Position numbers and translations under genes: made by a program. A DNA stretch of 64,000 nucleotides from Arenicellales bacterium (GTDB lineage: Bacteria; Pseudomonadota; Gammaproteobacteria; Arenicellales; Poriferihabitantaceae): positions 922,846 through 986,845 of the forward strand of contig OZ220677.1 in the NCBI GenBank assembly GCA_965116335.1. Reading direction: 5' to 3'. The notes beneath the pieces were generated by a model. The model was given only the letters and a program-made list of their open reading frames with translations, was not told where the DNA came from and did not search any database. Each line of letters starts with the position of its first letter. The stretch's first letter is position 1. Positions 1-64,000 of the stretch are shown here, one piece after another.

Positions 1-1788
1 GCCGATTGAGACCGGAGTATAAGGCGGCCTGAAAGTGGTCGTGCCCACTTCCCCAACATCCTTACCCAGAGCTTCCGCCATCAGCGCCAGACCGATGATA
101 TTACCCACCTTGCCACCATCGGTTGCCATCCCCAGTGTGGTATATCGTTTCAGGTGCTCAACCGAGACGAAACCCTCCCTGTGCGCCAGCCGCACGTCAT
201 CGGTAGTCACATCATGCTGCGGATCAACCAGACTTTTCCCCTTGCCCTCCGGTACTTTGACCTCATACAGCGGCTCAATCGGATTGAGCCAGCCACCCAC
301 TTTGGGTGGCCTTTTCCGGCGTGTCGAACAGCCCAGCTGCCGGGCTGCCCTGGCGCCTGCCGAATGACCGGAAACCAGGCATGACTCCGGGTCCCATACC
401 CCCGCCGCAGACCCCGCCATATAGACAGGTTCACTACATTCGGGCGCGATGAAGCAGGCCTGTTCCGGGTTCCATACCGGCCTCACGCCGCGATGCGACA
501 TCAGATTGATCACCGGCGACCAACCGCCGGACACCAGCACCAAATCACAGGGTTCAGAACCCTTCATGATCCAGCCGGATTCAGCCACCGCCGCAATATC
601 CAGCGACCGGACACAACCGAAACCACGCGCCCTCCCCGGAGCGCACCGCGTATCCAGCCCGACGCCACTGTCACCCAGCATCGCCATCATCGACTCAGGG
701 ATCACAGTACGCACGTCATGCAACGTCACGTTCGCCCCGGCTTGCGCGAGCGCCGCCGCAGACGGATAAGCAGAGTCGTTGTTGGTTGCGACCACAATTC
801 TCTGCCCCGGCAAAATGCCATAACGGTTCAGATAGGTAATGCCGGCGCTCACGGTCATCACGCCGGGCAAGTCATTGTTGGCAAACGCAACCTGTCGCTC
901 GATAGCGCCGGTCGTCAGGATAATCTGACGCGCACGAATCGTCCAGAATCGCTGGCGAGGACAGTGCCCGTCCGGTTTCGCAATATGATCGGTCACCCTT
1001 TCCAGTAATCCCGCAGTACCGCCGTCATACAGGCCGAAAACAGTAGTCCGGGTCATCACCCGAGCGCCAGCCTTTGCAAGCTCGGCAAGCAGTCCGACTC
1101 GCTTCTTCTCTGAGCTCTTGTCGGCCCGGTTCAGAAAATCCCCGCCCGGCTCACAGTCCTGTTCGACCAGCAGAACATCCAGCCCGGCTTTGGCGCAAAC
1201 CCGCGCGGCAGAAAGCCCCGCCGGACCTGTGCCCACCACCAGAACATCACAAAAACCATGGGCATGATCATAACAATCCGGGTCAGGCAGTCTCGAGGCC
1301 GTACCCATACCAGCAGCCCTGCGGATAATTTTTTCGCATAACATCCAGAAACCGGTGCCGCCACCCCAGCCTTTCGGCAAGCCCCTGATTTGCGGCCCCA
1401 TAAATGTCTTGTAGTAGAACCCGGCAGATAAAAACCGGCTGAACAGATTGTTCACCGAGCCGATGTCATAACGCACACTGGGCCACGCATTCTGGCCAGT
1501 CGCCACCAGCCCCGCATACAACTCCTGCAGGGTCGCCTTGACATTGGGTTCCTGCCGGGCACCCTCACCGACCGTCACAATGGCGCCGGACTCCTCGACA
1601 CCAGCCGACATGATGCCACGGGGACGGTGATACTTGAAGCTCCGCCCCAATACCTGCTGGTTATTGGCCAGCAATGCCGAAGCCAGCGTATCGCCGTCAA
1701 AACCGGTCATACTTTTCCCGTCCCAGGAGAACCGGATCACCTTCTCGCGATTGACGCGCCCTCCCCGGGGTAATCTTCGCGCAGTCAT
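1..1788 (-). CDS. soxA: sarcosine oxidase alpha subunit, N-terminal ~596 codons (3' end beyond window start)
   Basis: Absent from the ORF track because there is no stop in the window. Hand translation from ATG at 1788 gives MTARRLPRGGRVNREKVIRFSWDGKSMTGFDGDTLA..., typical of the SoxA N-terminus. ATGA overlap with the soxD stop; canonical soxB-D-A order. Confidence 0.85.
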   Translation of the reverse strand, partial: MTARRLPRGGRVNREKVIRFSWDGKSMTGFDGDTLASALLANNQQVLGRSFKYHRPRGIMSAGVEESGAIVTVGEGARQEPNVKATLQELYAGLVATGQNAWPSVRYDIGSVNNLFSRFLSAGFYYKTFMGPQIRGLPKGWGGGTGFWMLCEKIIRRAAGMGTASRLPDPDCYDHAHGFCDVLVVGTGPAGLSAARVCAKAGLDVLLVEQDCEPGGDFLNRADKSSEKKRVGLLAELAKAGARVMTRTTVFGLYDGGTAGLLERVTDHIAKPDGHCPRQRFWTIRARQIILTTGAIERQVAFANNDLPGVMTVSAGITYLNRYGILPGQRIVVATNNDSAYPSAAALAQAGANVTLHDVRTVIPESMMAMLGDSGVGLDTRCAPGRARGFGCVRSLDIAAVAESGWIMKGSEPCDLVLVSGGWSPVINLMSHRGVRPVWNPEQACFIAPECSEPVYMAGSAAGVWDPESCLVSGHSAGARAARQLGCSTRRKRPPKVGGWLNPIEPLYEVKVPEGKGKSLVDPQHDVTTDDVRLAHREGFVSVEHLKRYTTLGMATDGGKVGNIIGLALMAEALGKDVGEVGTTTFRPPYTPVSIG

Positions 1789-2093
1789 CAGGATACCTCT
1801 CCAGACATCCCGGACGACTCCGACAGTACTCGAGCCAACCCGTCATGGGCAGGACGTACAGACTGGATCTGGTGCGTCAGGGTATCCCGCTCAACGATCA
1901 GCCACATACGACAGCCATTAACATGGTGCCAGGTTTCAGACTGCATACCCCGTATATTGTCACGCAGAAAGACCGCCTCATGCCACTGGTCAGCACTGGC
2001 ATCGAGTGCTGGCCAGACTACAGACGCATCGCCACCATAGCTGAATTCGCTGTGGTCGCGCTCTCCGCAGAACGGGCAATTGATTCGGATCAT
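1788..2093 (-). CDS. soxD: sarcosine oxidase delta subunit
   Basis: MIRINCPFCGERDHSEFSYGGD... matches the Zn-ribbon SoxD N-terminus. Internal ATG at 2093 chosen; the 133-aa track ORF would overlap soxB. Sits 10 nt after the soxB stop. Confidence 0.85.
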   Translation of the reverse strand: MIRINCPFCGERDHSEFSYGGDASVVWPALDASADQWHEAVFLRDNIRGMQSETWHHVNGCRMWLIVERDTLTHQIQSVRPAHDGLARVLSESSGMSGEVS

Positions 2094-2103
2094 AATGGCA
2101 ATC

Positions 2104-3369
2104 TCAACCGTGCAGTTTCGGGTCCGGGCCAGCGCCGCGTTCATCAATAATAATCCCGCGCCTGAATCGGTCGAGATCAAAGTGTTCAATCACCGGAGCC
2201 GGTCGGTCATTGGCGATCAGATCGGCAAAGTACCAGCCAGAAGCAGGACTGGCCTTGAATCCACCATAGTTCCAGCCAACATTGAGATACAGATTGCTGA
2301 TCGGAGTCTTGCAGATAAAGGGAGAACCGTCCATCGACATATCCATCACACCCGCCCAGTGTCTGAGCAGGCGAACCCGTCCGAGGCAGGGTAGAATCGA
2401 GATCGCGCACTCCGCCACATCCTGGACAATCGGCAGATTGCCCCGCTGGGAATAGGATTTATACCAATCCAGGTCGCCACCGAATACCATACCGCCCTTG
2501 TCCGATTGCGATATATAAAAATGCGCTCCGCCCACTCCGAACACCACCACATGATCAAGCAATGGCTTGATCGGTTCGGATACGAAGGCTTGTAACAAGT
2601 GAGTTTCGATGGGCAATTTACCCAACCCGGCCATCTGCCACAGGCGGGAGGTATTTCCGGCCACCGCAAACCCCACCTTTTTCGCCGCTATAGCACCCCT
2701 GGATGTTTCCAGCGCGGTGACCTTGCCATCAGTCCGGGTCACTCCGGTAACTTCGCAGTTCTGGATAATATCGACTCCCTGCATATCCGCTGCGCGGGCG
2801 TAGCCCCAGGCCACCGCGTCATGGCGGGCGTTACCGGCACGCTTTTGCACTGCGGCACCAATAATCGGGAAACGGGCATTCTCATAATTCAGATGGGGGA
2901 TTTTTGAGCGCAGGGTATCCAGGTCCCACAACTCGCCATCCGACCCGGTCAAGCGCATCGTATTGTATCGTCTCGCGGCGCCATCGCGGGCAGCCGGAGT
3001 ATGCAGGAGAGAAACATGATGCCTCTGCGAAAACATCACGTTGTAGTTCAGTTCATGACTCAGGTTCTCCCATAATTCGAGCGAATGCTCATAAAACGCC
3101 CGGTTACCCGGCATCATGTAATTGGAACGGACAATCGTCGTGTTTCTGCCTGCGTTGCCACCACCGAGCCATCCCTTGTCCAGCACCGCAACATTCTGGA
3201 TACCATGATTCCTGGCCAGATAACAGGCCGTCGCAAGACCATGCAGGCCAGCACCCACGATCACCACATCATAAGCCTTCTTGGGTTCCGGGTCACGCCA
3301 TTGACGGCCCCATCCCTTCTGGCCGTTCAATCCATTCTTGAATACCGTCCAGGCAGAATAACGAGTCAT
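2104..3369 (-). CDS. soxB: sarcosine oxidase beta subunit (FAD)
   Basis: 421 aa with YDVVIVGAGLHGLATACYLA dinucleotide fold and the NAGRNTTIVRSNY motif typical of SoxB. Confidence 0.9.
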   Translation of the reverse strand: MTRYSAWTVFKNGLNGQKGWGRQWRDPEPKKAYDVVIVGAGLHGLATACYLARNHGIQNVAVLDKGWLGGGNAGRNTTIVRSNYMMPGNRAFYEHSLELWENLSHELNYNVMFSQRHHVSLLHTPAARDGAARRYNTMRLTGSDGELWDLDTLRSKIPHLNYENARFPIIGAAVQKRAGNARHDAVAWGYARAADMQGVDIIQNCEVTGVTRTDGKVTALETSRGAIAAKKVGFAVAGNTSRLWQMAGLGKLPIETHLLQAFVSEPIKPLLDHVVVFGVGGAHFYISQSDKGGMVFGGDLDWYKSYSQRGNLPIVQDVAECAISILPCLGRVRLLRHWAGVMDMSMDGSPFICKTPISNLYLNVGWNYGGFKASPASGWYFADLIANDRPAPVIEHFDLDRFRRGIIIDERGAGPDPKLHG

Positions 3370-3441
3370 GGCGCCGAACCCGTATCGATGCGCGGTACGC
3401 GCCGGATAAACCTGTGATCAACCGGACAACGGCATACCCGC

Positions 3442-6414
3442 CTACACACAATTAAAAATTTTTCCAGGATCATCAATCCAGTACTGCTCATATAATTCCG
3501 AAGGGTTGGCCTGCGGATTATACAGAAACAGGTCTACCGAAACATCATATTTCCCGTGTTTGAAAACACGCGCAGTCTGCTGATTCCGTCCTTCACAAAA
3601 AAGCCTCCGGTAACCGTCTATTTTATGATAAGCCGGAGTGTGCACCCCTCCCTTCGGATCAACAAAAACAATGCGATACTGGTTATTCCTGCACATCCAG
3701 AAGATAAAATCAGGCAGGAAACTCCGAAATTCGTTCTTGTCGCTGTCGTACCAGGGGATGTGGATTTTGTCCAGAGATTCATCAATTTTGCTGAACATCC
3801 ATGCGTCCCATGGTACTTCATTATTGCTTGCCCATTTCTCAAGACGAATGAGGAAATCAGCCTCGCTTTCGATTTTGATGATGTGCTGGATATAACTGGC
3901 TTTCTCATTGCCGAGCACTACCGGCAGATAGTAATGCCCCGTCAGTTTCCTGATTGTCAGATCTTCAAAAGTCTCCTCATCTGTGCCGGAGGACAGCCTG
4001 TTAAATTCATCCAGCTTGATCTCCTGATCCGCAAGTTGTCGCGCCCATTGGAGTATCCGGTCGGGTGAAGACGGCTCGCCCTGCCTGACGCGATGGATGA
4101 TCTCCTGGAGTTCACGGACATATTCCGATTGAGCACGAATCTCACGGAAATGGACAATATCTTCACTGGACAAAGGGCGAATCCCGTCCAACGCCTGCAC
4201 AGTGCCCGAAAGATGAGACACCAGTCGCTGCTGCAAAAAAGCAAGCGTTGCATAACTTTTGCTCTCTCTGATTCGGATAGCATCGGGCGACTTGATCATA
4301 CCTTGCAAACCGGAAATTTCCGACATCGACAGACCATCCCGAACCGCCAAAACCGACTCGGACGTGTTTTCCAGCCATGCCTTGAATCTTTGCAATGTCT
4401 GCTCATTCATTGCAAAAGGGAATCTCGACAGACTGCCTTTCTCTTCACGATACTGTGGTATCAGCAAGGGCATTTCCTCGCCATTAATCTCCGGCATTGG
4501 TGCTTCTTCAAACCCCTCCAGTTTCTCAAAGCCGCCTTTCTTTTCCGTCTCCAGGCCTTCCAACACCGCTTTGACCGCATTGCGATTGGTGGCGAAGAGG
4601 AACAAGGTTTCCGGTGGTTGCACCCGGTCGTGTTGTGCATCCAGACAACGTCTCGTCTCCTCTGGCAAGCCCGCCAGCAATGAACCCAGACGTTTACGCC
4701 TGGCAGGCAGTGTTTCAATACGCACTCCGCGCCCCACGGACTGCACCACGAACTTTTGCGCGTCTGTGCCACCAATGTTGATGAAATTGATCACATTGGG
4801 ACGGTTTGAATCCCAGCTTTCAAAAAATGAACGCGAACCCATCAGAATCGTGATCGGACTGGACTCCAACTCATCAAAAAATGATTTTTCCTGCAATGTG
4901 GTGGTTTCTTCATACCCGGCCAGAAAATTGGTGCGCCACTTTGAAGTATCTCCAATGCGAATCAACGCAAACGGAGCATCGGCATTTTTCATCTGAAACG
5001 CCAACTCCCTGTTGTCCGTACTACGTATAAACTGTAGCCCGCCTGGTCGCCTGCTGAGGAATACCGCTGCGCGCAGATCAGCTATCGTCATGCTCTGGAT
5101 ACCGGAATCATCCGTACCGATAATACCGCCACCATCCTCTCCAAACAGGAGTCCGGGGTTGCCCCAGTCATTCATCAGTTCGTCTTTTGACTCTCTGAAC
5201 AACGCCTGGTCCATCTCACCCGTGGCCATTTCACGCAAAGTCTGAAAGAATGCCCATAAATCATTTTGCTCGTTCTCAACATCCGTGTTGACAGAATTCA
5301 CCAGCGTCAGCATGAGTGGCAGGTGGTACAGGTCTTTAATTTTTGTCTCTGCTCGAAGCTGGCTAACCCGCGAGGATATGAAGCCCAGCGTGATCAGTGA
5401 TTTCAATACAATCTTCTGCCTTTCCCTGTGATTGAATTCACGCCCCCGGTATCGAAACGCATCATATTCCTGCTTGTTCAGATAGATGTTTTTGCCATGC
5501 CCTCCCTTGATAAAGTCTTTCAGATTGTATTTTTTGACGGTCGTTACGATGTCTTCCTCATCAGTAAATGTTGCAGAGAAATTAAAAAGAAATCCCTCAC
5601 GCGCCATCACCTTGTAATACGCCTGTCGTTTTGACTCCAGCGAACCGCCCTTGTGCGCCTCATCCAGCAGGATATACCACTTGCCACCGTTCTCATAAGT
5701 GCGGTAGTCCGTCAATGCCTCTTTCTGCACATCGGAGATATTATCGCTACGATGATAATAAACAGTGGCTACATCGCCCATCCGCCTCTGCCGATTACGC
5801 TGCACTTCGCGCAGAGGAACCAGATCAATATACAGACCGCTTGCATTAAACTCATCCACCGTTTTACGTATCTGCCGGATCAGGTGTTCGCTCGGCGCGA
5901 GCACCAGAATATTATGCGCCGGGATTTCCCCGTGTCTTTGCAAAGCGTACAGATACTCGATCAATTTGACCATGACCAGAGTTTTGCCGCTTCCGGTAGC
6001 CATCCAGAAACACATACGGTTAATGAAGTGATGGTACTGGATCAAATCACCCTCGCCATACACATAGTCCGACAGGATTTTGAAAACCGGATTCTGGTTC
6101 TGATTCCTTTTGTCAACCGGCTTTTCGTATCGCCTCAATTCGGCAGGCAGAAATCTGGCGTAAAGAGACGCGAAATAATCCTTCCGTCTCTTGTTGGTAG
6201 CCGGTAGCTCACCGGGTGTCCAGCCATGCTCTTTACCGTAATAGAGGAAAAGCGCACGCGCCGCATTTTTCAAGGCATCAGTCTGGTAATCGTATAGTGT
6301 CTTCTTGTCAGAGAAACGCTCCACCTCGGGAACCCGCCAGACCTCAGGCAGGTCCGCGTAATTGACATCTTTGGTGATCGGTTCGAGAGCGGGAATCACC
6401 CGTTCCCCCACCAC
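3442..6414 (-). CDS. Type III restriction enzyme Res-like subunit (SF2 helicase plus C-terminal PD-(D/E)xK-like nuclease)
   Basis: YDYQTDAL, WMATGSGKT (motif I), LLDEAHKGG (DEAH), QSVGRGVRI (motif VI). C-terminal PDFIFW...IVFVDPKG looks like a PD..DxK nuclease. Overlaps the Mod stop; alternative GTG starts at 6411 and 6399 (GTGA coupling). Confidence 0.8.
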   Translation of the reverse strand: MVGERVIPALEPITKDVNYADLPEVWRVPEVERFSDKKTLYDYQTDALKNAARALFLYYGKEHGWTPGELPATNKRRKDYFASLYARFLPAELRRYEKPVDKRNQNQNPVFKILSDYVYGEGDLIQYHHFINRMCFWMATGSGKTLVMVKLIEYLYALQRHGEIPAHNILVLAPSEHLIRQIRKTVDEFNASGLYIDLVPLREVQRNRQRRMGDVATVYYHRSDNISDVQKEALTDYRTYENGGKWYILLDEAHKGGSLESKRQAYYKVMAREGFLFNFSATFTDEEDIVTTVKKYNLKDFIKGGHGKNIYLNKQEYDAFRYRGREFNHRERQKIVLKSLITLGFISSRVSQLRAETKIKDLYHLPLMLTLVNSVNTDVENEQNDLWAFFQTLREMATGEMDQALFRESKDELMNDWGNPGLLFGEDGGGIIGTDDSGIQSMTIADLRAAVFLSRRPGGLQFIRSTDNRELAFQMKNADAPFALIRIGDTSKWRTNFLAGYEETTTLQEKSFFDELESSPITILMGSRSFFESWDSNRPNVINFINIGGTDAQKFVVQSVGRGVRIETLPARRKRLGSLLAGLPEETRRCLDAQHDRVQPPETLFLFATNRNAVKAVLEGLETEKKGGFEKLEGFEEAPMPEINGEEMPLLIPQYREEKGSLSRFPFAMNEQTLQRFKAWLENTSESVLAVRDGLSMSEISGLQGMIKSPDAIRIRESKSYATLAFLQQRLVSHLSGTVQALDGIRPLSSEDIVHFREIRAQSEYVRELQEIIHRVRQGEPSSPDRILQWARQLADQEIKLDEFNRLSSGTDEETFEDLTIRKLTGHYYLPVVLGNEKASYIQHIIKIESEADFLIRLEKWASNNEVPWDAWMFSKIDESLDKIHIPWYDSDKNEFRSFLPDFIFWMCRNNQYRIVFVDPKGGVHTPAYHKIDGYRRLFCEGRNQQTARVFKHGKYDVSVDLFLYNPQANPSELYEQYWIDDPGKIFNCV

Positions 6415-9092
6415 AGACAGGGTTTGATTAACTCTATGAAGTGACGCTGTTCTGCTACCGTCATCGTGGACGGGTCTGTTTTCTCCGTATTGCCGTCTGC
6501 AAAGGTTACGCTATCCGCCGTGCGGGTACGTATCTCCTTGCCGAGCAGATTGGATAGGGTTTCGGCAATATCCATATCCGGGTAAAGCTGGCGCAGATTG
6601 ATCTTCAGCTTGCCGTTCTTCAAGCCCTTGACTATGTACGCCAGTTTGTCATCACCGAAGAAGACATATTGCTCGAACGGCGATTTAGCGCTGTCTATCT
6701 CCAGTTGTTCACTGTCCCGGAAGCGGGAGTTTCTCAAAGCCTCCTCGTATTGTTCCAGCGTATAGTATTTCAGGAAATGGCTACTACCCTCACGAGAAAC
6801 CGGCTTTCCTTCCTTCCAGTCTTTGGAATAAACCACCTTTTTGATACGCGGCAACAACACCGTATGAAAATACTCCCCCATTTCAATCAGCAGATACTTC
6901 CGATTGCCACCATCTTCCCGATTCAGATTGATCACGGCATGGGCGGTGGTGCCGGAACCAGCGAAGTAGTCGAGGAACGTACCCACATTACTTTCAGAGG
7001 CTCCACTCACACTCAAACAATCTTCTACGGCATGAATTGACTTCGGATATGAAAAAGTCCCTTGTTTGCCAAATAGCTGCTTCAATAACGCAGTACCGTG
7101 TTCGGTTGCGGAATATTTAGACCCTGACCAATGAGTGGTTGGCTGCAAACCTTCATTCAATCTGCGTCTGTAATATATTCTGTAACTTTTATCGTCTTGC
7201 TGAACAAGCTTAAATTCACCCGACATTTCTTTCGCTCTGTCGTAGCCGAAATACCAACAGCCTTCTGAAGAATCGTCTTTAATCGGAAAAACCTTAACTT
7301 CATGGTCTTTGGGACTTTCCAACAATATGTAGGACTGTGAGTTTCCGTCATACTCCATCTTCGGCAACCGAACGGTATTTTCTTTCTCATTAACGAAGAA
7401 TGGATAAAACATTGTAGGTCGGTCTACTCTATTTGAGTTTGAACCGGCTTTTCTAAACATTTCCCAGAAAAACCGGCCTTTCTCGTCTCTGCTTCTATAT
7501 CTTGCTATTTGCTTCCCGGAATGTCTTAACCTGCTTACCGGGTTGTCGGGGTTTGTCCTCGCAAACAAGGCATACTCATGAGAAAGCGCGAAACCGTTGG
7601 GTATGGGCCTGCCAGATGGCTTGATACAGATAGAAACCGTCCCTGCAACTTCTCCATATATACTCTCGATAAGCTGACTCAAAATTTTATGTTCAGCATC
7701 ATCAATTGTGCAACAGGAAAACCCCTGTTCCAAATCGAGAAACTTCTTTGACATAAACAACCTGTCTTGCATGAGAGAAAGCCAGGACGAATGTTTATAG
7801 CTGTTTTTGTAATCTATTTTCGTTGACGCAGTGTTATACGGAGGATCAATATAAATACACTTCACTCTCCCTCGATAACGCTTCTGCAGGGTGTTCAATG
7901 CCTGCCAGTTCTCGCTGTGTACCAGTTCACCATCCAGCGCTTCATCCAGATTGCCCAGACAACCCAGAATCTCCGGCTCCAGGTCCTTGAAATGCCTGGT
8001 ATCCAGTGGCAGAAACCGGCAATCGCCATTTGCGTCGTTGATACCATCCATATTTTCCTGCCCGTTGACAATATCCTTCATTGAAAACGAATCATCCACC
8101 ATGCCCAGCTGTCGCCACTCCTCAACCTGCTTTTTGCCGCCCTTGTGCCCAATCACTTTGTCGAGAACGCCCCGGTTCAATTTATCCAGCGTAACCACAT
8201 AGTTCAGCTTGCGTACAAACTTCGGCTTTTCCCACACACAGCGAAGCTCATCCTCAAACTGGGCGATAAAATCAATAATGTTATATGCAGTATCCTTGAT
8301 CGCCTGAATCTGCCGGATTCTTTTTTCCTCAAAAACCGTTTCTTCCTGGAAAATGTATTGATAGACCCACAGGTCAAACTGCTCACGCAGGAATCTCCCT
8401 GCATCCTTGTTGATGAAAAAGTCCGCCTCAGTCTGACGACAAAAGACACGAATCGCTTTGCTGAGCTGCTCATCGGTCAATGAAACTCCGGCCTTGCGAG
8501 ATTCCTTGATGATCGCGTCCGGCCTGGTTTTACTGCCGCGCCGGGATAAGGAGACCTTGAGATGGACGACCCTTCCGACATCCTCCCTGTGTACTCCGGC
8601 AAAAGTGAAAACGAAGTCCCGCCGCTCATTGTTTTTCTTATGCTCAAACTCCGAAGCATCAAAGTAAAAACGCCGTGTGTCGTATAGTCTGTCCTCCTCA
8701 CTCAACTCAACCGGCATGGAACGCACCAGCACATCGGATTTGACATAGTAGAGCATCTGCGTCTTCCACGACAACACGACATCCTGCCCGTCCTCATAGA
8801 CGCGCTCCCAGGTCTTGGAGAAAGCCGGAAGATGACGGAAGTAGATGGACCCGCTTTCGCAGAAATAGCGATGAAAAAAGGTATAGAGCTTATCGAATAA
8901 CTCTTCGCGAAAAGCAGTGTGGTGCGGTGCTCGCTCATCAATCCCTGCCATCAGCTTCGGACGGATCGACTGGAACCAGACGCGCTTCATCCGCATCAGG
9001 TTCACAAACCCGGAGTCGCCATCCACCTCAGCCCCGGTAAACATGGATTCCAGCGCATCCAGGAAGCGTTTTTCCTTACTGTTAGCGTTCAA
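6396..9092 (-). CDS. Type III-like DNA methyltransferase Mod subunit (beta-class N6A/N4C MTase, unusually long N-terminus)
   Basis: CIYIDPPYNT (motif IV) precedes LDYFAGSGTTAHAV (motif I), which is beta-class order. TTG start with AAGAGG SD 7 nt upstream. Immediately upstream of and overlapping Res. Confidence 0.85.
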   Translation of the reverse strand: MNANSKEKRFLDALESMFTGAEVDGDSGFVNLMRMKRVWFQSIRPKLMAGIDERAPHHTAFREELFDKLYTFFHRYFCESGSIYFRHLPAFSKTWERVYEDGQDVVLSWKTQMLYYVKSDVLVRSMPVELSEEDRLYDTRRFYFDASEFEHKKNNERRDFVFTFAGVHREDVGRVVHLKVSLSRRGSKTRPDAIIKESRKAGVSLTDEQLSKAIRVFCRQTEADFFINKDAGRFLREQFDLWVYQYIFQEETVFEEKRIRQIQAIKDTAYNIIDFIAQFEDELRCVWEKPKFVRKLNYVVTLDKLNRGVLDKVIGHKGGKKQVEEWRQLGMVDDSFSMKDIVNGQENMDGINDANGDCRFLPLDTRHFKDLEPEILGCLGNLDEALDGELVHSENWQALNTLQKRYRGRVKCIYIDPPYNTASTKIDYKNSYKHSSWLSLMQDRLFMSKKFLDLEQGFSCCTIDDAEHKILSQLIESIYGEVAGTVSICIKPSGRPIPNGFALSHEYALFARTNPDNPVSRLRHSGKQIARYRSRDEKGRFFWEMFRKAGSNSNRVDRPTMFYPFFVNEKENTVRLPKMEYDGNSQSYILLESPKDHEVKVFPIKDDSSEGCWYFGYDRAKEMSGEFKLVQQDDKSYRIYYRRRLNEGLQPTTHWSGSKYSATEHGTALLKQLFGKQGTFSYPKSIHAVEDCLSVSGASESNVGTFLDYFAGSGTTAHAVINLNREDGGNRKYLLIEMGEYFHTVLLPRIKKVVYSKDWKEGKPVSREGSSHFLKYYTLEQYEEALRNSRFRDSEQLEIDSAKSPFEQYVFFGDDKLAYIVKGLKNGKLKINLRQLYPDMDIAETLSNLLGKEIRTRTADSVTFADGNTEKTDPSTMTVAEQRHFIELIKPCLWWGNG

Positions 9093-9147
9093 GTTTCAGC
9101 CTCTTTTTTCCATGTACGGAATACGTCAGGGCATATCCTGACGATAA

Positions 9148-9390
9148 TCACTGGAGCTTAAGGAATCTCGTGGCGGCCAGAAGCATGATAACAAGTGTTG
9201 GCACGGCGCCGATTATGCCCACCAAAACCCATACCTTGATTTTCTGCACATCCTCCTTGCTTGCAAGATGGCCAACCTTTTCTTCAAGTCGCGCCAGCCG
9301 TTCGCGAATATCATCGCCCCCGCCATTCCCGCCCGAACTTTTAACCGTCCTGAGTGGCACAACATTATCTTGTCCATGTTGATCACTCAT
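9148..9390 (-). CDS. small coiled-coil protein with C-terminal TM helix (80 aa), unknown function
   Basis: Internal ATG (MSDQHGQDN...) overlaps the stop of the upstream gene (AATGAGTGA). Gly-rich linker, RERLARLEEKVGHL coiled coil, then hydrophobic VWVLVGIIGAVPTLVIMLLAA. Confidence 0.55.
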   Translation of the reverse strand: MSDQHGQDNVVPLRTVKSSGGNGGGDDIRERLARLEEKVGHLASKEDVQKIKVWVLVGIIGAVPTLVIMLLAATRFLKLQ

Positions 9391-9670
9391 TAGACCAAAC
9401 ATCCATTTGTTGCCACAGGGCGCCCGTATCATATCCAGAGTAGTCATGTATCTGGACAACAACCCCAAGATTAGCGTTTTCACCAACCTTACCCGCCATA
9501 TTCAGAGCTTCGGCAATACCAGCAGGGGTTTTATCAATCGGAGCGGTGACTATCCACAATGGCGATTCCCTGTTACCCAATGCAATATGACGATTATTAA
9601 AATGCTCATCAAGCAGTCCTTCTACCCGCTCCTTGTACGCATCCTGTGGAGACACCAGAAACAGTTTCAT
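9383..9670 (-). CDS. hypothetical protein (95 aa)
   Basis: Intact ORF, translationally coupled to the next gene, in an AT-rich island. No motif I recognise. Confidence 0.45.
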   Translation of the reverse strand: MKLFLVSPQDAYKERVEGLLDEHFNNRHIALGNRESPLWIVTAPIDKTPAGIAEALNMAGKVGENANLGVVVQIHDYSGYDTGALWQQMDVWSNE

Positions 9671-9825
9671 TTAATAAACCCGTAATTTTTTTGGAACATG
9701 AATGGATAATCCTTAATCTTTGTTGCTCAATCCAATCATACAAACCAGCCGGAGTAAAAGCAATGACAAATAGAGTCTCCAATTCCACGACAGAGGAGTT
9801 ATGGGGGGATGAGAACGGTTGGTTA

Positions 9826-12800
9826 TTACATATTTCTACGGTATTGGCCGCCGACTTCGTAGAGGGCCTGAGATATTTCTCCCAGTGAGCAGGTGCGTAC
9901 TGCCTGCATCAGTTGTTCGAAGATGTTGCGGTTGTCGATGGCGGCTTGCCGGACCGCTTGCAGGGCGGTCTGTGAGGTGTCGCGGTGAGTCGCCTTGAAT
10001 TGTCGTAGCCGTTTTATCTGGCTGCGTTTCTCCTGTTCGGTGGAGCGGGACAGTCCGATGGAAGTGGTCTGTGGTTGCGGGTCGGGATTGATGAAGGTAT
10101 TGACTCCGATGACGGGTAGCGTGCCTTCGTGCTTACGGTGCTCGTAGTGCATGGATTGCTCCTGGATGCAGCTTCTCTGGTAGCCGGTTTCCATCGCGCC
10201 GAGTACGCCGCCGCGCTCGGAAATTCTCTCGAACTCGCTCAATACGGCTTCTTCCAGCAGGTCGGTCAACTCCTCTATGATGAAACTGCCCTGGTTGGAG
10301 TTCTCATTCATCGCCAGCCCCCATTCGCGGTTGATGATCAACTGGATCGCCAGCGCGCGGCGCACCGATTCGTCGGTCGGGGTGGTAATCGCTTCATCGT
10401 AGGCGTTGGTATGCAGGCTGTTGCAGTTATCGTAAATGGCGATTAGCGCCTGCAGGGTGGTGCGGATGTCGTTGAAATCAATCTCCTGGGCATGCAGGGA
10501 GCGCCCCGAAGTCTGGATATGGTATTTCAATTTCTGCGAACGTTCATTGGCGCCGTAACGCTCTCGCATCGCGACCGCCCATATCCGCCGGGCGACCCGT
10601 CCCATGACAGTGTATTCCGGGCACATTCCATTGCTGAAAAAGAACGAGAGATTGGGCGCGAAATCATCAATGTCCATGCCCCGCGCCAGCCAGGCCTCGA
10701 CGTAGGTGAAGCCATTGGCCAGGGTGAACGCCAGTTGGCTGATCGGGTTGGCGCCGGCTTCCGCGATATGATAACCGGAGATCGAGACCGAGTAGAAATT
10801 GCGGATCCGATGTTGGGTGAAGTACTGCTGTACGTCGCCCATCAGCCGCAGGGAAAATTCGGTCGAGAAGATGCAGGTATTCTGCCCCTGATCTTCCTTC
10901 AGGATGTCAGCCTGTACGGTGCCGCGGACACTGGCCAGCGCGTCGGCGCGAACCTGTGCCGCCTCCCGCCCGTCCGGGGGCATGCCTTCGCGCTCGGTGA
11001 ACGCCTGCTGGCGTTGGTCGATGGCGACATTCAGGAACATCGCCAGGATGATCGGTGCGGGGCCGTTGATGGTCATGGAAACCGATGTCGCCGGGTCGCA
11101 CAGATCGAAGCCATCATATAGTACTCTCATGTCTTCCAGCGTGGCGATGGACACTCCGGAATTACCAACCTTGCCGTAAATATCCGGACGTTCATCCGGG
11201 TCGCAACCGTACAGAGTCACGGAATCGAAGGCAGTGGATAGTCTTTTGGCGCGGGAATGTTCCGACAGGTCGTGGAAGCGGCGATTGGTATTGAAGGCAT
11301 CCCCTCCCCCGGCGAACATCCGGGTCGGGTCTTCACCGTCTCGCTTGAACGGGAAAACTCCGGCAGTAAACGGGAACCGGCCCGGCAGATTATCGAGCAG
11401 CATCCAACGGGCCAGCTCGCCGTGATCGGCGAATTTCGGCAGGGCCACTCTGGGGATGTCCGTACCCGACAGGGTTTTCCTTTTCAACGGATTGTGGATT
11501 TGGCGGTCGCGGATGGTGACCACATATTCATCCCGGGAGAAATCTGTTACGTCCTGCGACCATTGTTGCAGCGCGGCTTGCAGTTGCGGGTCAAGCCGGG
11601 CCTTGCGCTCTTCAATCAGTCGGTCAAGGGTCGTGGTTTGCGCCGTATCTGTTGAACCCTCCACCTCACCAGCCTCCACCTGCAACATGGATCGAGTGGA
11701 TTCCAGTTGTTGAATCTCGCGCGCGGTGGTGGCCTGCGCGGTAGCCCGTTGCCGGTAGCCGCGCACCGTATCGGCAATCTCGGCGAGATAACGTTGTCGG
11801 CTCTCGGGGATAATCCGGTTGTGGTCGGTCGAGATGCGGATATTGACCGCGGGCAGTCGGCTGTGTTCGCATTGCAGGCCGTGCGCCTTGAGCTGGGCGA
11901 GGACCTCCTGATAGAGTGCGGTCACGCCATCATCGTTGAAGCGCGAGGCGATGGCTCCGAATACCGGCATGTCCTCGGGACGGGCACTGAACGCTTCGCG
12001 GTTGCGCTGCACCTGTCGGGCGACATCGCGCCAGGCATCCTCGGCACCCCTGCGGTCAAACTTGTTGATCGCCACAATATCAGCGAAGTCCAGCATATCT
12101 ATTTTTTCCAGCTGGGACTGCGCCCCGAACTCCGGGGTCATTACATACAATGCACAATCCACCAGGGCTGAAATGCCGGTATCGCCCTGCCCGATGCCCG
12201 GTGTCTCGACGATCACCAGATCGAATCCGGCATCCTGACACCGATCAATCATCGCACCGATGCAGTCGGGAACTTCTCTGGTACTGTCGCGGGTGGCGAT
12301 GGAACGCATAAAAATGTTGGGGTGATTCACTGCATTCATGCGGATACGGTCGCCGAGCAGGGCACCGCCGCTCTTACGCCGGGTCGGGTCGACCGCCAGG
12401 ATGGCGATTTTCAGCGAGTCCGCCAGATCCATACGGAATCTTAAAATCAGCTCATCGGTCAACGAGGACTTGCCAGCACCGCCGGTGCCGGTAATACCGA
12501 GAACCGGCGCCTTGCGGCCTGATTGCGCTGCACTTCTGGTCGCGCCCGGTACACGGTTGCGGTTGCCTGCGCCTGTGCCATCCTGGATTGCCGACAGGGT
12601 GCGAGACAATGCGGTGATGGTGGCGTTGTTGGCCAGGGCTTGTGGAGTCTGTGAGGCGACCGGTTCAGGCAGGCTCTGTCTGAGGTGGGCGGTAGTGGTC
12701 TCGATGATGTCGTCGATGATGCCGCCGAGTCCCATCTGTTGGCCGTCTTCGGGCGTATAGATACGAGTCACGCCGGAGGCTTCGAGCAGGGCTTTCTCCT

Positions 12801-13152
12801 CAGGGATGATGACGCCGCCGCCACCGGCGAATACCCGGATTCTGTCAGCGCCATTTTGACCTAACAAGTCAATCATGTATTGCAGGTACTCGATATGCCC
12901 GCCCTGATAGGAACTGATGGCGATGCCGTGCGCGTCTTCCTGCAATGCAGCGTTGACCACTTCAGCCACCGATCGGTTGTGCCCCAGGTGAATGACCTCA
13001 ACCCCCTTCGACTGGAGAATACGGCGCATGATATTGATGGCTGCATCATGACCATCGAACAGGCTGGCAGCAGTCACAAACCGCAAGGGGCTTGCTGGTT
13101 GCATATCTGCCTGTACAAGACTGGCGGTAGCCAGACGCTCCGCTTTACCCAA
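9826..13152 (-). CDS. icmF: fused isobutyryl-CoA mutase (B12-binding domain, MeaB-like GTPase, mutase domain)
   Basis: N-terminal FDGHDAAIN (DxHxxG B12 motif), GITGTGGAGKSSL P-loop, large C-terminal methylmalonyl-CoA-mutase-like domain. 1108 aa. Confidence 0.9.
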   Translation of the reverse strand: MGKAERLATASLVQADMQPASPLRFVTAASLFDGHDAAINIMRRILQSKGVEVIHLGHNRSVAEVVNAALQEDAHGIAISSYQGGHIEYLQYMIDLLGQNGADRIRVFAGGGGVIIPEEKALLEASGVTRIYTPEDGQQMGLGGIIDDIIETTTAHLRQSLPEPVASQTPQALANNATITALSRTLSAIQDGTGAGNRNRVPGATRSAAQSGRKAPVLGITGTGGAGKSSLTDELILRFRMDLADSLKIAILAVDPTRRKSGGALLGDRIRMNAVNHPNIFMRSIATRDSTREVPDCIGAMIDRCQDAGFDLVIVETPGIGQGDTGISALVDCALYVMTPEFGAQSQLEKIDMLDFADIVAINKFDRRGAEDAWRDVARQVQRNREAFSARPEDMPVFGAIASRFNDDGVTALYQEVLAQLKAHGLQCEHSRLPAVNIRISTDHNRIIPESRQRYLAEIADTVRGYRQRATAQATTAREIQQLESTRSMLQVEAGEVEGSTDTAQTTTLDRLIEERKARLDPQLQAALQQWSQDVTDFSRDEYVVTIRDRQIHNPLKRKTLSGTDIPRVALPKFADHGELARWMLLDNLPGRFPFTAGVFPFKRDGEDPTRMFAGGGDAFNTNRRFHDLSEHSRAKRLSTAFDSVTLYGCDPDERPDIYGKVGNSGVSIATLEDMRVLYDGFDLCDPATSVSMTINGPAPIILAMFLNVAIDQRQQAFTEREGMPPDGREAAQVRADALASVRGTVQADILKEDQGQNTCIFSTEFSLRLMGDVQQYFTQHRIRNFYSVSISGYHIAEAGANPISQLAFTLANGFTYVEAWLARGMDIDDFAPNLSFFFSNGMCPEYTVMGRVARRIWAVAMRERYGANERSQKLKYHIQTSGRSLHAQEIDFNDIRTTLQALIAIYDNCNSLHTNAYDEAITTPTDESVRRALAIQLIINREWGLAMNENSNQGSFIIEELTDLLEEAVLSEFERISERGGVLGAMETGYQRSCIQEQSMHYEHRKHEGTLPVIGVNTFINPDPQPQTTSIGLSRSTEQEKRSQIKRLRQFKATHRDTSQTALQAVRQAAIDNRNIFEQLMQAVRTCSLGEISQALYEVGGQYRRNM

Positions 13153-13221
13153 AATATCCTCGACTGGTAAGGTATGGAATTTGACTGGTTTATACGGTAC
13201 ATTGCGTTCACGTAAACGTCA

Positions 13222-13247
13222 ACCGCCAATATCCACCGCCAATATCC
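13222..13247. repeat. tandem 13-nt direct repeat ACCGCCAATATCC x2 in the icmF/MTase divergent intergenic region
   Basis: Read directly: aACCGCCAATATCCACCGCCAATATCCgc. Confidence 0.8.
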
Positions 13248-13312
13248 GCATTATATTGCTGGTTGGTTTTGTATAATAACTCCAACAGACATTCACCGGA
13301 ACTTTCAGCAAG

Positions 13313-14278
13313 ATGGATATATCAGGAACACAGGTCAATTTACTGGTTGACCCTTGTTTGTCTGACGACCAAAAAGCAAGAAAAACGCATTGGGTTATCG
13401 CCCGGGACTGCCGTGACTACATGGGCTCCATGGGAGATAGCAGCGTATCCTTGATTGTAACCGACCCCCCATACTTTATTGATGGTATGGGAGACGATTG
13501 GAACCACGAAGCTCTTGGACGCCGGATGAGGCCGGGCGGCGTGGTTGGGTCTTTGCCTGTCGGGATGAAATTCGATGTGCATCAGGGCACGAAACTGCAA
13601 GGATTCCTGAAACCGATTGCACAGGAGTGGATGAGACTGATCAAGCCCGGAGGGTTTGTTCTGTGCTTTTCCCAGAACCGGCTGGTTCATCACACAGCTA
13701 TGGCAATCGAGTCAGCCGGTTTCGAGATTCGGGACGTTCTTGCATGGCGATACGAAGGCCAGGCAAAGGCATTCACCCAGGAACATTTTGTCCGCAAGCG
13801 AAACATCCCGGAATCTGAAAAGAAAAGGCTGATTAAAAAACTGGGAGGCAGGAAAACCCCACAATTAAAACCGCAGTGTGAACTAATTGTGATGGGGCAG
13901 GCACCACGTGACGGGACATTTGTAGATAACTGGGATAAGTGGGAAACAGGCCTGATTGACCCGAAACAACCATTGATCGAACCGGGCCGATTCCCCGGCA
14001 CGGTGATACCCGTACCAAAACCCCGCGAGAGGCACGGACATATAACGGCGAAACCGGTTGATCTTCTTCGTCACCTGATTCGTGTTTTCTCACCGGAAAG
14101 CGCATTGGTTTTTGATCCATTTGCGGGGTCAGGCTCAACCGGAGTCGCCGCTCGCATGGAGAACAGAGACTTTGTTGGCACTGAGATAGATCAAGCAATG
14201 GCGAAGAGAGCAGAAAAACGTATCGAGATGATTATGCCTTTGATAGCAAGGGACGAGTTCACGCAGTGGCGAGCGTGA
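13313..14278 (+). CDS. orphan DNA methyltransferase (beta-class N6A/N4C, PF01555-like)
   Basis: LIVTDPPYFIDG (motif IV) then VFDPFAGSGSTGVAA (motif I). No adjacent nuclease; flanked by icmF and an acyl-CoA dehydrogenase. Confidence 0.85.
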   Translation: MDISGTQVNLLVDPCLSDDQKARKTHWVIARDCRDYMGSMGDSSVSLIVTDPPYFIDGMGDDWNHEALGRRMRPGGVVGSLPVGMKFDVHQGTKLQGFLKPIAQEWMRLIKPGGFVLCFSQNRLVHHTAMAIESAGFEIRDVLAWRYEGQAKAFTQEHFVRKRNIPESEKKRLIKKLGGRKTPQLKPQCELIVMGQAPRDGTFVDNWDKWETGLIDPKQPLIEPGRFPGTVIPVPKPRERHGHITAKPVDLLRHLIRVFSPESALVFDPFAGSGSTGVAARMENRDFVGTEIDQAMAKRAEKRIEMIMPLIARDEFTQWRA

Positions 14279-14368
14279 GACCCGTCCAACGAGCGCACAA
14301 GAGTGTACAGAGGAAAATCCTTGACTGGCTAACCCATCATTTCAAAGAGAACAAATGAGTAAACGATC

Positions 14369-16171
14369 ATGAGTCAATATAAAGTACCGGCGCGGGACTT
14401 GCTGTTCGCGATGGAGCATCTGGCTGACCTTGCGGGCGTGAATGCCCTGCCGGGGTACGGGGATGCGACACCGGATGCGGTCAATGCCATTATAGTCGAG
14501 GCTGGCAAGCTGGCTGAACAAGTTCTGGACCCGCTCAACCGGGTGGGTGACCGGCAAGGGGCATGTCTTGAGAACGGTGAGGTACGCACGCCGGACGGCT
14601 GGGCAGATGCCTGGCAACAGTTCATCGAGAGCGGTTGGAATGGCCTGGCTTTCGACCCGGAGCGCGGCGGCATGGGCCTGCCCTGGCTGGTGGCTACCGC
14701 AGTGCAGGAAATCTGGCACTCGTCCAATATGGCGTTCTCGCTCTGTACGTTGTTGACTCAGGGTGCCATCGAAGCCATCAACCTGCATGGCTCTGATAAA
14801 CAGAAAGATCGGTACCTTGAGAACCTGATTCGCGGCAACTGGTCTGGCACGATGAACCTGACCGAACCGCAGGCTGGCTCTGATCTGGCGCTGGTAAAGA
14901 CCACGGCGACACCGAACGGCGACCACTACCTGCTCAGCGGCCAGAAGATATTCATTACCTACGGCGACCATGACCTGACTGACAATATCATCCACCTGGT
15001 GCTGGCGCGTATTCCCGGAGCGCCGCCCGGAGTAAAGGGGATTTCACTGTTCATCGTGCCCAAGTATCTGCCAGACGAGAACGGCGACTGGAACATACGA
15101 AACGATGTCGAAACTATTTCTCTGGAACACAAACTCGGCATCCATGGCAGCCCGACTGCGGTTCTGGGCTATGGCAGCGGGCGTTATCGCAATCCTGCGG
15201 GCGCGGTCGGTTATCTGATCGGGCAACAGAACCAGGGCATGGCTTGTATGTTCACGATGATGAATATTGCCCGGCTGGCGGTCGGGCTGGAGGGCAACGG
15301 CGTGGCTGAGCGCGCCTACCAGCAGGCGGTCTGGTTCGCTGGTGAGCGAGTGCAGGGCACTGCAATCGAGAATCCCGGTGGCGACCGGGTGGCGATCATC
15401 GAGCATCCTGATGTCAAGCGTATGCTGATACTACAGAAATGCCGGATCGAGGGATTGCGTTCTCTGGGGCTGGTACTGGGCGGCTCATTCGACAAGGCCC
15501 GCAGGTCACCCGATCAGGGCTGCCGGGAATTGGCTCAGGCTATGGTTGATATATTGACTCCGGTGGTCAAGGGCTATATGACGGAAATGGGTCTTGAGAA
15601 TGTGTCGCTGGCCCTGCAAGTACACGGCGGCATGGGATTCATCGAGGAAACCGGAGCAGCACAGTATTACCGCGACCAGCGCATTACTCCGATTTATGAG
15701 GGCACTAACGGCATCCAGGCGCTGGATCTGATTGGGCGCAAGCTGATGCGTGACAATGGCGGTATCGCACAGCGGGTGATTGAACATATACGCGCTGACC
15801 TGTCCACTGTATGTCAGCCAGACTTGAAGGAGATGCGTGACAGTGCCCTGTCCGCTCTGGATGATCTGGAAGCAGTCATTCAGAACGTGCTGTCGATGGC
15901 GGCAGATGACATACGCCAGCCCGGTGCCATCGCCGACCCGTATTTGCGGCTGTGGGGCGTTATCTGCTGTGGCTGGCAGCTGGCGCGGGCCGCTTCTGTG
16001 GCGATGACGCTGGACCCGGAGCACGATGCCTTTTACGCCGCCAAGATCGAGACCGCCCGTTTCTATTTCGCTTGTGAGATGCCGAAAGTGGCTTACTACC
16101 GGCGTATCATCACGGATGCGGCGGAGCCGGTTGCGCGAATGGATAGCAGTCTGTTCGAGATATACAGTTAA
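14369..16171 (+). CDS. acyl-CoA dehydrogenase (long, ~600 aa form)
   Basis: Length and motifs (GMGLPW, TEPQAGSDL, YEGTNGIQALDL) are typical of ACAD family members with a C-terminal extension. Confidence 0.8.
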   Translation: MSQYKVPARDLLFAMEHLADLAGVNALPGYGDATPDAVNAIIVEAGKLAEQVLDPLNRVGDRQGACLENGEVRTPDGWADAWQQFIESGWNGLAFDPERGGMGLPWLVATAVQEIWHSSNMAFSLCTLLTQGAIEAINLHGSDKQKDRYLENLIRGNWSGTMNLTEPQAGSDLALVKTTATPNGDHYLLSGQKIFITYGDHDLTDNIIHLVLARIPGAPPGVKGISLFIVPKYLPDENGDWNIRNDVETISLEHKLGIHGSPTAVLGYGSGRYRNPAGAVGYLIGQQNQGMACMFTMMNIARLAVGLEGNGVAERAYQQAVWFAGERVQGTAIENPGGDRVAIIEHPDVKRMLILQKCRIEGLRSLGLVLGGSFDKARRSPDQGCRELAQAMVDILTPVVKGYMTEMGLENVSLALQVHGGMGFIEETGAAQYYRDQRITPIYEGTNGIQALDLIGRKLMRDNGGIAQRVIEHIRADLSTVCQPDLKEMRDSALSALDDLEAVIQNVLSMAADDIRQPGAIADPYLRLWGVICCGWQLARAASVAMTLDPEHDAFYAAKIETARFYFACEMPKVAYYRRIITDAAEPVARMDSSLFEIYS

Positions 16172-16211
16172 GGGCGCAGAGTCGCAAAGACCGCAACAGG
16201 ACAAGTGAGGC

Positions 16212-17291
16212 GTGGCAGCGATACGGGCTAAAGGCAGGTTTGCCGAGGCGGTCGGCTTTACGGCACCGATCATTCAGGCACCGATGGCAGGGTCAAACGG
16301 CTCCGCACTGGCGGTTGCCGTCTGTCGAGCCGGGGGGCTGGGTTCCTTGCCATGCGCCCTGCTGGATGCCGGACAAATCCTGGCCGAGGTCGCCATCATC
16401 CGCTCACATACAGACAAGCCCTTCAATCTTAACTTCTTCTGCCACCGGCAGCCGCCAGTCGAGCATCACCAGATGGCAGAGTGGCATCATACCCTCGCCC
16501 GCTTCTATCAGGAACGAGGATTGCCGGTGCCTGATCTGGCGGATTCCGCAGTGTCTGCGGGGTGCCGCCCTTTCGACCGGGAAATGTGTGATGTGGTCGA
16601 GCAGGTACGTCCACCCGTAGTCAGCTTCCACTTCGGCCTGCCGGAGGACCGGTTGTACGACCGGGTACGGGCATCAGGTTGCCGGATACTGTGCTCGGCG
16701 ACCACGACCGAAGAAGCAGTCTTTCTGGAGTCAAGAGGCGTAGATGCGATCATTGCCCAGGGAGCCGAGGCCGGTGGACATCGCGGTATGTTCCTTAACA
16801 GAGACATTCACAACCAGCCCGGCACTCTGGCTCTGGTGCCGCAGATTGTCGACGCCGTTTCCATCCCGGTAATCGCAGCCGGCGGCATCGGCGACAGCCG
16901 GGGCATTGCAGCCAGCCTGACGCTGGGTGCTGATTGTGTCCAGATCGGGTCGCTGTTCCTGTTTTGCCGAGAGGCCCTGACATCGAAACTGCACCTGGAA
17001 GCGTTGAACAAAGCCACCGACCACAGTACTGCACTGACTAATCTGTTTACCGGGAGACCGGCCAGAGGCATAGTCAACTATCTGATGCGGGAAATCGGCC
17101 CGATGAGCGACGCACCGCCTCCCTTCCCTCTGGCTGGCGCGGCCTTAGCCGCCCTGAGAGCCGCTGCACAAGCTGAGGAGAACAGCGACTTCACGCCGTT
17201 GTGGGCCGGACAGGCCGCGGCAATGGGTAAGGCTTATCTGGGTTTATCCGCGACCGAGGTCATGCAAAAACTTACCGAACCGTTGTCGTAA
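16212..17291 (+). CDS. nitronate monooxygenase (2-nitropropane dioxygenase family)
   Basis: APIIQAPMAGSNGSALAVAVCRAGGLGSL and AQGAEAGGHRG motifs. Confidence 0.8.
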   Translation: MAAIRAKGRFAEAVGFTAPIIQAPMAGSNGSALAVAVCRAGGLGSLPCALLDAGQILAEVAIIRSHTDKPFNLNFFCHRQPPVEHHQMAEWHHTLARFYQERGLPVPDLADSAVSAGCRPFDREMCDVVEQVRPPVVSFHFGLPEDRLYDRVRASGCRILCSATTTEEAVFLESRGVDAIIAQGAEAGGHRGMFLNRDIHNQPGTLALVPQIVDAVSIPVIAAGGIGDSRGIAASLTLGADCVQIGSLFLFCREALTSKLHLEALNKATDHSTALTNLFTGRPARGIVNYLMREIGPMSDAPPPFPLAGAALAALRAAAQAEENSDFTPLWAGQAAAMGKAYLGLSATEVMQKLTEPLS

Positions 17292-17337
17292 AAAGAGCAA
17301 GCCGGAGCCTGCCCCGGCACCGCCCCGATCATCCCAA

Positions 17338-17697
17338 TCAACTGCCGATCAGCAACGAGATAATGTTCGCCAGACCACGGGCGAACTCACTTTCCAGTGG
17401 AAAGGAAAGCATCCCCAGTACCGAGTAACCCAATAACCAGGGCATCAGGTAAAACCGGATCATGTAGAAAAACCAGGCTACATACAGGGGTATCAGTGGA
17501 CGAATCAGGAAAGCCGGGGTAATCGGGGCGAACAGCTTGAGAATCGGATCAGTGTACTTGACGAACACGCGCATGAAGAAGAACGAACTGTCTTCACGCA
17601 GGAAAATACTCATCCCGAAGCGGCCGATCAGAGTCCACATGACCATGCCCATGATGTAATCAAAGGCAAGTACCCAGGCTGGAAACGCGCTGTACAT
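17338..17697 (-). CDS. YggT-like small integral membrane protein
   Basis: 119 aa, multi-TM, with TDPILKLFAPITP resembling the YggT T.P.L.P...P signature. Confidence 0.45.
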   Translation of the reverse strand: MYSAFPAWVLAFDYIMGMVMWTLIGRFGMSIFLREDSSFFFMRVFVKYTDPILKLFAPITPAFLIRPLIPLYVAWFFYMIRFYLMPWLLGYSVLGMLSFPLESEFARGLANIISLLIGS

Positions 17698-17756
17698 GAT
17701 AATCCGGTTTCAATTGGTTGCAGTCAGTTGCCAGTCTGATGCGTTATTGGAGATAC

Positions 17757-17784
17757 AAAAAAATGCCGGGGACGAAGCCCCGGC
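17757..17784 (-). terminator. rho-independent terminator downstream of the symporter gene
   Basis: Minus strand reads GCCGGGG-cttcgt-CCCCGGC followed by ATTTTTTTG. Lies ~40 nt after the stop at 17823. Confidence 0.75.
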
Positions 17785-17822
17785 ATATTCATGGCTGAAA
17801 ACAAGTTCAGCAAACTTCTTTA

Positions 17823-19637
17823 TCAGTGGGAAGAATCCAGTATGGTTTTGCCCGCAGGCACCCGGATTTCATCCACCATGGCCTGAGTTTCAGCATCCGG
17901 TTCCTCGGTCATCAGAGAAACCACGATCATCGCAATCAGGCTCACCGGCATACCGATAATTCCGAATCGCAGATGGTCGATACCGATCCACGGGTCCATA
18001 CCGGCAAACCGAACCATATACAGATACCAGGTTCCGGCGAGGAAACCACAGACCATACCGGCAATGGCGCCCGCCCGGTTGGCTCGCTTCCACCAGATAC
18101 CGAGAACGATCGGGAAGAACAGCCCGGAACAGGCGAAGTCGAACGCCCAGGCTACCGCTCCGAGGATGCTGGTCAGTTTCAGACTCGCTACAAAGGCACC
18201 CGCAGCACCGATCACCAGCAACAATATGCGCGCCACTAACAGGCGCTTCTTGGTTTCCGCAGCCGGATCGATGATTTTGTAGTACAAATCATGAGACAGG
18301 GCGTTGGCAATCGCCAGCAGCAAACCATCTGCTGTGGACATCGCAGCCGCCATACCGCCAGCGGCAACCAGACCGGATATAACATACGGCAGTCCGGCGA
18401 TTTCCGGTGTGGCCAGCACGACAATATCGCCGCGCATGAAGAACTCGTTGAGTTGCAATATGCCGTCTCCGTTGCCGTCGATAACCTGCAGGAAGCCAAC
18501 ACTGCTCCACTTCTGCACCCATTCCAGCGCATTCACCTCGGTGATGGCCTTGCCGATGATGCCGGTTGCCAAATCAGGGTTAAGCAACTGCAACTTGGTA
18601 AACGTGGCCAGTGCCGGAGCGGTGAAATACAGCAGGAAGATGAAGAACAGAGACCATGCGACCGACTGTCTGGCTGATTTGACGGACGGAGTCGTGAAGT
18701 AGCGCATCAGGATATGTGGCAATGACGCCGTACCGGCCATCATACACAGTACCAGCGTGACGAACTTCCAGCTATCGCCAGCGGCAGCAAAAGGAACGCT
18801 CAACGCCTTCAAACCCGCCTTCGCGCCAGCAACCGCCTCCAGAGTACCGAGGCCGTGCATCGCCTCGAGCTCGGTGATCTTCATCACTGCATCGCCGTAA
18901 ACCAGTTGCGGAATCAAGCCGAAACCCTGTTTATTGGACATCCAGAATACCGGCACCAGATAGGCGATGATCAGTACGATGTATTGCGCGACCTGGGTCC
19001 AGGTTACCGCACGCATACCGCCGAGCATCGAACACAGCAGAATACCCAGCAATCCGAACCAGACGCCAACCTCGAATGGAATCTGCAAGGCACGGGCAGC
19101 GATGGTTCCGGTAGCGTTGATCTGAGCGGTCACATAAGTGAAAGACGCGACCACCAGCACCACTACCGCACAGAACCTGGCGAGATTACCGCCATAGCGC
19201 GTACCGATGAAGTCCGGCACCGTGTAGCAGCCGAACTTACGCAGGTAAGGCGCCATCAGTGAGGCGACCAGTACATAACCACCAGTCCAGCCAACCACAA
19301 ACGCCAGATAGCCATGTCCGCCGAAGTAAATACCCCCGGCCATAGCGACGAACGAAGCACCCGACATCCAGTCTGCGGCAGTAGCCATCCCGTTGAAAAC
19401 GGTGGGCACCTGACGACCGGCGACATAGTACGCGTCGACCTGCATGGTGCGGGATAACCAGCCGATCGCGGCATAGATCAGGACGGTAAAGGCGACGAAA
19501 AGGATACCAATGGTATCCGCCGCCATGCCCATTTGCTCGAACACAGCCATAATCAGGATGAATACCAGGAAGCCCCCGGTATACAGCCCGTAGATTTTCG
19601 GCAGGTTCTGAATAAAATTGTCTGTTAAGCCTTTCAT
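17823..19637 (-). CDS. sodium:solute symporter family protein (ActP-like cation/acetate symporter group)
   Basis: ~604 aa polytopic SSF protein. Start moved to MKGLTDNF (ATG 19637), which has GGAGG 9 nt upstream and sits 5 nt after the DUF4212 stop. Classic DUF4212 + SSS pairing. Confidence 0.85.
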   Translation of the reverse strand: MKGLTDNFIQNLPKIYGLYTGGFLVFILIMAVFEQMGMAADTIGILFVAFTVLIYAAIGWLSRTMQVDAYYVAGRQVPTVFNGMATAADWMSGASFVAMAGGIYFGGHGYLAFVVGWTGGYVLVASLMAPYLRKFGCYTVPDFIGTRYGGNLARFCAVVVLVVASFTYVTAQINATGTIAARALQIPFEVGVWFGLLGILLCSMLGGMRAVTWTQVAQYIVLIIAYLVPVFWMSNKQGFGLIPQLVYGDAVMKITELEAMHGLGTLEAVAGAKAGLKALSVPFAAAGDSWKFVTLVLCMMAGTASLPHILMRYFTTPSVKSARQSVAWSLFFIFLLYFTAPALATFTKLQLLNPDLATGIIGKAITEVNALEWVQKWSSVGFLQVIDGNGDGILQLNEFFMRGDIVVLATPEIAGLPYVISGLVAAGGMAAAMSTADGLLLAIANALSHDLYYKIIDPAAETKKRLLVARILLLVIGAAGAFVASLKLTSILGAVAWAFDFACSGLFFPIVLGIWWKRANRAGAIAGMVCGFLAGTWYLYMVRFAGMDPWIGIDHLRFGIIGMPVSLIAMIVVSLMTEEPDAETQAMVDEIRVPAGKTILDSSH

Positions 19638-19641
19638 CTTG

Positions 19642-19899
19642 TTATTCCTCCGCGAAGCCGGTTTCCTGGTCAATTTTATGCTGGGACCGGGCGAACCAGA
19701 AGATCAGTATCACAAAGATAACCTCCGACCCCTGTGCGGCCATGTAGAACCCCAACGGGAAACCCATGAACGAAAACGCATTCAAGGCATTAGCAAACCA
19801 GTGTACCAAGAAAGAAAAGACAAACCATAGCGATAGAGTGATAATCATCAGACGCTTGGTGCGCGTCCAATGCTCCACTCTTTGGCTGGTATCAGTCAT
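19642..19899 (-). CDS. DUF4212 small membrane subunit of the solute symporter
   Basis: 85 aa, 2 TM, FMGFPLGFYMAAQGS motif. Directly upstream of the SSS gene. Confidence 0.8.
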   Translation of the reverse strand: MTDTSQRVEHWTRTKRLMIITLSLWFVFSFLVHWFANALNAFSFMGFPLGFYMAAQGSEVIFVILIFWFARSQHKIDQETGFAEE

Positions 19900-20052
19900 A
19901 TAACCCCCAGATCATTGTAGTTAAAATTATTGCGGTTCATACAGAACAACCAGAAACCAGCACCGGACTGAACCGTGAACCCCATATCCGCGATACTAAA
20001 TAAGACGTGGCAAAATTGCAATAGCAGAGGCAACTGCTGTGTCTGAATCAAA

Positions 20053-21582
20053 TCAGGCTGGAACCAGCTTCAGGTTCAACATTCTCAAGGTGGCCTCTAT
20101 ACCGGCGAACACCTGGTTGGCATTGATGCCGCGGGTTCTGATTTTACGCCCTCCGTCCTGCCAGGTGATGAAACATTCGACCAGCGCACTGGTCTTGCCG
20201 CCTTTCGGTATCCGTACCTGATAATCAACCAGCTCGGGGAATTCAAATCCGGTTTCGTTCAGGATGCTCGAAATAGCGATGATAAAGGCATCGAAACCGC
20301 CATTGCCGGTGCCGGTGGCTTTCAGTGTCTTGTCGAACAGCCGAACACTGATACTGACCACTGAATCCAGTCCCAGCACACTGTTAATCGAACAATTCAG
20401 CAACTCGATCACCTTCTCATCGCGTGTCTCCAGGACGTCGGCGATGATCAGGGGCAGGTCTTCCGGAGTAATACTTTCCTTGGAGTCGCCCAGTTCGACC
20501 ACGCGCTCAAGCACCTTGCTCTGATTCTCCGGCGACAGACTGATGCCCAGTGTTTCCAGGTTTTTCTGCAGAGAAGCCTTGCCACTCATCTTGCCCAATG
20601 CATAAGATCGGGTGCGGTTGAAACGGTCCGGGCTGAGACGAGTCTGATACAGGTCGCCTTTCTGATCGCCATCAGCGTGTATGCCAGCAGTCTGGGTAAA
20701 CACGTCAGTACCGATAACCGGAGCATTACCGGCCACCATTTTCCCGGAGAAATTCTCGACCATCCGGCTGATGTTATAGATTTCGTGCTCCTCGACGCGC
20801 AACTGCGCTCCCAGCTTATCCTTCAATACCAGACAGATTTCCGCCAGAGAAGCGTTGCCCGCCCGTTCTCCCAGGCAATTGACCGTACAATGCACCGAAG
20901 CCGCGCCCGCCCGCACAGCCGCCATGCAGTTCGCCGTTCCGAGACCATAATCGTTATGTGGATGAAAGTCGAACCTGCAATCGGGGAAGCGGTTAATCAT
21001 ATCGGAAAAACTGTCATAGACCTCACCCGGAGACATCACGCCGAGCGTATCAGGCAACATGAAATGCTCAATCGGCAAGGATTGCAGCTGCTTCATCATA
21101 TCAAAAACATACTGCGGGCTGTCCACATAGCCATTCGACCAGTCCTCGAGGTAAAGGTTGACCATCAACCCCTGGTCAGAGGCATACTCGATGGTACGGG
21201 ATATGCCCTCCAGATGCTCCGACAAAGTCTTCCCCAGCTGCTCCCTGCAATGCTTTTCACTGCCTTTGGTGAGCAGGTTGATGACTTTACCGCCAACCCC
21301 TGAAATCCAGTCCACACTGCGCTTGTGATCGACGAACCCAAGCACCTCGACCTGCTCCAGATAGCCTTTCTGACGCGCCCATTGGTTGATGTTGCACACC
21401 GCCTCACGCTCGCCGGAGGATATACCGGCGGAGGCGACTTCGATGCGGTCAATCTTGAGCGAGTCAAGCAGTGCGCGGGCAATGCTTTCTTTCTCAGAGC
21501 GGGAGAATGAGACACCTTGCGTCTGCTCGCCATCGCGCAGGGTTACATCGACAATTTTGACAGCGGGGTTGGATGTTTGCAT
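20053..21582 (-). CDS. cimA: (R)-citramalate synthase (Leptospira-type; LeuA/HCS family with C-terminal regulatory domain)
   Basis: IVDVTLRDGEQTQGVSFSRSEK...IDRIEVASAGISSGE, VEVLGFVD...VINLLTKGS, HPHNDYGLG. Close resemblance over the full length to my recollection of Leptospira CimA. Confidence 0.8.
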   Translation of the reverse strand: MQTSNPAVKIVDVTLRDGEQTQGVSFSRSEKESIARALLDSLKIDRIEVASAGISSGEREAVCNINQWARQKGYLEQVEVLGFVDHKRSVDWISGVGGKVINLLTKGSEKHCREQLGKTLSEHLEGISRTIEYASDQGLMVNLYLEDWSNGYVDSPQYVFDMMKQLQSLPIEHFMLPDTLGVMSPGEVYDSFSDMINRFPDCRFDFHPHNDYGLGTANCMAAVRAGAASVHCTVNCLGERAGNASLAEICLVLKDKLGAQLRVEEHEIYNISRMVENFSGKMVAGNAPVIGTDVFTQTAGIHADGDQKGDLYQTRLSPDRFNRTRSYALGKMSGKASLQKNLETLGISLSPENQSKVLERVVELGDSKESITPEDLPLIIADVLETRDEKVIELLNCSINSVLGLDSVVSISVRLFDKTLKATGTGNGGFDAFIIAISSILNETGFEFPELVDYQVRIPKGGKTSALVECFITWQDGGRKIRTRGINANQVFAGIEATLRMLNLKLVPA

Positions 21583-21733
21583 GGTTAGAGTAAGTAATCG
21601 CGGAAAAACCGGGTATTATCAACCGTATGCGTTGGCATGTCTATCACTAAAAACGGGCATACAACCGGCAATCAGTTTATGGCAACAGATTAAACCCGTT
21701 ATGCCATTAAAAATCTCCCGGTGGGTGGTTTCG

Positions 21734-21762
21734 GGTTGCACAACTCGCAACCTTTGTATAAT
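21734..21762 (+). promoter_or_regulatory. higBA promoter/operator: inverted repeat GGTTGC-N7-GCAACC overlapping the -35 region, perfect TATAAT 7 nt before the ATG (near-leaderless)
   Basis: Read directly: gGGTTGCacaactcGCAACCtttgTATAATatcaataATG. Confidence 0.6.
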
Positions 21763-21769
21763 ATCAATA

Positions 21770-22048
21770 ATGATTAAAAACTTTAAACACAAAGGTCTGA
21801 AGAAGTTTTTTGAAAGTGGCAGTAATGCAGGCATTCAGGCGTCGCACGGTACCAAAATTCGGGATCGACTTACTTTTCTGCATACGGCTGTCTGCATTGA
21901 AGATATGAACCTCCCCGGTTATCGATTGCATGAATTGAAGGGGAAGCTGGCTGGTCACTGGGCAATCGATATCAGTGGTAACTGGAGAATATCATTCAAG
22001 TTTGAACGAGGTGACGCTTACGACGTCAATTACGAGGACTATCACTGA
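21770..22048 (+). CDS. higB: HigB-type toxin (RelE/ParE superfamily, plasmid maintenance system killer family)
   Basis: MIKNFKHKGLKKFFESGS...GNWRISFKFERGDAYDVNYEDYH, 92 aa. The 220-aa track ORF is an artefactual N-terminal extension antisense to cimA. Confidence 0.85.
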   Translation: MIKNFKHKGLKKFFESGSNAGIQASHGTKIRDRLTFLHTAVCIEDMNLPGYRLHELKGKLAGHWAIDISGNWRISFKFERGDAYDVNYEDYH

Positions 22049-22392
22049 TGACTATTCAACAATTCAACCCTCCGCATCCGGGTGGCTTGATCAAGCGGAC
22101 CTACATTGAGCCATTTCCAGATGTTACTGCGGCAGGTATTGCGCGCGAACTCGGTGTTTCCAAAAGTACTTTTAGTCGTTTACTCTCCGGGAAGTCTGAC
22201 ATTTCTCCAGAGATGGCGGTGAGGCTGTCGACGGTATTAGGTCGATCTGCTGAAAGCTGGCTGGCGCTGCAAGACAATCATGATTTGTGGAAAACCCGGC
22301 AGTCAGTGAATACCGATGGGCTGCAAAGGATTCAGTTCAAACAACCGGAAAGAGCAAGGCCGCGCCACGAGGAGGAGTCCGCCAGCGTGTGA
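22048..22392 (+). CDS. higA: HigA-type antitoxin (XRE-family HTH)
   Basis: HPGGLIKRTYIEPF...TAAGIARELGVSKSTFSRLLSGKSDISPEMAVRLS. TGATG overlap with higB. Confidence 0.85.
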   Translation: MTIQQFNPPHPGGLIKRTYIEPFPDVTAAGIARELGVSKSTFSRLLSGKSDISPEMAVRLSTVLGRSAESWLALQDNHDLWKTRQSVNTDGLQRIQFKQPERARPRHEEESASV

Positions 22393-22399
22393 AATGAAG

Positions 22400-25300
22400 T
22401 CAGTCCGTGTTGTCAACTTCGAGCACGATCCTGAGGTCTTCAATATGGGTGTCAAAAAAGTAAACGTTGACCGGCTGGTCGGCGAGTGTCAGTTCCAATT
22501 CACTGCCATTCAGGGTCAGGAACCTGTCCTTCAACTCGTCCTTCGAACCGTTGGCATGCCTGAACATCGCCGCATGATTCGGGCATAGAATGAGGTAGTT
22601 CTGGTAGTGGTGTCTCTCCAGATCCGGGAGAAACTCAACGGCCTCGAAAAAGTAGCTTCCATCAGCCAACCTGAAGGGGAGGCGACCCTTGCACACCTGA
22701 CAGATGGTCACGCCGGCGTTGGTATACATATCCCGCAGATAGGGATTGGTCTTTTCTCTTTTGATCGGGTCGCGATTGACAGACACGGACCGCTCACGCT
22801 TCTCGCTCGTGCGTTCAGGCGCTTCCCCGGCTTCCTTCCGAACCTTCTCCGCTCTTCGGTCACGGTTTCCGGGTGCACGGGTGGGGAGGTCGACAGGTTC
22901 TGCGTTCTCCGCAAGGATTCTCTGTCGGGTCTCTGGAGACAGCGCGGCAAATTGTCTTCCGTGGTCGAGCGCAGCCTCGTCTGGAAAGCCGAGTTCGGCG
23001 GCGATCTCCTGCTTTCTGCGGTGCTGTTCGATACGGTTTTTGGTTTCGGTGCCGAAGCGGATGGCGGTGAGCCAGGCCCATCCGGGATCGAACGGGAATC
23101 CATCCGGCAGGAGGTCTCTCGAAGCTTCAGCGGGGCGAACGAATACATCGTCCCCCTGAGGAACCCAAGCAGTGTTCCGCAACTGGTGAGCGAGCTGAGA
23201 ATCGGCGGAACGAGGGGCGTTCGACTGGTTGTATTGAAATATGGCCTTCCAGATGCTCTCGTCTTGTTGATTCCAGACAAGACGGGAAAGAGTCTCCTGT
23301 CGTTGCGCTGATAGTAACGGGTTGGAAAAGGTATTCCAGACAAGACGGGAAAGAGCTATGGTCGGTATTTCGAACAAAGATTCGAACCCGGGAATTACGA
23401 AGTCACGGTTTATTCCAGTATGCGTGAAGGAAGCTCCCGGAGCACCATGCAAGTACTCTTTTGCTGGATTGTTGGCGCAGGTGATAACCGCAATAATTTT
23501 GAGGCAGTCGGCTACACCGCACATTCGGGCGAATTGGATAAGTTTCTCCCGCAGGTCGAAGGTCTGGTAGCTGTCGGACAAGGCCGCGCGGTCCGATTCG
23601 GAGCCGAGGGATCGGTAGTAGACTTCCAATCCGGTTTCGAGATAAGGGGAGTCGAGGTACAGGTCGTTGGGCTTGGACCAGAGTCTGTCGGCTCGCTGCA
23701 ATATGAAATAGTCCTTGAAGAGGGAGCTTACGTTCCTGTCCTTCCTGTCCTTTTCGAAGAGCGCAATGAAACGTCTCAGGTCGGATTCATGGGTCTCCCA
23801 TGGCGGGACGTTGGCGGGGTCGGCGTATCGTGTTTTGAGAATGGACTCAACCTGCTCGAACTCACCAATCTCCCGGACGCCGATGCCCCCCAGGAAACTC
23901 CTGGCACCAGTCTGTTCCGACTTGGTTCCACCGCCCGTGTAAGTGTCTTCCGCAACGCGGGGATGAATGGGATCTTCACGAATCTCCGGGGTCGGGAAAT
24001 AGCATTCGCCTCCTGTCCTGTATTCGCCGTCCGAAAGTCTGACGATACAGATTTCATCGAACTGATCGATGTCGTCGCTTCCCAGTTCCCGATAAAAGAG
24101 GGCATACAATGCCCGGTGCCACTCTGCCGGTTTCCGGCGTATCCAGTCAAGAAACGGCTCATCGGGACCCTGCTCCTCCCCGAAACAGCCCCGGGGTTTA
24201 TTGGAGAACCGCTTGTCCAGTGCTTCCACGAACTGTTCGACTCCCCAAGGCTTGATGTCGAGGCCATTCAGGAATCGGTCAACCTCAGTGCTTCGTCGTG
24301 TCGCGGCTACCGCCCAGTCGCGCGGGACATCGTCGCTATCAATCAGAAAACGGATATCCTCGTGATCCAGCAAGACCTTCAGTCCGGCCTCCGCCTGCAG
24401 CAATTGATTGGCTGGAGCATGGCCGCCGGTGTGTGTCGGCGTAAGAGGTCGCTCGTTCATTTCGTCAACAATGGCGTCACGTATCGGCGTATACGGAGGT
24501 GGGATTGTGTCCTCGCTATTCGGCAGCACAGCCAGAAACTCCCGGTCAAGCAGGCCGAGGTCGCGGATTGATGACAGCGATTCGGCTGCAAGTCTGGCGA
24601 GTTGTGCGAAGAGTGGTGCGTTTGCTGGCGTGTCCTTGATACTGGAGCGGCTGAGTTCCGGGACGAAGGGCGCATGGAGATGGAATCGCAGGTTTGAAGT
24701 CTCCTTTGCGGCCGTGAAGTAGACCGCAACATGTCCGCGTTCGGCCGGAACAATCCGAAACTGCCTGGAGAGGGGCGAGTGCGTGTCCAACTGAACGTCC
24801 CCGGACAGCTGTTTGAGTTCGAAGGCGATGGCAATGTGCTGACATTCCATCTCATCAACCGGTTCGGTGAAGCGAAGGAAGTGGGAACTTTCGGTCGGCC
24901 TGCCGTCGATCTCCCGAAGAATCTCAATGTGGTGATCCGAATGCAGATTCTGGAGCAGGAGTCCTTCCTGGCCACCGTCTATCCACCACTGGATCTCTTT
25001 AATATTGGACAGGAACAACAGGGTGTTGTCAGAAATATCCTCCAGCCCGTCCCGCACTTCCAAGAGAGCCTGAGCTTGTGGCTTCCTCCCGGAGTCGAAC
25101 GGAAACTCGAACCGCGTGTGACCGTTCAGGGCCGGGTTCGGTGGGATTTCCGACGGGAGTACCATTTCGGAAATCTTGAAGGCGAAGCTCGGCGACCAGA
25201 TGCGAGGTGAAGCCGTGTAGAGGAAGGCCGCCTTGAAGCCGATTCCGAAGCGACCGATTGTATCACTATCATCTTTTGTGCTGAATCCTATACCTGTAAT

Positions 25301-25543
25301 GGCTCTAACGTCTTTATAGTCGAACGGTCTCCCGTTATGTTCAAACGTCAAGCAAGTGTTAAAGAGACGAAAGTTTACTTCCGTTGCTTCTGCATCTTCA
25401 GCATTTTGTAGTAGTTCGTAAATGAAATGTGCTTTATCCGGATAAAAGTCATCGAATAAATCCAAGTTGATGTCGCCTTCATTGACCGCAAGGCCATCCA
25501 AGAATTTTTTTCGTTTTTCTCTTAGGGTCTCAAAAAAATTCAC
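22400..25543 (-). CDS. sacsin/MORC-like GHKL ATPase with C-terminal HNH-like (CxxC...HH..N..CPNH) nuclease module, 1047 aa
   Basis: N-terminal ELLQNAEDA (25391..25417), EHNGRPF, GRFGIGFKAAF form a Bergerat fold. C-terminal CQVCKGRLPF...ERHHYQNYLILCPNHAAMF (22574..22702). GTG start overlaps the stop of the upstream SNF2 gene (GTGA). Confidence 0.75.
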   Translation of the reverse strand: MNFFETLREKRKKFLDGLAVNEGDINLDLFDDFYPDKAHFIYELLQNAEDAEATEVNFRLFNTCLTFEHNGRPFDYKDVRAITGIGFSTKDDSDTIGRFGIGFKAAFLYTASPRIWSPSFAFKISEMVLPSEIPPNPALNGHTRFEFPFDSGRKPQAQALLEVRDGLEDISDNTLLFLSNIKEIQWWIDGGQEGLLLQNLHSDHHIEILREIDGRPTESSHFLRFTEPVDEMECQHIAIAFELKQLSGDVQLDTHSPLSRQFRIVPAERGHVAVYFTAAKETSNLRFHLHAPFVPELSRSSIKDTPANAPLFAQLARLAAESLSSIRDLGLLDREFLAVLPNSEDTIPPPYTPIRDAIVDEMNERPLTPTHTGGHAPANQLLQAEAGLKVLLDHEDIRFLIDSDDVPRDWAVAATRRSTEVDRFLNGLDIKPWGVEQFVEALDKRFSNKPRGCFGEEQGPDEPFLDWIRRKPAEWHRALYALFYRELGSDDIDQFDEICIVRLSDGEYRTGGECYFPTPEIREDPIHPRVAEDTYTGGGTKSEQTGARSFLGGIGVREIGEFEQVESILKTRYADPANVPPWETHESDLRRFIALFEKDRKDRNVSSLFKDYFILQRADRLWSKPNDLYLDSPYLETGLEVYYRSLGSESDRAALSDSYQTFDLREKLIQFARMCGVADCLKIIAVITCANNPAKEYLHGAPGASFTHTGINRDFVIPGFESLFEIPTIALSRLVWNTFSNPLLSAQRQETLSRLVWNQQDESIWKAIFQYNQSNAPRSADSQLAHQLRNTAWVPQGDDVFVRPAEASRDLLPDGFPFDPGWAWLTAIRFGTETKNRIEQHRRKQEIAAELGFPDEAALDHGRQFAALSPETRQRILAENAEPVDLPTRAPGNRDRRAEKVRKEAGEAPERTSEKRERSVSVNRDPIKREKTNPYLRDMYTNAGVTICQVCKGRLPFRLADGSYFFEAVEFLPDLERHHYQNYLILCPNHAAMFRHANGSKDELKDRFLTLNGSELELTLADQPVNVYFFDTHIEDLRIVLEVDNTD
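22422..22442. repeat. left copy of a perfect 21-nt direct repeat AGCACGATCCTGAGGTCTTCA
   Basis: Identical 21-mer at 29749..29769, checked base by base. This copy lies within the last ~14 codons of the GHKL-HNH gene. Confidence 0.9.
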
Positions 25544-28500
25544 TGAACTGAATCCGTTGTAATTTTCAAAGTTCCTTGAACAACTAGGGTAGCGTGGATG
25601 TCGGCACTTTCCGCCAGCCTTTCCAACTCGGCAATCCGGCTCTCATAGTCATAGTTCGCACGCGCCAATTCGCTTTCCTTCATCCGACGAATCTTGTCGT
25701 TTGTCGCGGCTCCGACCTGGCCCTCCAACAACTTGCATCGGGCCCCGTGGCTGGTTCTCAAGCTTTGCCGCCGGTGGTGAACGAGTTCCCGGTTCTCCGC
25801 CACATGATTTGCGCGTGCTGCACGCCATTTGCCGTGGTGCCGCTTATCAAGGCGTTCAATCGCGACTTCGTCAAGCAATGTGCCGTCGGGCGTGTCCACT
25901 GCAACTTCCAACAGGGACATCACCGCGCTGTCCAATTCGGGGTTCTCGGTGACGGACACCAGCGTGTCATCGGATCGAATACCGACATTGCGCCACTGGT
26001 AGAGGGCGAACGGATATTCACCCGGTGGGACAGTTTCGCTTGATGCGATCAGACTGACCTGCACCGCTTGGGAGCGTTTCAGGTGCCGCGCCGCCTGCCT
26101 GAGCAGTGGATGCAGAACGTTGAGATAGACGGCCTTCGGCTCGGCGGCAGCGGCTTCCTGGTCGAAGGTGACCGGCAGCAACGGGTCCGCGCCTCTGAGC
26201 CACTTTTCCCATTGCCGGGCGACCGGATCGGTGGATCGCGGCTGGCCCCGGAAGTCAGCGAGTAGCCTGGCCCGGATATTCTGGCCGAGGCGCAGAGTCT
26301 TAAGAGGTTTGTCGCCGAGCAGAAAATCGCCGTCAGTCTCCGACACGCCCGACAGATAAATGGTAACGCATCGTTGCAGTGCCTCGGCGGACAACCAGAA
26401 GCTCTCAGCCTCCGCGATCTCCTTGCGCCACGACTGGTTTGGAACCGTCAGGCCGAACAGTTCGGCTTGCTTTTCCTCTAACGCTGTCTCTTCCTGAACC
26501 TGGCGGATCTTGTTGTCACCTAGTTGCTGCAGGCGCTCGGCACGCTGTTCCGCCGTCAGCATGAAGCTGTCGGCAATATTGTGAATCTCCCGGGTGATCT
26601 CGCCGAGAATTTCTTCGCTACCGCCGACCGCGTGATGGAATACACCGATGCGCATCAGACAGCGTTCGTAGATGTCCGCGTCGACCGTGCCGGGCGTCAC
26701 CAGGTTGACGATGGCGACGCTCTCGCTCTGCTGGCCGTAGCGATCGATACGCCCGATACGTTGTTCGATACGCATGGGGTTCCACGGCAGATCGTAGTTA
26801 ATTAACAGGTCACAGAACTGGAAGTCAAGCCCTTCGCCGCCGACCTCCGAGGAAAGCAAAACATCCAGCGCCTCCGGGTCGTCCTTCGGCGAAGCGAATC
26901 GGCGGCGCAACTCGGCACGCTGGTCGTCCGGAACGCCGCCGTGCACGAGACCGTAGCGCAAGCCCGCATCCGCGACGTGTTTCTCGATATAGGCGAGTGT
27001 GTGCCGAAAAGTGCTGAAGGCAAGCGCCTTGTTGTTGTCCATCCGACCCTTGTCCCGCAGTACGCTGATGAATACCTGCACCTTGGGGTCGAAGGAATCG
27101 AGATCGTCGGCATGCTCCAGGAGCATCTCGACATCGGTTCGTATCTCGGCAAGAAAATCAGCATCGATGGGAGTCTCGCCATCGGTCCCGTCTGTCGTTT
27201 CAAGACTGTCGAGCTTTCCGACAAGCATATCGCGCAATAGTGGCGCCAGTCCGTAAAGGCAGCTCGCCGCCTGACGACGGATCGTGGTCATCATGAACTT
27301 GACGTTCTGCTCGCCATGGGCACGCGCCAGAATGCGGCTTACCACATTGAGGAGGTCATCATGCAGTCGGCGCTGGTCGGGCGTGAACTCGACCGTCAGC
27401 GTTTCTGGCCGACGGGTCGTGAACTCCCCGATATCCCGGCGGCGAGTCCGGTTAATCATCGGACTGAAGGTATAGAGTTCCTCCAGAGACCGGATGATGC
27501 GAATACGGCTGGCGTCGTCGATATGCTCCTCCGCCAGACGATCATAGATGTCCTGAAACGCTGGCGATTCTCGCAGGAAAAGGAGACCCCACTCGGTCTG
27601 TGCGGCTTGCCCCAAGCATTTGCGGGCTTCGGCCTGCCAGCGATCTCCTTCCGCACGGCAATGGCCCACGGCTGCGTTAATGAACCCGTTGGGCGCAGCC
27701 ATCTGCTCGAAGCTCGGGCGGTCGATGACGAGGTCCGGCCGCAGTACGTTCAGCAAGGTAAAGAGGTCTTGACTGCCAAGTTGCACCGGGGTGGCGGTGA
27801 GAAAGACGGCGGCCTGGGCGTTGTCGCAGAAATAGCGCACCGCTTGGTGAAGGTAGGTATCCGGGTTGCGAATATGGTGCGCCTCGTCGACGATCACGAG
27901 ATCAAATCTGGGCGGCGGGTCAAGTGCGAGCAGTCCCTGGCTAGCTCGCGCCCCCCTTACCTTCTTGCCAAAAAGCAGATCCGAATCAAACAGGGAGAAC
28001 GGTAGTATAGCCTTGGCATAGCGGTCGGGCCATTCACCCTCCAAGTCCATTTCCCGCAGACAGTGGCGTAGCATTCGACCGTCGAGAGTCTCGAAATGCT
28101 CGTCAAAACGCTTCATCTCCACGAACCACTTGCGCTCGGTAACCAGCGCCTTGGGGCAGATGATCAGCACCGAGGAAATGTCCGTCCGTGCCCGCAACTC
28201 TTTGATGATCAGCCCAGCCTCAATCGTCTTGCCCACGCCCACCTCGTCGGCAATCAGCAGACGAGGTCGGTCGGCCCGGATCAATCTCAAAACGGGGCGA
28301 TACTGATAAGGCACGAAGTGAATGCGCCCGGACCGCAGCGAATACAGGTTAGCGGTGGACGGCGAGAGCAGATGCAGGCTGGTCAGATGGGCGCGTACTT
28401 CGCCAGCACTGAGTAGAGAAGGTTCGTCTGAGGACTCAAGGGGCCGCAGCTGGCTCTCGTAGTAGGTCGCCTGACGATTGTCCTGGAAAACCTGGTAGCG

Positions 28501-29160
28501 TGCCTCGGCGGCACTGTCCATGACTCCAATGATCGGCACCACAATGCCGGGGTCGGAACGCAACGCCACGAGGTTACCGACCTTGAATATCGTCGTTGCT
28601 GCCTGTGAAGAGACAGCAGAAATTTCGCGGTCGCTCGGTGCCGTAATCGAATCAGCGGTATTGTCAGGATGGAGCGAGGAAGTCTGGGGGGCGTCGGACG
28701 GCACCGTCATGTCGGAAAGAGCATCTCTCTTAAACGCTTCGACCGTCGCGACGGAGGCAGGCGTGGCGCCAAGCATATCCAGAACACGAGCAAGTGTGTC
28801 GACATCCCGGTAAAGGTCTTCAGCCCGGACTGGCGACACCGACAGGTGCGCCCATTGATTGCGAACGGCTTGCAGCTCCCTGACCAAAGTGCGTCCCTCG
28901 CGCGGCAGATTGAGCACCTGCGAGAGTTCGTACCAATTCTGGTCCAGGATTCGCAACAGGGCAGCAAAATCTAACTGTTCCAGCTTGGTGAGCCCACGTT
29001 CCTCCACGGTACGCTGCTGTTGGAAGCTCAGACGGTTCGCGACATACGTTTTCCACCAGCCCTCGCCAAGAGTGGACAGGTGAGTCGCAAGAAAAGCGGC
29101 AAGCTCGACAGTTGCGATGCGAATCAGTTCATGCATGAAGTGAAGAGCCGTTGACAACAC
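25540..29160 (-). CDS. SNF2-family helicase with N-terminal HEPN (Swt1-like, RNQWAH) domain, 1206 aa
   Basis: RNQWAH at aa 100-105 (28846..28863). DEVGVGKT (motif I), VIVDEAHHIRN (II), LLSSEVGGEGLDFQ (V), QRIGRIDRYGQ (VI). ~300-aa C-terminal extension. GTG start at 29160; alternative ATG at 29136. Confidence 0.8.
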   Translation of the reverse strand: MLSTALHFMHELIRIATVELAAFLATHLSTLGEGWWKTYVANRLSFQQQRTVEERGLTKLEQLDFAALLRILDQNWYELSQVLNLPREGRTLVRELQAVRNQWAHLSVSPVRAEDLYRDVDTLARVLDMLGATPASVATVEAFKRDALSDMTVPSDAPQTSSLHPDNTADSITAPSDREISAVSSQAATTIFKVGNLVALRSDPGIVVPIIGVMDSAAEARYQVFQDNRQATYYESQLRPLESSDEPSLLSAGEVRAHLTSLHLLSPSTANLYSLRSGRIHFVPYQYRPVLRLIRADRPRLLIADEVGVGKTIEAGLIIKELRARTDISSVLIICPKALVTERKWFVEMKRFDEHFETLDGRMLRHCLREMDLEGEWPDRYAKAILPFSLFDSDLLFGKKVRGARASQGLLALDPPPRFDLVIVDEAHHIRNPDTYLHQAVRYFCDNAQAAVFLTATPVQLGSQDLFTLLNVLRPDLVIDRPSFEQMAAPNGFINAAVGHCRAEGDRWQAEARKCLGQAAQTEWGLLFLRESPAFQDIYDRLAEEHIDDASRIRIIRSLEELYTFSPMINRTRRRDIGEFTTRRPETLTVEFTPDQRRLHDDLLNVVSRILARAHGEQNVKFMMTTIRRQAASCLYGLAPLLRDMLVGKLDSLETTDGTDGETPIDADFLAEIRTDVEMLLEHADDLDSFDPKVQVFISVLRDKGRMDNNKALAFSTFRHTLAYIEKHVADAGLRYGLVHGGVPDDQRAELRRRFASPKDDPEALDVLLSSEVGGEGLDFQFCDLLINYDLPWNPMRIEQRIGRIDRYGQQSESVAIVNLVTPGTVDADIYERCLMRIGVFHHAVGGSEEILGEITREIHNIADSFMLTAEQRAERLQQLGDNKIRQVQEETALEEKQAELFGLTVPNQSWRKEIAEAESFWLSAEALQRCVTIYLSGVSETDGDFLLGDKPLKTLRLGQNIRARLLADFRGQPRSTDPVARQWEKWLRGADPLLPVTFDQEAAAAEPKAVYLNVLHPLLRQAARHLKRSQAVQVSLIASSETVPPGEYPFALYQWRNVGIRSDDTLVSVTENPELDSAVMSLLEVAVDTPDGTLLDEVAIERLDKRHHGKWRAARANHVAENRELVHHRRQSLRTSHGARCKLLEGQVGAATNDKIRRMKESELARANYDYESRIAELERLAESADIHATLVVQGTLKITTDSVQ

Positions 29161-29206
29161 GTGACGATGTCTGAAATCGTTCTGGTGTAGAAAGTTTCAT
29201 GACATC

Positions 29207-29235
29207 CTTATAGACGATGAGTGCGTATACTTCAA
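29207..29235 (-). promoter_or_regulatory. candidate sigma70 promoter of the SNF2/GHKL operon (TTGAAG-N17-TATAAG) with a GTATAC palindrome in the spacer
   Basis: Minus strand reads ccTTGAAGtatacgcactcatcgtcTATAAGg, ~45 nt upstream of the start codon. Confidence 0.45.
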
Positions 29236-29313
29236 GGTCGGGGCGATATGCCACGTATGTTAAAAGCTGGTTTCGGAAACGGAACCCGGCGTATACATTA
29301 GCCGAATCAGTAG

Positions 29314-29364
29314 ATGAACAAATACAAGTATTATGCGCGATGGTCGGATCGGGCAACCGACCCG
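29314..29364 (+). pseudogene. 5' stump (~17 codons) of an RHH/CopG-like regulator gene, paralog of 44081..44389
   Basis: ATGAACAAATACAAGTATTATGCGCGATGGTCGGATCGGGCAACCGACCCG aligns with the first ~51 nt of the intact gene. The upstream GTATACATTAGCCGAATCAGTAG is also shared. Homology stops where the small-gene promoter begins. Confidence 0.7.
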
Positions 29365-29373
29365 GAATCCGGG

Positions 29374-29402
29374 TTGACCCGGCGGCGCAATCCAGCCAGA
29401 AT
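29374..29402 (+). promoter_or_regulatory. sigma70-like promoter TTGACC-N17-CAGAAT of the small TM/coiled-coil gene
   Basis: The same TTGACCCGGCGGCGCAA..CAGAATAG block is repeated upstream of the paralog at 40725..40753 (minus). Confidence 0.6.
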
Positions 29403-29406
29403 AGGG

Positions 29407-29437
29407 ACACCAGAAAAGAACAGACAGGCAACGAACC
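29407..29437 (+). promoter_or_regulatory. conserved A-rich 5' leader ACACCAGAAAAGAACAGACAGGCAACGAACC (copy 1 of 3)
   Basis: Near-identical sequence abuts the ATG of three genes (29438, 40689, 40318). No canonical GGAGG. Confidence 0.6.
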
Positions 29438-29734
29438 ATGACACCAGAACTATACGCAATTATCGGAGTAGGCCTGGCATTGGCCGGAGTACTTATCCCG
29501 GCCAGCAATCGCCAGAGCCGGGATATTGCCGGACTACGGGAACAAATGAACCAGGACATTACCGGACTACGGCAAGAGATCAACCAGGACATTTCCGGAC
29601 TACGGCAGGAAATCAGCCAGCAGGGGCAACAAATCAACCAGGTTGCCCGGCAGGTGGGGCACTTGTCCGGCTTGCTGGAAGGCTTGCGAGGCCGTCCAAT
29701 CGTGACAGAGCAACCGGAAGAAATCCGGGCTTAA
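29438..29734 (+). CDS. small N-terminal-TM coiled-coil protein with 11-residue repeats (98 aa), unknown function
   Basis: LYAIIGVGLALAGVLIP TM, then DI(A/T/S)GLR(E/Q)xxNQ x3, then C-terminal VGHLSGLLEGLRGRPIVTEQPEEIRA shared with the paralog at 40375..40689. Confidence 0.65.
   Translation: MTPELYAIIGVGLALAGVLIPASNRQSRDIAGLREQMNQDITGLRQEINQDISGLRQEISQQGQQINQVARQVGHLSGLLEGLRGRPIVTEQPEEIRA
29522..29620 (+). repeat. in-frame tandem repeat, 3 x 33 nt (GAYATTNCCGGACTACGGSARGARATSARCCAG)
   Basis: Read directly. Encodes DIxGLRxxxNQ hendecads. Confidence 0.85.
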
Positions 29735-29748
29735 GCGACCGGCTGACC

Positions 29749-29769
29749 AGCACGATCCTGAGGTCTTCA
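29749..29769. repeat. right copy of the perfect 21-nt direct repeat AGCACGATCCTGAGGTCTTCA
   Basis: Identical to 22422..22442. Lies 12 nt downstream of the glpD stop, in the convergent intergenic gap. Confidence 0.9.
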
Positions 29770-29780
29770 TTCCCACCTGT

Positions 29781-31400
29781 TCAATTGTCGCCCCTGAAAT
29801 ACTCCTTGAATTTTTCCGGTCCCTGTTCGCCGAACAGACGGTCGCATAACTCCGGCATGCCGGGCATGGTCATTAACTCCTCGCGCCTGTAGAGCAGCGC
29901 CAGCCGAGAGCGTCGGCGCAACAGGTCGGACAACGTGACGACCATTTCATAATCCCGCAAATGATCAATTTCACAAAGACGCAGTCCGGTTCCGGCAATA
30001 GCCGGAGCAGCCAGGGCTGGATTAGCCTCGACCGCATCGAGTATGACGCTGGCTCCGTGGCCGTAACGCCTCCACAGGCGTTCAGCAAGGGGCTCGCCGG
30101 TGTCAGCAGCCCGGTCATCTGTGATACCGGCCTGCGCGGCCTGCGCCAGAAACGCCGCTCGCGCCACCCTGTCTGGTTCACCGTACCAGCGTGGCGGCTT
30201 GCGTGCCAGTGTGATCCCCAGCCTGGAGACCTGTTGGCAGATTTCTTCGCCGATGTTGATGCAGTCGGTCAGCTTGCCCCCGAAGATGCTGATTTGCCGT
30301 CTCGGACGGTTTATCTCCACTACGTGCTTGCGCGAGAGCTGGAGGACATCCATGTCGGTATCGGCGCCTGTAGCAACCACCAGTGGCCGGACTCCGCATC
30401 GCTCGGCGATAATGTCTGATCTCATCAGCGGACGCGGCAGATTCAGTCGGGCATTGATATTGGACAGTATAAAATCCCGGTCCTGATCGGTGACCGCGGT
30501 ATCGTGCGTATCCACGCGGGTATCGGTGGTTCCGATGCAGGTGCGGTTGGCCATTGGGATGGCAAAGAACAAGCGACCATCATCGGCGAAAAAAGTCAGC
30601 ACCTTGTCGCCCTCTCCGATGCGGGGGACGATCAGGTGAACGCCCTTTGACAGGATATGCTGATGCTTCGCCTGGATACCGGCAGTTGCGTTCAATGTAT
30701 CGACACAGGCTCCGGTAGCGTTGATCAGCGCCTTGCTGCGAATCTCGAAATTTTGACCGGAAACGCCATCCTTCGCCAGCGCTCGCCACTGCCTGCCCTC
30801 ATCCCGCAATTCCACTGCTTCCACGTAATTAGCGGCCATACCCCCCTGCTCAAGCGCACAACGGATGAACCCGAAAACAAAACGCGCATCGTTATCAAAC
30901 AGGTAAGCGTCTGAATACTCCAGTCCGCCGATACTGTGGCGGGTATCAATGACTGGCTCCACCGCGCCAATGGTGGCGGCACGCAAATAGCGAGGTGAGC
31001 GGGTATATCCCTGCCCGATCAACCAGTACAACCAGGCTCCGGCCCACAACACAGAAGGGTGATGACGAAAGCCGCGGGAAACCGTGGTCAGGAAGCGAAT
31101 TTCCCGGACAGCGCTGGGAAACTGCCGCATCAGGTCATTGCGCGACTTGCACAACTCCGTCACGAGGCCGAGCTCGCAGCTTTCCATGTACTTGATGCCA
31201 CCCCAGATCAGATTGGATGAATGCTGGCTGGTAAGTCCGGCGAAGTCTCTGCCATCAATCAGGCCAACCTTTACGCCTCGAGCCGCCAGTGACGCGGCGC
31301 ACACGGCGCCATTGATCCCCCCGCCAACGATCAGGACATCCAGAAAGTTGCGCGACAGCGCATCCAGATTTTGTTCACGCAGTGACACTATCCTTAACAA
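29781..31400 (-). CDS. glpD: FAD-dependent glycerol-3-phosphate dehydrogenase
   Basis: LDVLIVGGGINGAVCAASLAARG and HSSNLIWGGIKY motifs. The 597-aa track ORF overlaps the DUF2160 gene, so an internal TTG (31400) or GTG (31388) start is likelier. Start uncertain. Confidence 0.8.
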   Translation of the reverse strand: MLRIVSLREQNLDALSRNFLDVLIVGGGINGAVCAASLAARGVKVGLIDGRDFAGLTSQHSSNLIWGGIKYMESCELGLVTELCKSRNDLMRQFPSAVREIRFLTTVSRGFRHHPSVLWAGAWLYWLIGQGYTRSPRYLRAATIGAVEPVIDTRHSIGGLEYSDAYLFDNDARFVFGFIRCALEQGGMAANYVEAVELRDEGRQWRALAKDGVSGQNFEIRSKALINATGACVDTLNATAGIQAKHQHILSKGVHLIVPRIGEGDKVLTFFADDGRLFFAIPMANRTCIGTTDTRVDTHDTAVTDQDRDFILSNINARLNLPRPLMRSDIIAERCGVRPLVVATGADTDMDVLQLSRKHVVEINRPRRQISIFGGKLTDCINIGEEICQQVSRLGITLARKPPRWYGEPDRVARAAFLAQAAQAGITDDRAADTGEPLAERLWRRYGHGASVILDAVEANPALAAPAIAGTGLRLCEIDHLRDYEMVVTLSDLLRRRSRLALLYRREELMTMPGMPELCDRLFGEQGPEKFKEYFRGDN

Positions 31401-31425
31401 GTCGAATCTTGTGACTGTCAGCCAG

Positions 31426-31719
31426 TCATACCCACCTGAATACGAACAGGAACCAGACCACGGAAATGCCCAGCGGAATCCACAGCGGCGTACCGACCAG
31501 CCCCAGCCACAGCAAGTGAATAAACCCGGCGCCAAGCCATGAAATGAACAAACGGTCGCCACGGGTGGTATCAATCCGCAATATTCCGCGCCGGGGATTG
31601 CCGCCGGGGCTGAATGCCTCCCAGACCCCCATGACGGCTATGGATAGCGCCAGCGCCAGGAAAAACGCGCCGGTAGGCCAGGTCCACGCCATCCAGGTCA
31701 GGTCGAATACGTCGTTCAT
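31426..31719 (-). CDS. DUF2160 small membrane protein
   Basis: 97 aa, 3 TM. This family accompanies ABC-type glycerol/polyol uptake loci. Confidence 0.7.
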   Translation of the reverse strand: MNDVFDLTWMAWTWPTGAFFLALALSIAVMGVWEAFSPGGNPRRGILRIDTTRGDRLFISWLGAGFIHLLWLGLVGTPLWIPLGISVVWFLFVFRWV

Positions 31720-31739
31720 CTGTTCGCTCCCGGGCTCCC

Positions 31740-32546
31740 CTAGACTCGACCCAGCGCGAAGCCGCGAGCAATATAATTACGCACGAAGTAAATCACGAAT
31801 CCACCCGGAACGATGGTCAGGGTTCCGGCGGCAGCCAGCAGTCCCAGCTCATAACCGGATGTACTGGCGGTGCGCGTCATGGTCGCCGCAATCGGCTTGG
31901 CTTCCACCGCAGTCAGCGTCTTGGCGAGCAGCAATTCCACCCATGAGTACATGAAACAGAAAAACATCGCTACGCCGATACCCGCCGCGATAGTCGGGAT
32001 GAATATACGAATAAAAAAGCGCCAGAATGAATATCCGTCCAGCCAGGCGGTTTCATCCAGTTCTTTGGGCACTGCGGACATAAAGCCCTCCAGTATCCAG
32101 ACGGCCAGCGGGATGTTGAACAGGCAATGCGCCAATGCTACGCCGATATGGGTATCGAACAGGTCAATGGCGGAGTAGAGTTGATAGAATGGGAGCGCGA
32201 ATACCGCAGGCGGCGCCATTCGGTTAGTCAACAGCCAGAAAAACAGGTGCTTGTCACCGAGGAAGCGATAGCGGGAAAATGCGTAGGCTGCCGGCAGTGC
32301 CACGCCGACCGAGATCAGGGTGTTCATCACGACATAGCTGATGGAGTTGAGATAACCCGTATACCAGGTGGGATCGGTGAATATCTTGCGATAATTGTCC
32401 AGCGTAAACTCTCTCGGCCAGAGGGAGAACACACCCAGAATCTCATTGGTGGTCTTGAACGACATACTGACCAGCCAATAGATGGGTAACATCAAAAAAA
32501 CGATGTAGAGTGTCGTGACAAGGGCTTTGCTGGTACGGTTTTGCAT
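31740..32546 (-). CDS. carbohydrate ABC transporter permease
   Basis: 268 aa, MalG-type fold with the EAA-like region ETAWLDGYSFWRFFIRIFIP. Confidence 0.85.
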   Translation of the reverse strand: MQNRTSKALVTTLYIVFLMLPIYWLVSMSFKTTNEILGVFSLWPREFTLDNYRKIFTDPTWYTGYLNSISYVVMNTLISVGVALPAAYAFSRYRFLGDKHLFFWLLTNRMAPPAVFALPFYQLYSAIDLFDTHIGVALAHCLFNIPLAVWILEGFMSAVPKELDETAWLDGYSFWRFFIRIFIPTIAAGIGVAMFFCFMYSWVELLLAKTLTAVEAKPIAATMTRTASTSGYELGLLAAAGTLTIVPGGFVIYFVRNYIARGFALGRV

Positions 32547-32549
32547 GGT

Positions 32550-33413
32550 TTAGCGCTCCTCGTCCCGCATCATCAGCGTGTAGAATACCCAGCATACCAG
32601 CAATACCACCAGGAAATAGATCAGTGACATGGCTGCTGCCGGACCGAGATCGAACTGACCGAGCGCAATCTTGACCAGATCAATGGACAGGAATGTAGTG
32701 GTATTGCCGGGGCCGCCGCCGGTCAGCACGAACGGCTCGGTGTAGATCATGAAGCTGTCCATAAAGCGCAACAATATGGCGATGGTCAGCACCCGTTTCA
32801 GCTTGGGTAACTGGATGAAACGCAAAACCGCCCAGCCACTGGCGCCGTCAATACGCGCCGCCTGATAGTAGGCATCCGGGATAGAACACAGTCCGGCATA
32901 GGCCAACAATGCTACCAGAGAAGTCCAGTGCCAGACATCCATGACCACGGTGGTGACCCATGCCGATACCGGCTGTTGGGTGAAGTTGTAGTCTATACCC
33001 AGGCTATTGATGGTTTTACCCAGCAAACCAATGTCCGGCAGAGCGAAAATATTCCACATGGCGCCCACTACATTCCACGGGATCAGAAGCGGCAACGCCA
33101 TGAGTACAAGGCAGACCGAGACCCAGACTCCCTTGCGCGGCATACAAAGAGCCACGGCGACTCCCAGCGGCACCTCGATCAGCAGGATGGTAAAGGTGAA
33201 TGCCAGTTGTCGCATCAGCGAAGCATGGAAGCGTTCAGAGGTCAGCACCTCCTGAAACCAGCCCACGCCATGCCAGAAAAACAGGTTATTGCCAAAGGTT
33301 TCCTGGACTGAATAATTGACCACAGTCATCAACGGGATCAGGGCGTTGAACGCTACCAGCACCACCACCGGCAACACCAGCCACCAGGCTTTGCGGTTAG
33401 CGAGCCCGTTCAT
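32550..33413 (-). CDS. carbohydrate ABC transporter permease
   Basis: 287 aa, MalF-type, with AARIDGASGWAVLRFIQLP. Confidence 0.85.
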   Translation of the reverse strand: MNGLANRKAWWLVLPVVVLVAFNALIPLMTVVNYSVQETFGNNLFFWHGVGWFQEVLTSERFHASLMRQLAFTFTILLIEVPLGVAVALCMPRKGVWVSVCLVLMALPLLIPWNVVGAMWNIFALPDIGLLGKTINSLGIDYNFTQQPVSAWVTTVVMDVWHWTSLVALLAYAGLCSIPDAYYQAARIDGASGWAVLRFIQLPKLKRVLTIAILLRFMDSFMIYTEPFVLTGGGPGNTTTFLSIDLVKIALGQFDLGPAAAMSLIYFLVVLLVCWVFYTLMMRDEER

Positions 33414-34501
33414 GCCGATGCCTCCGGCCGGTCAACCAACCAGCCGTCGAGATAACAGTGAGTGTGTACCGGATCGAACCGTACCGCGGGTTTCTGGTCC
33501 GGGATGCCTGTACCTTCGGGGACGATTATTTTCAACCGTTCAGCGCCAGCCTGCACGTCTGCGACTCGATACCTGCCTAAATCATCGACCTTGTTGATTC
33601 GTACCGGAATGCACGGGTCATGGTCATCGAATTGTATGAATTCAGGGCGCACGCCCAATTCCAGCGTCTCACCATGCAAGCAACTATCCGGCAACGGGCC
33701 GAAATCCCGCTCCAGGCAACGCAACCGACCATCTTCGCAGGTGGCTGGCAGCAGGTTCATGCCGGGAGAGCCAATGAAGTGCCCGACAAATGTATGCCGT
33801 GGCCGCTCGAACAGCTCTACCGGAGTGCCGACCTGAACCACCCGGCCCTGAAACATCACGACGACTCGATCAGCAAAAGTCAACGCTTCGGTCTGGTCAT
33901 GAGTGACGTAGATCATGGTGACGCCAACCTCTTTATGTAGCTGCTTGAGCTTGGAGCGCAACTGCCACTTCAGGTGCGGGTCAATCACTGTCAGCGGTTC
34001 ATCGAACATGATCACATTGACATCCGGGCGCACCAGACCCCTGCCTAATGAAATTTTCTGCTTGCCGTCCGCAGTCAGGCCGGACGCCCGTTTTTGCAGG
34101 GTATCGGACAGATCAAGCATGGCCGCAATCTCCTGTACACGGGGCCGGATTTGTGCTTCGGGAACTGCCCGATTGCGCAGGGGAAACGCCAGATTGTCGT
34201 ATACAGTCATGGTGTCGTATACCACCGGAAACTGGAATACCTGGGCAATATGCCGCTCCGATGTGCTGATACCGTTCACCTCCTGTCCGTCAAACAACAC
34301 CCTGCCCTCGGTCGGACTGATCAGGCCGGAGATGATATTGAGCAACGTAGTCTTGCCGCACCCGGACGGTCCCAACAGGGCATACGCGCTGCCATCCTCC
34401 CAGACCTGATTGACCTCCTCCAACGCCCAAACCGGCTCCTCACTGCGGGCAGCGGGATAGCTGTGGCGAATGCCGTGGAGTTCAATACGCGCCATGTTCA
34501 A
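33410..34501 (-). CDS. ABC transporter ATP-binding protein
   Basis: LLGPSGCGKTT Walker A, LSGGQ-like LTADGKQKISL, IMFDEPL Walker B. Confidence 0.85.
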   Translation of the reverse strand: MNMARIELHGIRHSYPAARSEEPVWALEEVNQVWEDGSAYALLGPSGCGKTTLLNIISGLISPTEGRVLFDGQEVNGISTSERHIAQVFQFPVVYDTMTVYDNLAFPLRNRAVPEAQIRPRVQEIAAMLDLSDTLQKRASGLTADGKQKISLGRGLVRPDVNVIMFDEPLTVIDPHLKWQLRSKLKQLHKEVGVTMIYVTHDQTEALTFADRVVVMFQGRVVQVGTPVELFERPRHTFVGHFIGSPGMNLLPATCEDGRLRCLERDFGPLPDSCLHGETLELGVRPEFIQFDDHDPCIPVRINKVDDLGRYRVADVQAGAERLKIIVPEGTGIPDQKPAVRFDPVHTHCYLDGWLVDRPEASA

Positions 34502-35565
34502 TACCGGATGAGCTGGTCGTTTTGGTCAAAATAGAGCGCCTTGTCCGGGTGCAGATACAAGGTCGCCTGATCACCGCTTTGGAAGGGGTGGATACCGTGG
34601 GATTCCGAGACCCAGTCATTTTGCTCTACGGCGACGCGAATCACGCTTTGTGAGCCACTGAGTTCGGCGACCTGTACTCGCCCGTTGATGACCACTGCGT
34701 TATCCGCCATGGATTGCAGAGTCAGGTGATGGGGACGGATGCCCATGGTATAGACCTGATCGGCCAGGGATTGCAGGGTATCGGGAACCCGCCACGAAAC
34801 ATGATCGCTCAAGTGAAACCGACCCTCTTTTTTACGGACTGCGGACAGATTGACCGGGGGGTCGGAAAAAACCCGGGCGCTGGCCAGGTTTTCCGGTGTC
34901 CGGTAGCCAGTCGCGGTTGGCCCGAATTGCGTCACACGGCCCTCGAAAAGGGTGGCGGTGCAGCCGCCAAGCATCAGCGCTTCCATCGGCTCGGTGGTGC
35001 TGTAAACTACGGTCGCGCCGCTATCGGCGAACAGCTTCGGCAATTCGTCTCGTAATTCCTCACGCAGCTTATAGTCCAGATTGGCCAACGGCTCGTCCAG
35101 CAGCACCAGACGCGAGTTCCTGGCCAGGGCGCGGGCAATCGCCACACGCTGTTGCTGACCACCGGACAGCTCCGCTGGATAACGGTTGAGATAACTCTCG
35201 AGCTTCAACAGTTCGGCGAGTCTTGCCACCTGCGAGCGGATGCGCGAGCACTCGACTCGCGCCACCCGTAGCGGAGATGCGATATTGTCAAACACGGTGA
35301 AGTTCGGATAATTGATGAACTGCTGGTAGACCATGGCCACACTCCGCTTCTGCACCGGCAGGCCGGTAACATTCTGTCCTTCGAACCAGATTTCTCCGCT
35401 GGAAGGCATTTCCAGTCCAGCCATCAGGCGCAGCAATGTGGTCTTGCCGCTCAGCGTAGTACCCAGTAATACGTTAAATCCGCCCTCCTGCAAACGCAGG
35501 CTGGTAGGGTATATGTGGGTTTCGCCGCCGACCTTGCGGGTCACTTCACGAAGCTCGACAGCCAT
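34498..35565 (-). CDS. ABC transporter ATP-binding protein
   Basis: LLGTTLSGKTT, LSGGQQQRVAIARAL, LLDEPL. Start moved to MAVELREV (ATG 35565), 14 nt after the glpR stop. Confidence 0.85.
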   Translation of the reverse strand: MAVELREVTRKVGGETHIYPTSLRLQEGGFNVLLGTTLSGKTTLLRLMAGLEMPSSGEIWFEGQNVTGLPVQKRSVAMVYQQFINYPNFTVFDNIASPLRVARVECSRIRSQVARLAELLKLESYLNRYPAELSGGQQQRVAIARALARNSRLVLLDEPLANLDYKLREELRDELPKLFADSGATVVYSTTEPMEALMLGGCTATLFEGRVTQFGPTATGYRTPENLASARVFSDPPVNLSAVRKKEGRFHLSDHVSWRVPDTLQSLADQVYTMGIRPHHLTLQSMADNAVVINGRVQVAELSGSQSVIRVAVEQNDWVSESHGIHPFQSGDQATLYLHPDKALYFDQNDQLIRY

Positions 35566-35579
35566 GCGCCAGAGCCTGC

Positions 35580-36386
35580 TCAGCCGGCGCCGTTGATCAC
35601 ACGCACGCCTTTCATCAGACAATATTCCTGAACGGCTTGCGGCGGCGGGCGGTCGCTGACGAAGTAATCAACCTGTTCCAGGCTACCCAACCTGACCGGC
35701 GCCTTGCGCTGAAACTTGGTTTCGTCAGCTACCAGGATCACGGAACGGGCATTGCATATAATGGATTGCGCAACTCGGACCTCGCGCACATCGAATTCCA
35801 GAATGGAGCCGTCTTCGTCCAGAGCGGAACAACCAATCACGGCATAGTCCACCTTGAAACGGCCAATGAACTCTTCAGTGGCATCGCCCACGATACCGCC
35901 GTCTTCATGTCGCACCAGCCCGCCTGCGGTCATCACCCGGATGGCCTTCGACCGGCGCAACGTATTGGCGATATTGATGTTGTTAGTAATCACCAGCAGA
36001 CCGCGATGTTTAACCAGATGGGAGGCCACGCGCTCTGTAGTGGTGCCGATATTGATGAACATAGAGGCATCGTCAGGAATGATCGGCGCCGTCAACCGCC
36101 CGATGTGATCCTTACCCTGCGGATTAACGAGCAGGCGTGTCGTATAATCCAGATTTGCCAGCTGCCGCTCATGCGGGGTCGCGCCATCGGTGGACACCGC
36201 TCCACCATGCACTCGTTGCAACAGCTTGCGGTTGTACAGAATATTGAGATCCCGGCGAATCGTCTGCGGCGTAACATGGAACTGACTGGCCAGTGATTGC
36301 ACTCGTGCACTGCCGTGACTGCGTATATGATCCAGTAACGCACGCTGCCTTACGCTGATGGACGCTTCGGATAACACGTCGGTCAT
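35580..36386 (-). CDS. glpR: DeoR-family transcriptional repressor (GlpR-like)
   Basis: RQRALLDHIRSHGSARVQSLASQFHVTPQTIRRDLN HTH plus a DeoR C-terminal sensor domain. Internal ATG 36386 chosen. Confidence 0.8.
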   Translation of the reverse strand: MTDVLSEASISVRQRALLDHIRSHGSARVQSLASQFHVTPQTIRRDLNILYNRKLLQRVHGGAVSTDGATPHERQLANLDYTTRLLVNPQGKDHIGRLTAPIIPDDASMFINIGTTTERVASHLVKHRGLLVITNNINIANTLRRSKAIRVMTAGGLVRHEDGGIVGDATEEFIGRFKVDYAVIGCSALDEDGSILEFDVREVRVAQSIICNARSVILVADETKFQRKAPVRLGSLEQVDYFVSDRPPPQAVQEYCLMKGVRVINGAG

Positions 36387-36473
36387 GGTCAAACCCGTAT
36401 TGCCATTTGTGGTATCGAAGATAAGGCGCGGGCTGTCCGGCCAGCGGAACAGCCCACACTTCAATCCGGCAGA

Positions 36474-38201
36474 TTATTGCCAGTTCTTGATCAAATCCTC
36501 ATAGGCAATGGTTTCGCCCTGCGGTTTCTCGTCCACTTTCGGCTTGGGTGAACCGGCTTGATCGAGCCAGTATTGCGGGTCCTTTTCCTCATTAAGCCGG
36601 GGGCCACAACCGCCATATACTTCGGCAGCCTCGTCCGCAGCCTGCATTCGGGCCATGACCTGATCCATTTCAGCAGCCAGCCGGTTCATCGCTTCCTGGG
36701 GTGTGAAAGCGCCCGAATTAACATCTCCGATCTGCTGCCACCAGATTTGCGCCAGCTTCGGATAATCCGGCACATTGACACCGGTCGGCGACCAGCGAAC
36801 CCGATCCGGAGAACGGTAGAACTCCACCAGACCGCCCAGTTTAGGCGCACGCTCAGTGAAGGACTCGTGATTGATGGAGCTGTCTCGTATAAAGGTGAGG
36901 CCGACATGACTCTTCTTCACGTCCACGGTCTTCGAGACCACAAACTGGGCGTACAACCAGGCCGCCTTGCGACGCTCCACCGGAGTAGACTTGAACAGGG
37001 TCCAGGAACCAGCGTCCTGATAACCGAGTTTCTGTCCTTTCTCCCAGTATGGACCATGTGGAGACGGCGCCATCCGCCAGAGCGGATTACCTTCATCATC
37101 TACCGTATTGTTACCATCGCTTTTTGCAGCCACCATGGATGCGGTGAATGCGGTATACCAGAAAATCTGTTGTGCCACATTACCCTGGGAAAGCGCTGGC
37201 AGAGATTGATAGAAGTCGTAGCTGGCAGCGCCCGGAGGAGCATACTGGCGCAACCACTCGTCCCATTTGCGGATGGCGTATACCGCCGCCGGGCCATTGG
37301 CGGCGCCACCCCGGGAGACACTGGCGCCCACCGGATTGCAGGTGCCGGCCTCCATACGGATACCCCACTCATCCACCGGGATACCATTCGGCAGACCCTT
37401 GCTGCCAGCCCCCGCCATGGAGAGCCAGGCATCAGTCATACGCCAGCCGAGATCCGGCGCCCGTTTACCATAGTCCATGTGACCATATACCCGAACGCCG
37501 TCAATCTCCTTCACATGATCGGTGAAAAATTCCGCAATATCTTCATAAGCAGACCAATTTACCGGCACGCCGAGGTCATATCCATACATCTCCTTGAACC
37601 TTGCCTGCAGGTCTTCACGGTCGAACCAGTCCTTGCGGAACCAGTACAGATTAGCGAACTGCTGGTCAGGAAGCTGGTAGAGCTTGCCGTCCGGCCCGGT
37701 AGTGAAGGATTTACCTACAAAGTCATCCACATCCAGTCCGGGATTGGTGACATCGGCGCCCTCGCCAGCCATCCAGTCGGACAGATTGACTGCCAGTTGC
37801 AGACGGGAATGGGTGCCGATCAGATCAGAGTCGTTGATATAGGCATCATACAGGTTGCGTCCGGTCTGCATCTGGGTCTGTACGGCCTGCACAACTTCGC
37901 CCTCACCCAGCAACTGGTGATTAACCTTGATGCCGGTGACCTCCTCGAAGGCTTTGGTCAGCACTCTGGATTCATATTCGTGAGTCGGGATGGTCTCTGA
38001 CAACACATTGACTTCCATGCCCTGAAAAGGCTCGGCGGCCTTAATGAACCATTCCATCTCCGCCTTCTGCTCTTCCATAGAGAGCGCCGAGGGCTGGAAT
38101 TCGTCATTGATCCAGGTTTCCGCTTCCGCCAAACCAGCGAATGCGGGAGACTGGAACAGGCAGGTCGCCACGGCGGCGGCGACCATGGTTTTTATTTTCA
38201 T
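36474..38201 (-). CDS. ABC transporter substrate-binding protein (large, 575 aa; glycerol-locus type)
   Basis: Signal peptide MKIKTMVAAAVATCLFQSPAFA, extracellular solute-binding family. Locus context. Confidence 0.8.
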   Translation of the reverse strand: MKIKTMVAAAVATCLFQSPAFAGLAEAETWINDEFQPSALSMEEQKAEMEWFIKAAEPFQGMEVNVLSETIPTHEYESRVLTKAFEEVTGIKVNHQLLGEGEVVQAVQTQMQTGRNLYDAYINDSDLIGTHSRLQLAVNLSDWMAGEGADVTNPGLDVDDFVGKSFTTGPDGKLYQLPDQQFANLYWFRKDWFDREDLQARFKEMYGYDLGVPVNWSAYEDIAEFFTDHVKEIDGVRVYGHMDYGKRAPDLGWRMTDAWLSMAGAGSKGLPNGIPVDEWGIRMEAGTCNPVGASVSRGGAANGPAAVYAIRKWDEWLRQYAPPGAASYDFYQSLPALSQGNVAQQIFWYTAFTASMVAAKSDGNNTVDDEGNPLWRMAPSPHGPYWEKGQKLGYQDAGSWTLFKSTPVERRKAAWLYAQFVVSKTVDVKKSHVGLTFIRDSSINHESFTERAPKLGGLVEFYRSPDRVRWSPTGVNVPDYPKLAQIWWQQIGDVNSGAFTPQEAMNRLAAEMDQVMARMQAADEAAEVYGGCGPRLNEEKDPQYWLDQAGSPKPKVDEKPQGETIAYEDLIKNWQ

Positions 38202-38314
38202 GGTAGATTCCTCATTAGTGAAAATGGCGCACCGACCCGCGGGAACCTGCGGAACCTGACGGACGGTGATTTGTTGATACTCAACACCGTCATCTTAACA
38301 CGCCGAAAACCGAA

Positions 38315-38383
38315 AAATGAACTAAAATTTGTTTTCATTTGAAAATATATTTCTGATAAACACTTTCGTAATCAATGATCATT
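38315..38383. promoter_or_regulatory. candidate GlpR operators in the SBP/glpK divergent region: AAATGAA-N12-TTCATTT (38315..38340) and perfect palindrome AATGATCATT (38374..38383)
   Basis: Read directly. Both share AATGA/TCATT half-sites and sit in an AT-rich promoter region. Confidence 0.4.
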
Positions 38384-38417
38384 CACTAAAACGACCAACC
38401 ATCCGGGTGACTACAAC

Positions 38418-39893
38418 ATGAAACGAAACATCCTCGCCATTGATCAGGGCACTACCAGTTCCCGCGCTATCGTGTTCGCGCCGGACGGCGCCCTGGTGGA
38501 TTCATCCCAATACGGGTTTTCTCAGATCTACCCCGATGATGGCTGGGTCGAGCATGATCCGGCAGATATATGGGAGACCACATTGCGGGCGGTTCGCGAT
38601 GTACTGTCCAGGAGCGGCGATGATCTGGCGGTTGTTGGCATCACCAACCAACGCGAAACCACTGTGCTGTGGGACCGCATCAGCGGCGAGCCGGTGTATA
38701 ACGCCATTGTGTGGCAGGACCGGCGCACGGCGGAACAATGCGCTCGCCTCCGCGAGCCTGGGCATGATCGGGAGATATCCGAGCGCACCGGCCTGCTGCT
38801 GGACGCTTATTTTTCAGCCACCAAGATTGCCTGGATTCTGGATCATGTTGCCGGTGCCCGATCCAGGGCACAACGAGGCGAGTTGATGTTCGGCACCGTA
38901 GACTGCTTTCTGGTCTGGAAGCTCACTGGTGGCCGGGTACACGCCACCGATGCCACCAATGCCAGCCGTACCCTGCTGTTCAACATTCACACTCAGGCCT
39001 GGGACGATGATCTGCTCGCGCTGTTCGACATTCCGAAGTCTCTGTTGCCCGAGGTGCGTGACAGCGCAGATGACTACGGCGTTACAGACTCGGCAGCGCT
39101 GGGCGCGAAACTGCCCATCGGCGCTGTGGTGGGCGACCAGCAGGGCGCCTTGTTCGGACAAGCCTGCTTTCATCCGGGGATGGTGAAAAGCACGTATGGA
39201 ACGGGCTGCTTCATGATCATGAATACCGGCCATACTGCGGTGGTCTCGCGTAATCGCCTGTTGACCACCGTGGGTTACCGGCTCAACGGGGAAGTGACCT
39301 ATGCCCTGGAAGGGTCGATTTTCAACGCCGGCACCGCGATTCAATGGCTACGGGACAGCCTGAAACTGATTGAGAGTGTTGACGCTATTGATGATCTGGT
39401 GCGATCGACCACCGGCAATGATGGCGTATACATGGCGCCAGCCTTCACCGGCCTCGGCGCACCGCACTGGGACCCGCATGCTCGCGGCGCAGTATTCGGG
39501 ATTACCCGCGATACCGGCATCGCGCATTTTGTTCGCGCCGCACTGGAGGCGGTGTGCTACCAGACCGATGAACTGGTGGAGGCGATGGCAGCGGACAGCG
39601 GCCAGCCACTGCAAAGGCTACGGGTGGATGGCGGCATGGCGGCCAATGACTGGATGTTGCAGTTTCTGGCCGACCTGCTCGATACCGTAGTGGAGAAACC
39701 GGCGGTTATCGAGACCACGGCATTGGGCGCAGCCTGGCTGGCCGCACTGCAACAGGGTATGTTCGCATCCACCGCCGAGGTCGCGTCCCACTGGCACGAA
39801 AGCCGCCGATTCAAGGCGAGTATGCAACCCGCAAAGCGCAAGGCGCTGATCGCTGGCTGGAACGATGCCATTGATCGAGTCAAATCGCGCTGA
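38418..39893 (+). CDS. glpK: glycerol kinase
   Basis: [44 protein letters not shown]. Full-length 491 aa. Confidence 0.95.
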
Positions 39894-39944
39894 TTGATAT
39901 TCTGTCCGGCTTTTCAGCCTGCCACTCGCTGGACGGGTAGAATG

Positions 39945-40016
39945 GGATTCCCGGCTGGCCGGGTTGATAGGCTTGTGGATGGACTGGCCGGAATTTTAAC
40001 CAGTCCGGGACAACCG
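39945..40016. repeat. repeated GC-rich element (copy A) with internal hairpins, downstream of the DUF1640 gene
   Basis: GGATTCCCGGCTGGCCGGGTTG is identical to 42197..42218. The ..CCAGTCCGGGA(C/T)AA block is also shared. Minus strand can fold GGACTGG-N12-CCAGTCC. Confidence 0.7.
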
Positions 40017-40021
40017 CGCTA

Positions 40022-40318
40022 TCAGCCGCCCGCCGCCAAACTGGATACATCGCGCCAGATAGCGAACAAAAAGCCCAACATAACCAGCGTAAAAGCAAAA
40101 TGTAATCCGAACATCCAGCGCAATCCGGCAATATCGCCCTTTAATGATTTCTCCAGGCCAGCCATTTCCCGCCGTAATCCGGTAATATCACCCTTTGTCG
40201 CCAGCTCGCCGGACTGGTTCGCCATAACCTCGGCCACTGCTTCGGCCTGCTCGGTCTTGAATCCGGCCTTTTCCAGTTTCCGCATTGCGGCCAGTGTGTC
40301 TATCGCTACGGTTGTCAT
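40022..40318 (-). CDS. DUF1640-family coiled-coil protein with C-terminal TM helix (98 aa)
   Basis: MTTVAIDTLAAMRKLEKAGFKTEQAEAVAEVM is the typical DUF1640 N-terminus. GDITGLRREMAGLEKSLKGDIAGLR, then TM FGLHFAFTLVMLGFLFAIW. Internal ATG 40318 follows the conserved leader. Confidence 0.7.
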   Translation of the reverse strand: MTTVAIDTLAAMRKLEKAGFKTEQAEAVAEVMANQSGELATKGDITGLRREMAGLEKSLKGDIAGLRWMFGLHFAFTLVMLGFLFAIWRDVSSLAAGG

Positions 40319-40349
40319 GATTCGTTGCCTGTCTGTTCTTTTTTGGTGT
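40319..40349 (-). promoter_or_regulatory. conserved A-rich 5' leader (copy 3): ACACCAAAAAAGAACAGACAGGCAACGAATC
   Basis: Differs from copy 1 at ~3 positions. Abuts the DUF1640 ATG. Confidence 0.6.
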
Positions 40350-40374
40350 TCCCGGTCTTGCCTGCCTCGGCTTA

Positions 40375-40689
40375 TCACGCCTGTATTGCTTCCGGTTGCT
40401 CTGTCACCATTGGCCGCCCTCGCAAGCCTTCCAGCAAGCCGGACAAGTGTCCCACCTCGCGGGAAACTTGGTTAATCTCTTGCCGTAGTCCGGCAATATC
40501 CTGATTCATTTCTTGCCGTAGTCCGTTAATCTCTTGCCGTAGTCCGTTAATCTCTTGCCGTAGTCCGGCAATATCCTGATTGACTTGTCCGGCCAGCCGA
40601 TTATTGGCCGGTATGATTACCCCGGCCAATGCTACGCCCACGCCGACAATGGTAATAATCAGCAAGATTAACGCGGTTGTAATAGTCAT
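40375..40689 (-). CDS. small N-terminal-TM coiled-coil protein, paralog of 29438..29734 (104 aa)
   Basis: TM ALILLIITIVGVGVALAGVIIP. DIAGLRQEINGLRQEINGLRQEMNQDIAGLRQEIN. C-terminal VGHLSGLLEGLRGRPMVTEQPEAIQA. Confidence 0.65.
   Translation of the reverse strand: MTITTALILLIITIVGVGVALAGVIIPANNRLAGQVNQDIAGLRQEINGLRQEINGLRQEMNQDIAGLRQEINQVSREVGHLSGLLEGLRGRPMVTEQPEAIQA
40472..40584 (-). repeat. in-frame mosaic of 21-nt (GLRQEIN) and 33-nt (GLRQEMNQDIA) tandem units
   Basis: TTAATCTCTTGCCGTAGTCCG occurs 3 times (40472, 40526, 40547), interleaved with a 33-nt variant. Confidence 0.85.
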
Positions 40690-40721
40690 GGTTTGATGCC
40701 TGCCTGTTCTTTTCTTGGTGT
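40690..40721 (-). promoter_or_regulatory. conserved A-rich 5' leader (copy 2): ACACCAAGAAAAGAACAGGCAGGCATCAAACC
   Basis: Aligned by eye with copies 1 and 3. Confidence 0.55.
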
Positions 40722-40724
40722 TCT

Positions 40725-40753
40725 ATTCTGGCCGAGTTGCGCCGCCGGGTCAA
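40725..40753 (-). promoter_or_regulatory. sigma70-like promoter TTGACC-N17-CAGAAT (paralogous to 29374..29402)
   Basis: Minus strand reads GGGTTGACCCGGCGGCGCAACTCGGCCAGAATAGAA. Confidence 0.6.
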
Positions 40754-40761
40754 CCCGGAGA

Positions 40762-42177
40762 GTTGTCCAATGGAAGATGAGCCTGAAGGATGATCTGTAT
40801 TTCCATCGGGAGATGAGCCTTTCGGCGTTGATTTTGGGATCATCGGAGGATGATCGTGAAATTACACAGCCAGCGTTTACAGACGGTGGAGGAGATTCGT
40901 TCCTTTCTGGACGGAGCCACCACTTTTGATTTTGAACCCCAATCCCGCAAACAAACCTACCGATGGCTCTGTGACAGCTTGCGGCAGGTACGGTATTCCT
41001 TGCTCAACAAGACCGACCGGGGGATCGTCAAGACCTATCTGGAAAAGGTCAGTGGCTTGTCCCGCGCACAGGTCACCCGGTTGATCCGACAGTATCGCGA
41101 CAGTGGATGTATCCAGGATCGTCGGGGAAGACCCGCTAACGCTTTCTCCCAGCGCTATACGTCAGCAGATGTCGCTTTGTTGGTTCAAACCGATACCCTG
41201 CACGGCAACCTGTCCGGACCCGCTACCCGAAAACTGTGCGAACGCGCCTTTCTGGTATTCGGCGATACCCGATACGCGCGACTGGCTACAATCTCCAACG
41301 GCCACCTCTATAACCTGCGACACTCGGATGCCTACCAGCGCAAACGACGACACTTCCAGAAAACCCGACCTACTCCAGCAAAAATCGGAGTCAGACGAAT
41401 ACCCAGACCCAATGGCCGACCCGGCTTCTTGCGCGTCGATACCGTACATCAGGGCGACCAGGACGGCATCAAGGGGTTGTATCACATCAATGCCGTCGAT
41501 GAAGTCACCCAGATGCAGGCCATAGTCAGTGTGCAGAGAATCTCTGAAAGCTATCTCATCCCGGCCCTGCATGAATTACTCCAAGCCTTCCCCTTCACTC
41601 TCCTGGGATTCCATTCCGATAACGGTTCAGAGTATATCAATCACACAGTCGCCAAACTATTGCAAAAACTCCATATCGAACAAACCAAATCACGACCCAG
41701 ACAGAGTAATGACAATGCCCTGGTCGAAGGCAAAAATGGTTCCGTCATCCGTAAGCATCTGGGATACGAACACATCTCACAGCACTTCGCTCAACCCGTC
41801 AATGACTTCCTGGTTCATGTACTCACTCCCTACCTCAACTACCACAGACCCTGCCTGTTCGCAAAGGAAGAAATCAACCAAAAAGGAAAACGAATCCGTA
41901 AATACCCGCACTCACTCATTCAGACTCCTTACGAAAAACTCCGATCCTTACCCAATGCACAACAATATCTCAAACCAGGAGTAACCTTCAAAAAACTGGA
42001 TGACTTCGCTCACCAATACAGCGATAATGAAGCCGCAAAAAGACTCAACGAAGCACGCAATACACTATTCCAATCTTTTAACAATTCCCAAAATTACGCC
42101 GCCTGAAAAACTCTCTCAATGTCTAGAAATATAATCACAATAGACAACACGCTCAGGCTCATCTCTGGATTGGAAAA
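40762..42177 (+). mobile_element. insertion sequence (~1.4 kb) with imperfect ~26-bp terminal inverted repeats
   Basis: Left end GTTGTCCAATGGAAGATGAGCCTGA vs reverse complement of the right end GTTTTCCAATCCAGAGATGAGCCTGA. Core AGATGAGCCTGA at 40775..40786 and 42152..42163. Single rve transposase inside. Exact ends approximate. Confidence 0.7.
40850..42106 (+). CDS. DDE transposase / integrase catalytic core (rve domain)
   Basis: 418 aa. DTVHQGD...FHSDNGSEYIN...NALVEGKNG are the spaced D, D, E residues. N-terminal HTH-like region. Confidence 0.8.
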   Translation: MIVKLHSQRLQTVEEIRSFLDGATTFDFEPQSRKQTYRWLCDSLRQVRYSLLNKTDRGIVKTYLEKVSGLSRAQVTRLIRQYRDSGCIQDRRGRPANAFSQRYTSADVALLVQTDTLHGNLSGPATRKLCERAFLVFGDTRYARLATISNGHLYNLRHSDAYQRKRRHFQKTRPTPAKIGVRRIPRPNGRPGFLRVDTVHQGDQDGIKGLYHINAVDEVTQMQAIVSVQRISESYLIPALHELLQAFPFTLLGFHSDNGSEYINHTVAKLLQKLHIEQTKSRPRQSNDNALVEGKNGSVIRKHLGYEHISQHFAQPVNDFLVHVLTPYLNYHRPCLFAKEEINQKGKRIRKYPHSLIQTPYEKLRSLPNAQQYLKPGVTFKKLDDFAHQYSDNEAAKRLNEARNTLFQSFNNSQNYAA

Positions 42178-42196
42178 CGCTCCCGGATTCCCACCC

Positions 42197-42250
42197 GGAT
42201 TCCCGGCTGGCCGGGTTGGTCGGGGTTTTATCCAGTCCGGGATAATGGCC
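42197..42250. repeat. repeated GC-rich element (copy B), abutting the IS right end
   Basis: 22-nt identity with 39945..39966 plus the shared CCAGTCCGGGA block. Shorter than copy A (internal deletion). Confidence 0.65.
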
Positions 42251-42255
42251 GCGCC

Positions 42256-42359
42256 GGTCGATTGCTCAACCTGGCCGCGCTCGATGCTGGCCGGGGTTCC
42301 CGTGATCCGGATGCTGTCCTGGACATGGACAGCCGGGCCAGTATTCGATAGTGTTTATT
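42256..42359 (-). pseudogene. decayed copy of the RHH regulator gene (internal deletions, start codon lost)
   Basis: 42256..42286 matches 44171..44201 at 30/31 nt (encodes IERGQ.EQST). AATAAACAC near 42351 matches codons 2-4 of the intact gene, but ATG is replaced by CA. Confidence 0.55.
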
Positions 42360-42541
42360 GTGATCCGGGCAGGATTCAACCGGTTGCTTTGCTATCCTCA
42401 CGGTTTCAGCTCGACCGCTCGATCAGGATTTTATGATAGTGTTCCCAGCTTCGCCGGCCATCCGCGGATGGTTAAAACACTATCGCGGATTGCCTTCAGT
42501 ATTTCCGACCCGCCGCGCCTTCAGGAAACCGCGCTATTAAA

Positions 42542-43045
42542 TCACTCTATCAACTGCCCGTATCTATACCGTACTTCCTCAACCTTACCACCCGGCCATT
42601 TTATCACCCAATGCCCGTGTCTGTGGTCGTCTACATACGGGCCTTCCTGAACCATGTCGCCGATGACTTCCACCCAATGCCCGTTCCGCTTATCGTCTAC
42701 ATACTGGCCTTCCGCAACCGCGCCGGGGATGCCTTTCTCCACCCAATGCCCGTTCTTCTTGCCGTCTACATACGGGCCTTCATCAACCATAGTACCGTCT
42801 GGGGATTTCGATACTACGTATTTCTCCACCCAATGCCCGTTCCGCTTGTCGTCTACATACGGGCCTTCCTGAGCCCTATCGAAAAACAGATGTTTCTCCA
42901 CCCAATGCCCGTTCCGCTTGTTATCTACAATAGGGCCTTCCCCAACCCAACCGCCCGGCAATTCAATTACTTCCGCGCTTGCAGCCAGTGGCATGATCAG
43001 CAATGCCATAACCGCCAGTATTTTCAATTTCATTGTCTGCATCAT
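42542..43045 (-). CDS. secreted MORN-repeat-variant (MORN_2/YwqK-like repeats) protein, 167 aa
   Basis: Signal peptide MKLKILAVMALLIMPLAASA. Repeated EGPYVDDKRNGHWVEK units. C-terminal VEEVRYRYGQLIE. Confidence 0.75.
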   Translation of the reverse strand: MMQTMKLKILAVMALLIMPLAASAEVIELPGGWVGEGPIVDNKRNGHWVEKHLFFDRAQEGPYVDDKRNGHWVEKYVVSKSPDGTMVDEGPYVDGKKNGHWVEKGIPGAVAEGQYVDDKRNGHWVEVIGDMVQEGPYVDDHRHGHWVIKWPGGKVEEVRYRYGQLIE

Positions 43046-43081
43046 TCCCCCGTGATTATTTATTGATAACGCGCTATTAAA

Positions 43082-44056
43082 TCACTCTATCAAGTGCCCG
43101 TATCTATACCGGACTTCCTTAACCGTCCCATCCGGGAATTTCTCCACCCAATCCCCGTTCTTTTCGCCGTCTACAATCGGGCCTTCCTGAACCATGCCAT
43201 CCGGGTATTTAATCACAAAATGCCCGTTCATCTCGCCGTCTACATACGGGCCTTCCGCAACTATGCCACCCGGATATTTGCCCACCCAATGCCCGTTCTC
43301 CTTGCCGTCTACATACTGGCCTTCCCAAACCATACCATTCCGGGATTTAACCACCCAATGCCCGTTCTTCTCGCCGTCTACATATGGCCCTTCCGCAACT
43401 ATGCCACCCGGCGTTTTAGTCACCCAATGCCCGTTCTTCTTGCCGTCTACATACGGGCCTTCATCAATCCCACCACCCGGCGGTTTAATCACAAAATGCC
43501 CGTTCATCTCGCCGTCTACAATCGGGCCTTCTGCAATCCCACCATCCGGCGTTTTAACCACAAAATGCCCGTTCGGCTCGCCGTCTACAATCTGGCCTTC
43601 CACAATCGTACCATCCGGCAATTCAATTACTTCCGCGCTTGGCTGTTCCCAATCAACCGCGTTATTCTGCGGGCAAATCCCCGCTTTACCATCTACTTGC
43701 GCCACCAACATAACCCGCTTATTACTTGGCTGCAAGCCATGCGCCCGGACAAATTCCCTTGCCGCTCTCGCTGTTCTGTTTCCCCAGGTTCCATCAATCG
43801 GCCCCGGGTTGAATCCGCATTGATTCAAAACTTGCTGAATCTCGATTATTTGCCTTGATTCGCGCCGCTTCGCTTCAATCTTTAATCTTTCATTCTCTAA
43901 TGCGCGTTGATGCTGTTTCAATGCCTCGTTTTTTTCCTCGGCACTCATTCTGTCCCAATTCAACACATCATCCGCCACCACCGGCCACGCAACCAACAAC
44001 GCGATCAAAACCGCCAGTATTTTCAATTTCATTATGGATTCCCCGTTATTGGTCAA
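43082..44056 (-). CDS. secreted protein with peptidoglycan-binding domain plus ~8 MORN-variant repeats, 324 aa
   Basis: Signal peptide MKLKILAVLIALLVAWPVVA (likely start ATG 44032). IQQVLNQCGFNPGPIDGTWGNRTARAAREFVRAHGL is PG_binding_1-like. Repeated EGPYVDGEKNGHWVxK units. C-terminal VKEVRYRYGHLIE. Confidence 0.75.
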   Translation of the reverse strand: MTNNGESIMKLKILAVLIALLVAWPVVADDVLNWDRMSAEEKNEALKQHQRALENERLKIEAKRRESRQIIEIQQVLNQCGFNPGPIDGTWGNRTARAAREFVRAHGLQPSNKRVMLVAQVDGKAGICPQNNAVDWEQPSAEVIELPDGTIVEGQIVDGEPNGHFVVKTPDGGIAEGPIVDGEMNGHFVIKPPGGGIDEGPYVDGKKNGHWVTKTPGGIVAEGPYVDGEKNGHWVVKSRNGMVWEGQYVDGKENGHWVGKYPGGIVAEGPYVDGEMNGHFVIKYPDGMVQEGPIVDGEKNGDWVEKFPDGTVKEVRYRYGHLIE

Positions 44057-44080
44057 GCCGGGAATATACCCGGCTTTGCA

Positions 44081-44389
44081 CTACTGGACAATCAAGCCGT
44101 CCCGCTCCATTTCTGCCTGTAACTGTTCCATGCTCTTGCCCTGCCCGGTCGCCGGTCGATTGCTGGCCGGGGTCGATTGCTCAGCCTGGCCGCGCTCGAT
44201 GGTACCCCCCTGGACGGTCTGCCAGGCTTTTTGTATCAAGGCTTCAATCATCCTTGATCGGGTTACTTGGTGCAGTCGCGCCAGTTCGTCCCGCCTGACC
44301 GGATGCAATCGGATATTGACTTGTGCCCGTTTGTCGGTCGGGTCGGTTACACGCTCCGACCATCGCGCATTATACTTGTGTTTATTCAT
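44081..44389 (-). CDS. ribbon-helix-helix (CopG/Arc-like) DNA-binding protein, 102 aa
   Basis: MNKHKYNARWSERVTDPTDKRAQVNIRLHPVRRDELARLHQVTRSRMIEALIQKAW has a beta-strand-helix-helix pattern. Internal ATG 44389 matches the paralogous stump at 29314. Confidence 0.6.
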   Translation of the reverse strand: MNKHKYNARWSERVTDPTDKRAQVNIRLHPVRRDELARLHQVTRSRMIEALIQKAWQTVQGGTIERGQAEQSTPASNRPATGQGKSMEQLQAEMERDGLIVQ

Positions 44390-44404
44390 GTACTGATTCC
44401 GGCT

Positions 44405-44434
44405 AATGTATATCAATATATAGCGAATGTATAC
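44405..44434 (-). promoter_or_regulatory. candidate RHH operator: two (G/A)TATACATT boxes 21 nt apart, 16 nt upstream of the RHH start
   Basis: Plus strand has AATGTATAT (44405) and AATGTATAC (44426). The same box GTATACATT occupies the equivalent position at 29291..29299. Confidence 0.45.
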
Positions 44435-44586
44435 GCTACGCTCGCTCCAGCGCAACCAACCGCAGATATTCCCATCCCCTGATCTGTCGGTGTGTCGGTG
44501 AAGGTTCCCGGCTGTTCGATACTCAGGCATGGCCGAAAGTGTGCCCGTTTGCCCGTCCAGTCCATTCAGTCCGTGCGATAGTCTGT

Positions 44587-45951
44587 TTATGACAAAAGAG
44601 CGGCGGTGGCTTGCGGGTTGGACGGGAAGTAGTGATGCAGCCAGGTCAGTGTCAGTTTCCCCGACTGCCAGAAGGCTTCACCCTGCCCTCCATGCTGTTT
44701 CTGCCCGCAACCATCGGCACGCGGATCTATCGGTTGAATGACCGAGTGGTGGAACGAGTGCCCGCGTAATTCTCCGTGACCATAGTCTACTTTCTGTAAT
44801 CCGACGCCCTGCAATCCTCCGGTCAGCGCGCAGGTCGCTTCAAACAGGCCGAACCCTGATCCGGTCTCCCCGTCCCGCCCGGTAAGGGTCTGACAGGCAG
44901 CCATCATTCCGCCACACTCTGCCAGTATCGGTTTGCCGCTGCGGTGATGCTCTGCCAGATGGCTTTTCGTCCGCTGCGCCGCAGACAGCTTCTGCAGGTG
45001 CAATTCCGGGTATCCTCCGGGCAGCCAGACTGCATCACAAGCGGGCAACGGCTCATTGTTCAATGGGGAAAAATAAACGATACGGGCGCCCAGGGATTCG
45101 AGCAGGTTGATGTTTTCCGGGTAGATAAAGCTGAAACCGGCATCCCGCGCCACGGCAATAGTCTTGCCTTCCAGCAGTCGGGGGGGCTGAATCGGCTGGT
45201 TGGGGCGATCCGCTTCGAGTCGGAGCGGTTGCAACGGAACGTCAATGCCGAAATCCTCAAGCGACTGCGCCGCCTGGTCGAGTTGCCGATCCAGCCCGGC
45301 AATATCCGCGGCCTGGACCAGACCGAGATGCCGGAGCGGCAACGCCATTCTCTCGTCCCGCCGGATACTGCCCGCGTAGTTCTCGCCGATTGATTCGCGC
45401 AACAGCCAGTGATGGTTGTCACTACCGACGCAATTACCGATCACCGATGTAATCTTCGCCGCGTTCCGGTTTCCCTGTGCCCGATTGCCCTTCGCCCGGT
45501 TTTCCCGTGCATGCCCCACCGTCAATTCCGGCGTGTAAGCCTTCAGTCCTTCGACAATGGCAGCGGCCGTCTGGGCATATTTGGCAGCATTCATGATCAG
45601 TGTGACCGATAATCCGAGCCGTGCCGCCAACTGCATATTGCTGGGCGTGTTGTCATGCAGCCCCATCAGGCTCTCCACCAATACAATATCGCTTGCCGAA
45701 GCCGCCCTGGCCAGCAGGCCGCGGCAATGTGATTCGCCCATCATCCATAAATCGAGATTGTAGACGCTTTGCCGGGAAGCCAGCGCAAGTATGGTGGGGT
45801 CAAGATAATCCGGGCCAATCTTGATCACCCGCACCGATTTTCCCTGATTGACGAAGCGGCGCGCCATGGCGGCAGTCAAAACGGTCTTGCCCTGCCCGGA
45901 ACCGGGCGCAGCAATCAAGGTGGCGAGGCAGCAGCGAGTATTTTTCGACAT
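44587..45951 (-). CDS. cobB: cobyrinate a,c-diamide synthase
   Basis: LIAAPGSGQGKTVLTAAMARRF P-loop, IGPDYLDP, C-terminal GATase with ECGGMM. Confidence 0.9.
   Translation of the reverse strand: MSKNTRCCLATLIAAPGSGQGKTVLTAAMARRFVNQGKSVRVIKIGPDYLDPTILALASRQSVYNLDLWMMGESHCRGLLARAASASDIVLVESLMGLHDNTPSNMQLAARLGLSVTLIMNAAKYAQTAAAIVEGLKAYTPELTVGHARENRAKGNRAQGNRNAAKITSVIGNCVGSDNHHWLLRESIGENYAGSIRRDERMALPLRHLGLVQAADIAGLDRQLDQAAQSLEDFGIDVPLQPLRLEADRPNQPIQPPRLLEGKTIAVARDAGFSFIYPENINLLESLGARIVYFSPLNNEPLPACDAVWLPGGYPELHLQKLSAAQRTKSHLAEHHRSGKPILAECGGMMAACQTLTGRDGETGSGFGLFEATCALTGGLQGVGLQKVDYGHGELRGHSFHHSVIQPIDPRADGCGQKQHGGQGEAFWQSGKLTLTWLHHYFPSNPQATAALLS
45461..45505 (-). repeat. 3 x 15-nt imperfect in-frame repeat inside cobB (encodes ENRAK-GNRAQ-GNRNA)
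   Basis: Read directly. Lies in the linker between the ATPase and amidotransferase halves. Confidence 0.6.
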
Positions 45952-46001
45952 AAATTCACGGTGTTTGTGTTGATATTATGGCATACTCGAAAGTGAATGA
46001 A

Positions 46002-46017
46002 GAAAAGGGATAAGTGG
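46002..46017. repeat. left copy of the 16-nt direct repeat GAA(A/C)AGGGATAAGTGG flanking the parD cassette
   Basis: 15/16 identity with 46376..46391. Confidence 0.75.
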
Positions 46018-46077
46018 GCAAAGGTGCAGAAACAGTGTAATATTGCACCAGTTTGATGATTTCTGCCGAGGTAAACC

Positions 46078-46338
46078 ATGTCGAGACAAAGCATATCCTT
46101 CACTGTTCCAAACACCAAATGGTTGAAAAGAAAGGTTGACATTGAAGACGAATACCGAAGCAACAGTGACGCTGTAAACGATGCCATACGAAGGATGCGA
46201 GAGGCTGAAGCTGAGACTGAAATCAAGTATATCCGAACAAAACTCATTGCATCAGAACAAAGCGGATTTACAGACCTGACCCGCGAGCAAATCCTGGAAA
46301 AATCCAGGGAAGAATTGCGGGAAAATGGGGAATTATAA
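46078..46338 (+). CDS. parD: ParD-family antitoxin (RHH)
   Basis: MSRQSISFTVPNTKWLKRKV...SDAVNDAIRRMRE...IASEQSGFTDLTREQILEKSREEL matches the ParD architecture. Confidence 0.75.
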   Translation: MSRQSISFTVPNTKWLKRKVDIEDEYRSNSDAVNDAIRRMREAEAETEIKYIRTKLIASEQSGFTDLTREQILEKSREELRENGEL

Positions 46339-46387
46339 ACTTACCGAAGATGCGCAAGAATATTTTGGGGCGACAGAACAGGGATAA
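46325..46387 (+). pseudogene. 20-codon stump of a ParE-type toxin gene
   Basis: MGNYKLTEDAQEYFGATEQG* overlaps the parD 3' end as TA pairs do. ParE proteins begin M..Y.L(S/T)..A..D. The reading frame ends inside the right direct repeat. Confidence 0.55.
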
Positions 46388-46391
46388 GTGG
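46376..46391. repeat. right copy of the 16-nt direct repeat
   Basis: GAACAGGGATAAGTGG. Supplies the TAA that terminates the parE stump. Confidence 0.75.
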
Positions 46392-46404
46392 CTTTAACCC
46401 ATCC

Positions 46405-47103
46405 ATGGAATTCATATCAATCTATAGTTTGCTGACGCTGGGTTTCGGCCTGGGGCTGGTGCACGCCCTGGATGCGGATCATATTATGGCGGTATCGTCG
46501 CTGTCCTGTGTCGATGACGCGGATGACGGGGATACCCGCCACCGGTCGGGGCGCAAGGCGCTGGGATACTGTTTTCGCTGGGCTATCGGTCACGGCGCCA
46601 TTGTGCTGGCACTCGGGTTATTGTTCATTCTGACTCAGACGCAGCTGCCTGCCTCGGTGGCGCTGCTCGCGGAAAAGCTGGTCGGCCTAATACTGATCGC
46701 GCTTGGCGGCTGGATCATCTACACGGTCTGCCGTAACCGTCTGACCCTGCTCGTACACCGCCACGGGGATATTACTCATGTACATTTATCTGTGCCGGGT
46801 AGTCAACATACCGATCATCGTCCGCTCCTGATCGGGGCCACTCATGGACTGGCGGGCAGTGCTCCGGTACTGGCGCTGATCCCGGTCATGGGTGCGGCTC
46901 CGACTGCAACCGGCATACTGACCGGAGTCCTGTATATCGTCCTGTTCTGTCTCGGCGTGCTGGTTGCGATGCTGGTTTTCGGACTTTTTCTGGGCCAGTT
47001 GCAGAACCGAATTGCCAGATTCGGGCAACGGCTGTTCCACGCCAGCCGACTACTGATCGCCTCCGCTTCAATCGGGGTCGGAAGCTGGTGGCTGCTGCAT
47101 TAG
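46405..47103 (+). CDS. NiCoT/UreH-like nickel/cobalt transporter (probable cobalt uptake for B12 synthesis)
   Basis: LVHALDADHI (HX4DH signature), ~6 TM, 232 aa. Immediately upstream of cbiD-cobK. Confidence 0.6.
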   Translation: MEFISIYSLLTLGFGLGLVHALDADHIMAVSSLSCVDDADDGDTRHRSGRKALGYCFRWAIGHGAIVLALGLLFILTQTQLPASVALLAEKLVGLILIALGGWIIYTVCRNRLTLLVHRHGDITHVHLSVPGSQHTDHRPLLIGATHGLAGSAPVLALIPVMGAAPTATGILTGVLYIVLFCLGVLVAMLVFGLFLGQLQNRIARFGQRLFHASRLLIASASIGVGSWWLLH

Positions 47104-47122
47104 CGGTCTGTTTGCGGAGGCG

Positions 47123-48223
47123 TTGATGATGCGCGACGAGACCCCGGAGGAAAAAACCCGGCTACGCAGTGGATTTACCACGGGTGCCTGCGCCACGGCG
47201 ACCTCTCTGGCCGCCGCCGACCTGTTGCTGAATGGGCGTATAGCCGAATCCGTGACCATTACGCTGCCGAAAGGCCAGCAGGTCGATTTCAGGCTGGAAG
47301 AATGCAGACTGCTGAACGACGGCATGGCCCGCGCCAGTACGATCAAGGACGCGGGCGATGACCCGGATGACACCCATGGCGCCACGATATTTGCTGAAGT
47401 CGAATTGACGGGCGAACCGGGGATACGGTTTCACGCTGGACCCGGTGTCGGCACGGTTACCCGGTCCGGGCTGTCGCTTGGTGTGGGTGAAGCGGCTATC
47501 AATCCGGTGCCGAGGAAGATGATGACCGGGCATCTTGAAAATCTGGCCGGGGAAGGCGGTTATGTGGGCGGCTTCGAAGTCACGATCGGTGTTGTCGATG
47601 GAGAACGGATTGCGCTAAAAACGATGAATGGGCGTTTGGGTATTATCGGCGGACTCTCCATTCTTGGAACCACCGGCATCGTCCGCCCCTACTCCTGCTC
47701 TGCCTTCATCGCCTCGATCCACCAGTCGATTGACGTGGCTCACGCCAACGGCATCCAGCATATCGCGGCGGCGACCGGCTCAACCAGCGAAGATTATATT
47801 CAATCTGCCCTGAACCTTACCGACATGGCGGTGGTGGAAATGGGAGATTTTGCCGGAGCCGTGTTCAAGCGCCTGCGCCGGGTGTCGATGAAGAAGCTGA
47901 GTATCTGCGGTGGCTTCGGCAAGATCAGCAAACTGGCAGCCGGTCATCAATCACTGCACAGCAAGGATTCATCCATTGATTTCGGGTTTCTGGCGGAACA
48001 GGCAGTGAAAGCGGGAGGCGACCGGGAGTTGAAGGAACAAATCATGAACGCCAACACCAGTCTGGAAGCCCTGACACGGTGCCAGCAGGCGAATCTTCCC
48101 GTCGCCGATACAATCTGCTCACTGGCTCGGCAAGTGGCGCTCAAGGCAACCCGTCAGCAGTGCGAAATTGATGTATACACACTCAACAGAAATGGAGCGC
48201 TGGTCGGCTCTGCGTCGGGATAA
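47123..48223 (+). CDS. cbiD: cobalt-precorrin-5B (C1)-methyltransferase
   Basis: LRSGFTTGACATATSLAAA, INPVPRKMM, LGTTGIVRPYS motifs. Confidence 0.9.
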   Translation: MMMRDETPEEKTRLRSGFTTGACATATSLAAADLLLNGRIAESVTITLPKGQQVDFRLEECRLLNDGMARASTIKDAGDDPDDTHGATIFAEVELTGEPGIRFHAGPGVGTVTRSGLSLGVGEAAINPVPRKMMTGHLENLAGEGGYVGGFEVTIGVVDGERIALKTMNGRLGIIGGLSILGTTGIVRPYSCSAFIASIHQSIDVAHANGIQHIAAATGSTSEDYIQSALNLTDMAVVEMGDFAGAVFKRLRRVSMKKLSICGGFGKISKLAAGHQSLHSKDSSIDFGFLAEQAVKAGGDRELKEQIMNANTSLEALTRCQQANLPVADTICSLARQVALKATRQQCEIDVYTLNRNGALVGSASG

Positions 48224-48960
48224 TGATGAAGATTCTGGTTCTGGGCGGTATCGCGGAATCCAGGGAACTGGCGCTGGTGCTGATCGAATCAGGGCATCAG
48301 GTGATCTACAGTATCGCCGGGCTGGTGCGGCAACCTGACCTTCCCTGTACCATTCACAGTGGCGGCTTCAGTGACGAACACAATGACGGAGCGCGGGGGA
48401 TGGCCGAGTATTGTCAGGCAAACCGGATTGATCTGCTGATTGATTCAACCCATCCTTATGCAATCAACATATCGGGGAACGCGGTAGCCGCGGCAGCCGA
48501 TGCCGCCATTCCGTGCTGGCGGTTTGACCGGCCAGGATGGAACCGTAATGATCATCCGGGCTGGCACGACTATCGGCAGTGGCCTGACCTGTTGCCACAG
48601 ATCAGTCATTTCCGGCGACCGTTTTTTTCAATCGGGACCAGCGCGCTCCGGTTCGCCGACCAGCGCCCGCCCCATCAGCAATGGCTGGTACGCAGCGCCC
48701 GTCCCTTCGACCCGGTTGAAGGAATCATCCAGGTCAATGCAATCGGACCGTTCGACCTGACCGAAGAACTGGACCTGATGCGGCGATACCAGGTGGACGC
48801 GCTGATCAGCAAGAACAGTGGTTGTAGTCGGGTAGCAGCCAAGCTGGAAGCGGCGGCCCGGCTCGGCCTCCCTGTCTACGTGCAGAAGCGACCTGACCTG
48901 CCCCCGGTTGCCTACTGTTTCAACGAGATTGCAACACTGATCGCAGCAATACCCCGGTAA
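48223..48960 (+). CDS. cobK: precorrin-6A/cobalt-precorrin-6A reductase
   Basis: MKILVLGGIAESRELA, IDSTHPYA, LISKNSG. ATGA coupling with cbiD. Confidence 0.85.
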   Translation: MMKILVLGGIAESRELALVLIESGHQVIYSIAGLVRQPDLPCTIHSGGFSDEHNDGARGMAEYCQANRIDLLIDSTHPYAINISGNAVAAAADAAIPCWRFDRPGWNRNDHPGWHDYRQWPDLLPQISHFRRPFFSIGTSALRFADQRPPHQQWLVRSARPFDPVEGIIQVNAIGPFDLTEELDLMRRYQVDALISKNSGCSRVAAKLEAAARLGLPVYVQKRPDLPPVAYCFNEIATLIAAIPR

Positions 48961-49022
48961 CGGTCAGGAGTCATTCCCCCCACCCCACGTCTTTCCCGTG
49001 CAGGCGGGAGGGCAGAGGTTCG

Positions 49023-49796
49023 CTATTTGTTCCATTTGAGGGTCGGTGTCTGCGTCCGGTTTTTCATAAACCGGCAACAGTACAGTCCCAACTCGAACAA
49101 GGCCCATACCGGAATCGCGAGCAGCGTTTGCGAGAAAACGTCAGGAGGAGTCAACAACATACCGACCACAAATGCCGAGACAATAATGTAAGGCCGCTTT
49201 TTAGCCAGACTTTTTTCATCCGTAATTCCCATGTAAACCACCAGTACAGTGGCGACAGGGACCTCAAATGCCAGACCGAATGCAAAGAATAATTTAATGA
49301 CAAAACTAAGATAGGCGTTGATATCCGTCATCACGGCCACCCCTTCCGGGGCTGTGCTGGCGAAAAACTGGAATATGATAGGGAAAACCGCGAAATACGA
49401 AAACAGGATACCCAGGTAGAACAAGATACTGCTGGACAACAACAATGGCATCACCAGCTTCTTTTCGCTCCTGTACAGACCGGGCGCGACAAATGCCCAC
49501 AACTGATAGAGCAGATAAGGCACCGCCAGCGCGCAAGAACAGGCAAACGCGAATTTGAACGGCACGAAAAACGGCCCGTGAGGCTCGGTCGAAATCATGC
49601 TATTGCCTTCCGGCAAGGCGCTCATCAGCGGATGCGCCAGCACCTCATAAAGGGTATTGGCGAATGGCGCGAGGATGATAAAAAAGACCAGTACAGACAA
49701 CAGCCCCCGCAACAACCGGTCGCGCAGCTCAAGCAGGTGACTGACCAGCGTCTCCGGTGACTCGTCGGTGCTCTGGTTGGGTTCAGTATCCGCCAT
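49023..49796 (-). CDS. tatC: twin-arginine translocase subunit TatC
   Basis: LVSHLLELRDRLLRGLL, 6 TM, 257 aa. Confidence 0.9.
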   Translation of the reverse strand: MADTEPNQSTDESPETLVSHLLELRDRLLRGLLSVLVFFIILAPFANTLYEVLAHPLMSALPEGNSMISTEPHGPFFVPFKFAFACSCALAVPYLLYQLWAFVAPGLYRSEKKLVMPLLLSSSILFYLGILFSYFAVFPIIFQFFASTAPEGVAVMTDINAYLSFVIKLFFAFGLAFEVPVATVLVVYMGITDEKSLAKKRPYIIVSAFVVGMLLTPPDVFSQTLLAIPVWALFELGLYCCRFMKNRTQTPTLKWNK

Positions 49797-50374
49797 TACT
49801 TCGTCTTTTTCATTTTACGGATGCCATCATCAGCGGGGCGTACAAGCCCCTTGCTGCCAACCAGAACGCCCCTCACGTGCGGGTAGCTTATCTCAAGGTG
49901 CTTTGCAATATCCCCGCGACTGTGCCCCTGTTCCCACAACTGCCTGATTTTTGCGCTTTTGGTTTGATCGCTTTTTATGATAGCCTCGACACTCGTCTGT
50001 TCAGGAGTTTCGCGGGTCGCGCCGGCTTTCCTGGCTGTCGATTTTTTGGTGGGCACTTTCTTGCTTGCCGGCTCATCTGCGGATTTTTTGATCTCCTCTC
50101 CTGCCTCCTTGAGACCCAGCACGTCCGGGTTATCAGCCGCCTTCTTGAAATCACTCGCAACCGAGCCCAGATCCTGTTTCAGGTCTTTCAGATCTTGCAG
50201 TTCCTGCTCCCGGACTTCCCTTTTGATGTCGGACTTGACCTCGTTCAGCATACGGCGACCCTTACCCACCCACTGACCTGTAGTGCGAGCAACTCCGGGC
50301 AGTCTCTCCGGTCCAATGACAATCAGGGCAACGGCGCCAATAAACGCCATCTCCCAGAATCCAATATCAAACAT
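49796..50374 (-). CDS. tatB: twin-arginine translocase subunit TatB with atypical C-terminal HTH-like tail
   Basis: [41 protein letters not shown]. Tail [31 protein letters not shown]. Confidence 0.85.
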
Positions 50375-50398
50375 CAGATATCGGCAATTGGATCAAGG

Positions 50399-50653
50399 TC
50401 AGGATTTCTGTTCTTTGGCTTTCTGTTTCTGTGCAACGGGCTCATCCTCCACAGCCTCGGCCTCAGCGACAGCCTCTTCAATCTGGTCAGATTCCGGGTC
50501 CATGTCTTCTTCCTTCACCGCCTTTTTGAACCCCTTGATAGCACCGCCGAGGTCCCCCCCCAGATTCCTTAATTTTTTAGTGCCGAAAATCAACAAAACG
50601 ATCACCAGAATGATCAACAACTGAACCGGACTGATTCCACCAGGACCGAACAT
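50399..50653 (-). CDS. tatA: twin-arginine translocase subunit TatA
   Basis: [35 protein letters not shown]. Confidence 0.9.
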
Positions 50654-50857
50654 AACAACTCTCCACGAAGGTTAATTAATTTCTGTGTGTACCCACAACA
50701 AGACGAAAGCCACGAATACGCGGCTGCTCACACCCTATTCAAGACAGGCCCTGTTCAACTATAACAAAACCTGCATACCCGATGATACACTGATTCCACG
50801 GGAAACCCAATTTGCTTTTACGTGGAAAGTCTTTCGGCGCAAGTTAAGGAATAGGCT

Positions 50858-51259
50858 TCAACGATAAATGTCGGACGGGTCTTTCAACACCGGCTCGACT
50901 GCAACCCATCTGCCGTCCTGATAGCGTTGGTAGAAACAGTTGTGGCGTCCGGTGTGACAGGCAATGCCGCCGATTTGCTCGACCTGCATCAACACCACAT
51001 CGGCATCACAATCAATGCGGATTTCCCGAACTTGCTGTACATGGCCGGATTCCTCCCCTTTTCTCCACAACTTCTGCCTGGATCTGGAGAAATAAACCGC
51101 CCGACCCTCCTCCAGCGTCGCCTGCAATGCCTGGCGATTCATCCAGGCCATCATCAATATCTTGCCGCTTGCCTGTTCTTGGGCGATGGCCGGCACCAGC
51201 CCAGCCTGATCCCATTTGATTTGATCCAGCGCTGAATTTATCAATAACTCTTCTGTCAT
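50858..51259 (-). CDS. hisI: phosphoribosyl-AMP cyclohydrolase
   Basis: GLVPAIAQE...ILMMAWMN..A...T...[20 protein letters not shown]. Start at MTEELL (ATG 51259), 4 nt after the hisF stop. Confidence 0.9.
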
Positions 51260-51263
51260 TTCA

Positions 51264-52031
51264 TTATACCCGTCTAATCTCAATGCCCCGGTCCGCCATG
51301 CGCTGCTTGGCCTGCTCAACCGTATATTCACCGTAATGGAATATGCTCGCGGCCAGTACTGCATCGGCGCCACCGAGCTGAACTCCATCCGCAAGATGAT
51401 CCAGAGTTCCCACCCCGCCGGAAGCAATTACAGGAACCGAAACGGCATCCGTGATTCTCTTCATCAGGGCAAGATCGAATCCGTTTTTGGTGCCATCCCG
51501 ATCCATACTGGTAACCAGCAATTCACCGGCTCCATAGTGCACCATTCTCTCAGACCATTCAACCGCATCCAGCCCGGTGGCATTGCGACCGCCATGAGTA
51601 TAAATCTCCCATTTCGGGACTCCCGAAACCTGCTTTGCGTCAATCGCTACCACAATACACTGGTTGCCAAAATGATCACTGGCCTGGCGAATGAAATCCG
51701 GATCCTTCACTGCGGTGGTATTGATCGAGACCTTGTCAGCACCGGCATTCAATATCCGGCGTATATCCTCCAGTGTACGAATCCCGCCGCCCACCGTGAG
51801 CGGAATAAAAACCTGGCTGGCGACCTGTTCAACCACATGCAAAATAGTCTCGCGGTCATCCGAGCTGGCGGTAATATCGAGAAAGGTGATCTCATCGGCG
51901 CCTTGTCTGTCATATCTGCACGCCACTTCCACCGGATCACCGGCATCCCGAATATCGACAAACCGGATGCCTTTCACCACCCGCCCGTTATCAATATCCA
52001 GGCAAGGGATAATGCGTTTCGCCAGAGCCAT
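51264..52031 (-). CDS. hisF: imidazole glycerol phosphate synthase cyclase subunit
   Basis: [21 protein letters not shown]...[11 protein letters not shown]-like. Internal ATG 52031 chosen. Confidence 0.9.
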
Positions 52032-52047
52032 CAATCCATGCCCACAC

Positions 52048-52803
52048 TTACAGGCCGTAACTGCTTTCAACGGAACACTCATCCGCCACTTTCTGTCCCT
52101 CGGCAAAATCAAGCGTGCCCTCGTAAATCGCCCGCCCGGTGATCGCCCCGACAATACCCGACCCGGCAGCCTCAGCCAGTCTTTTGACGTTCGCAATATT
52201 ATGGATTCCCCCGGAGGCAATAACCGGGATGTTGACCGCCCGGGCCAACTCCACCGTGGCCTCTATATTCACTCCTCCCATCATGCCGTCTCTGGCAATA
52301 TCGGTATAGATGATCGCCTCCACGCCATCGGAATCAAAACGCCGGGCCAACTCCACCGCATCATGCCGAGACAGCTTGGACCAGCCCTCAACCGCAACTT
52401 TCCCGTCACGAGCATCCAGGCCGACGATCACATGGGTCGGAAAAGCGGCGCACAAATCACTGATCAGGTGAGGCTCCCGCACCGCCCCGGTGCCGATGAT
52501 GACATAACGCACTCCAGCCTGAATGTAACCCTCGACGGTGTCTTCATTACGGATGCCGCCACCGACCTGAATCGGAATGTCCGGGTGATTTTCCGCAATC
52601 CGGTGAATCAGGCCCGCATTCACCGGCTGCCCGGTCATAGCCCCGTCCAGATCAACGATATGGATTCGCCTCGCGCCCTCCTCCACCCAGCGCGCCGCCA
52701 TGGATACCGGATCATCAGAAAATACCGTAGATTGACTCATGTCCCCCTGACGCAGCCGAACACACTTGCCATCCTTGATATCAATTGCCGGGATCAACAG
52801 CAT
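52048..52803 (-). CDS. hisA: ProFAR isomerase
   Basis: [30 protein letters not shown]. Confidence 0.9.
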
Positions 52804-52805
52804 GG

Positions 52806-53462
52806 CTAAACGGTTCCGTTCCAGTGCAGGAAGTTTTTCAGGAGTTTCAATCCGGCTCGCTGACTCTTTTCGGGATGAAACTGGGTTGCGAACAGATTTT
52901 CATGAGCGGCGGCAGCCGTGAAACAGTTGCCGTACCCGCATTCCCCGGCAACCTGGCTCTGGTCATCACTCTCCACATAGTAACTGTGCACGAAATAGAA
53001 GCGTTCGCCATCCGGGATACCCTGCCATAGCGGATGGTCGTTGACAATCGAAACCGTGTTCCATCCCATGTGCGGAATTTTCAATCGTTGCGCGGGCACT
53101 GTCGATTGATGCCGCTCATGGCTTGAGAAATGCCGCACCCGTCCCTTCAGGATATCCAGTCCACGAGTGCCCTGATTTTCTTCGCTGGCGCCGTAGAGCG
53201 CCTGCAACCCCAGACAAATACCCAGCACCGGACCTTCGCCGAGACGTCTCCTGACCGTATCCTCCAATACCGGATCACGATTGATTTGCCTGATCCAGGT
53301 GCCGATTGCACCCTGTCCGGGCAATATCATATAATCAGCTGCCGCAATCTCTTGGGGATTCGCGGTTATCCTGACTGCATGACCCGGAGCGACACAGGTA
53401 ACCGCCTTACTGACCGATCTCAGGTTGCCGGTGCCGAGATCAACAATGACCACCTTGTTCAT
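52806..53462 (-). CDS. hisH: imidazole glycerol phosphate synthase glutaminase subunit
   Basis: [30 protein letters not shown]. Internal ATG 53462. Confidence 0.9.
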
Positions 53463-53469
53463 AACCCGC

Positions 53470-54060
53470 CTATAGTGTTCCCTTGGTCGAAGGCACACCG
53501 GTCATCCGGGGATCCAGGGCAATGGCGCTGCGTAGCGCGCGACCGAATGCCTTGTACACCGTTTCTGCGATATGATGCGAGTTTTCGCCGCGCAAATTGT
53601 CGATATGCAGGGTAGCCAGTGCGTGATTGCAGAAACCCTGAAAGAACTCATGGATCAAAGCGGTCGAGAAATCGCCGATGTTGCGGTCCGGGTAATCAAC
53701 CCGGCTGACCAGCAGGGGTCTACCGGAAAAGTCAATAACTACCCGGCTCAGGGCTTCATCCAGTGGAACATAAGAATGACCATAACGCGAGATGCCCTTT
53801 TTATCGCCGAGTGCCTGCCCCATCGCCTGCCCCAGAGTAATCCCTATATCTTCCACGGTATGGTGATCATCAATGTGTAAATCACCGCGCGCCTCGATAT
53901 CGAGATCAATCACGCCATGCCGTGCAACCTGATCCAGCATGTGTTCCAGGAACGGAACCCCGGTATCGAATTGCGCCTTCCCGGAGCCATCGAGATTCAG
54001 GTTGATACGGACTTTCGTTTCTTTGGTCTCGCGAGTAACTTGGGCAGTTCTGTCGGTCAT
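53470..54060 (-). CDS. hisB: imidazoleglycerol-phosphate dehydratase
   Basis: RETKETKV...LDGSG....[24 protein letters not shown]. Confidence 0.9.
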
Positions 54061-54226
54061 GATAGAGGTTAAGGTCTGGCGAAATAATACGGTAGCGTAG
54101 TATATGGGTATACACCCGCATTTGCCATTGGTTTTTGCGGTTCGGCAGCGAGCGTTTGAATATTGTCGTTGAATATTTTCCGTATTGTGCTAATCTGGCA
54201 ACAAGACCCCTCAAGGAATTTCCACC

Positions 54227-55324
54227 ATGTTAAAGGATTGGCTGACCCTGATCTATCTGAAATCCGTTCCTCTTGCCCGCAAGCGGGAATGGGTGCAGCG
54301 GTTCGGCACGCCGTCCGCCCTGCTCAACGCCAGCCAACAAACCCTGCGTCAGGCTGACATCCACTCCGGCACCGAAACAGCTGCGCTCCTGGAGCCGCCC
54401 AAAGACACTGGCGCCATCGATCTCGAAAAGGACCTGGAAACACTGGAATCGCTGCAATGCCAGTATATCGGGTTCAATGATCCGCGTTTCCCCGCCCTGC
54501 TCAATGAAATCCCGAACCCGCCTCTCGGCCTGTTCGTCAAGGGCCGCAGCGAACTGTTGCAAAACCCGCAACTCGCGATAGTCGGCAGCCGCAACGCCAG
54601 CCCTTCCGGGAGAAGAACGGCCGCATCCTTCGCCGCGGAACTGGCCGATCTGGGACTGACCATTACCAGCGGCCTGGCTTCCGGTATTGACAGTCAGGCC
54701 CATCAGGGCTGTCTTTCCCGAAACGGCAATACAGTCGCGGTCATCGGCACCGGCATTGACCGTATATACCCGAAATCGAACCGGAATCTATACCAGGAGG
54801 TCGCATCAAGCGGAGTCATAGTGACGGAATTTCCTCCCGGCACTCCTCCCCTGTCACGCAATTTCCCCCTGAGAAACCGGATTATCAGCGGGTTGTCACT
54901 GGGTACTCTGGTGGTTGAGGCAGGCATCCGCAGCGGTAGCCTGATTACCGCCAGACTGGCGGCAGAACAGGGCCGTGAAGTGTTCGCCATTCCGGGGTCC
55001 ATTCATATCGTGACCAGCCGCGGCTGCCATTTCCTGATCAGGCAGGGCGCCAAACTGGTCGAGTCGATTGCTGACATCGTGGAAGAACTGCAACACTTCG
55101 ACAACCTGCCATCCGACCTCAAAAACAAAACAAAACCGCCTGTAAACACAACCGGGGATGAAAATCCGCTATATAACCTGATAGACTACGCCCCGGTTTC
55201 GATGGAACAGATAATCGAGCAAAGTGGATTGACTGCACAGCAGGTTTCATCCATTCTGAGCGACTTGGAGTTACAAGGGTTGATTGTCGAAACCAACGGC
55301 AGTTATCAGAGACTGCCTGCCTGA
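54227..55324 (+). CDS. dprA: DNA-processing protein DprA (Smf)
   Basis: AIVGSRNASPSGRRTA, GLASGIDSQAH, RNRIISGLS. Confidence 0.9.
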   Translation: MLKDWLTLIYLKSVPLARKREWVQRFGTPSALLNASQQTLRQADIHSGTETAALLEPPKDTGAIDLEKDLETLESLQCQYIGFNDPRFPALLNEIPNPPLGLFVKGRSELLQNPQLAIVGSRNASPSGRRTAASFAAELADLGLTITSGLASGIDSQAHQGCLSRNGNTVAVIGTGIDRIYPKSNRNLYQEVASSGVIVTEFPPGTPPLSRNFPLRNRIISGLSLGTLVVEAGIRSGSLITARLAAEQGREVFAIPGSIHIVTSRGCHFLIRQGAKLVESIADIVEELQHFDNLPSDLKNKTKPPVNTTGDENPLYNLIDYAPVSMEQIIEQSGLTAQQVSSILSDLELQGLIVETNGSYQRLPA

Positions 55325-55370
55325 ACACCACCAGCAAAAATCGGGGAATCGGATGGGGCCGTTGCAATAA

Positions 55371-55853
55371 ATGAAACAAAATGTTCTGGATGTTCTGATC
55401 TTCCTGTTCGAGAATGATCGGTTCGCGGAGGATGAGGCTGAATGGAGCCAGGAAACTCTGGAGCTGGAGTTGAGACAGGCCGGTTTCGACCATGCCATGA
55501 TCGACCTGGCTTTCGACTGGCTGGAAAATCTCGCGCTTCTTTGTGAGAACAATCCACAAAACCCGCTGGACACTGAACAACCTGCAATTCGACACTATTC
55601 CATGATGGAACAGGCGCGTCTCGATACCGAAGCCCGCGGCCTGCTCCTGAAACTGGAACAATGCGGCGTGCTCAACAGGATTTCCAGGGAAATGGTGATT
55701 GACCAACTGATGGCGCTGGATGATCAGGATATTGAACCCGATCACGTCAAATGGGTCACGTTAATGGTCCTGAATTGTTGTACCGAAGGAGAGGGAACCT
55801 GTGAGTTGACCGAATCGCTGGTTCTTGAAGGACTGCACGGTTGCGCTCACTAG
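55371..55853 (+). CDS. smg: Smg protein (DUF494)
   Basis: MKQNVLDVLIFLFEN... Conserved dprA-smg-topA synteny. Confidence 0.85.
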   Translation: MKQNVLDVLIFLFENDRFAEDEAEWSQETLELELRQAGFDHAMIDLAFDWLENLALLCENNPQNPLDTEQPAIRHYSMMEQARLDTEARGLLLKLEQCGVLNRISREMVIDQLMALDDQDIEPDHVKWVTLMVLNCCTEGEGTCELTESLVLEGLHGCAH

Positions 55854-55863
55854 GTGCTCGCTA

Positions 55864-58344
55864 ATGGGTAAACCTCTGATCATCGTCGAATCTCCGGCCA
55901 AGGCGCGGTCGATGTCCCGATACCTGGGCAACGACTTCAAGGCGATGGCTTCCTACGGTCATGTCCGCGACCTGCTGCCTCGGGAAGGCGCGGTCGACCC
56001 GGACAATGATTTCGAGATGCACTATGAGCTGGTCGAACGCAACAAGGTGCATGTCAATCAGATTGTCAAGGCAATGCACAGCGCCGATTCGCTCTATCTG
56101 GCGACTGACCCTGACCGTGAAGGCGAAGCAATATCCTGGCACCTGTACGAACTGCTCAAGCAAAGGAAAGCAATCGGAAACAAGCCGGTCTACCGGGTTG
56201 AATTTCACGAAATCACCCGAACCGCCATTCAGAAAGCGGTCGCCAATCCGCGGGAAATCTCCACCAGTCTGATCGAAGCGCAACAGGCCCGGCGCGCGCT
56301 GGATTATCTGGTCGGCTTCAACCTGTCGCCCCTGTTATGGAGAAAGGTACGCACGGGATTGTCCGCAGGCCGGGTACAGAGTCCAGCCCTGCGGATGATT
56401 TGTGAGCGGGAGGCGGAAATCATGAAATTCGTGCGCCAGGAATACTGGACCATTGAGGCCGACATGGATACTGCAGGGCAGAAATTTTCCGGCAAACTGA
56501 CGCATTATCAGAAACAGAAGCTCACACAGTTCTCCATTACCGACAAATCATCCGCCAAGCAGGCTACCACCGCACTTGAGCAGGCCGCCAACGGAAAGTT
56601 ACGCGTTGCAAAAGTTACTAAAAAACAAAGAAAACGCAATCCGGCTCCACCGTTCACCACCTCAACCCTGCAACAGGAAGCCTCCAGGAAGCTGGGCTTC
56701 AGCACACAGCGAACCATGCAGATAGCGCAAAAACTGTATGAAGGAGTCGGCTCCGGCAAGGGTTCAGCCGGGCTGATTACCTATATGCGAACCGACTCGG
56801 TTGCGCTGGCCGGTCAGGCTATAGCCGAAATCAGGGATTTCATTGTCGGAGAATACGGAACCTCCGCAGTTCCTGATAGTCCCAGAACGTTCAAGAACAA
56901 GTCGAAAAACGCCCAGGAAGCGCACGAAGCGATACGACCCGTCTCGGTCAACCAGACACCCGCCCGACTACGCTCCCGGTTGTCCCCGGATCAAATCCGG
57001 CTATATGAACTGATCTGGAAACGCACGGTCGCGTGCCAGATGATCCATGCCACTATCGACACCGTTTCTGTGGATCTGGCAGCCGGTGATGTCGGCATCT
57101 TCCGTTCTTCGGGTTCGACTATACGGATTCCGGGGTTCATGTCGGTTTATCTCGAAGGCTACGATGACCGTGCCGACAAGGACGAGAAGGACACGTATCT
57201 ACCGGATCTGCGAGAGGGGCTGGAAGTTGATCTGATAAAGGTACGTCCAGAGCAGCATTTCACCGAACCTCCACCCCGTTATAACGAGGCGTCTCTGGTA
57301 AAAACCCTTGAAGCCTGGGGTATTGGCCGCCCTTCCACCTACGCTTCCATCATCAGCACCCTGCAATATCGGCAATACGTCACACTCGAAAACCGCAGAT
57401 TCGAACCGACTGAAATCGGCAAGATCGTCAATCAATTCCTGTCCAATCATTTCACCCGCTATGTCGATTATGAGTTCACCGCGAAAATGGAAGATGAGCT
57501 GGATGAAATATCACGAGGTGAGAAACAGCGGATTCCCCTGATGAGGAAATTCTGGGACGACTTTTCCCAACAGGTCAAAGAGAAACAAGAAACCGTCAGC
57601 CGTGATGAAGTCATCCAGTCCCGAACACTCGGCACCGACCCCAAGTCCGGCAGACCGCTGTCGGTGCGAATGGGCAGATACGGCCCTTGTGCCCAGATAG
57701 GTACTCGCGATGATGAAGAAAAACCGGTGTTCGCCAGTCTGCGTGCCGGTCAAAAGCTGGATTCGATCACCTTCGAGGAAGCCCTGGCTCTGTTCGACCT
57801 GCCAAGATCATTAGGTGAATCGCCCGAAGGTGAGAAACTGACGGTCGCCATTGGCCGCTTCGGACCATACATCAAATACGCCGACAAATACGTCTCTCTC
57901 GGTGATCATGATCCGGCAACGGTAACCCGGGATATCGTCCTCCAACTGGTCGCGGAGAAAAAGGAGAAGGATGCCAAGCGTCTGATCCTGAATTTTGAAG
58001 AGCACGGCATACAGGTGCTGAATGGCCGTTACGGGCCATACATAACCGACGGAGAAAAAAACGCGCGGGTGCCGAAAACCGTCGAACCGCACACTCTCAG
58101 CCTGGAAGACTGCATTGAACTGCTGAAAAACGCGAAGCCACCATCCAGAAAAAAGAAAGCCATCACCAAAAAGACCACCCGGAAGAAGACCACCACGAAG
58201 AAGGCTACGAAGAAAGTTGCCACGAAAAAGACCGGGCGTAAAAAGACTGTTCGCAAAAAGACCGTTGCAAAAAAGACCACCCGGAAAAAAACCGTGCGAA
58301 AAAAGCCTGCCACGAAAAAAGCCACTCTGAAAAAACCGGCGTAA
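55864..58344 (+). CDS. topA: DNA topoisomerase I (zinc-finger-less C-terminal repeat type with Lys-rich tail)
   Basis: MGKPLIIVESPAKARS, TDPDREGEAISWH, ITYMRTDS (catalytic Tyr). C-terminal GRYGPY/GRFGPY repeats without CxxC motifs. Tail KKTTRKKTTTKKATKK... Confidence 0.9.
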   Translation: MGKPLIIVESPAKARSMSRYLGNDFKAMASYGHVRDLLPREGAVDPDNDFEMHYELVERNKVHVNQIVKAMHSADSLYLATDPDREGEAISWHLYELLKQRKAIGNKPVYRVEFHEITRTAIQKAVANPREISTSLIEAQQARRALDYLVGFNLSPLLWRKVRTGLSAGRVQSPALRMICEREAEIMKFVRQEYWTIEADMDTAGQKFSGKLTHYQKQKLTQFSITDKSSAKQATTALEQAANGKLRVAKVTKKQRKRNPAPPFTTSTLQQEASRKLGFSTQRTMQIAQKLYEGVGSGKGSAGLITYMRTDSVALAGQAIAEIRDFIVGEYGTSAVPDSPRTFKNKSKNAQEAHEAIRPVSVNQTPARLRSRLSPDQIRLYELIWKRTVACQMIHATIDTVSVDLAAGDVGIFRSSGSTIRIPGFMSVYLEGYDDRADKDEKDTYLPDLREGLEVDLIKVRPEQHFTEPPPRYNEASLVKTLEAWGIGRPSTYASIISTLQYRQYVTLENRRFEPTEIGKIVNQFLSNHFTRYVDYEFTAKMEDELDEISRGEKQRIPLMRKFWDDFSQQVKEKQETVSRDEVIQSRTLGTDPKSGRPLSVRMGRYGPCAQIGTRDDEEKPVFASLRAGQKLDSITFEEALALFDLPRSLGESPEGEKLTVAIGRFGPYIKYADKYVSLGDHDPATVTRDIVLQLVAEKKEKDAKRLILNFEEHGIQVLNGRYGPYITDGEKNARVPKTVEPHTLSLEDCIELLKNAKPPSRKKKAITKKTTRKKTTTKKATKKVATKKTGRKKTVRKKTVAKKTTRKKTVRKKPATKKATLKKPA

Positions 58345-58357
58345 ATATCAAGACCGG

Positions 58358-59680
58358 CTAGCGACCCAGTCTCTTCAGCATCACCATAGCGGTTTTTATG
58401 ACAATGGTCATGTCCAGCCGGAGGGTATGGTTCTTGATATAGTACAGGTCGTATTCCAGTTTATGACGAGCGTCTTTGACCGATGAGCCATAAGGATACT
58501 TGACCTGGGCCCAGCCGGTTATTCCAGGCGGCACGATGTGGCGAACCAGATAGTGTGGAATCTCACGCTGCAACAGGGATACGAACTCCGGTCGTTCCGG
58601 TCGCGGCCCGATCAGACTCATATTGCCCAGAATCAGATTCCATAACTGCGGCAATTCGTCAATATGCGAGGCGCGCAGAAATCTCCCTAACCGGGTTATT
58701 CTCGGGTCGTCCGCATCCGCCCACTGCACGCCCGACTTCTCCGCATCCTCGAACATGGTGCGGAACTTGTAGAGAGTGAATACCTTGCCATTCAGACCGA
58801 CTCTCTGCTGGCGGTAGATAATCCTGCCCGGAGAATGGAGCCGAATCATCACTCCGATCAACAGCATCAACGGCGACACGCCGATCAGCGAGACCACAGC
58901 AATCAGGCAATCGACTATGCGCTTGACTCGAAACCCAGTCCTCTTATGCGTCAGATTGTGGCGACTCAAGTGCAGCATGTCTTCTTCAAAATGATCCACC
59001 GGCAATAATTTCCAATACTGCTCATAGTAGCCGGTAACGCTGAGTATCGTCACTGGACTTTGTGACTGATTGATCGGTTTCACCTCCGGTGCCAGTGAGT
59101 CCGCATGAACGATACAGGATCGTTCAGGATGCTCCCTGATCCAGGACTCAATCTCATGGATACGGGTTTCCGCCTCAAACCGGGGCACATCCCGGGAGGG
59201 GTCAGTCCGCAACGCCGTTGCCTGTATATCCTGATTGAAACGCGCAACCGATTCTTCAGTATCGATCATCAGCCAGTGAATGACTCCCAACGTGTGCTGA
59301 TACCACTTCGCGAACAACCATCTGGACAATGCTGCCCACAGCGCAAACAAGGCAAGCGCGACCGGCAGCACTGCCCGGCCGAAAATCGGATCATACTGTT
59401 CTCTGCCGAGGATGTAGACCACAAATACACTGGCGGCGGCTACCACAAACACGGCAGCCAGAGCATCGCCACTGAATCTGACCGGGTCCCGGCTGTCATC
59501 CATCCGGTACATATCCATCGCATACAACGCCAGGATTGCAACCACCACCAATATCCACAACGACCCGGAAAATGGCGATGCCCATTGACCGAACCGCAAC
59601 TGGTGCGCCAGGAAGTAAGCCGCCAGGATACCGGCCACATCCAGCCCGACCAACAATCCCGCACGGGACACATACCGCAT
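58358..59680 (-). CDS. polyprenyl-phosphate sugar phosphotransferase (WbaP/EpsB-like initiating transferase)
   Basis: KRIVDCLIAVVSL..., IYRQQRVGLNGKVFTLYKFRTM, DELPQLWNLILGNMSLIGPRPERPEF. Confidence 0.85.
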   Translation of the reverse strand: MRYVSRAGLLVGLDVAGILAAYFLAHQLRFGQWASPFSGSLWILVVVAILALYAMDMYRMDDSRDPVRFSGDALAAVFVVAAASVFVVYILGREQYDPIFGRAVLPVALALFALWAALSRWLFAKWYQHTLGVIHWLMIDTEESVARFNQDIQATALRTDPSRDVPRFEAETRIHEIESWIREHPERSCIVHADSLAPEVKPINQSQSPVTILSVTGYYEQYWKLLPVDHFEEDMLHLSRHNLTHKRTGFRVKRIVDCLIAVVSLIGVSPLMLLIGVMIRLHSPGRIIYRQQRVGLNGKVFTLYKFRTMFEDAEKSGVQWADADDPRITRLGRFLRASHIDELPQLWNLILGNMSLIGPRPERPEFVSLLQREIPHYLVRHIVPPGITGWAQVKYPYGSSVKDARHKLEYDLYYIKNHTLRLDMTIVIKTAMVMLKRLGR

Positions 59681-60504
59681 CAGACGGCCCAGAACGAACG
59701 GGATGGAATCAGAGTCCTGAAGTCAGGCTTCTCTTCGCCACGATCAAACATCAACGCAGCAGCACCCTCCACCGGCAGAGCGAGCTGGATGCCGCAGAGT
59801 CTGGATTCCCGCTTTCGCGGGGAAGACGGATGGTTGCCCTCGAACAATCCGGCAACTCCGCTATGCCAGTGGTCCCGATGCAGATGGCTGAACAGGGTCA
59901 CCCGATTCATCGCATATCGAATCCCGACTCCCAACAGTTTCCCATACGCCTCCTTACGGGTCCAGCAACAGAGCATCGCGTGATTAGCCTGATCCGCAGG
60001 AACAGCCTGAAAACTGTGGGCTTCCCGCGCCGTCAGAATCCGTCTGGCGAACCGCTCGACCGCCACGAGCCTTGGAAATACCTCCATATCAACACCGAGA
60101 TTCCGGTTACGGGCAAATCCATAAAGGGCATGACCCGCCGACACCGTATAATTGAATTTCAGGCCACCGTAGCGGGCAGAGTGGCGCAGCTCAGGTTTCC
60201 CCCGCGGGCCGGAAACAAACTCAAGCTCGGGTTGGCCGACCCCGGTATAGCGTTCCAGCAATACCCTGCACCCGATTCTCCCGGCCACATACAGACGCTG
60301 TTTCACCGGATCAACAATCCGTGCGGCCCGGCGACGCTCGCGCTCGCTCAGCATCCGGCGATAGCGTGGTTGCTCAACCATCACCCGCATCGCCTCCGGC
60401 ATCATTACCCATAGATGTATCTGATCCGGCCCAAGCTTGGGCACCTGGTCTGTCCTGCGCCATTCAAAGGCCCGTTCAGCCACTCCACTGCACCGACTGG
60501 TCAC
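59680..60504 (-). CDS. 4'-phosphopantetheinyl transferase (Sfp-type)
   Basis: NLGVDMEVF and CWTRKEAYGKLLG motifs. Start/stop overlaps with both neighbours. Confidence 0.75.
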   Translation of the reverse strand: MTSRCSGVAERAFEWRRTDQVPKLGPDQIHLWVMMPEAMRVMVEQPRYRRMLSERERRRAARIVDPVKQRLYVAGRIGCRVLLERYTGVGQPELEFVSGPRGKPELRHSARYGGLKFNYTVSAGHALYGFARNRNLGVDMEVFPRLVAVERFARRILTAREAHSFQAVPADQANHAMLCCWTRKEAYGKLLGVGIRYAMNRVTLFSHLHRDHWHSGVAGLFEGNHPSSPRKRESRLCGIQLALPVEGAAALMFDRGEEKPDFRTLIPSRSFWAV

Positions 60505-60725
60505 AACTCGAATATCGGACCGAAATTGTTGATCTGCGCCAAAGCCGCCTCTTCCACGGCAGCGTCGACCCCTCTTTTCCTCTTCTCGATAATGCGGTGC
60601 TGCAAGCCCTGTTTGTCGAACAGGTAACTCGAGCTTTCAAATCGAAGTTCTACAACAAATCCGCCGCCGGGAATATTGTATATGCCGCCAGCCTCTACCT
60701 TTTTATGGATGTCAATATCGGTCAT
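60501..60725 (-). CDS. hypothetical small protein (74 aa), ATGA-coupled to the PPTase gene
   Basis: Intact ORF. The stop overlaps the PPTase ATG. No recognisable motif. Confidence 0.4.
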   Translation of the reverse strand: MTDIDIHKKVEAGGIYNIPGGGFVVELRFESSSYLFDKQGLQHRIIEKRKRGVDAAVEEAALAQINNFGPIFEL

Positions 60726-60890
60726 GTTTTACCAATGGAATAAACGCGAATTGCTTTTTGAGTCAGGAAATATGACCGAATTATAACCCGGCAAGCCTGC
60801 ATACCGGATGGTTGCAATCCAGTATAATTTCCGGTTGATCCGGCAACGCGAGACAATCGGACAATATCGGCAACAGACAACCTGCATGAC

Positions 60891-62489
60891 ATGAACAATC
60901 CGTCACCATCTCCTTCACCTGGAAACATCCTCTTTATCCTGTGCGATCAGTTGCGCTTCGACTATCTATCCTGCTATGGGCATGAGTCCCTTGAAACCCC
61001 GAACATTGACCGCCTTGCCGAACGCGGCGTCACCTTCACCAACGCTTACTGCCAGGCGCCAATCTGCGCCCCTTCACGGGCCAGTTTCTACTCTGGCCGG
61101 TATATGTCCAGTCATGGCGTAATGGGCAACGACGATGCGCTGCAACTCGATGAGAAGATGCTTGCAGACTACTTGCAACCACTCGGTTATCGCACTGCGG
61201 TCACCGGCAAAACCCACAGCTATAAAAATCGGGATGCTCTGGAAAACCTGGCAGTCGATATGAGCTCCGACTACGCCAGGGCTTCGCAAACAGGCGGGTT
61301 CGAGCCTTACGAATCCCATGAGGGACTGTATCCGGACCCGATACTTCCGCAATCTCATGGCTATACGAGCTACTTGCGGTCATTGGGCTATGCCTGGGAA
61401 AACCCATGGGACCGTTGCGCCAACAGTGGCCTGGACACGGATGGAAACCTGCACTCAGGCTGGCAACTGCGTAGCGCACGTTACCCGGCTGCCATAAGAG
61501 AAGAACATTCCGAAACGGCATTTACCACACAAAGGGCCATGGATTTTATGGAGCAGACAGCGGATCAGCCGTGGTGCCTCCACCTGAGTTATATCAAGCC
61601 GCACTGGCCTGTGATTGCGCCTGCACCCTGGCACGAAATTTACCGGCCCGAAGACATCCAGGCGGTTGTTCGCAGCGAGTTGGAACTCAACAACCCGCAC
61701 CCGGTTCATCAGGCTTTCATGCAACAGGAGTACAGCCAGTCCTGGATACGTGATGAGGTGCGCGAAGTCGTCATCCCCGTCTACATGGGATTGGTCAAAC
61801 AACTCGACCACCATCTCGGACGATTATTTGAGTTCATGCGCGCAAGAGACTTGCTGGACAATACACTGATCGTTTTTAGCGCGGATCACGGCGACTATCT
61901 GGGCGACCACTGGCTGGGCGAAAAAGATCTGTTTCATGAGGCTTCGGCCAAAATTCCGTTCATTCTGGTTGACCCCCGCACCCGGGCAGATACGACTCGG
62001 GGCATGCAACGCAATGAGTTCGTAGAAGCCGTTGATCTGGTGCCTACCCTGCTGGATTTCGCGGGTGCCGAGCCTTGCCAGGAACGTCTCGAAGGACGCT
62101 CCCTCCTGCCCATGCTGGATTGTCGTCAACAACCTGAAAACTGGCGTGACTTTGCGGTCAGTGAGATTGATTATTCAGACCGCGGCCCACGCTCCCTGCT
62201 CAACCTGCGGCTCGACCAGTGCCGCGCAATCATGATCCGGGACAAACGCTGGAAATATATCTGGCATCCGCAGTTTGCATCTCAGCTGTTCGACCTGGAA
62301 AACGACCCGGACGAATTCACCGATCTGGGGCGCGACCGATCATTCGACAAGATATGCGACCAGATGAAAGACCGGATCCTGGTCTGGCGTAACTCGCTGA
62401 AACGCCGCACCGGCCTCGAATATCAATACATGATGGGGCAAGGCCCGCAACGGGACGAGGAGTTCGGGATCATTATTGGCCGGTGGTGA
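60891..62489 (+). CDS. sulfatase-family hydrolase
   Basis: NILFILCDQLRFD, CAPSRASFYSGRY (CxPxR formylglycine motif), FSADHGDYLGDH. Confidence 0.85.
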   Translation: MNNPSPSPSPGNILFILCDQLRFDYLSCYGHESLETPNIDRLAERGVTFTNAYCQAPICAPSRASFYSGRYMSSHGVMGNDDALQLDEKMLADYLQPLGYRTAVTGKTHSYKNRDALENLAVDMSSDYARASQTGGFEPYESHEGLYPDPILPQSHGYTSYLRSLGYAWENPWDRCANSGLDTDGNLHSGWQLRSARYPAAIREEHSETAFTTQRAMDFMEQTADQPWCLHLSYIKPHWPVIAPAPWHEIYRPEDIQAVVRSELELNNPHPVHQAFMQQEYSQSWIRDEVREVVIPVYMGLVKQLDHHLGRLFEFMRARDLLDNTLIVFSADHGDYLGDHWLGEKDLFHEASAKIPFILVDPRTRADTTRGMQRNEFVEAVDLVPTLLDFAGAEPCQERLEGRSLLPMLDCRQQPENWRDFAVSEIDYSDRGPRSLLNLRLDQCRAIMIRDKRWKYIWHPQFASQLFDLENDPDEFTDLGRDRSFDKICDQMKDRILVWRNSLKRRTGLEYQYMMGQGPQRDEEFGIIIGRW

Positions 62490-62502
62490 GACTCTCGGCT
62501 GA

Positions 62503-63996
62503 CTAGTCTGCCTCTCCCGGCAAGGGGCTTTTTCGCCCCTTCATATAACTGCGGATATGAAACCCGATGACCAGAACGATCAAGGCGAAAATAATCATCG
62601 AGATCGGACGATCAATAAAATCAAGCGGTGATTTCACCCGCGCCATCGCGGAACGCAACTTGACCTCCATGATACCGCCGAGCACCATGCCCAGAATAAT
62701 CGGCACAATCGGCAGCTGCAGACGCTTCAAAATCAGTCCGAAGACACCAAATACGACCGCAATGGCACAGTCGGTGATCGAGTTTCGCAACGAGTAAACA
62801 CCGACAAATCCAAGCGTCAGAATCAGCATACCGAGGAAACGAGTCGGTATTCGGATGATCTTTAACAGACCGTTGGTGGAAAACACCAAAAATGCAAGAA
62901 TGAGAACATTGAGTACCAGCAATGCGAGGTAAAGCGCCAGCACAAAATCCATTCCTGTAGCGAACAGCTGCGGCCCTGGAATCACATTGTGGACGTAAAA
63001 AACCGACAACATCATCGCGGTCAATGCCTCCCCCGGTATACCGAGCGCCAGTAATGGAATCATGGCTGCGGCCGGCACCGCATTGTTGGCAGCCTCTGAG
63101 GCGATCAGCCCTTCTGGAGAGCCCTTGCCGAATTTCTCAGGAGTTTTCGAGGTTTTCTGCGCGTAAGTGTAGGACATGAATTGTGCAGTAAATTCGCCCA
63201 CTCCGGGAATCATCCCCATCACCACCCCGAACGAAGACGACACCGCTGCGACACGCTTGAACAAAAACAACTCCTTCAAGCCCTCGAAAAGGCCACCACT
63301 AACCTTTGCCGACTGAGGTCTCTGATCGCGTTCGGTCAGCAGCAAGAATGCCTGTGACAGCGCGAACAGACCCAGTATCACGACAATCAGGTCAACGCCC
63401 GATGCCAGCCAGGTTTGATCGAAGGTGAAGCGGCGTGTATATTTGACCGGCTCCAGTCCGATGGTACTGATAAAAATCCCGAAACAGGCCAACATTCCGG
63501 CAGAAAATACCTGCCCGCGGTGCGCCAGTACCACCAGTATCAAACCCAGTAATGCGGCCAGAAATATCTCCCGGCTGCCGAAATGGGGAGCCACCAGCGC
63601 CAGTACCTGTGCCAGCAGCATCAGGCAAACGACCGAGAATATGCCGCCGAAAAAAGAAGCCGAATAAGCCAGTGACAGGGCACGGCGCGGGTTACCATCC
63701 CTGGCTATCGGATACCCGTCGTAGGTAGTCAGCGCATTGACCGCTGTACCGGGGGTATTGATCAGAATGGCCGGGATGGCACCGCCGTACATCGACGAAC
63801 CATAAATACCGAGCAGAACGGTCAAGCCGACAATCGGTTCCATGGAAAATGTCGCCGGCAATAAAATAGCGATTGCAACAGCAGCGCCGACCCCCGGAAT
63901 CGCGCCAATGATGACTCCGCCAACCGAACCGACCAGAAGCGCTACGAGCACCTCCCAGCGAGCCAGAATCTGAATCGAGGAAATCAGCAGTTCCAT
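62503..63996 (-). CDS. tctA: tripartite tricarboxylate transporter large permease TctA family
   Basis: 497 aa polytopic. GSVGGVIIGAIPGVGAAVAIAILLP and GIPGEALTAMML motifs. Confidence 0.85.
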   Translation of the reverse strand: MELLISSIQILARWEVLVALLVGSVGGVIIGAIPGVGAAVAIAILLPATFSMEPIVGLTVLLGIYGSSMYGGAIPAILINTPGTAVNALTTYDGYPIARDGNPRRALSLAYSASFFGGIFSVVCLMLLAQVLALVAPHFGSREIFLAALLGLILVVLAHRGQVFSAGMLACFGIFISTIGLEPVKYTRRFTFDQTWLASGVDLIVVILGLFALSQAFLLLTERDQRPQSAKVSGGLFEGLKELFLFKRVAAVSSSFGVVMGMIPGVGEFTAQFMSYTYAQKTSKTPEKFGKGSPEGLIASEAANNAVPAAAMIPLLALGIPGEALTAMMLSVFYVHNVIPGPQLFATGMDFVLALYLALLVLNVLILAFLVFSTNGLLKIIRIPTRFLGMLILTLGFVGVYSLRNSITDCAIAVVFGVFGLILKRLQLPIVPIILGMVLGGIMEVKLRSAMARVKSPLDFIDRPISMIIFALIVLVIGFHIRSYMKGRKSPLPGEAD

Positions 63997-64000
63997 GACG

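Follow-up and report, generated by a model that had tools for sequence, protein, structure and literature searches.

The segment 29360-29437 of the window, the whole 64,000-nt stretch of Arenicellales DNA analysed here, appears to be one copy of a portable expression module with a structure-free start region weak in Shine-Dalgarno (SD) character, heading a recombining gene family; judged from the sequence, this reading is somewhat better than an even bet (about 0.55). The module would span ~83 nt and combine a CCGGGAATCCGGG element, a TTGACC/17 nt/CAGAAT promoter and a ~31-nt leader, and it would precede many genes of a lineage-specific multigene family that occurs in sponge-associated Arenicellales and whose predicted products are small membrane-anchored coiled coils, either tail-anchored and DUF1640/CCDC90-like or anchored at the N-terminus. 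Recombination or gene conversion would keep the cassettes (leader, coding sequence and 3' flank) near-identical across paralogues and even species, with the module as the common 5' end of these homogenised cassettes. Each member would most likely receive the same transcription signal, and the leader would most likely act as a structure-free ribosome landing site whichever coding cassette follows. Copying across the family accounts for most of what is seen, and the module does not represent a novel type of RNA element.

Module copies within the window

Three genes, A (29438-29734, plus strand), B (40689-40375, minus strand) and C (40318-40022, minus strand), carry a near-identical ~31-nt leader abutting the ATG. 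The sharing of this leader by three genes had been claimed in a first-pass annotation of the same DNA, which had the gene coordinates right but overlooked that B and C are located on the minus strand. A degenerate 31-mer pattern of the leader had exact matches at 29407-29437 (+) and 40319-40349 (-) and none in 100 shuffles; it missed the B leader because of a 1-nt insertion. The 17-nt core AAAAGAACAGRCAGGCA recovered all three sites (29414, 40326 (-) and 40697 (-)) against a chance expectation of 0.15, a count reached by no shuffle. The features referred to below are as follows.

29304..29364, plus strand: 5' fragment of a hypothetical gene 'X' (upstream region and 17 codons), fused to the A module
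29360..29373, plus strand: upstream element ACCCGGAATCCGGG, abutting the -35 of A, 5' boundary of the conserved module
29374..29402, plus strand: predicted sigma-70-type promoter of A (-35 TTGACC 29374-29379, 17-nt spacer, -10 CAGAAT 29397-29402)
29407..29437, plus strand: 31-nt leader of A, ACACCAGAAAAGAACAGACAGGCAACGAACC (A16 C9 G6 U0), unstructured
29438..29734, plus strand: gene A, 98 aa, N-terminal membrane helix, three 11-residue (33-nt) repeats NQDIxGLRQEI, tail QQINQ..VGHLSGLLEGLRGRP
39894..40021, minus strand: conserved 3' flank of the C cassette (TGATAGCGCGGTTGTCCCGGACTGG...), common to other members, A-type included
40022..40318, minus strand: gene C, 98 aa, DUF1640/CCDC90-like, predicted two-helix head, LATKGD beta-layer motif, DIxGLR repeats, C-terminal membrane helix
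40319..40361, minus strand: leader of C (40349-40319) and decayed -10 region, no -35
40375..40689, minus strand: gene B, 104 aa, N-terminal membrane helix, mixed 11- and 7-residue repeats, C-terminal tail as in A
40690..40721, minus strand: leader of B, ACACCAAGAAAAGAACAGGCAGGCATCAAACC, with the 1-nt insertion
40725..40759, minus strand: predicted promoter of B (CCGGG, -35 TTGACC 40753-40748, 17 nt, -10 CAGAAT 40730-40725)
40760..42181, plus strand: IS element with an rve transposase gene (40850-42106), inserted 5 nt upstream of the B -35

A promoter block shared by two of the three genes, also proposed previously, was confirmed for A and B, as TTGACCCGGCGGCGCAA is exact at 29374 (+) and 40753 (-) and a consensus scan called TTGACC/17 nt/CAGAAT at 29374-29402 and 40753-40725, with only 9 of 12 consensus positions matched in both. 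Upstream of A, the similarity to other module copies ends at the element 29360..29373, and transcription would start near 29406-29409. The similarity between A and C spans 49 nt (29395-29443 versus 40313-40361, 86%). Since C has no -35/-10 and its leader begins 25 nt past the B stop codon, B and C look like an operon. A full promoter is present before the C orthologues of L009, the sister strain, and L003.

Copies outside the window and the gradient of conservation

Outside the window, the module was only found in sponge-associated Arenicellales. A search for the leader and promoter block beyond the window, as the first-pass annotation had recommended, led in total to 16 copies in at least 7 assemblies, with genes of five different N-terminal classes downstream. 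L007, obtained in a metagenome scan, was rejected as a chance match to the pattern. Viral contigs gave no leader match, and a phage origin of the leader was dismissed on this ground.

The mean pairwise identity of the copies rises from 0.56 (the random level) in the upstream flank to 0.75 in the promoter and 0.90 in the leader, and the coding starts reach 0.91-0.99 within a class and ~0.6 between classes. The block does not simply mark the border of a long duplicated segment, as sequence beyond about -83 is at the random identity of 0.56. With a random flank on one side and unrelated coding starts on the other, before which the leader remains at ~0.90, the block is supported as a discrete conserved unit; its occurrence in front of a DUF1640 gene with an unrelated N-terminus, pointed out earlier, was verified in the same comparison. 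The accompanying statement that the leader is conserved at least as highly as the coding regions is correct between classes (0.90 versus ~0.6) but not within them, and because the within-class coding start is as conserved as the leader, purifying selection specific to the leader is not demonstrated.

The upstream element (A)CCGGGAATCCGGG is kept in 12 of the 16 copies and forms tandem repeats both in L002 and ahead of B. The -35/-10 hexamers are retained in 13-14 of 16, with a variable first third of the spacer and a second half, GCGCAACCCGGCC, that is also conserved. In the leader, AAAGAACAG-CAG-CA-C-AA-CATG is near-invariant across all 16 copies. The leader is kept without a promoter in window C and L005, and in L013 it is kept although 16 nt are inserted between it and the -10. 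Similarity extends in the 5' direction to ~-83 in most copies, to -58 in L005 and to -49 in window C, and the window C copy, which has lost its promoter, bears two substitutions absent from all other copies. Selection on the RNA itself, for which the first-pass annotation had argued, is partly supported by a leader that is more conserved than the promoter and survives promoter loss, but cassette recombination explains much of the pattern, and neither a structure of the leader nor, in the 257 kb searched, a complementary partner was found.

Properties of the leader and the translation start

The leader is U-free, A/C-rich and devoid of a GGAG-type SD, but it retains an AGG 9 nt ahead of the ATG, at the very position of the GGAG in paralogous leaders. 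The stretch -20..-4 contains no SD core of at least 4 nt. The reported absence of an SD holds for the GGAG type but neglects the AGG that remains at the SD position. In minimum-free-energy folds the leader was fully unpaired in five contexts (z-scores -1.7 to +1.1). Opening of -20..+12 costs 4.2 kcal/mol with the leader versus 11.0 +/- 3.6 kcal/mol with random 31-mers taken from the window and placed before the same coding sequences, of which 1.8% were as low, and the same energy averages 9.9 for 13 other window genes. In the reading frame of the gene, the leader offers no other start codon and the -10 region includes a conserved TAG, hence the ATG is the only possible start. Translation would be expected to begin with little SD help, and the module may co-regulate the family.

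The weak-SD state is nevertheless dispensable and no requirement of the family, since paralogues are also served by homologous leaders that do have a GGAG (two such copies in L006), and unrelated SD-bearing leaders serve the L006 B-type orthologue, L008, L011 and L012. A survey of SD use in the window gave 10/37 first starts versus a 9% background, a crude figure, as the gene starts are not known, that cannot show weak SDs to be unusual in this organism.

RNA structure or a riboswitch was rejected, given the unpaired leader and the absence of Rfam matches at E <= 1 in 29000-41000 and at the gathering score over the whole window. The structure analysis that had been suggested as a check returned no structure in the leader on which covariation could be assessed.

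As a structure-free leader tolerates many substitutions, the near-invariant AAAGAACAG-CAG-CA calls for recent copying or further constraint. Such constraint could come from a trans-acting factor that binds the invariant core and controls the whole family. Candidates would be a small RNA, Hfq (on the (ARN)3-4 run AAGAACAGA) or some other RNA-binding protein, or, at +1 to +30, a DNA-binding repressor. The near-invariance of the core in 16 copies goes beyond the need of an unstructured spacer, the conservation of the spacer half GCGCAACCCGGCC exceeds sigma-70 needs, and AGAAAGAACAGA can be read as four A-R-N triplets, for which Hfq has a preference. A regulatory target is nonetheless quite unlikely, as the 257 kb of sequence searched contained no leader complement of 11 nt or more outside the modules, the leader showed no Rfam match, no structure that could covary and no dyad symmetry, and paralogues with other leaders are present in the same clusters.

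A mosaic family in a mobile neighbourhood

The family comprises up to ~15 or more paralogues per genome, and 56 proteins displayed at least 25 combinations of head, membrane helix and tail, including hybrids with an A/B tail on a DUF1640 head (P0046 and L002). Between the window and L003, which represent two species, the third-codon identity is 0.98 for C, 0.89 for glpK and 0.70 for cbiA. The 3' flanks of L001, L003, L005 and L008 share the flank of the C cassette (96% identity to L003), and a remnant of this flank is located at 42182-42260. The far greater likeness of the C cassette than of its neighbours between species indicates that recombination and homogenisation, rather than RNA selection alone, explain much of the conservation. 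The main cause of the conservation is therefore ordinary, and no general principle is changed.

The leader could in that case be a pure by-product without any selected property, identical only because the unit of duplication or gene conversion includes the 5' UTR. Homogenisation of the C cassette between species extends to silent sites and the 3' flank, the coding identity within classes equals or exceeds that of the leader, and the two private substitutions occur in the copy that has lost its promoter, all as a by-product would predict. L019, from an unrelated lineage, carries four tandem A/B-type paralogues that share a different, SD-bearing promoter and leader, which is expected from simple tandem duplication. 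What makes this explanation rather unlikely is that the leader (0.90) surpasses the adjacent promoter (0.75) in the same conversion unit, is common to classes with unalignable coding starts, persists without the promoter and past the insertion that separates it from the -10, and is U-free with an opening energy in the 1.8% tail of random leaders.

Mobile elements are frequent neighbours of the family. The IS element next to B has inverted repeats and a CCGGG target duplication, and a 98.8% copy of it occupies the same relative position in L011. The gene X fragment is 89% identical to 44339-44399, with an identical junction upstream of L002. Family copies often adjoin IS elements or an integrase or lie inside an ICE, the gene arrangement differs between close strains (L009), and orthologues of the A type (L001) and B type (L018) are found in other genomic contexts. 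If the expression-module reading holds, this neighbourhood, together with the variable repeat numbers and the restriction to sponge symbionts, points to a part played in the dealings of symbionts with their host or with phages.

The sharp boundaries of the module, the unrelated DNA fused at fixed points (gene X at 29364/29365, the L002 junction and the remnant 42182-42260) and the start of window C at the leader directly after B are the observations that speak for a site-specific recombination joint, in which the leader or upstream element would be an attachment site and cassettes would be placed behind a fixed promoter as in integrons or shufflons. The first-pass annotation had listed cassette shuffling at such a joint among its options, but it is highly improbable. 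The 5' limit of similarity differs between copies (~-83, -58 and -49), neither an inverted repeat nor an attC-like fold is present, no recombinase is consistently adjacent, the neighbouring rve gene being part of an ordinary IS that has inverted repeats and a target duplication of its own, and most copies own a promoter rather than sharing a single one.

A broader version of the expression-module reading is unlikely and is put forward only tentatively. The module would be a dual unit, providing SD-independent, context-insensitive and perhaps factor-controlled translation and, together with the 3' flank, a homology anchor for cassette exchange, which would yield a combinatorial repertoire of membrane coiled coils in sponge symbionts. 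If so, the family would constitute a diversity system bearing on interactions with the host, phages or mobile elements.

One copy had been described as riding inside an SNF2/GHKL cassette. Instead, A is located between the HEPN-SNF2 gene and glpD, and its link to the HEPN-SNF2/GHKL cassette is incidental. The sister strain lacks the whole 22392-39452 stretch, an absence that is uninformative on the cassette membership of A.

Comparison with other systems

Variable surface-protein families such as Mycoplasma vlp/vsp combine a near-identical promoter and 5' region with variable, repeat-containing coding parts downstream. They feature a conserved signal-peptide-coding region and phase-variable promoters or site-specific inversion. 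In contrast, the window module has no homopolymer or invertible element, its conservation ends at the ATG, and the products are predicted to be small inner-membrane coiled coils. Nor does the module resemble an integron cassette, since no attC-like inverted repeat was detected at the module or the 3' flank and the gene adjoining the B module is the rve transposase of an ordinary IS, not a tyrosine-recombinase integrase.

The Bdr proteins of Borrelia form a multigene family of unknown function on mobile replicons, with variable internal repeats and alleles reassorted by homologous recombination (PMC3303823). The likeness is an analogy only, and the host lineage differs. Bdr from B31 cp32-1 matches KID (PF02524) at E = 8.6e-21 and not PF07798, and homology was rejected, as hhalign against the family profile gave a probability of 0.2%. 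We know of no shared SD-poor leader in Bdr.

Start-codon recognition without an SD has been proposed to rely on the local absence of structure (PMC3121790; survey PMC5397173). Like SD-less mRNAs, the window leader has no 4-nt SD core, is predicted to be unpaired and has a low opening energy. Different from them, it is one fixed leader before many genes instead of a diffuse compositional trend, and the AGG remains. If the expression-module reading is right, it provides a natural case of one short, structure-free, weak-SD leader reused before many unrelated coding starts, which bears on translation start without a strong SD, and the leader could serve as a portable 5' UTR.

Gene products and their relationship to DUF1640/CCDC90

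By hydropathy, the membrane helix spans residues 5-23 of A, 8-26 of B and 69-87 of C (Kyte-Doolittle maximum for C 2.14), in agreement with the opposite topologies assigned to A/B and C at first reading. The product of gene A is identical to P0071, and its 39 homologues all come from the same lineage or from metagenomes. A B orthologue, P0057 (94%), from an Ircinia variabilis sponge metagenome, has the canonical module in front. For A and B, Spanin, MbeD and other named families gave only weak matches of the coiled-coil type.

C and its 56 relatives resemble DUF1640/CCDC90-like proteins (Pfam PF07798; MCUR1, CCDC90B and prokaryotic relatives) in architecture, with a putatively homologous two-helix head (xIDTLxxxRKLEKAGF..EQAEA), a coiled-coil stalk and a C-terminal membrane helix, which in A and B is N-terminal instead. 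In DUF1640 proteins the stalk opens with a beta-layer motif, [aliphatic]-A-T-K-[polar]-[D/E] (PMC4786415). The corresponding L39-A-T-K-G-D44 of C matches this description, with L39 and T41 invariant and A40, K42 and D44 at least 90% conserved in 27 homologues. The AF2 monomer model of C shows head helices H2-17 and H22-38 and a helix break at residues 39-41, within the motif. A profile of the 27 homologues matched 6H9M (CCDC90B head-GCN4) at E = 0.0065 over profile positions 4-64, and Foldseek retrieved no significant PDB match for the C model. The PF07798 scores of C (26.7 bits, E = 5.8e-6), A (17.0) and B (18.7) are all below the gathering cut-off of 33.5, and many close homologues of C carry a precomputed PF07798 match.

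Compared with PF07798, the window family is much shorter (80-160 aa), has many paralogues whose heads, membrane helices and tails are exchanged combinatorially, and includes a derived A/B form that is headless and N-terminally anchored. To our knowledge, no such expansion, module exchange, A/B form or shared promoter-leader has been described in PF07798, and we know of no bacterial function of DUF1640/CCDC90. If confirmed, the family would reveal an undescribed, strongly recombining expansion of DUF1640/CCDC90, whose mitochondrial relatives are MCUR1/CCDC90B. The family proteins also have distant relatives in phages and on plasmids, among them phrog_17872 (E = 9e-13) and DUF1640 genes of Bordetella and APSE phages and of plasmids from Vibrio and Methylomonas.

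Leader and promoter copies in the window

Three small membrane coiled-coil genes, called A, B and C, are each preceded by a near-identical leader of ~31 nt, as the first-pass annotation had described. The degenerate 31-mer has exact matches at 29407-29437 (+) and 40319-40349 (-) and none in 100 shuffles, the leader of gene B is a third copy bearing a 1-nt insertion, and the 17-nt core AAAAGAACAGRCAGGCA, expected 0.15 times, is present at 29414 (+), 40326 (-) and 40697 (-). All three copies run straight into ATG, and the opposite topology proposed for the products was borne out by hydropathy.

Genes carrying the common leader
29438-29734, + strand: gene A, 98 aa, membrane helix N-terminal
40689-40375, - strand: gene B, 104 aa, membrane helix N-terminal
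40318-40022, - strand: gene C, 98 aa, membrane helix C-terminal

The promoter block said to be shared by two of the genes is indeed common to A and B (TTGACCCGGCGGCGCAA...CAGAATAG), and a consensus scan read it as a promoter, TTGACC/17 nt/CAGAAT (29374-29402 and 40753-40725). Gene C has no -35 or -10 element, its leader starts 25 nt past the B stop and no terminator is predicted between the two, a layout that suggests a single B-C operon.

A discrete promoter-leader module

When one genome per species was scanned, the leader core turned up in two long-read MAGs only (Candidatus Poriferihabitaceae bacterium, 4 loci; Arenicellales bacterium, 2 loci); metagenomes yielded one more genuine locus and one chance match, and viral contigs none. 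Further copies came from paralogues fetched by protein identity, including one Ircinia variabilis sponge metagenome, and of nine family genes chosen with no regard to the leader, five carry it. The resulting alignment of 16 copies from at least seven assemblies covers five N-terminal classes, two opening with a membrane helix (MTPELYAII.. and MTITTALILL..) and three with a DUF1640 head (MTTVAIDTL.., MTAYTIDTL.. and MNTAVAIDTL..). Similarity begins at (A)CCGGGAATCCGGG, directly before the -35 element, and stops at ATGAC.

Mean pairwise identity among module copies
80 nt upstream of the module: 0.56, no higher than unrelated sequence under this scoring
Promoter part (47 nt): 0.75
Leader (last 36 nt): 0.90
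Coding start (first 90 nt), all pairs: 0.73
Coding start, pairs within a class: 0.91-0.99
Coding start, pairs between classes: about 0.6

Since the upstream flanks are not equally conserved over hundreds of bp, as in a long segmental duplication, the module is a real, discrete promoter-leader unit. It does reach DUF1640 genes with unrelated starts, being common to classes whose coding starts cannot be aligned. The proposal that the leader is conserved at least as well as the coding regions holds between classes but not within a class. Mycoplasma variable lipoprotein genes are likewise paralogues with a near-identical 5' expression region.

Both promoter hexamers are conserved and the first third of the spacer is variable. 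The leader is kept in gene C though the -10 has decayed to AAGACC, in locus L005 where the -35 is lost, and in two tandem copies of a more distant genome (L013), where a 16-nt insertion separates the -10 from the leader. This tandem pair (L013 10001-10841, both modules with the insertion) lies inside an integrative conjugative element encoding a TraG-type coupling protein, DUF2857, DUF3577, AcaB, topoisomerase, SSB and ParA. Another module-bearing copy, of Y type (L004 75-119, -), is cut short by a stop after 14 codons (MTAYTIDTLGIARE*) with its promoter and leader intact, and is likely a pseudogene. On metagenome contig L008 (~700-870), an ORF ending ..LERLANIARQWGVTKTGALERMIEQAGRDRGAA, resembling a ribbon-helix-helix protein by eye, shares ATGA with the start of a B-type gene that lacks the type-1 leader, which indicates translational coupling.

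The gene family

A search of 5.8 billion proteins detected 56 relatives of gene C, and nearly all of them lie on the same handful of long MAG contigs or on small metagenome contigs. The C-type head is a helix pair with invariant IDTL...GF..QA; there are also a beta-layer motif, LATK(A/G)D, 7- or 11-residue repeats in variable number, a membrane helix after an invariant RW and one of about five alternative tails. The beta-layer motif of DUF1640 was described by Hartmann et al. (PMC4786415), the family profile matches the CCDC90B head (6H9M, E = 0.0065), and the AF2 model of C shows a pair of head helices followed, after an interruption at LATK, by a single long helix. By motif and architecture the C-type proteins appear to belong with the DUF1640/CCDC90-like family and would work like it, although window protein C scores under the Pfam cut-off.

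The A/B type (39 relatives) matched no named family; its C-terminal part QQINQ..VGHLSGLLEGLRGRP recurs as 'tail 3' on DUF1640-headed proteins (P0046, L002), hybrids that link the two architectures. At least 25 combinations of head, membrane helix and tail among the 56 proteins require repeated recombination. Counted as cluster representatives sharing one longest contig, paralogues number about 15 on a 2.99-Mb contig and 8-9 on two others. Family copies stand beside the same IS in two genomes, and beside an integrase and a DDE transposase. The Borrelia Bdr proteins, mobile-replicon-borne, repeat-variable, recombination-reassorted and of unknown function (PMC3303823), are a good analogy in mobility, repeat variation and recombination; homology to them was ruled out by comparison with the family profile.

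Why the leader is conserved

In another species (L003) the gene order matches that of the window (cbiA - C - glpK), with third-codon identities of 0.98 for C, 0.89 for glpK and 0.70 for cbiA, and 0.96 for the non-coding 3' flank of C; this flank (TGATAGCGCGGTTRTCCCGGAC..) is conserved and common to A-type and C-type genes. In the closely related sister strain L009, C has its complete promoter, and B, the IS and the repeat-protein genes are all absent, so that the B-C junction of the window is a recent rearrangement. Judged on sequence comparison, homogenisation of whole cassettes by family-wide recombination is the main, ordinary cause of conservation.

The leader appears somewhat constrained beyond this, because it is better conserved than the promoter, is common across unalignable classes and outlasts the promoter. 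The extra conservation may reflect purifying selection or recombination breakpoints clustered at the ATG, and the data fit both. Selection on the RNA itself, as first proposed, finds some support in the comparison with the promoter and between classes, and is weakened by homogenisation and by a leader no better conserved than coding sequence within a class.

That the leader is purely a by-product of duplication and conversion would fit the C cassette homogenised between species, and in another lineage (L019) four tandem A/B-type genes share a different leader with AAGGAG; this explanation is possible but rather improbable. The L019 paralogues (1918-3703), upstream of an ABC/HlyD/OEP exporter, have a ..ERMAHLEGLLEGLREAI tail, variable EEINGLR heptads and their own conserved promoter with a 60-nt leader carrying the AAGGAG SD. 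A specific regulatory target, at the RNA or DNA level, is unlikely. A dedicated factor would be compatible with the near-invariance of the core AAAGAACAG-CAG-CA, in which there is an (ARN)3-4 run, but no partner emerged: Rfam gave no match in the window, and 257 kb of sequence held no complement of 11 nt or more outside the modules. The suggestion of a site-specific recombination joint for cassette shuffling is very hard to sustain, since similarity limits vary among copies, inverted repeats and a dedicated recombinase were not found, and the adjoining transposase is that of an ordinary IS, which has inverted repeats and a target duplication of its own.

How the leader may act in translation

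The leader consensus contains 16 A, 9 C, 6 G and no U. The ATG is the only possible start, because the leader holds no start codon and an in-frame TAG within the -10 region closes the reading frame. Leader and AUG are unpaired in the minimum-free-energy fold in five sequence contexts.

Predicted opening energy, -20 to +12
13 copies with native leader: mean 4.2 kcal/mol
Same coding starts with random window 31-mers: 11.0 +/- 3.6 kcal/mol, 1.8% as low
13 other window genes: 9.9 kcal/mol

Two L006 paralogues carry CGGAGAAC in the same leader in place of the common CAGGCAAC, which identifies AGG as a weakened Shine-Dalgarno (SD) at the exact SD position; in L013 the AGG stands 4 nt farther from the start codon, so even the place of this remnant varies. 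The claimed absence of an SD therefore needs qualifying: AGG remains. In the best-supported reading, which rests on folding predictions, the open, pairing-poor leader would let ribosomes reach the AUG with little SD help, whichever coding cassette follows, in line with PMC3121790; we infer an RNA-level role specific to the leader. SD-less translation from unstructured leaders is already known (PMC3121790, PMC5397173), and the novelty lies in combining them: a single fixed leader, free of U and weak in SD, is reused before unrelated coding starts in a combinatorially shuffled DUF1640 expansion of sponge symbionts.

Neighbourhood of A, B and C

Neighbouring features
22400-25543, - strand: GHKL/sacsin-like ATPase, 1047 aa, partner of the helicase
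25540-29160, - strand: HEPN-SNF2 helicase (Swt1-like HEPN), 1206 aa, on one side of A, with glpD on the other
40760-42181: IS with rve transposase (418 aa), 1.42 kb, 5 nt upstream of the B -35 TTGACC, target duplication CCGGG
44081-44389, - strand: hypothetical gene X, intact, ~101 aa, beside cbiA

The ATPase-helicase pair (22400-29160) is likely a defence-type cassette. A 10.6-kb glycerol cluster (glpD, ugp-like ABC transporter, DeoR regulator, binding protein, glpK) separates A, beside glpD, from B and C, which follow glpK; A and B thus flank it in opposite orientations. Together with their modules (29368-29730 +; 40379-40759 -) they make an inverted repeat of 84-87% over 75-106-nt stretches, which could permit inversion of the cluster; the orientation of C relative to glpK is unchanged in both relatives examined (L003, L009). 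Missing from L009 is 22392-39452, which holds the ATPase-helicase pair, gene A and the larger part of the glycerol cluster; of glpK a 154-aa fragment is left.

A 98.8% identical IS copy (L011 768-2190, duplication GATCA) is inserted at the equivalent point ahead of a diverged promoter of a paralogue, which suggests a target preference for this promoter-upstream sequence or joint transfer of IS and promoter. Two secreted-looking paralogues (42542-43045 and 43082-44056, -), with ~23-residue repeats GxxVDGKKNGHWV.. and 69-nt tandem DNA repeats, are not present in the syntenic regions of L003 and L009; the larger has a peptidoglycan-binding domain.

Gene X has no Pfam hit. The 61 nt preceding the A module (29304-29364 +) are a 5' fragment of it, a piece from its middle (42256-42286) is joined to what is left of a family 3' flank, and X-like genes recur inside family clusters of L004, L005 and L006. 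Before the IS inserted, what lay ahead of the B promoter (42182-42260, -) was the 3' flank typical of the family (GCGCGGCCATTATCCCGGACTGGATAAAA) along with a GGGAATCCGGG element in duplicate, so B once followed another family cassette.
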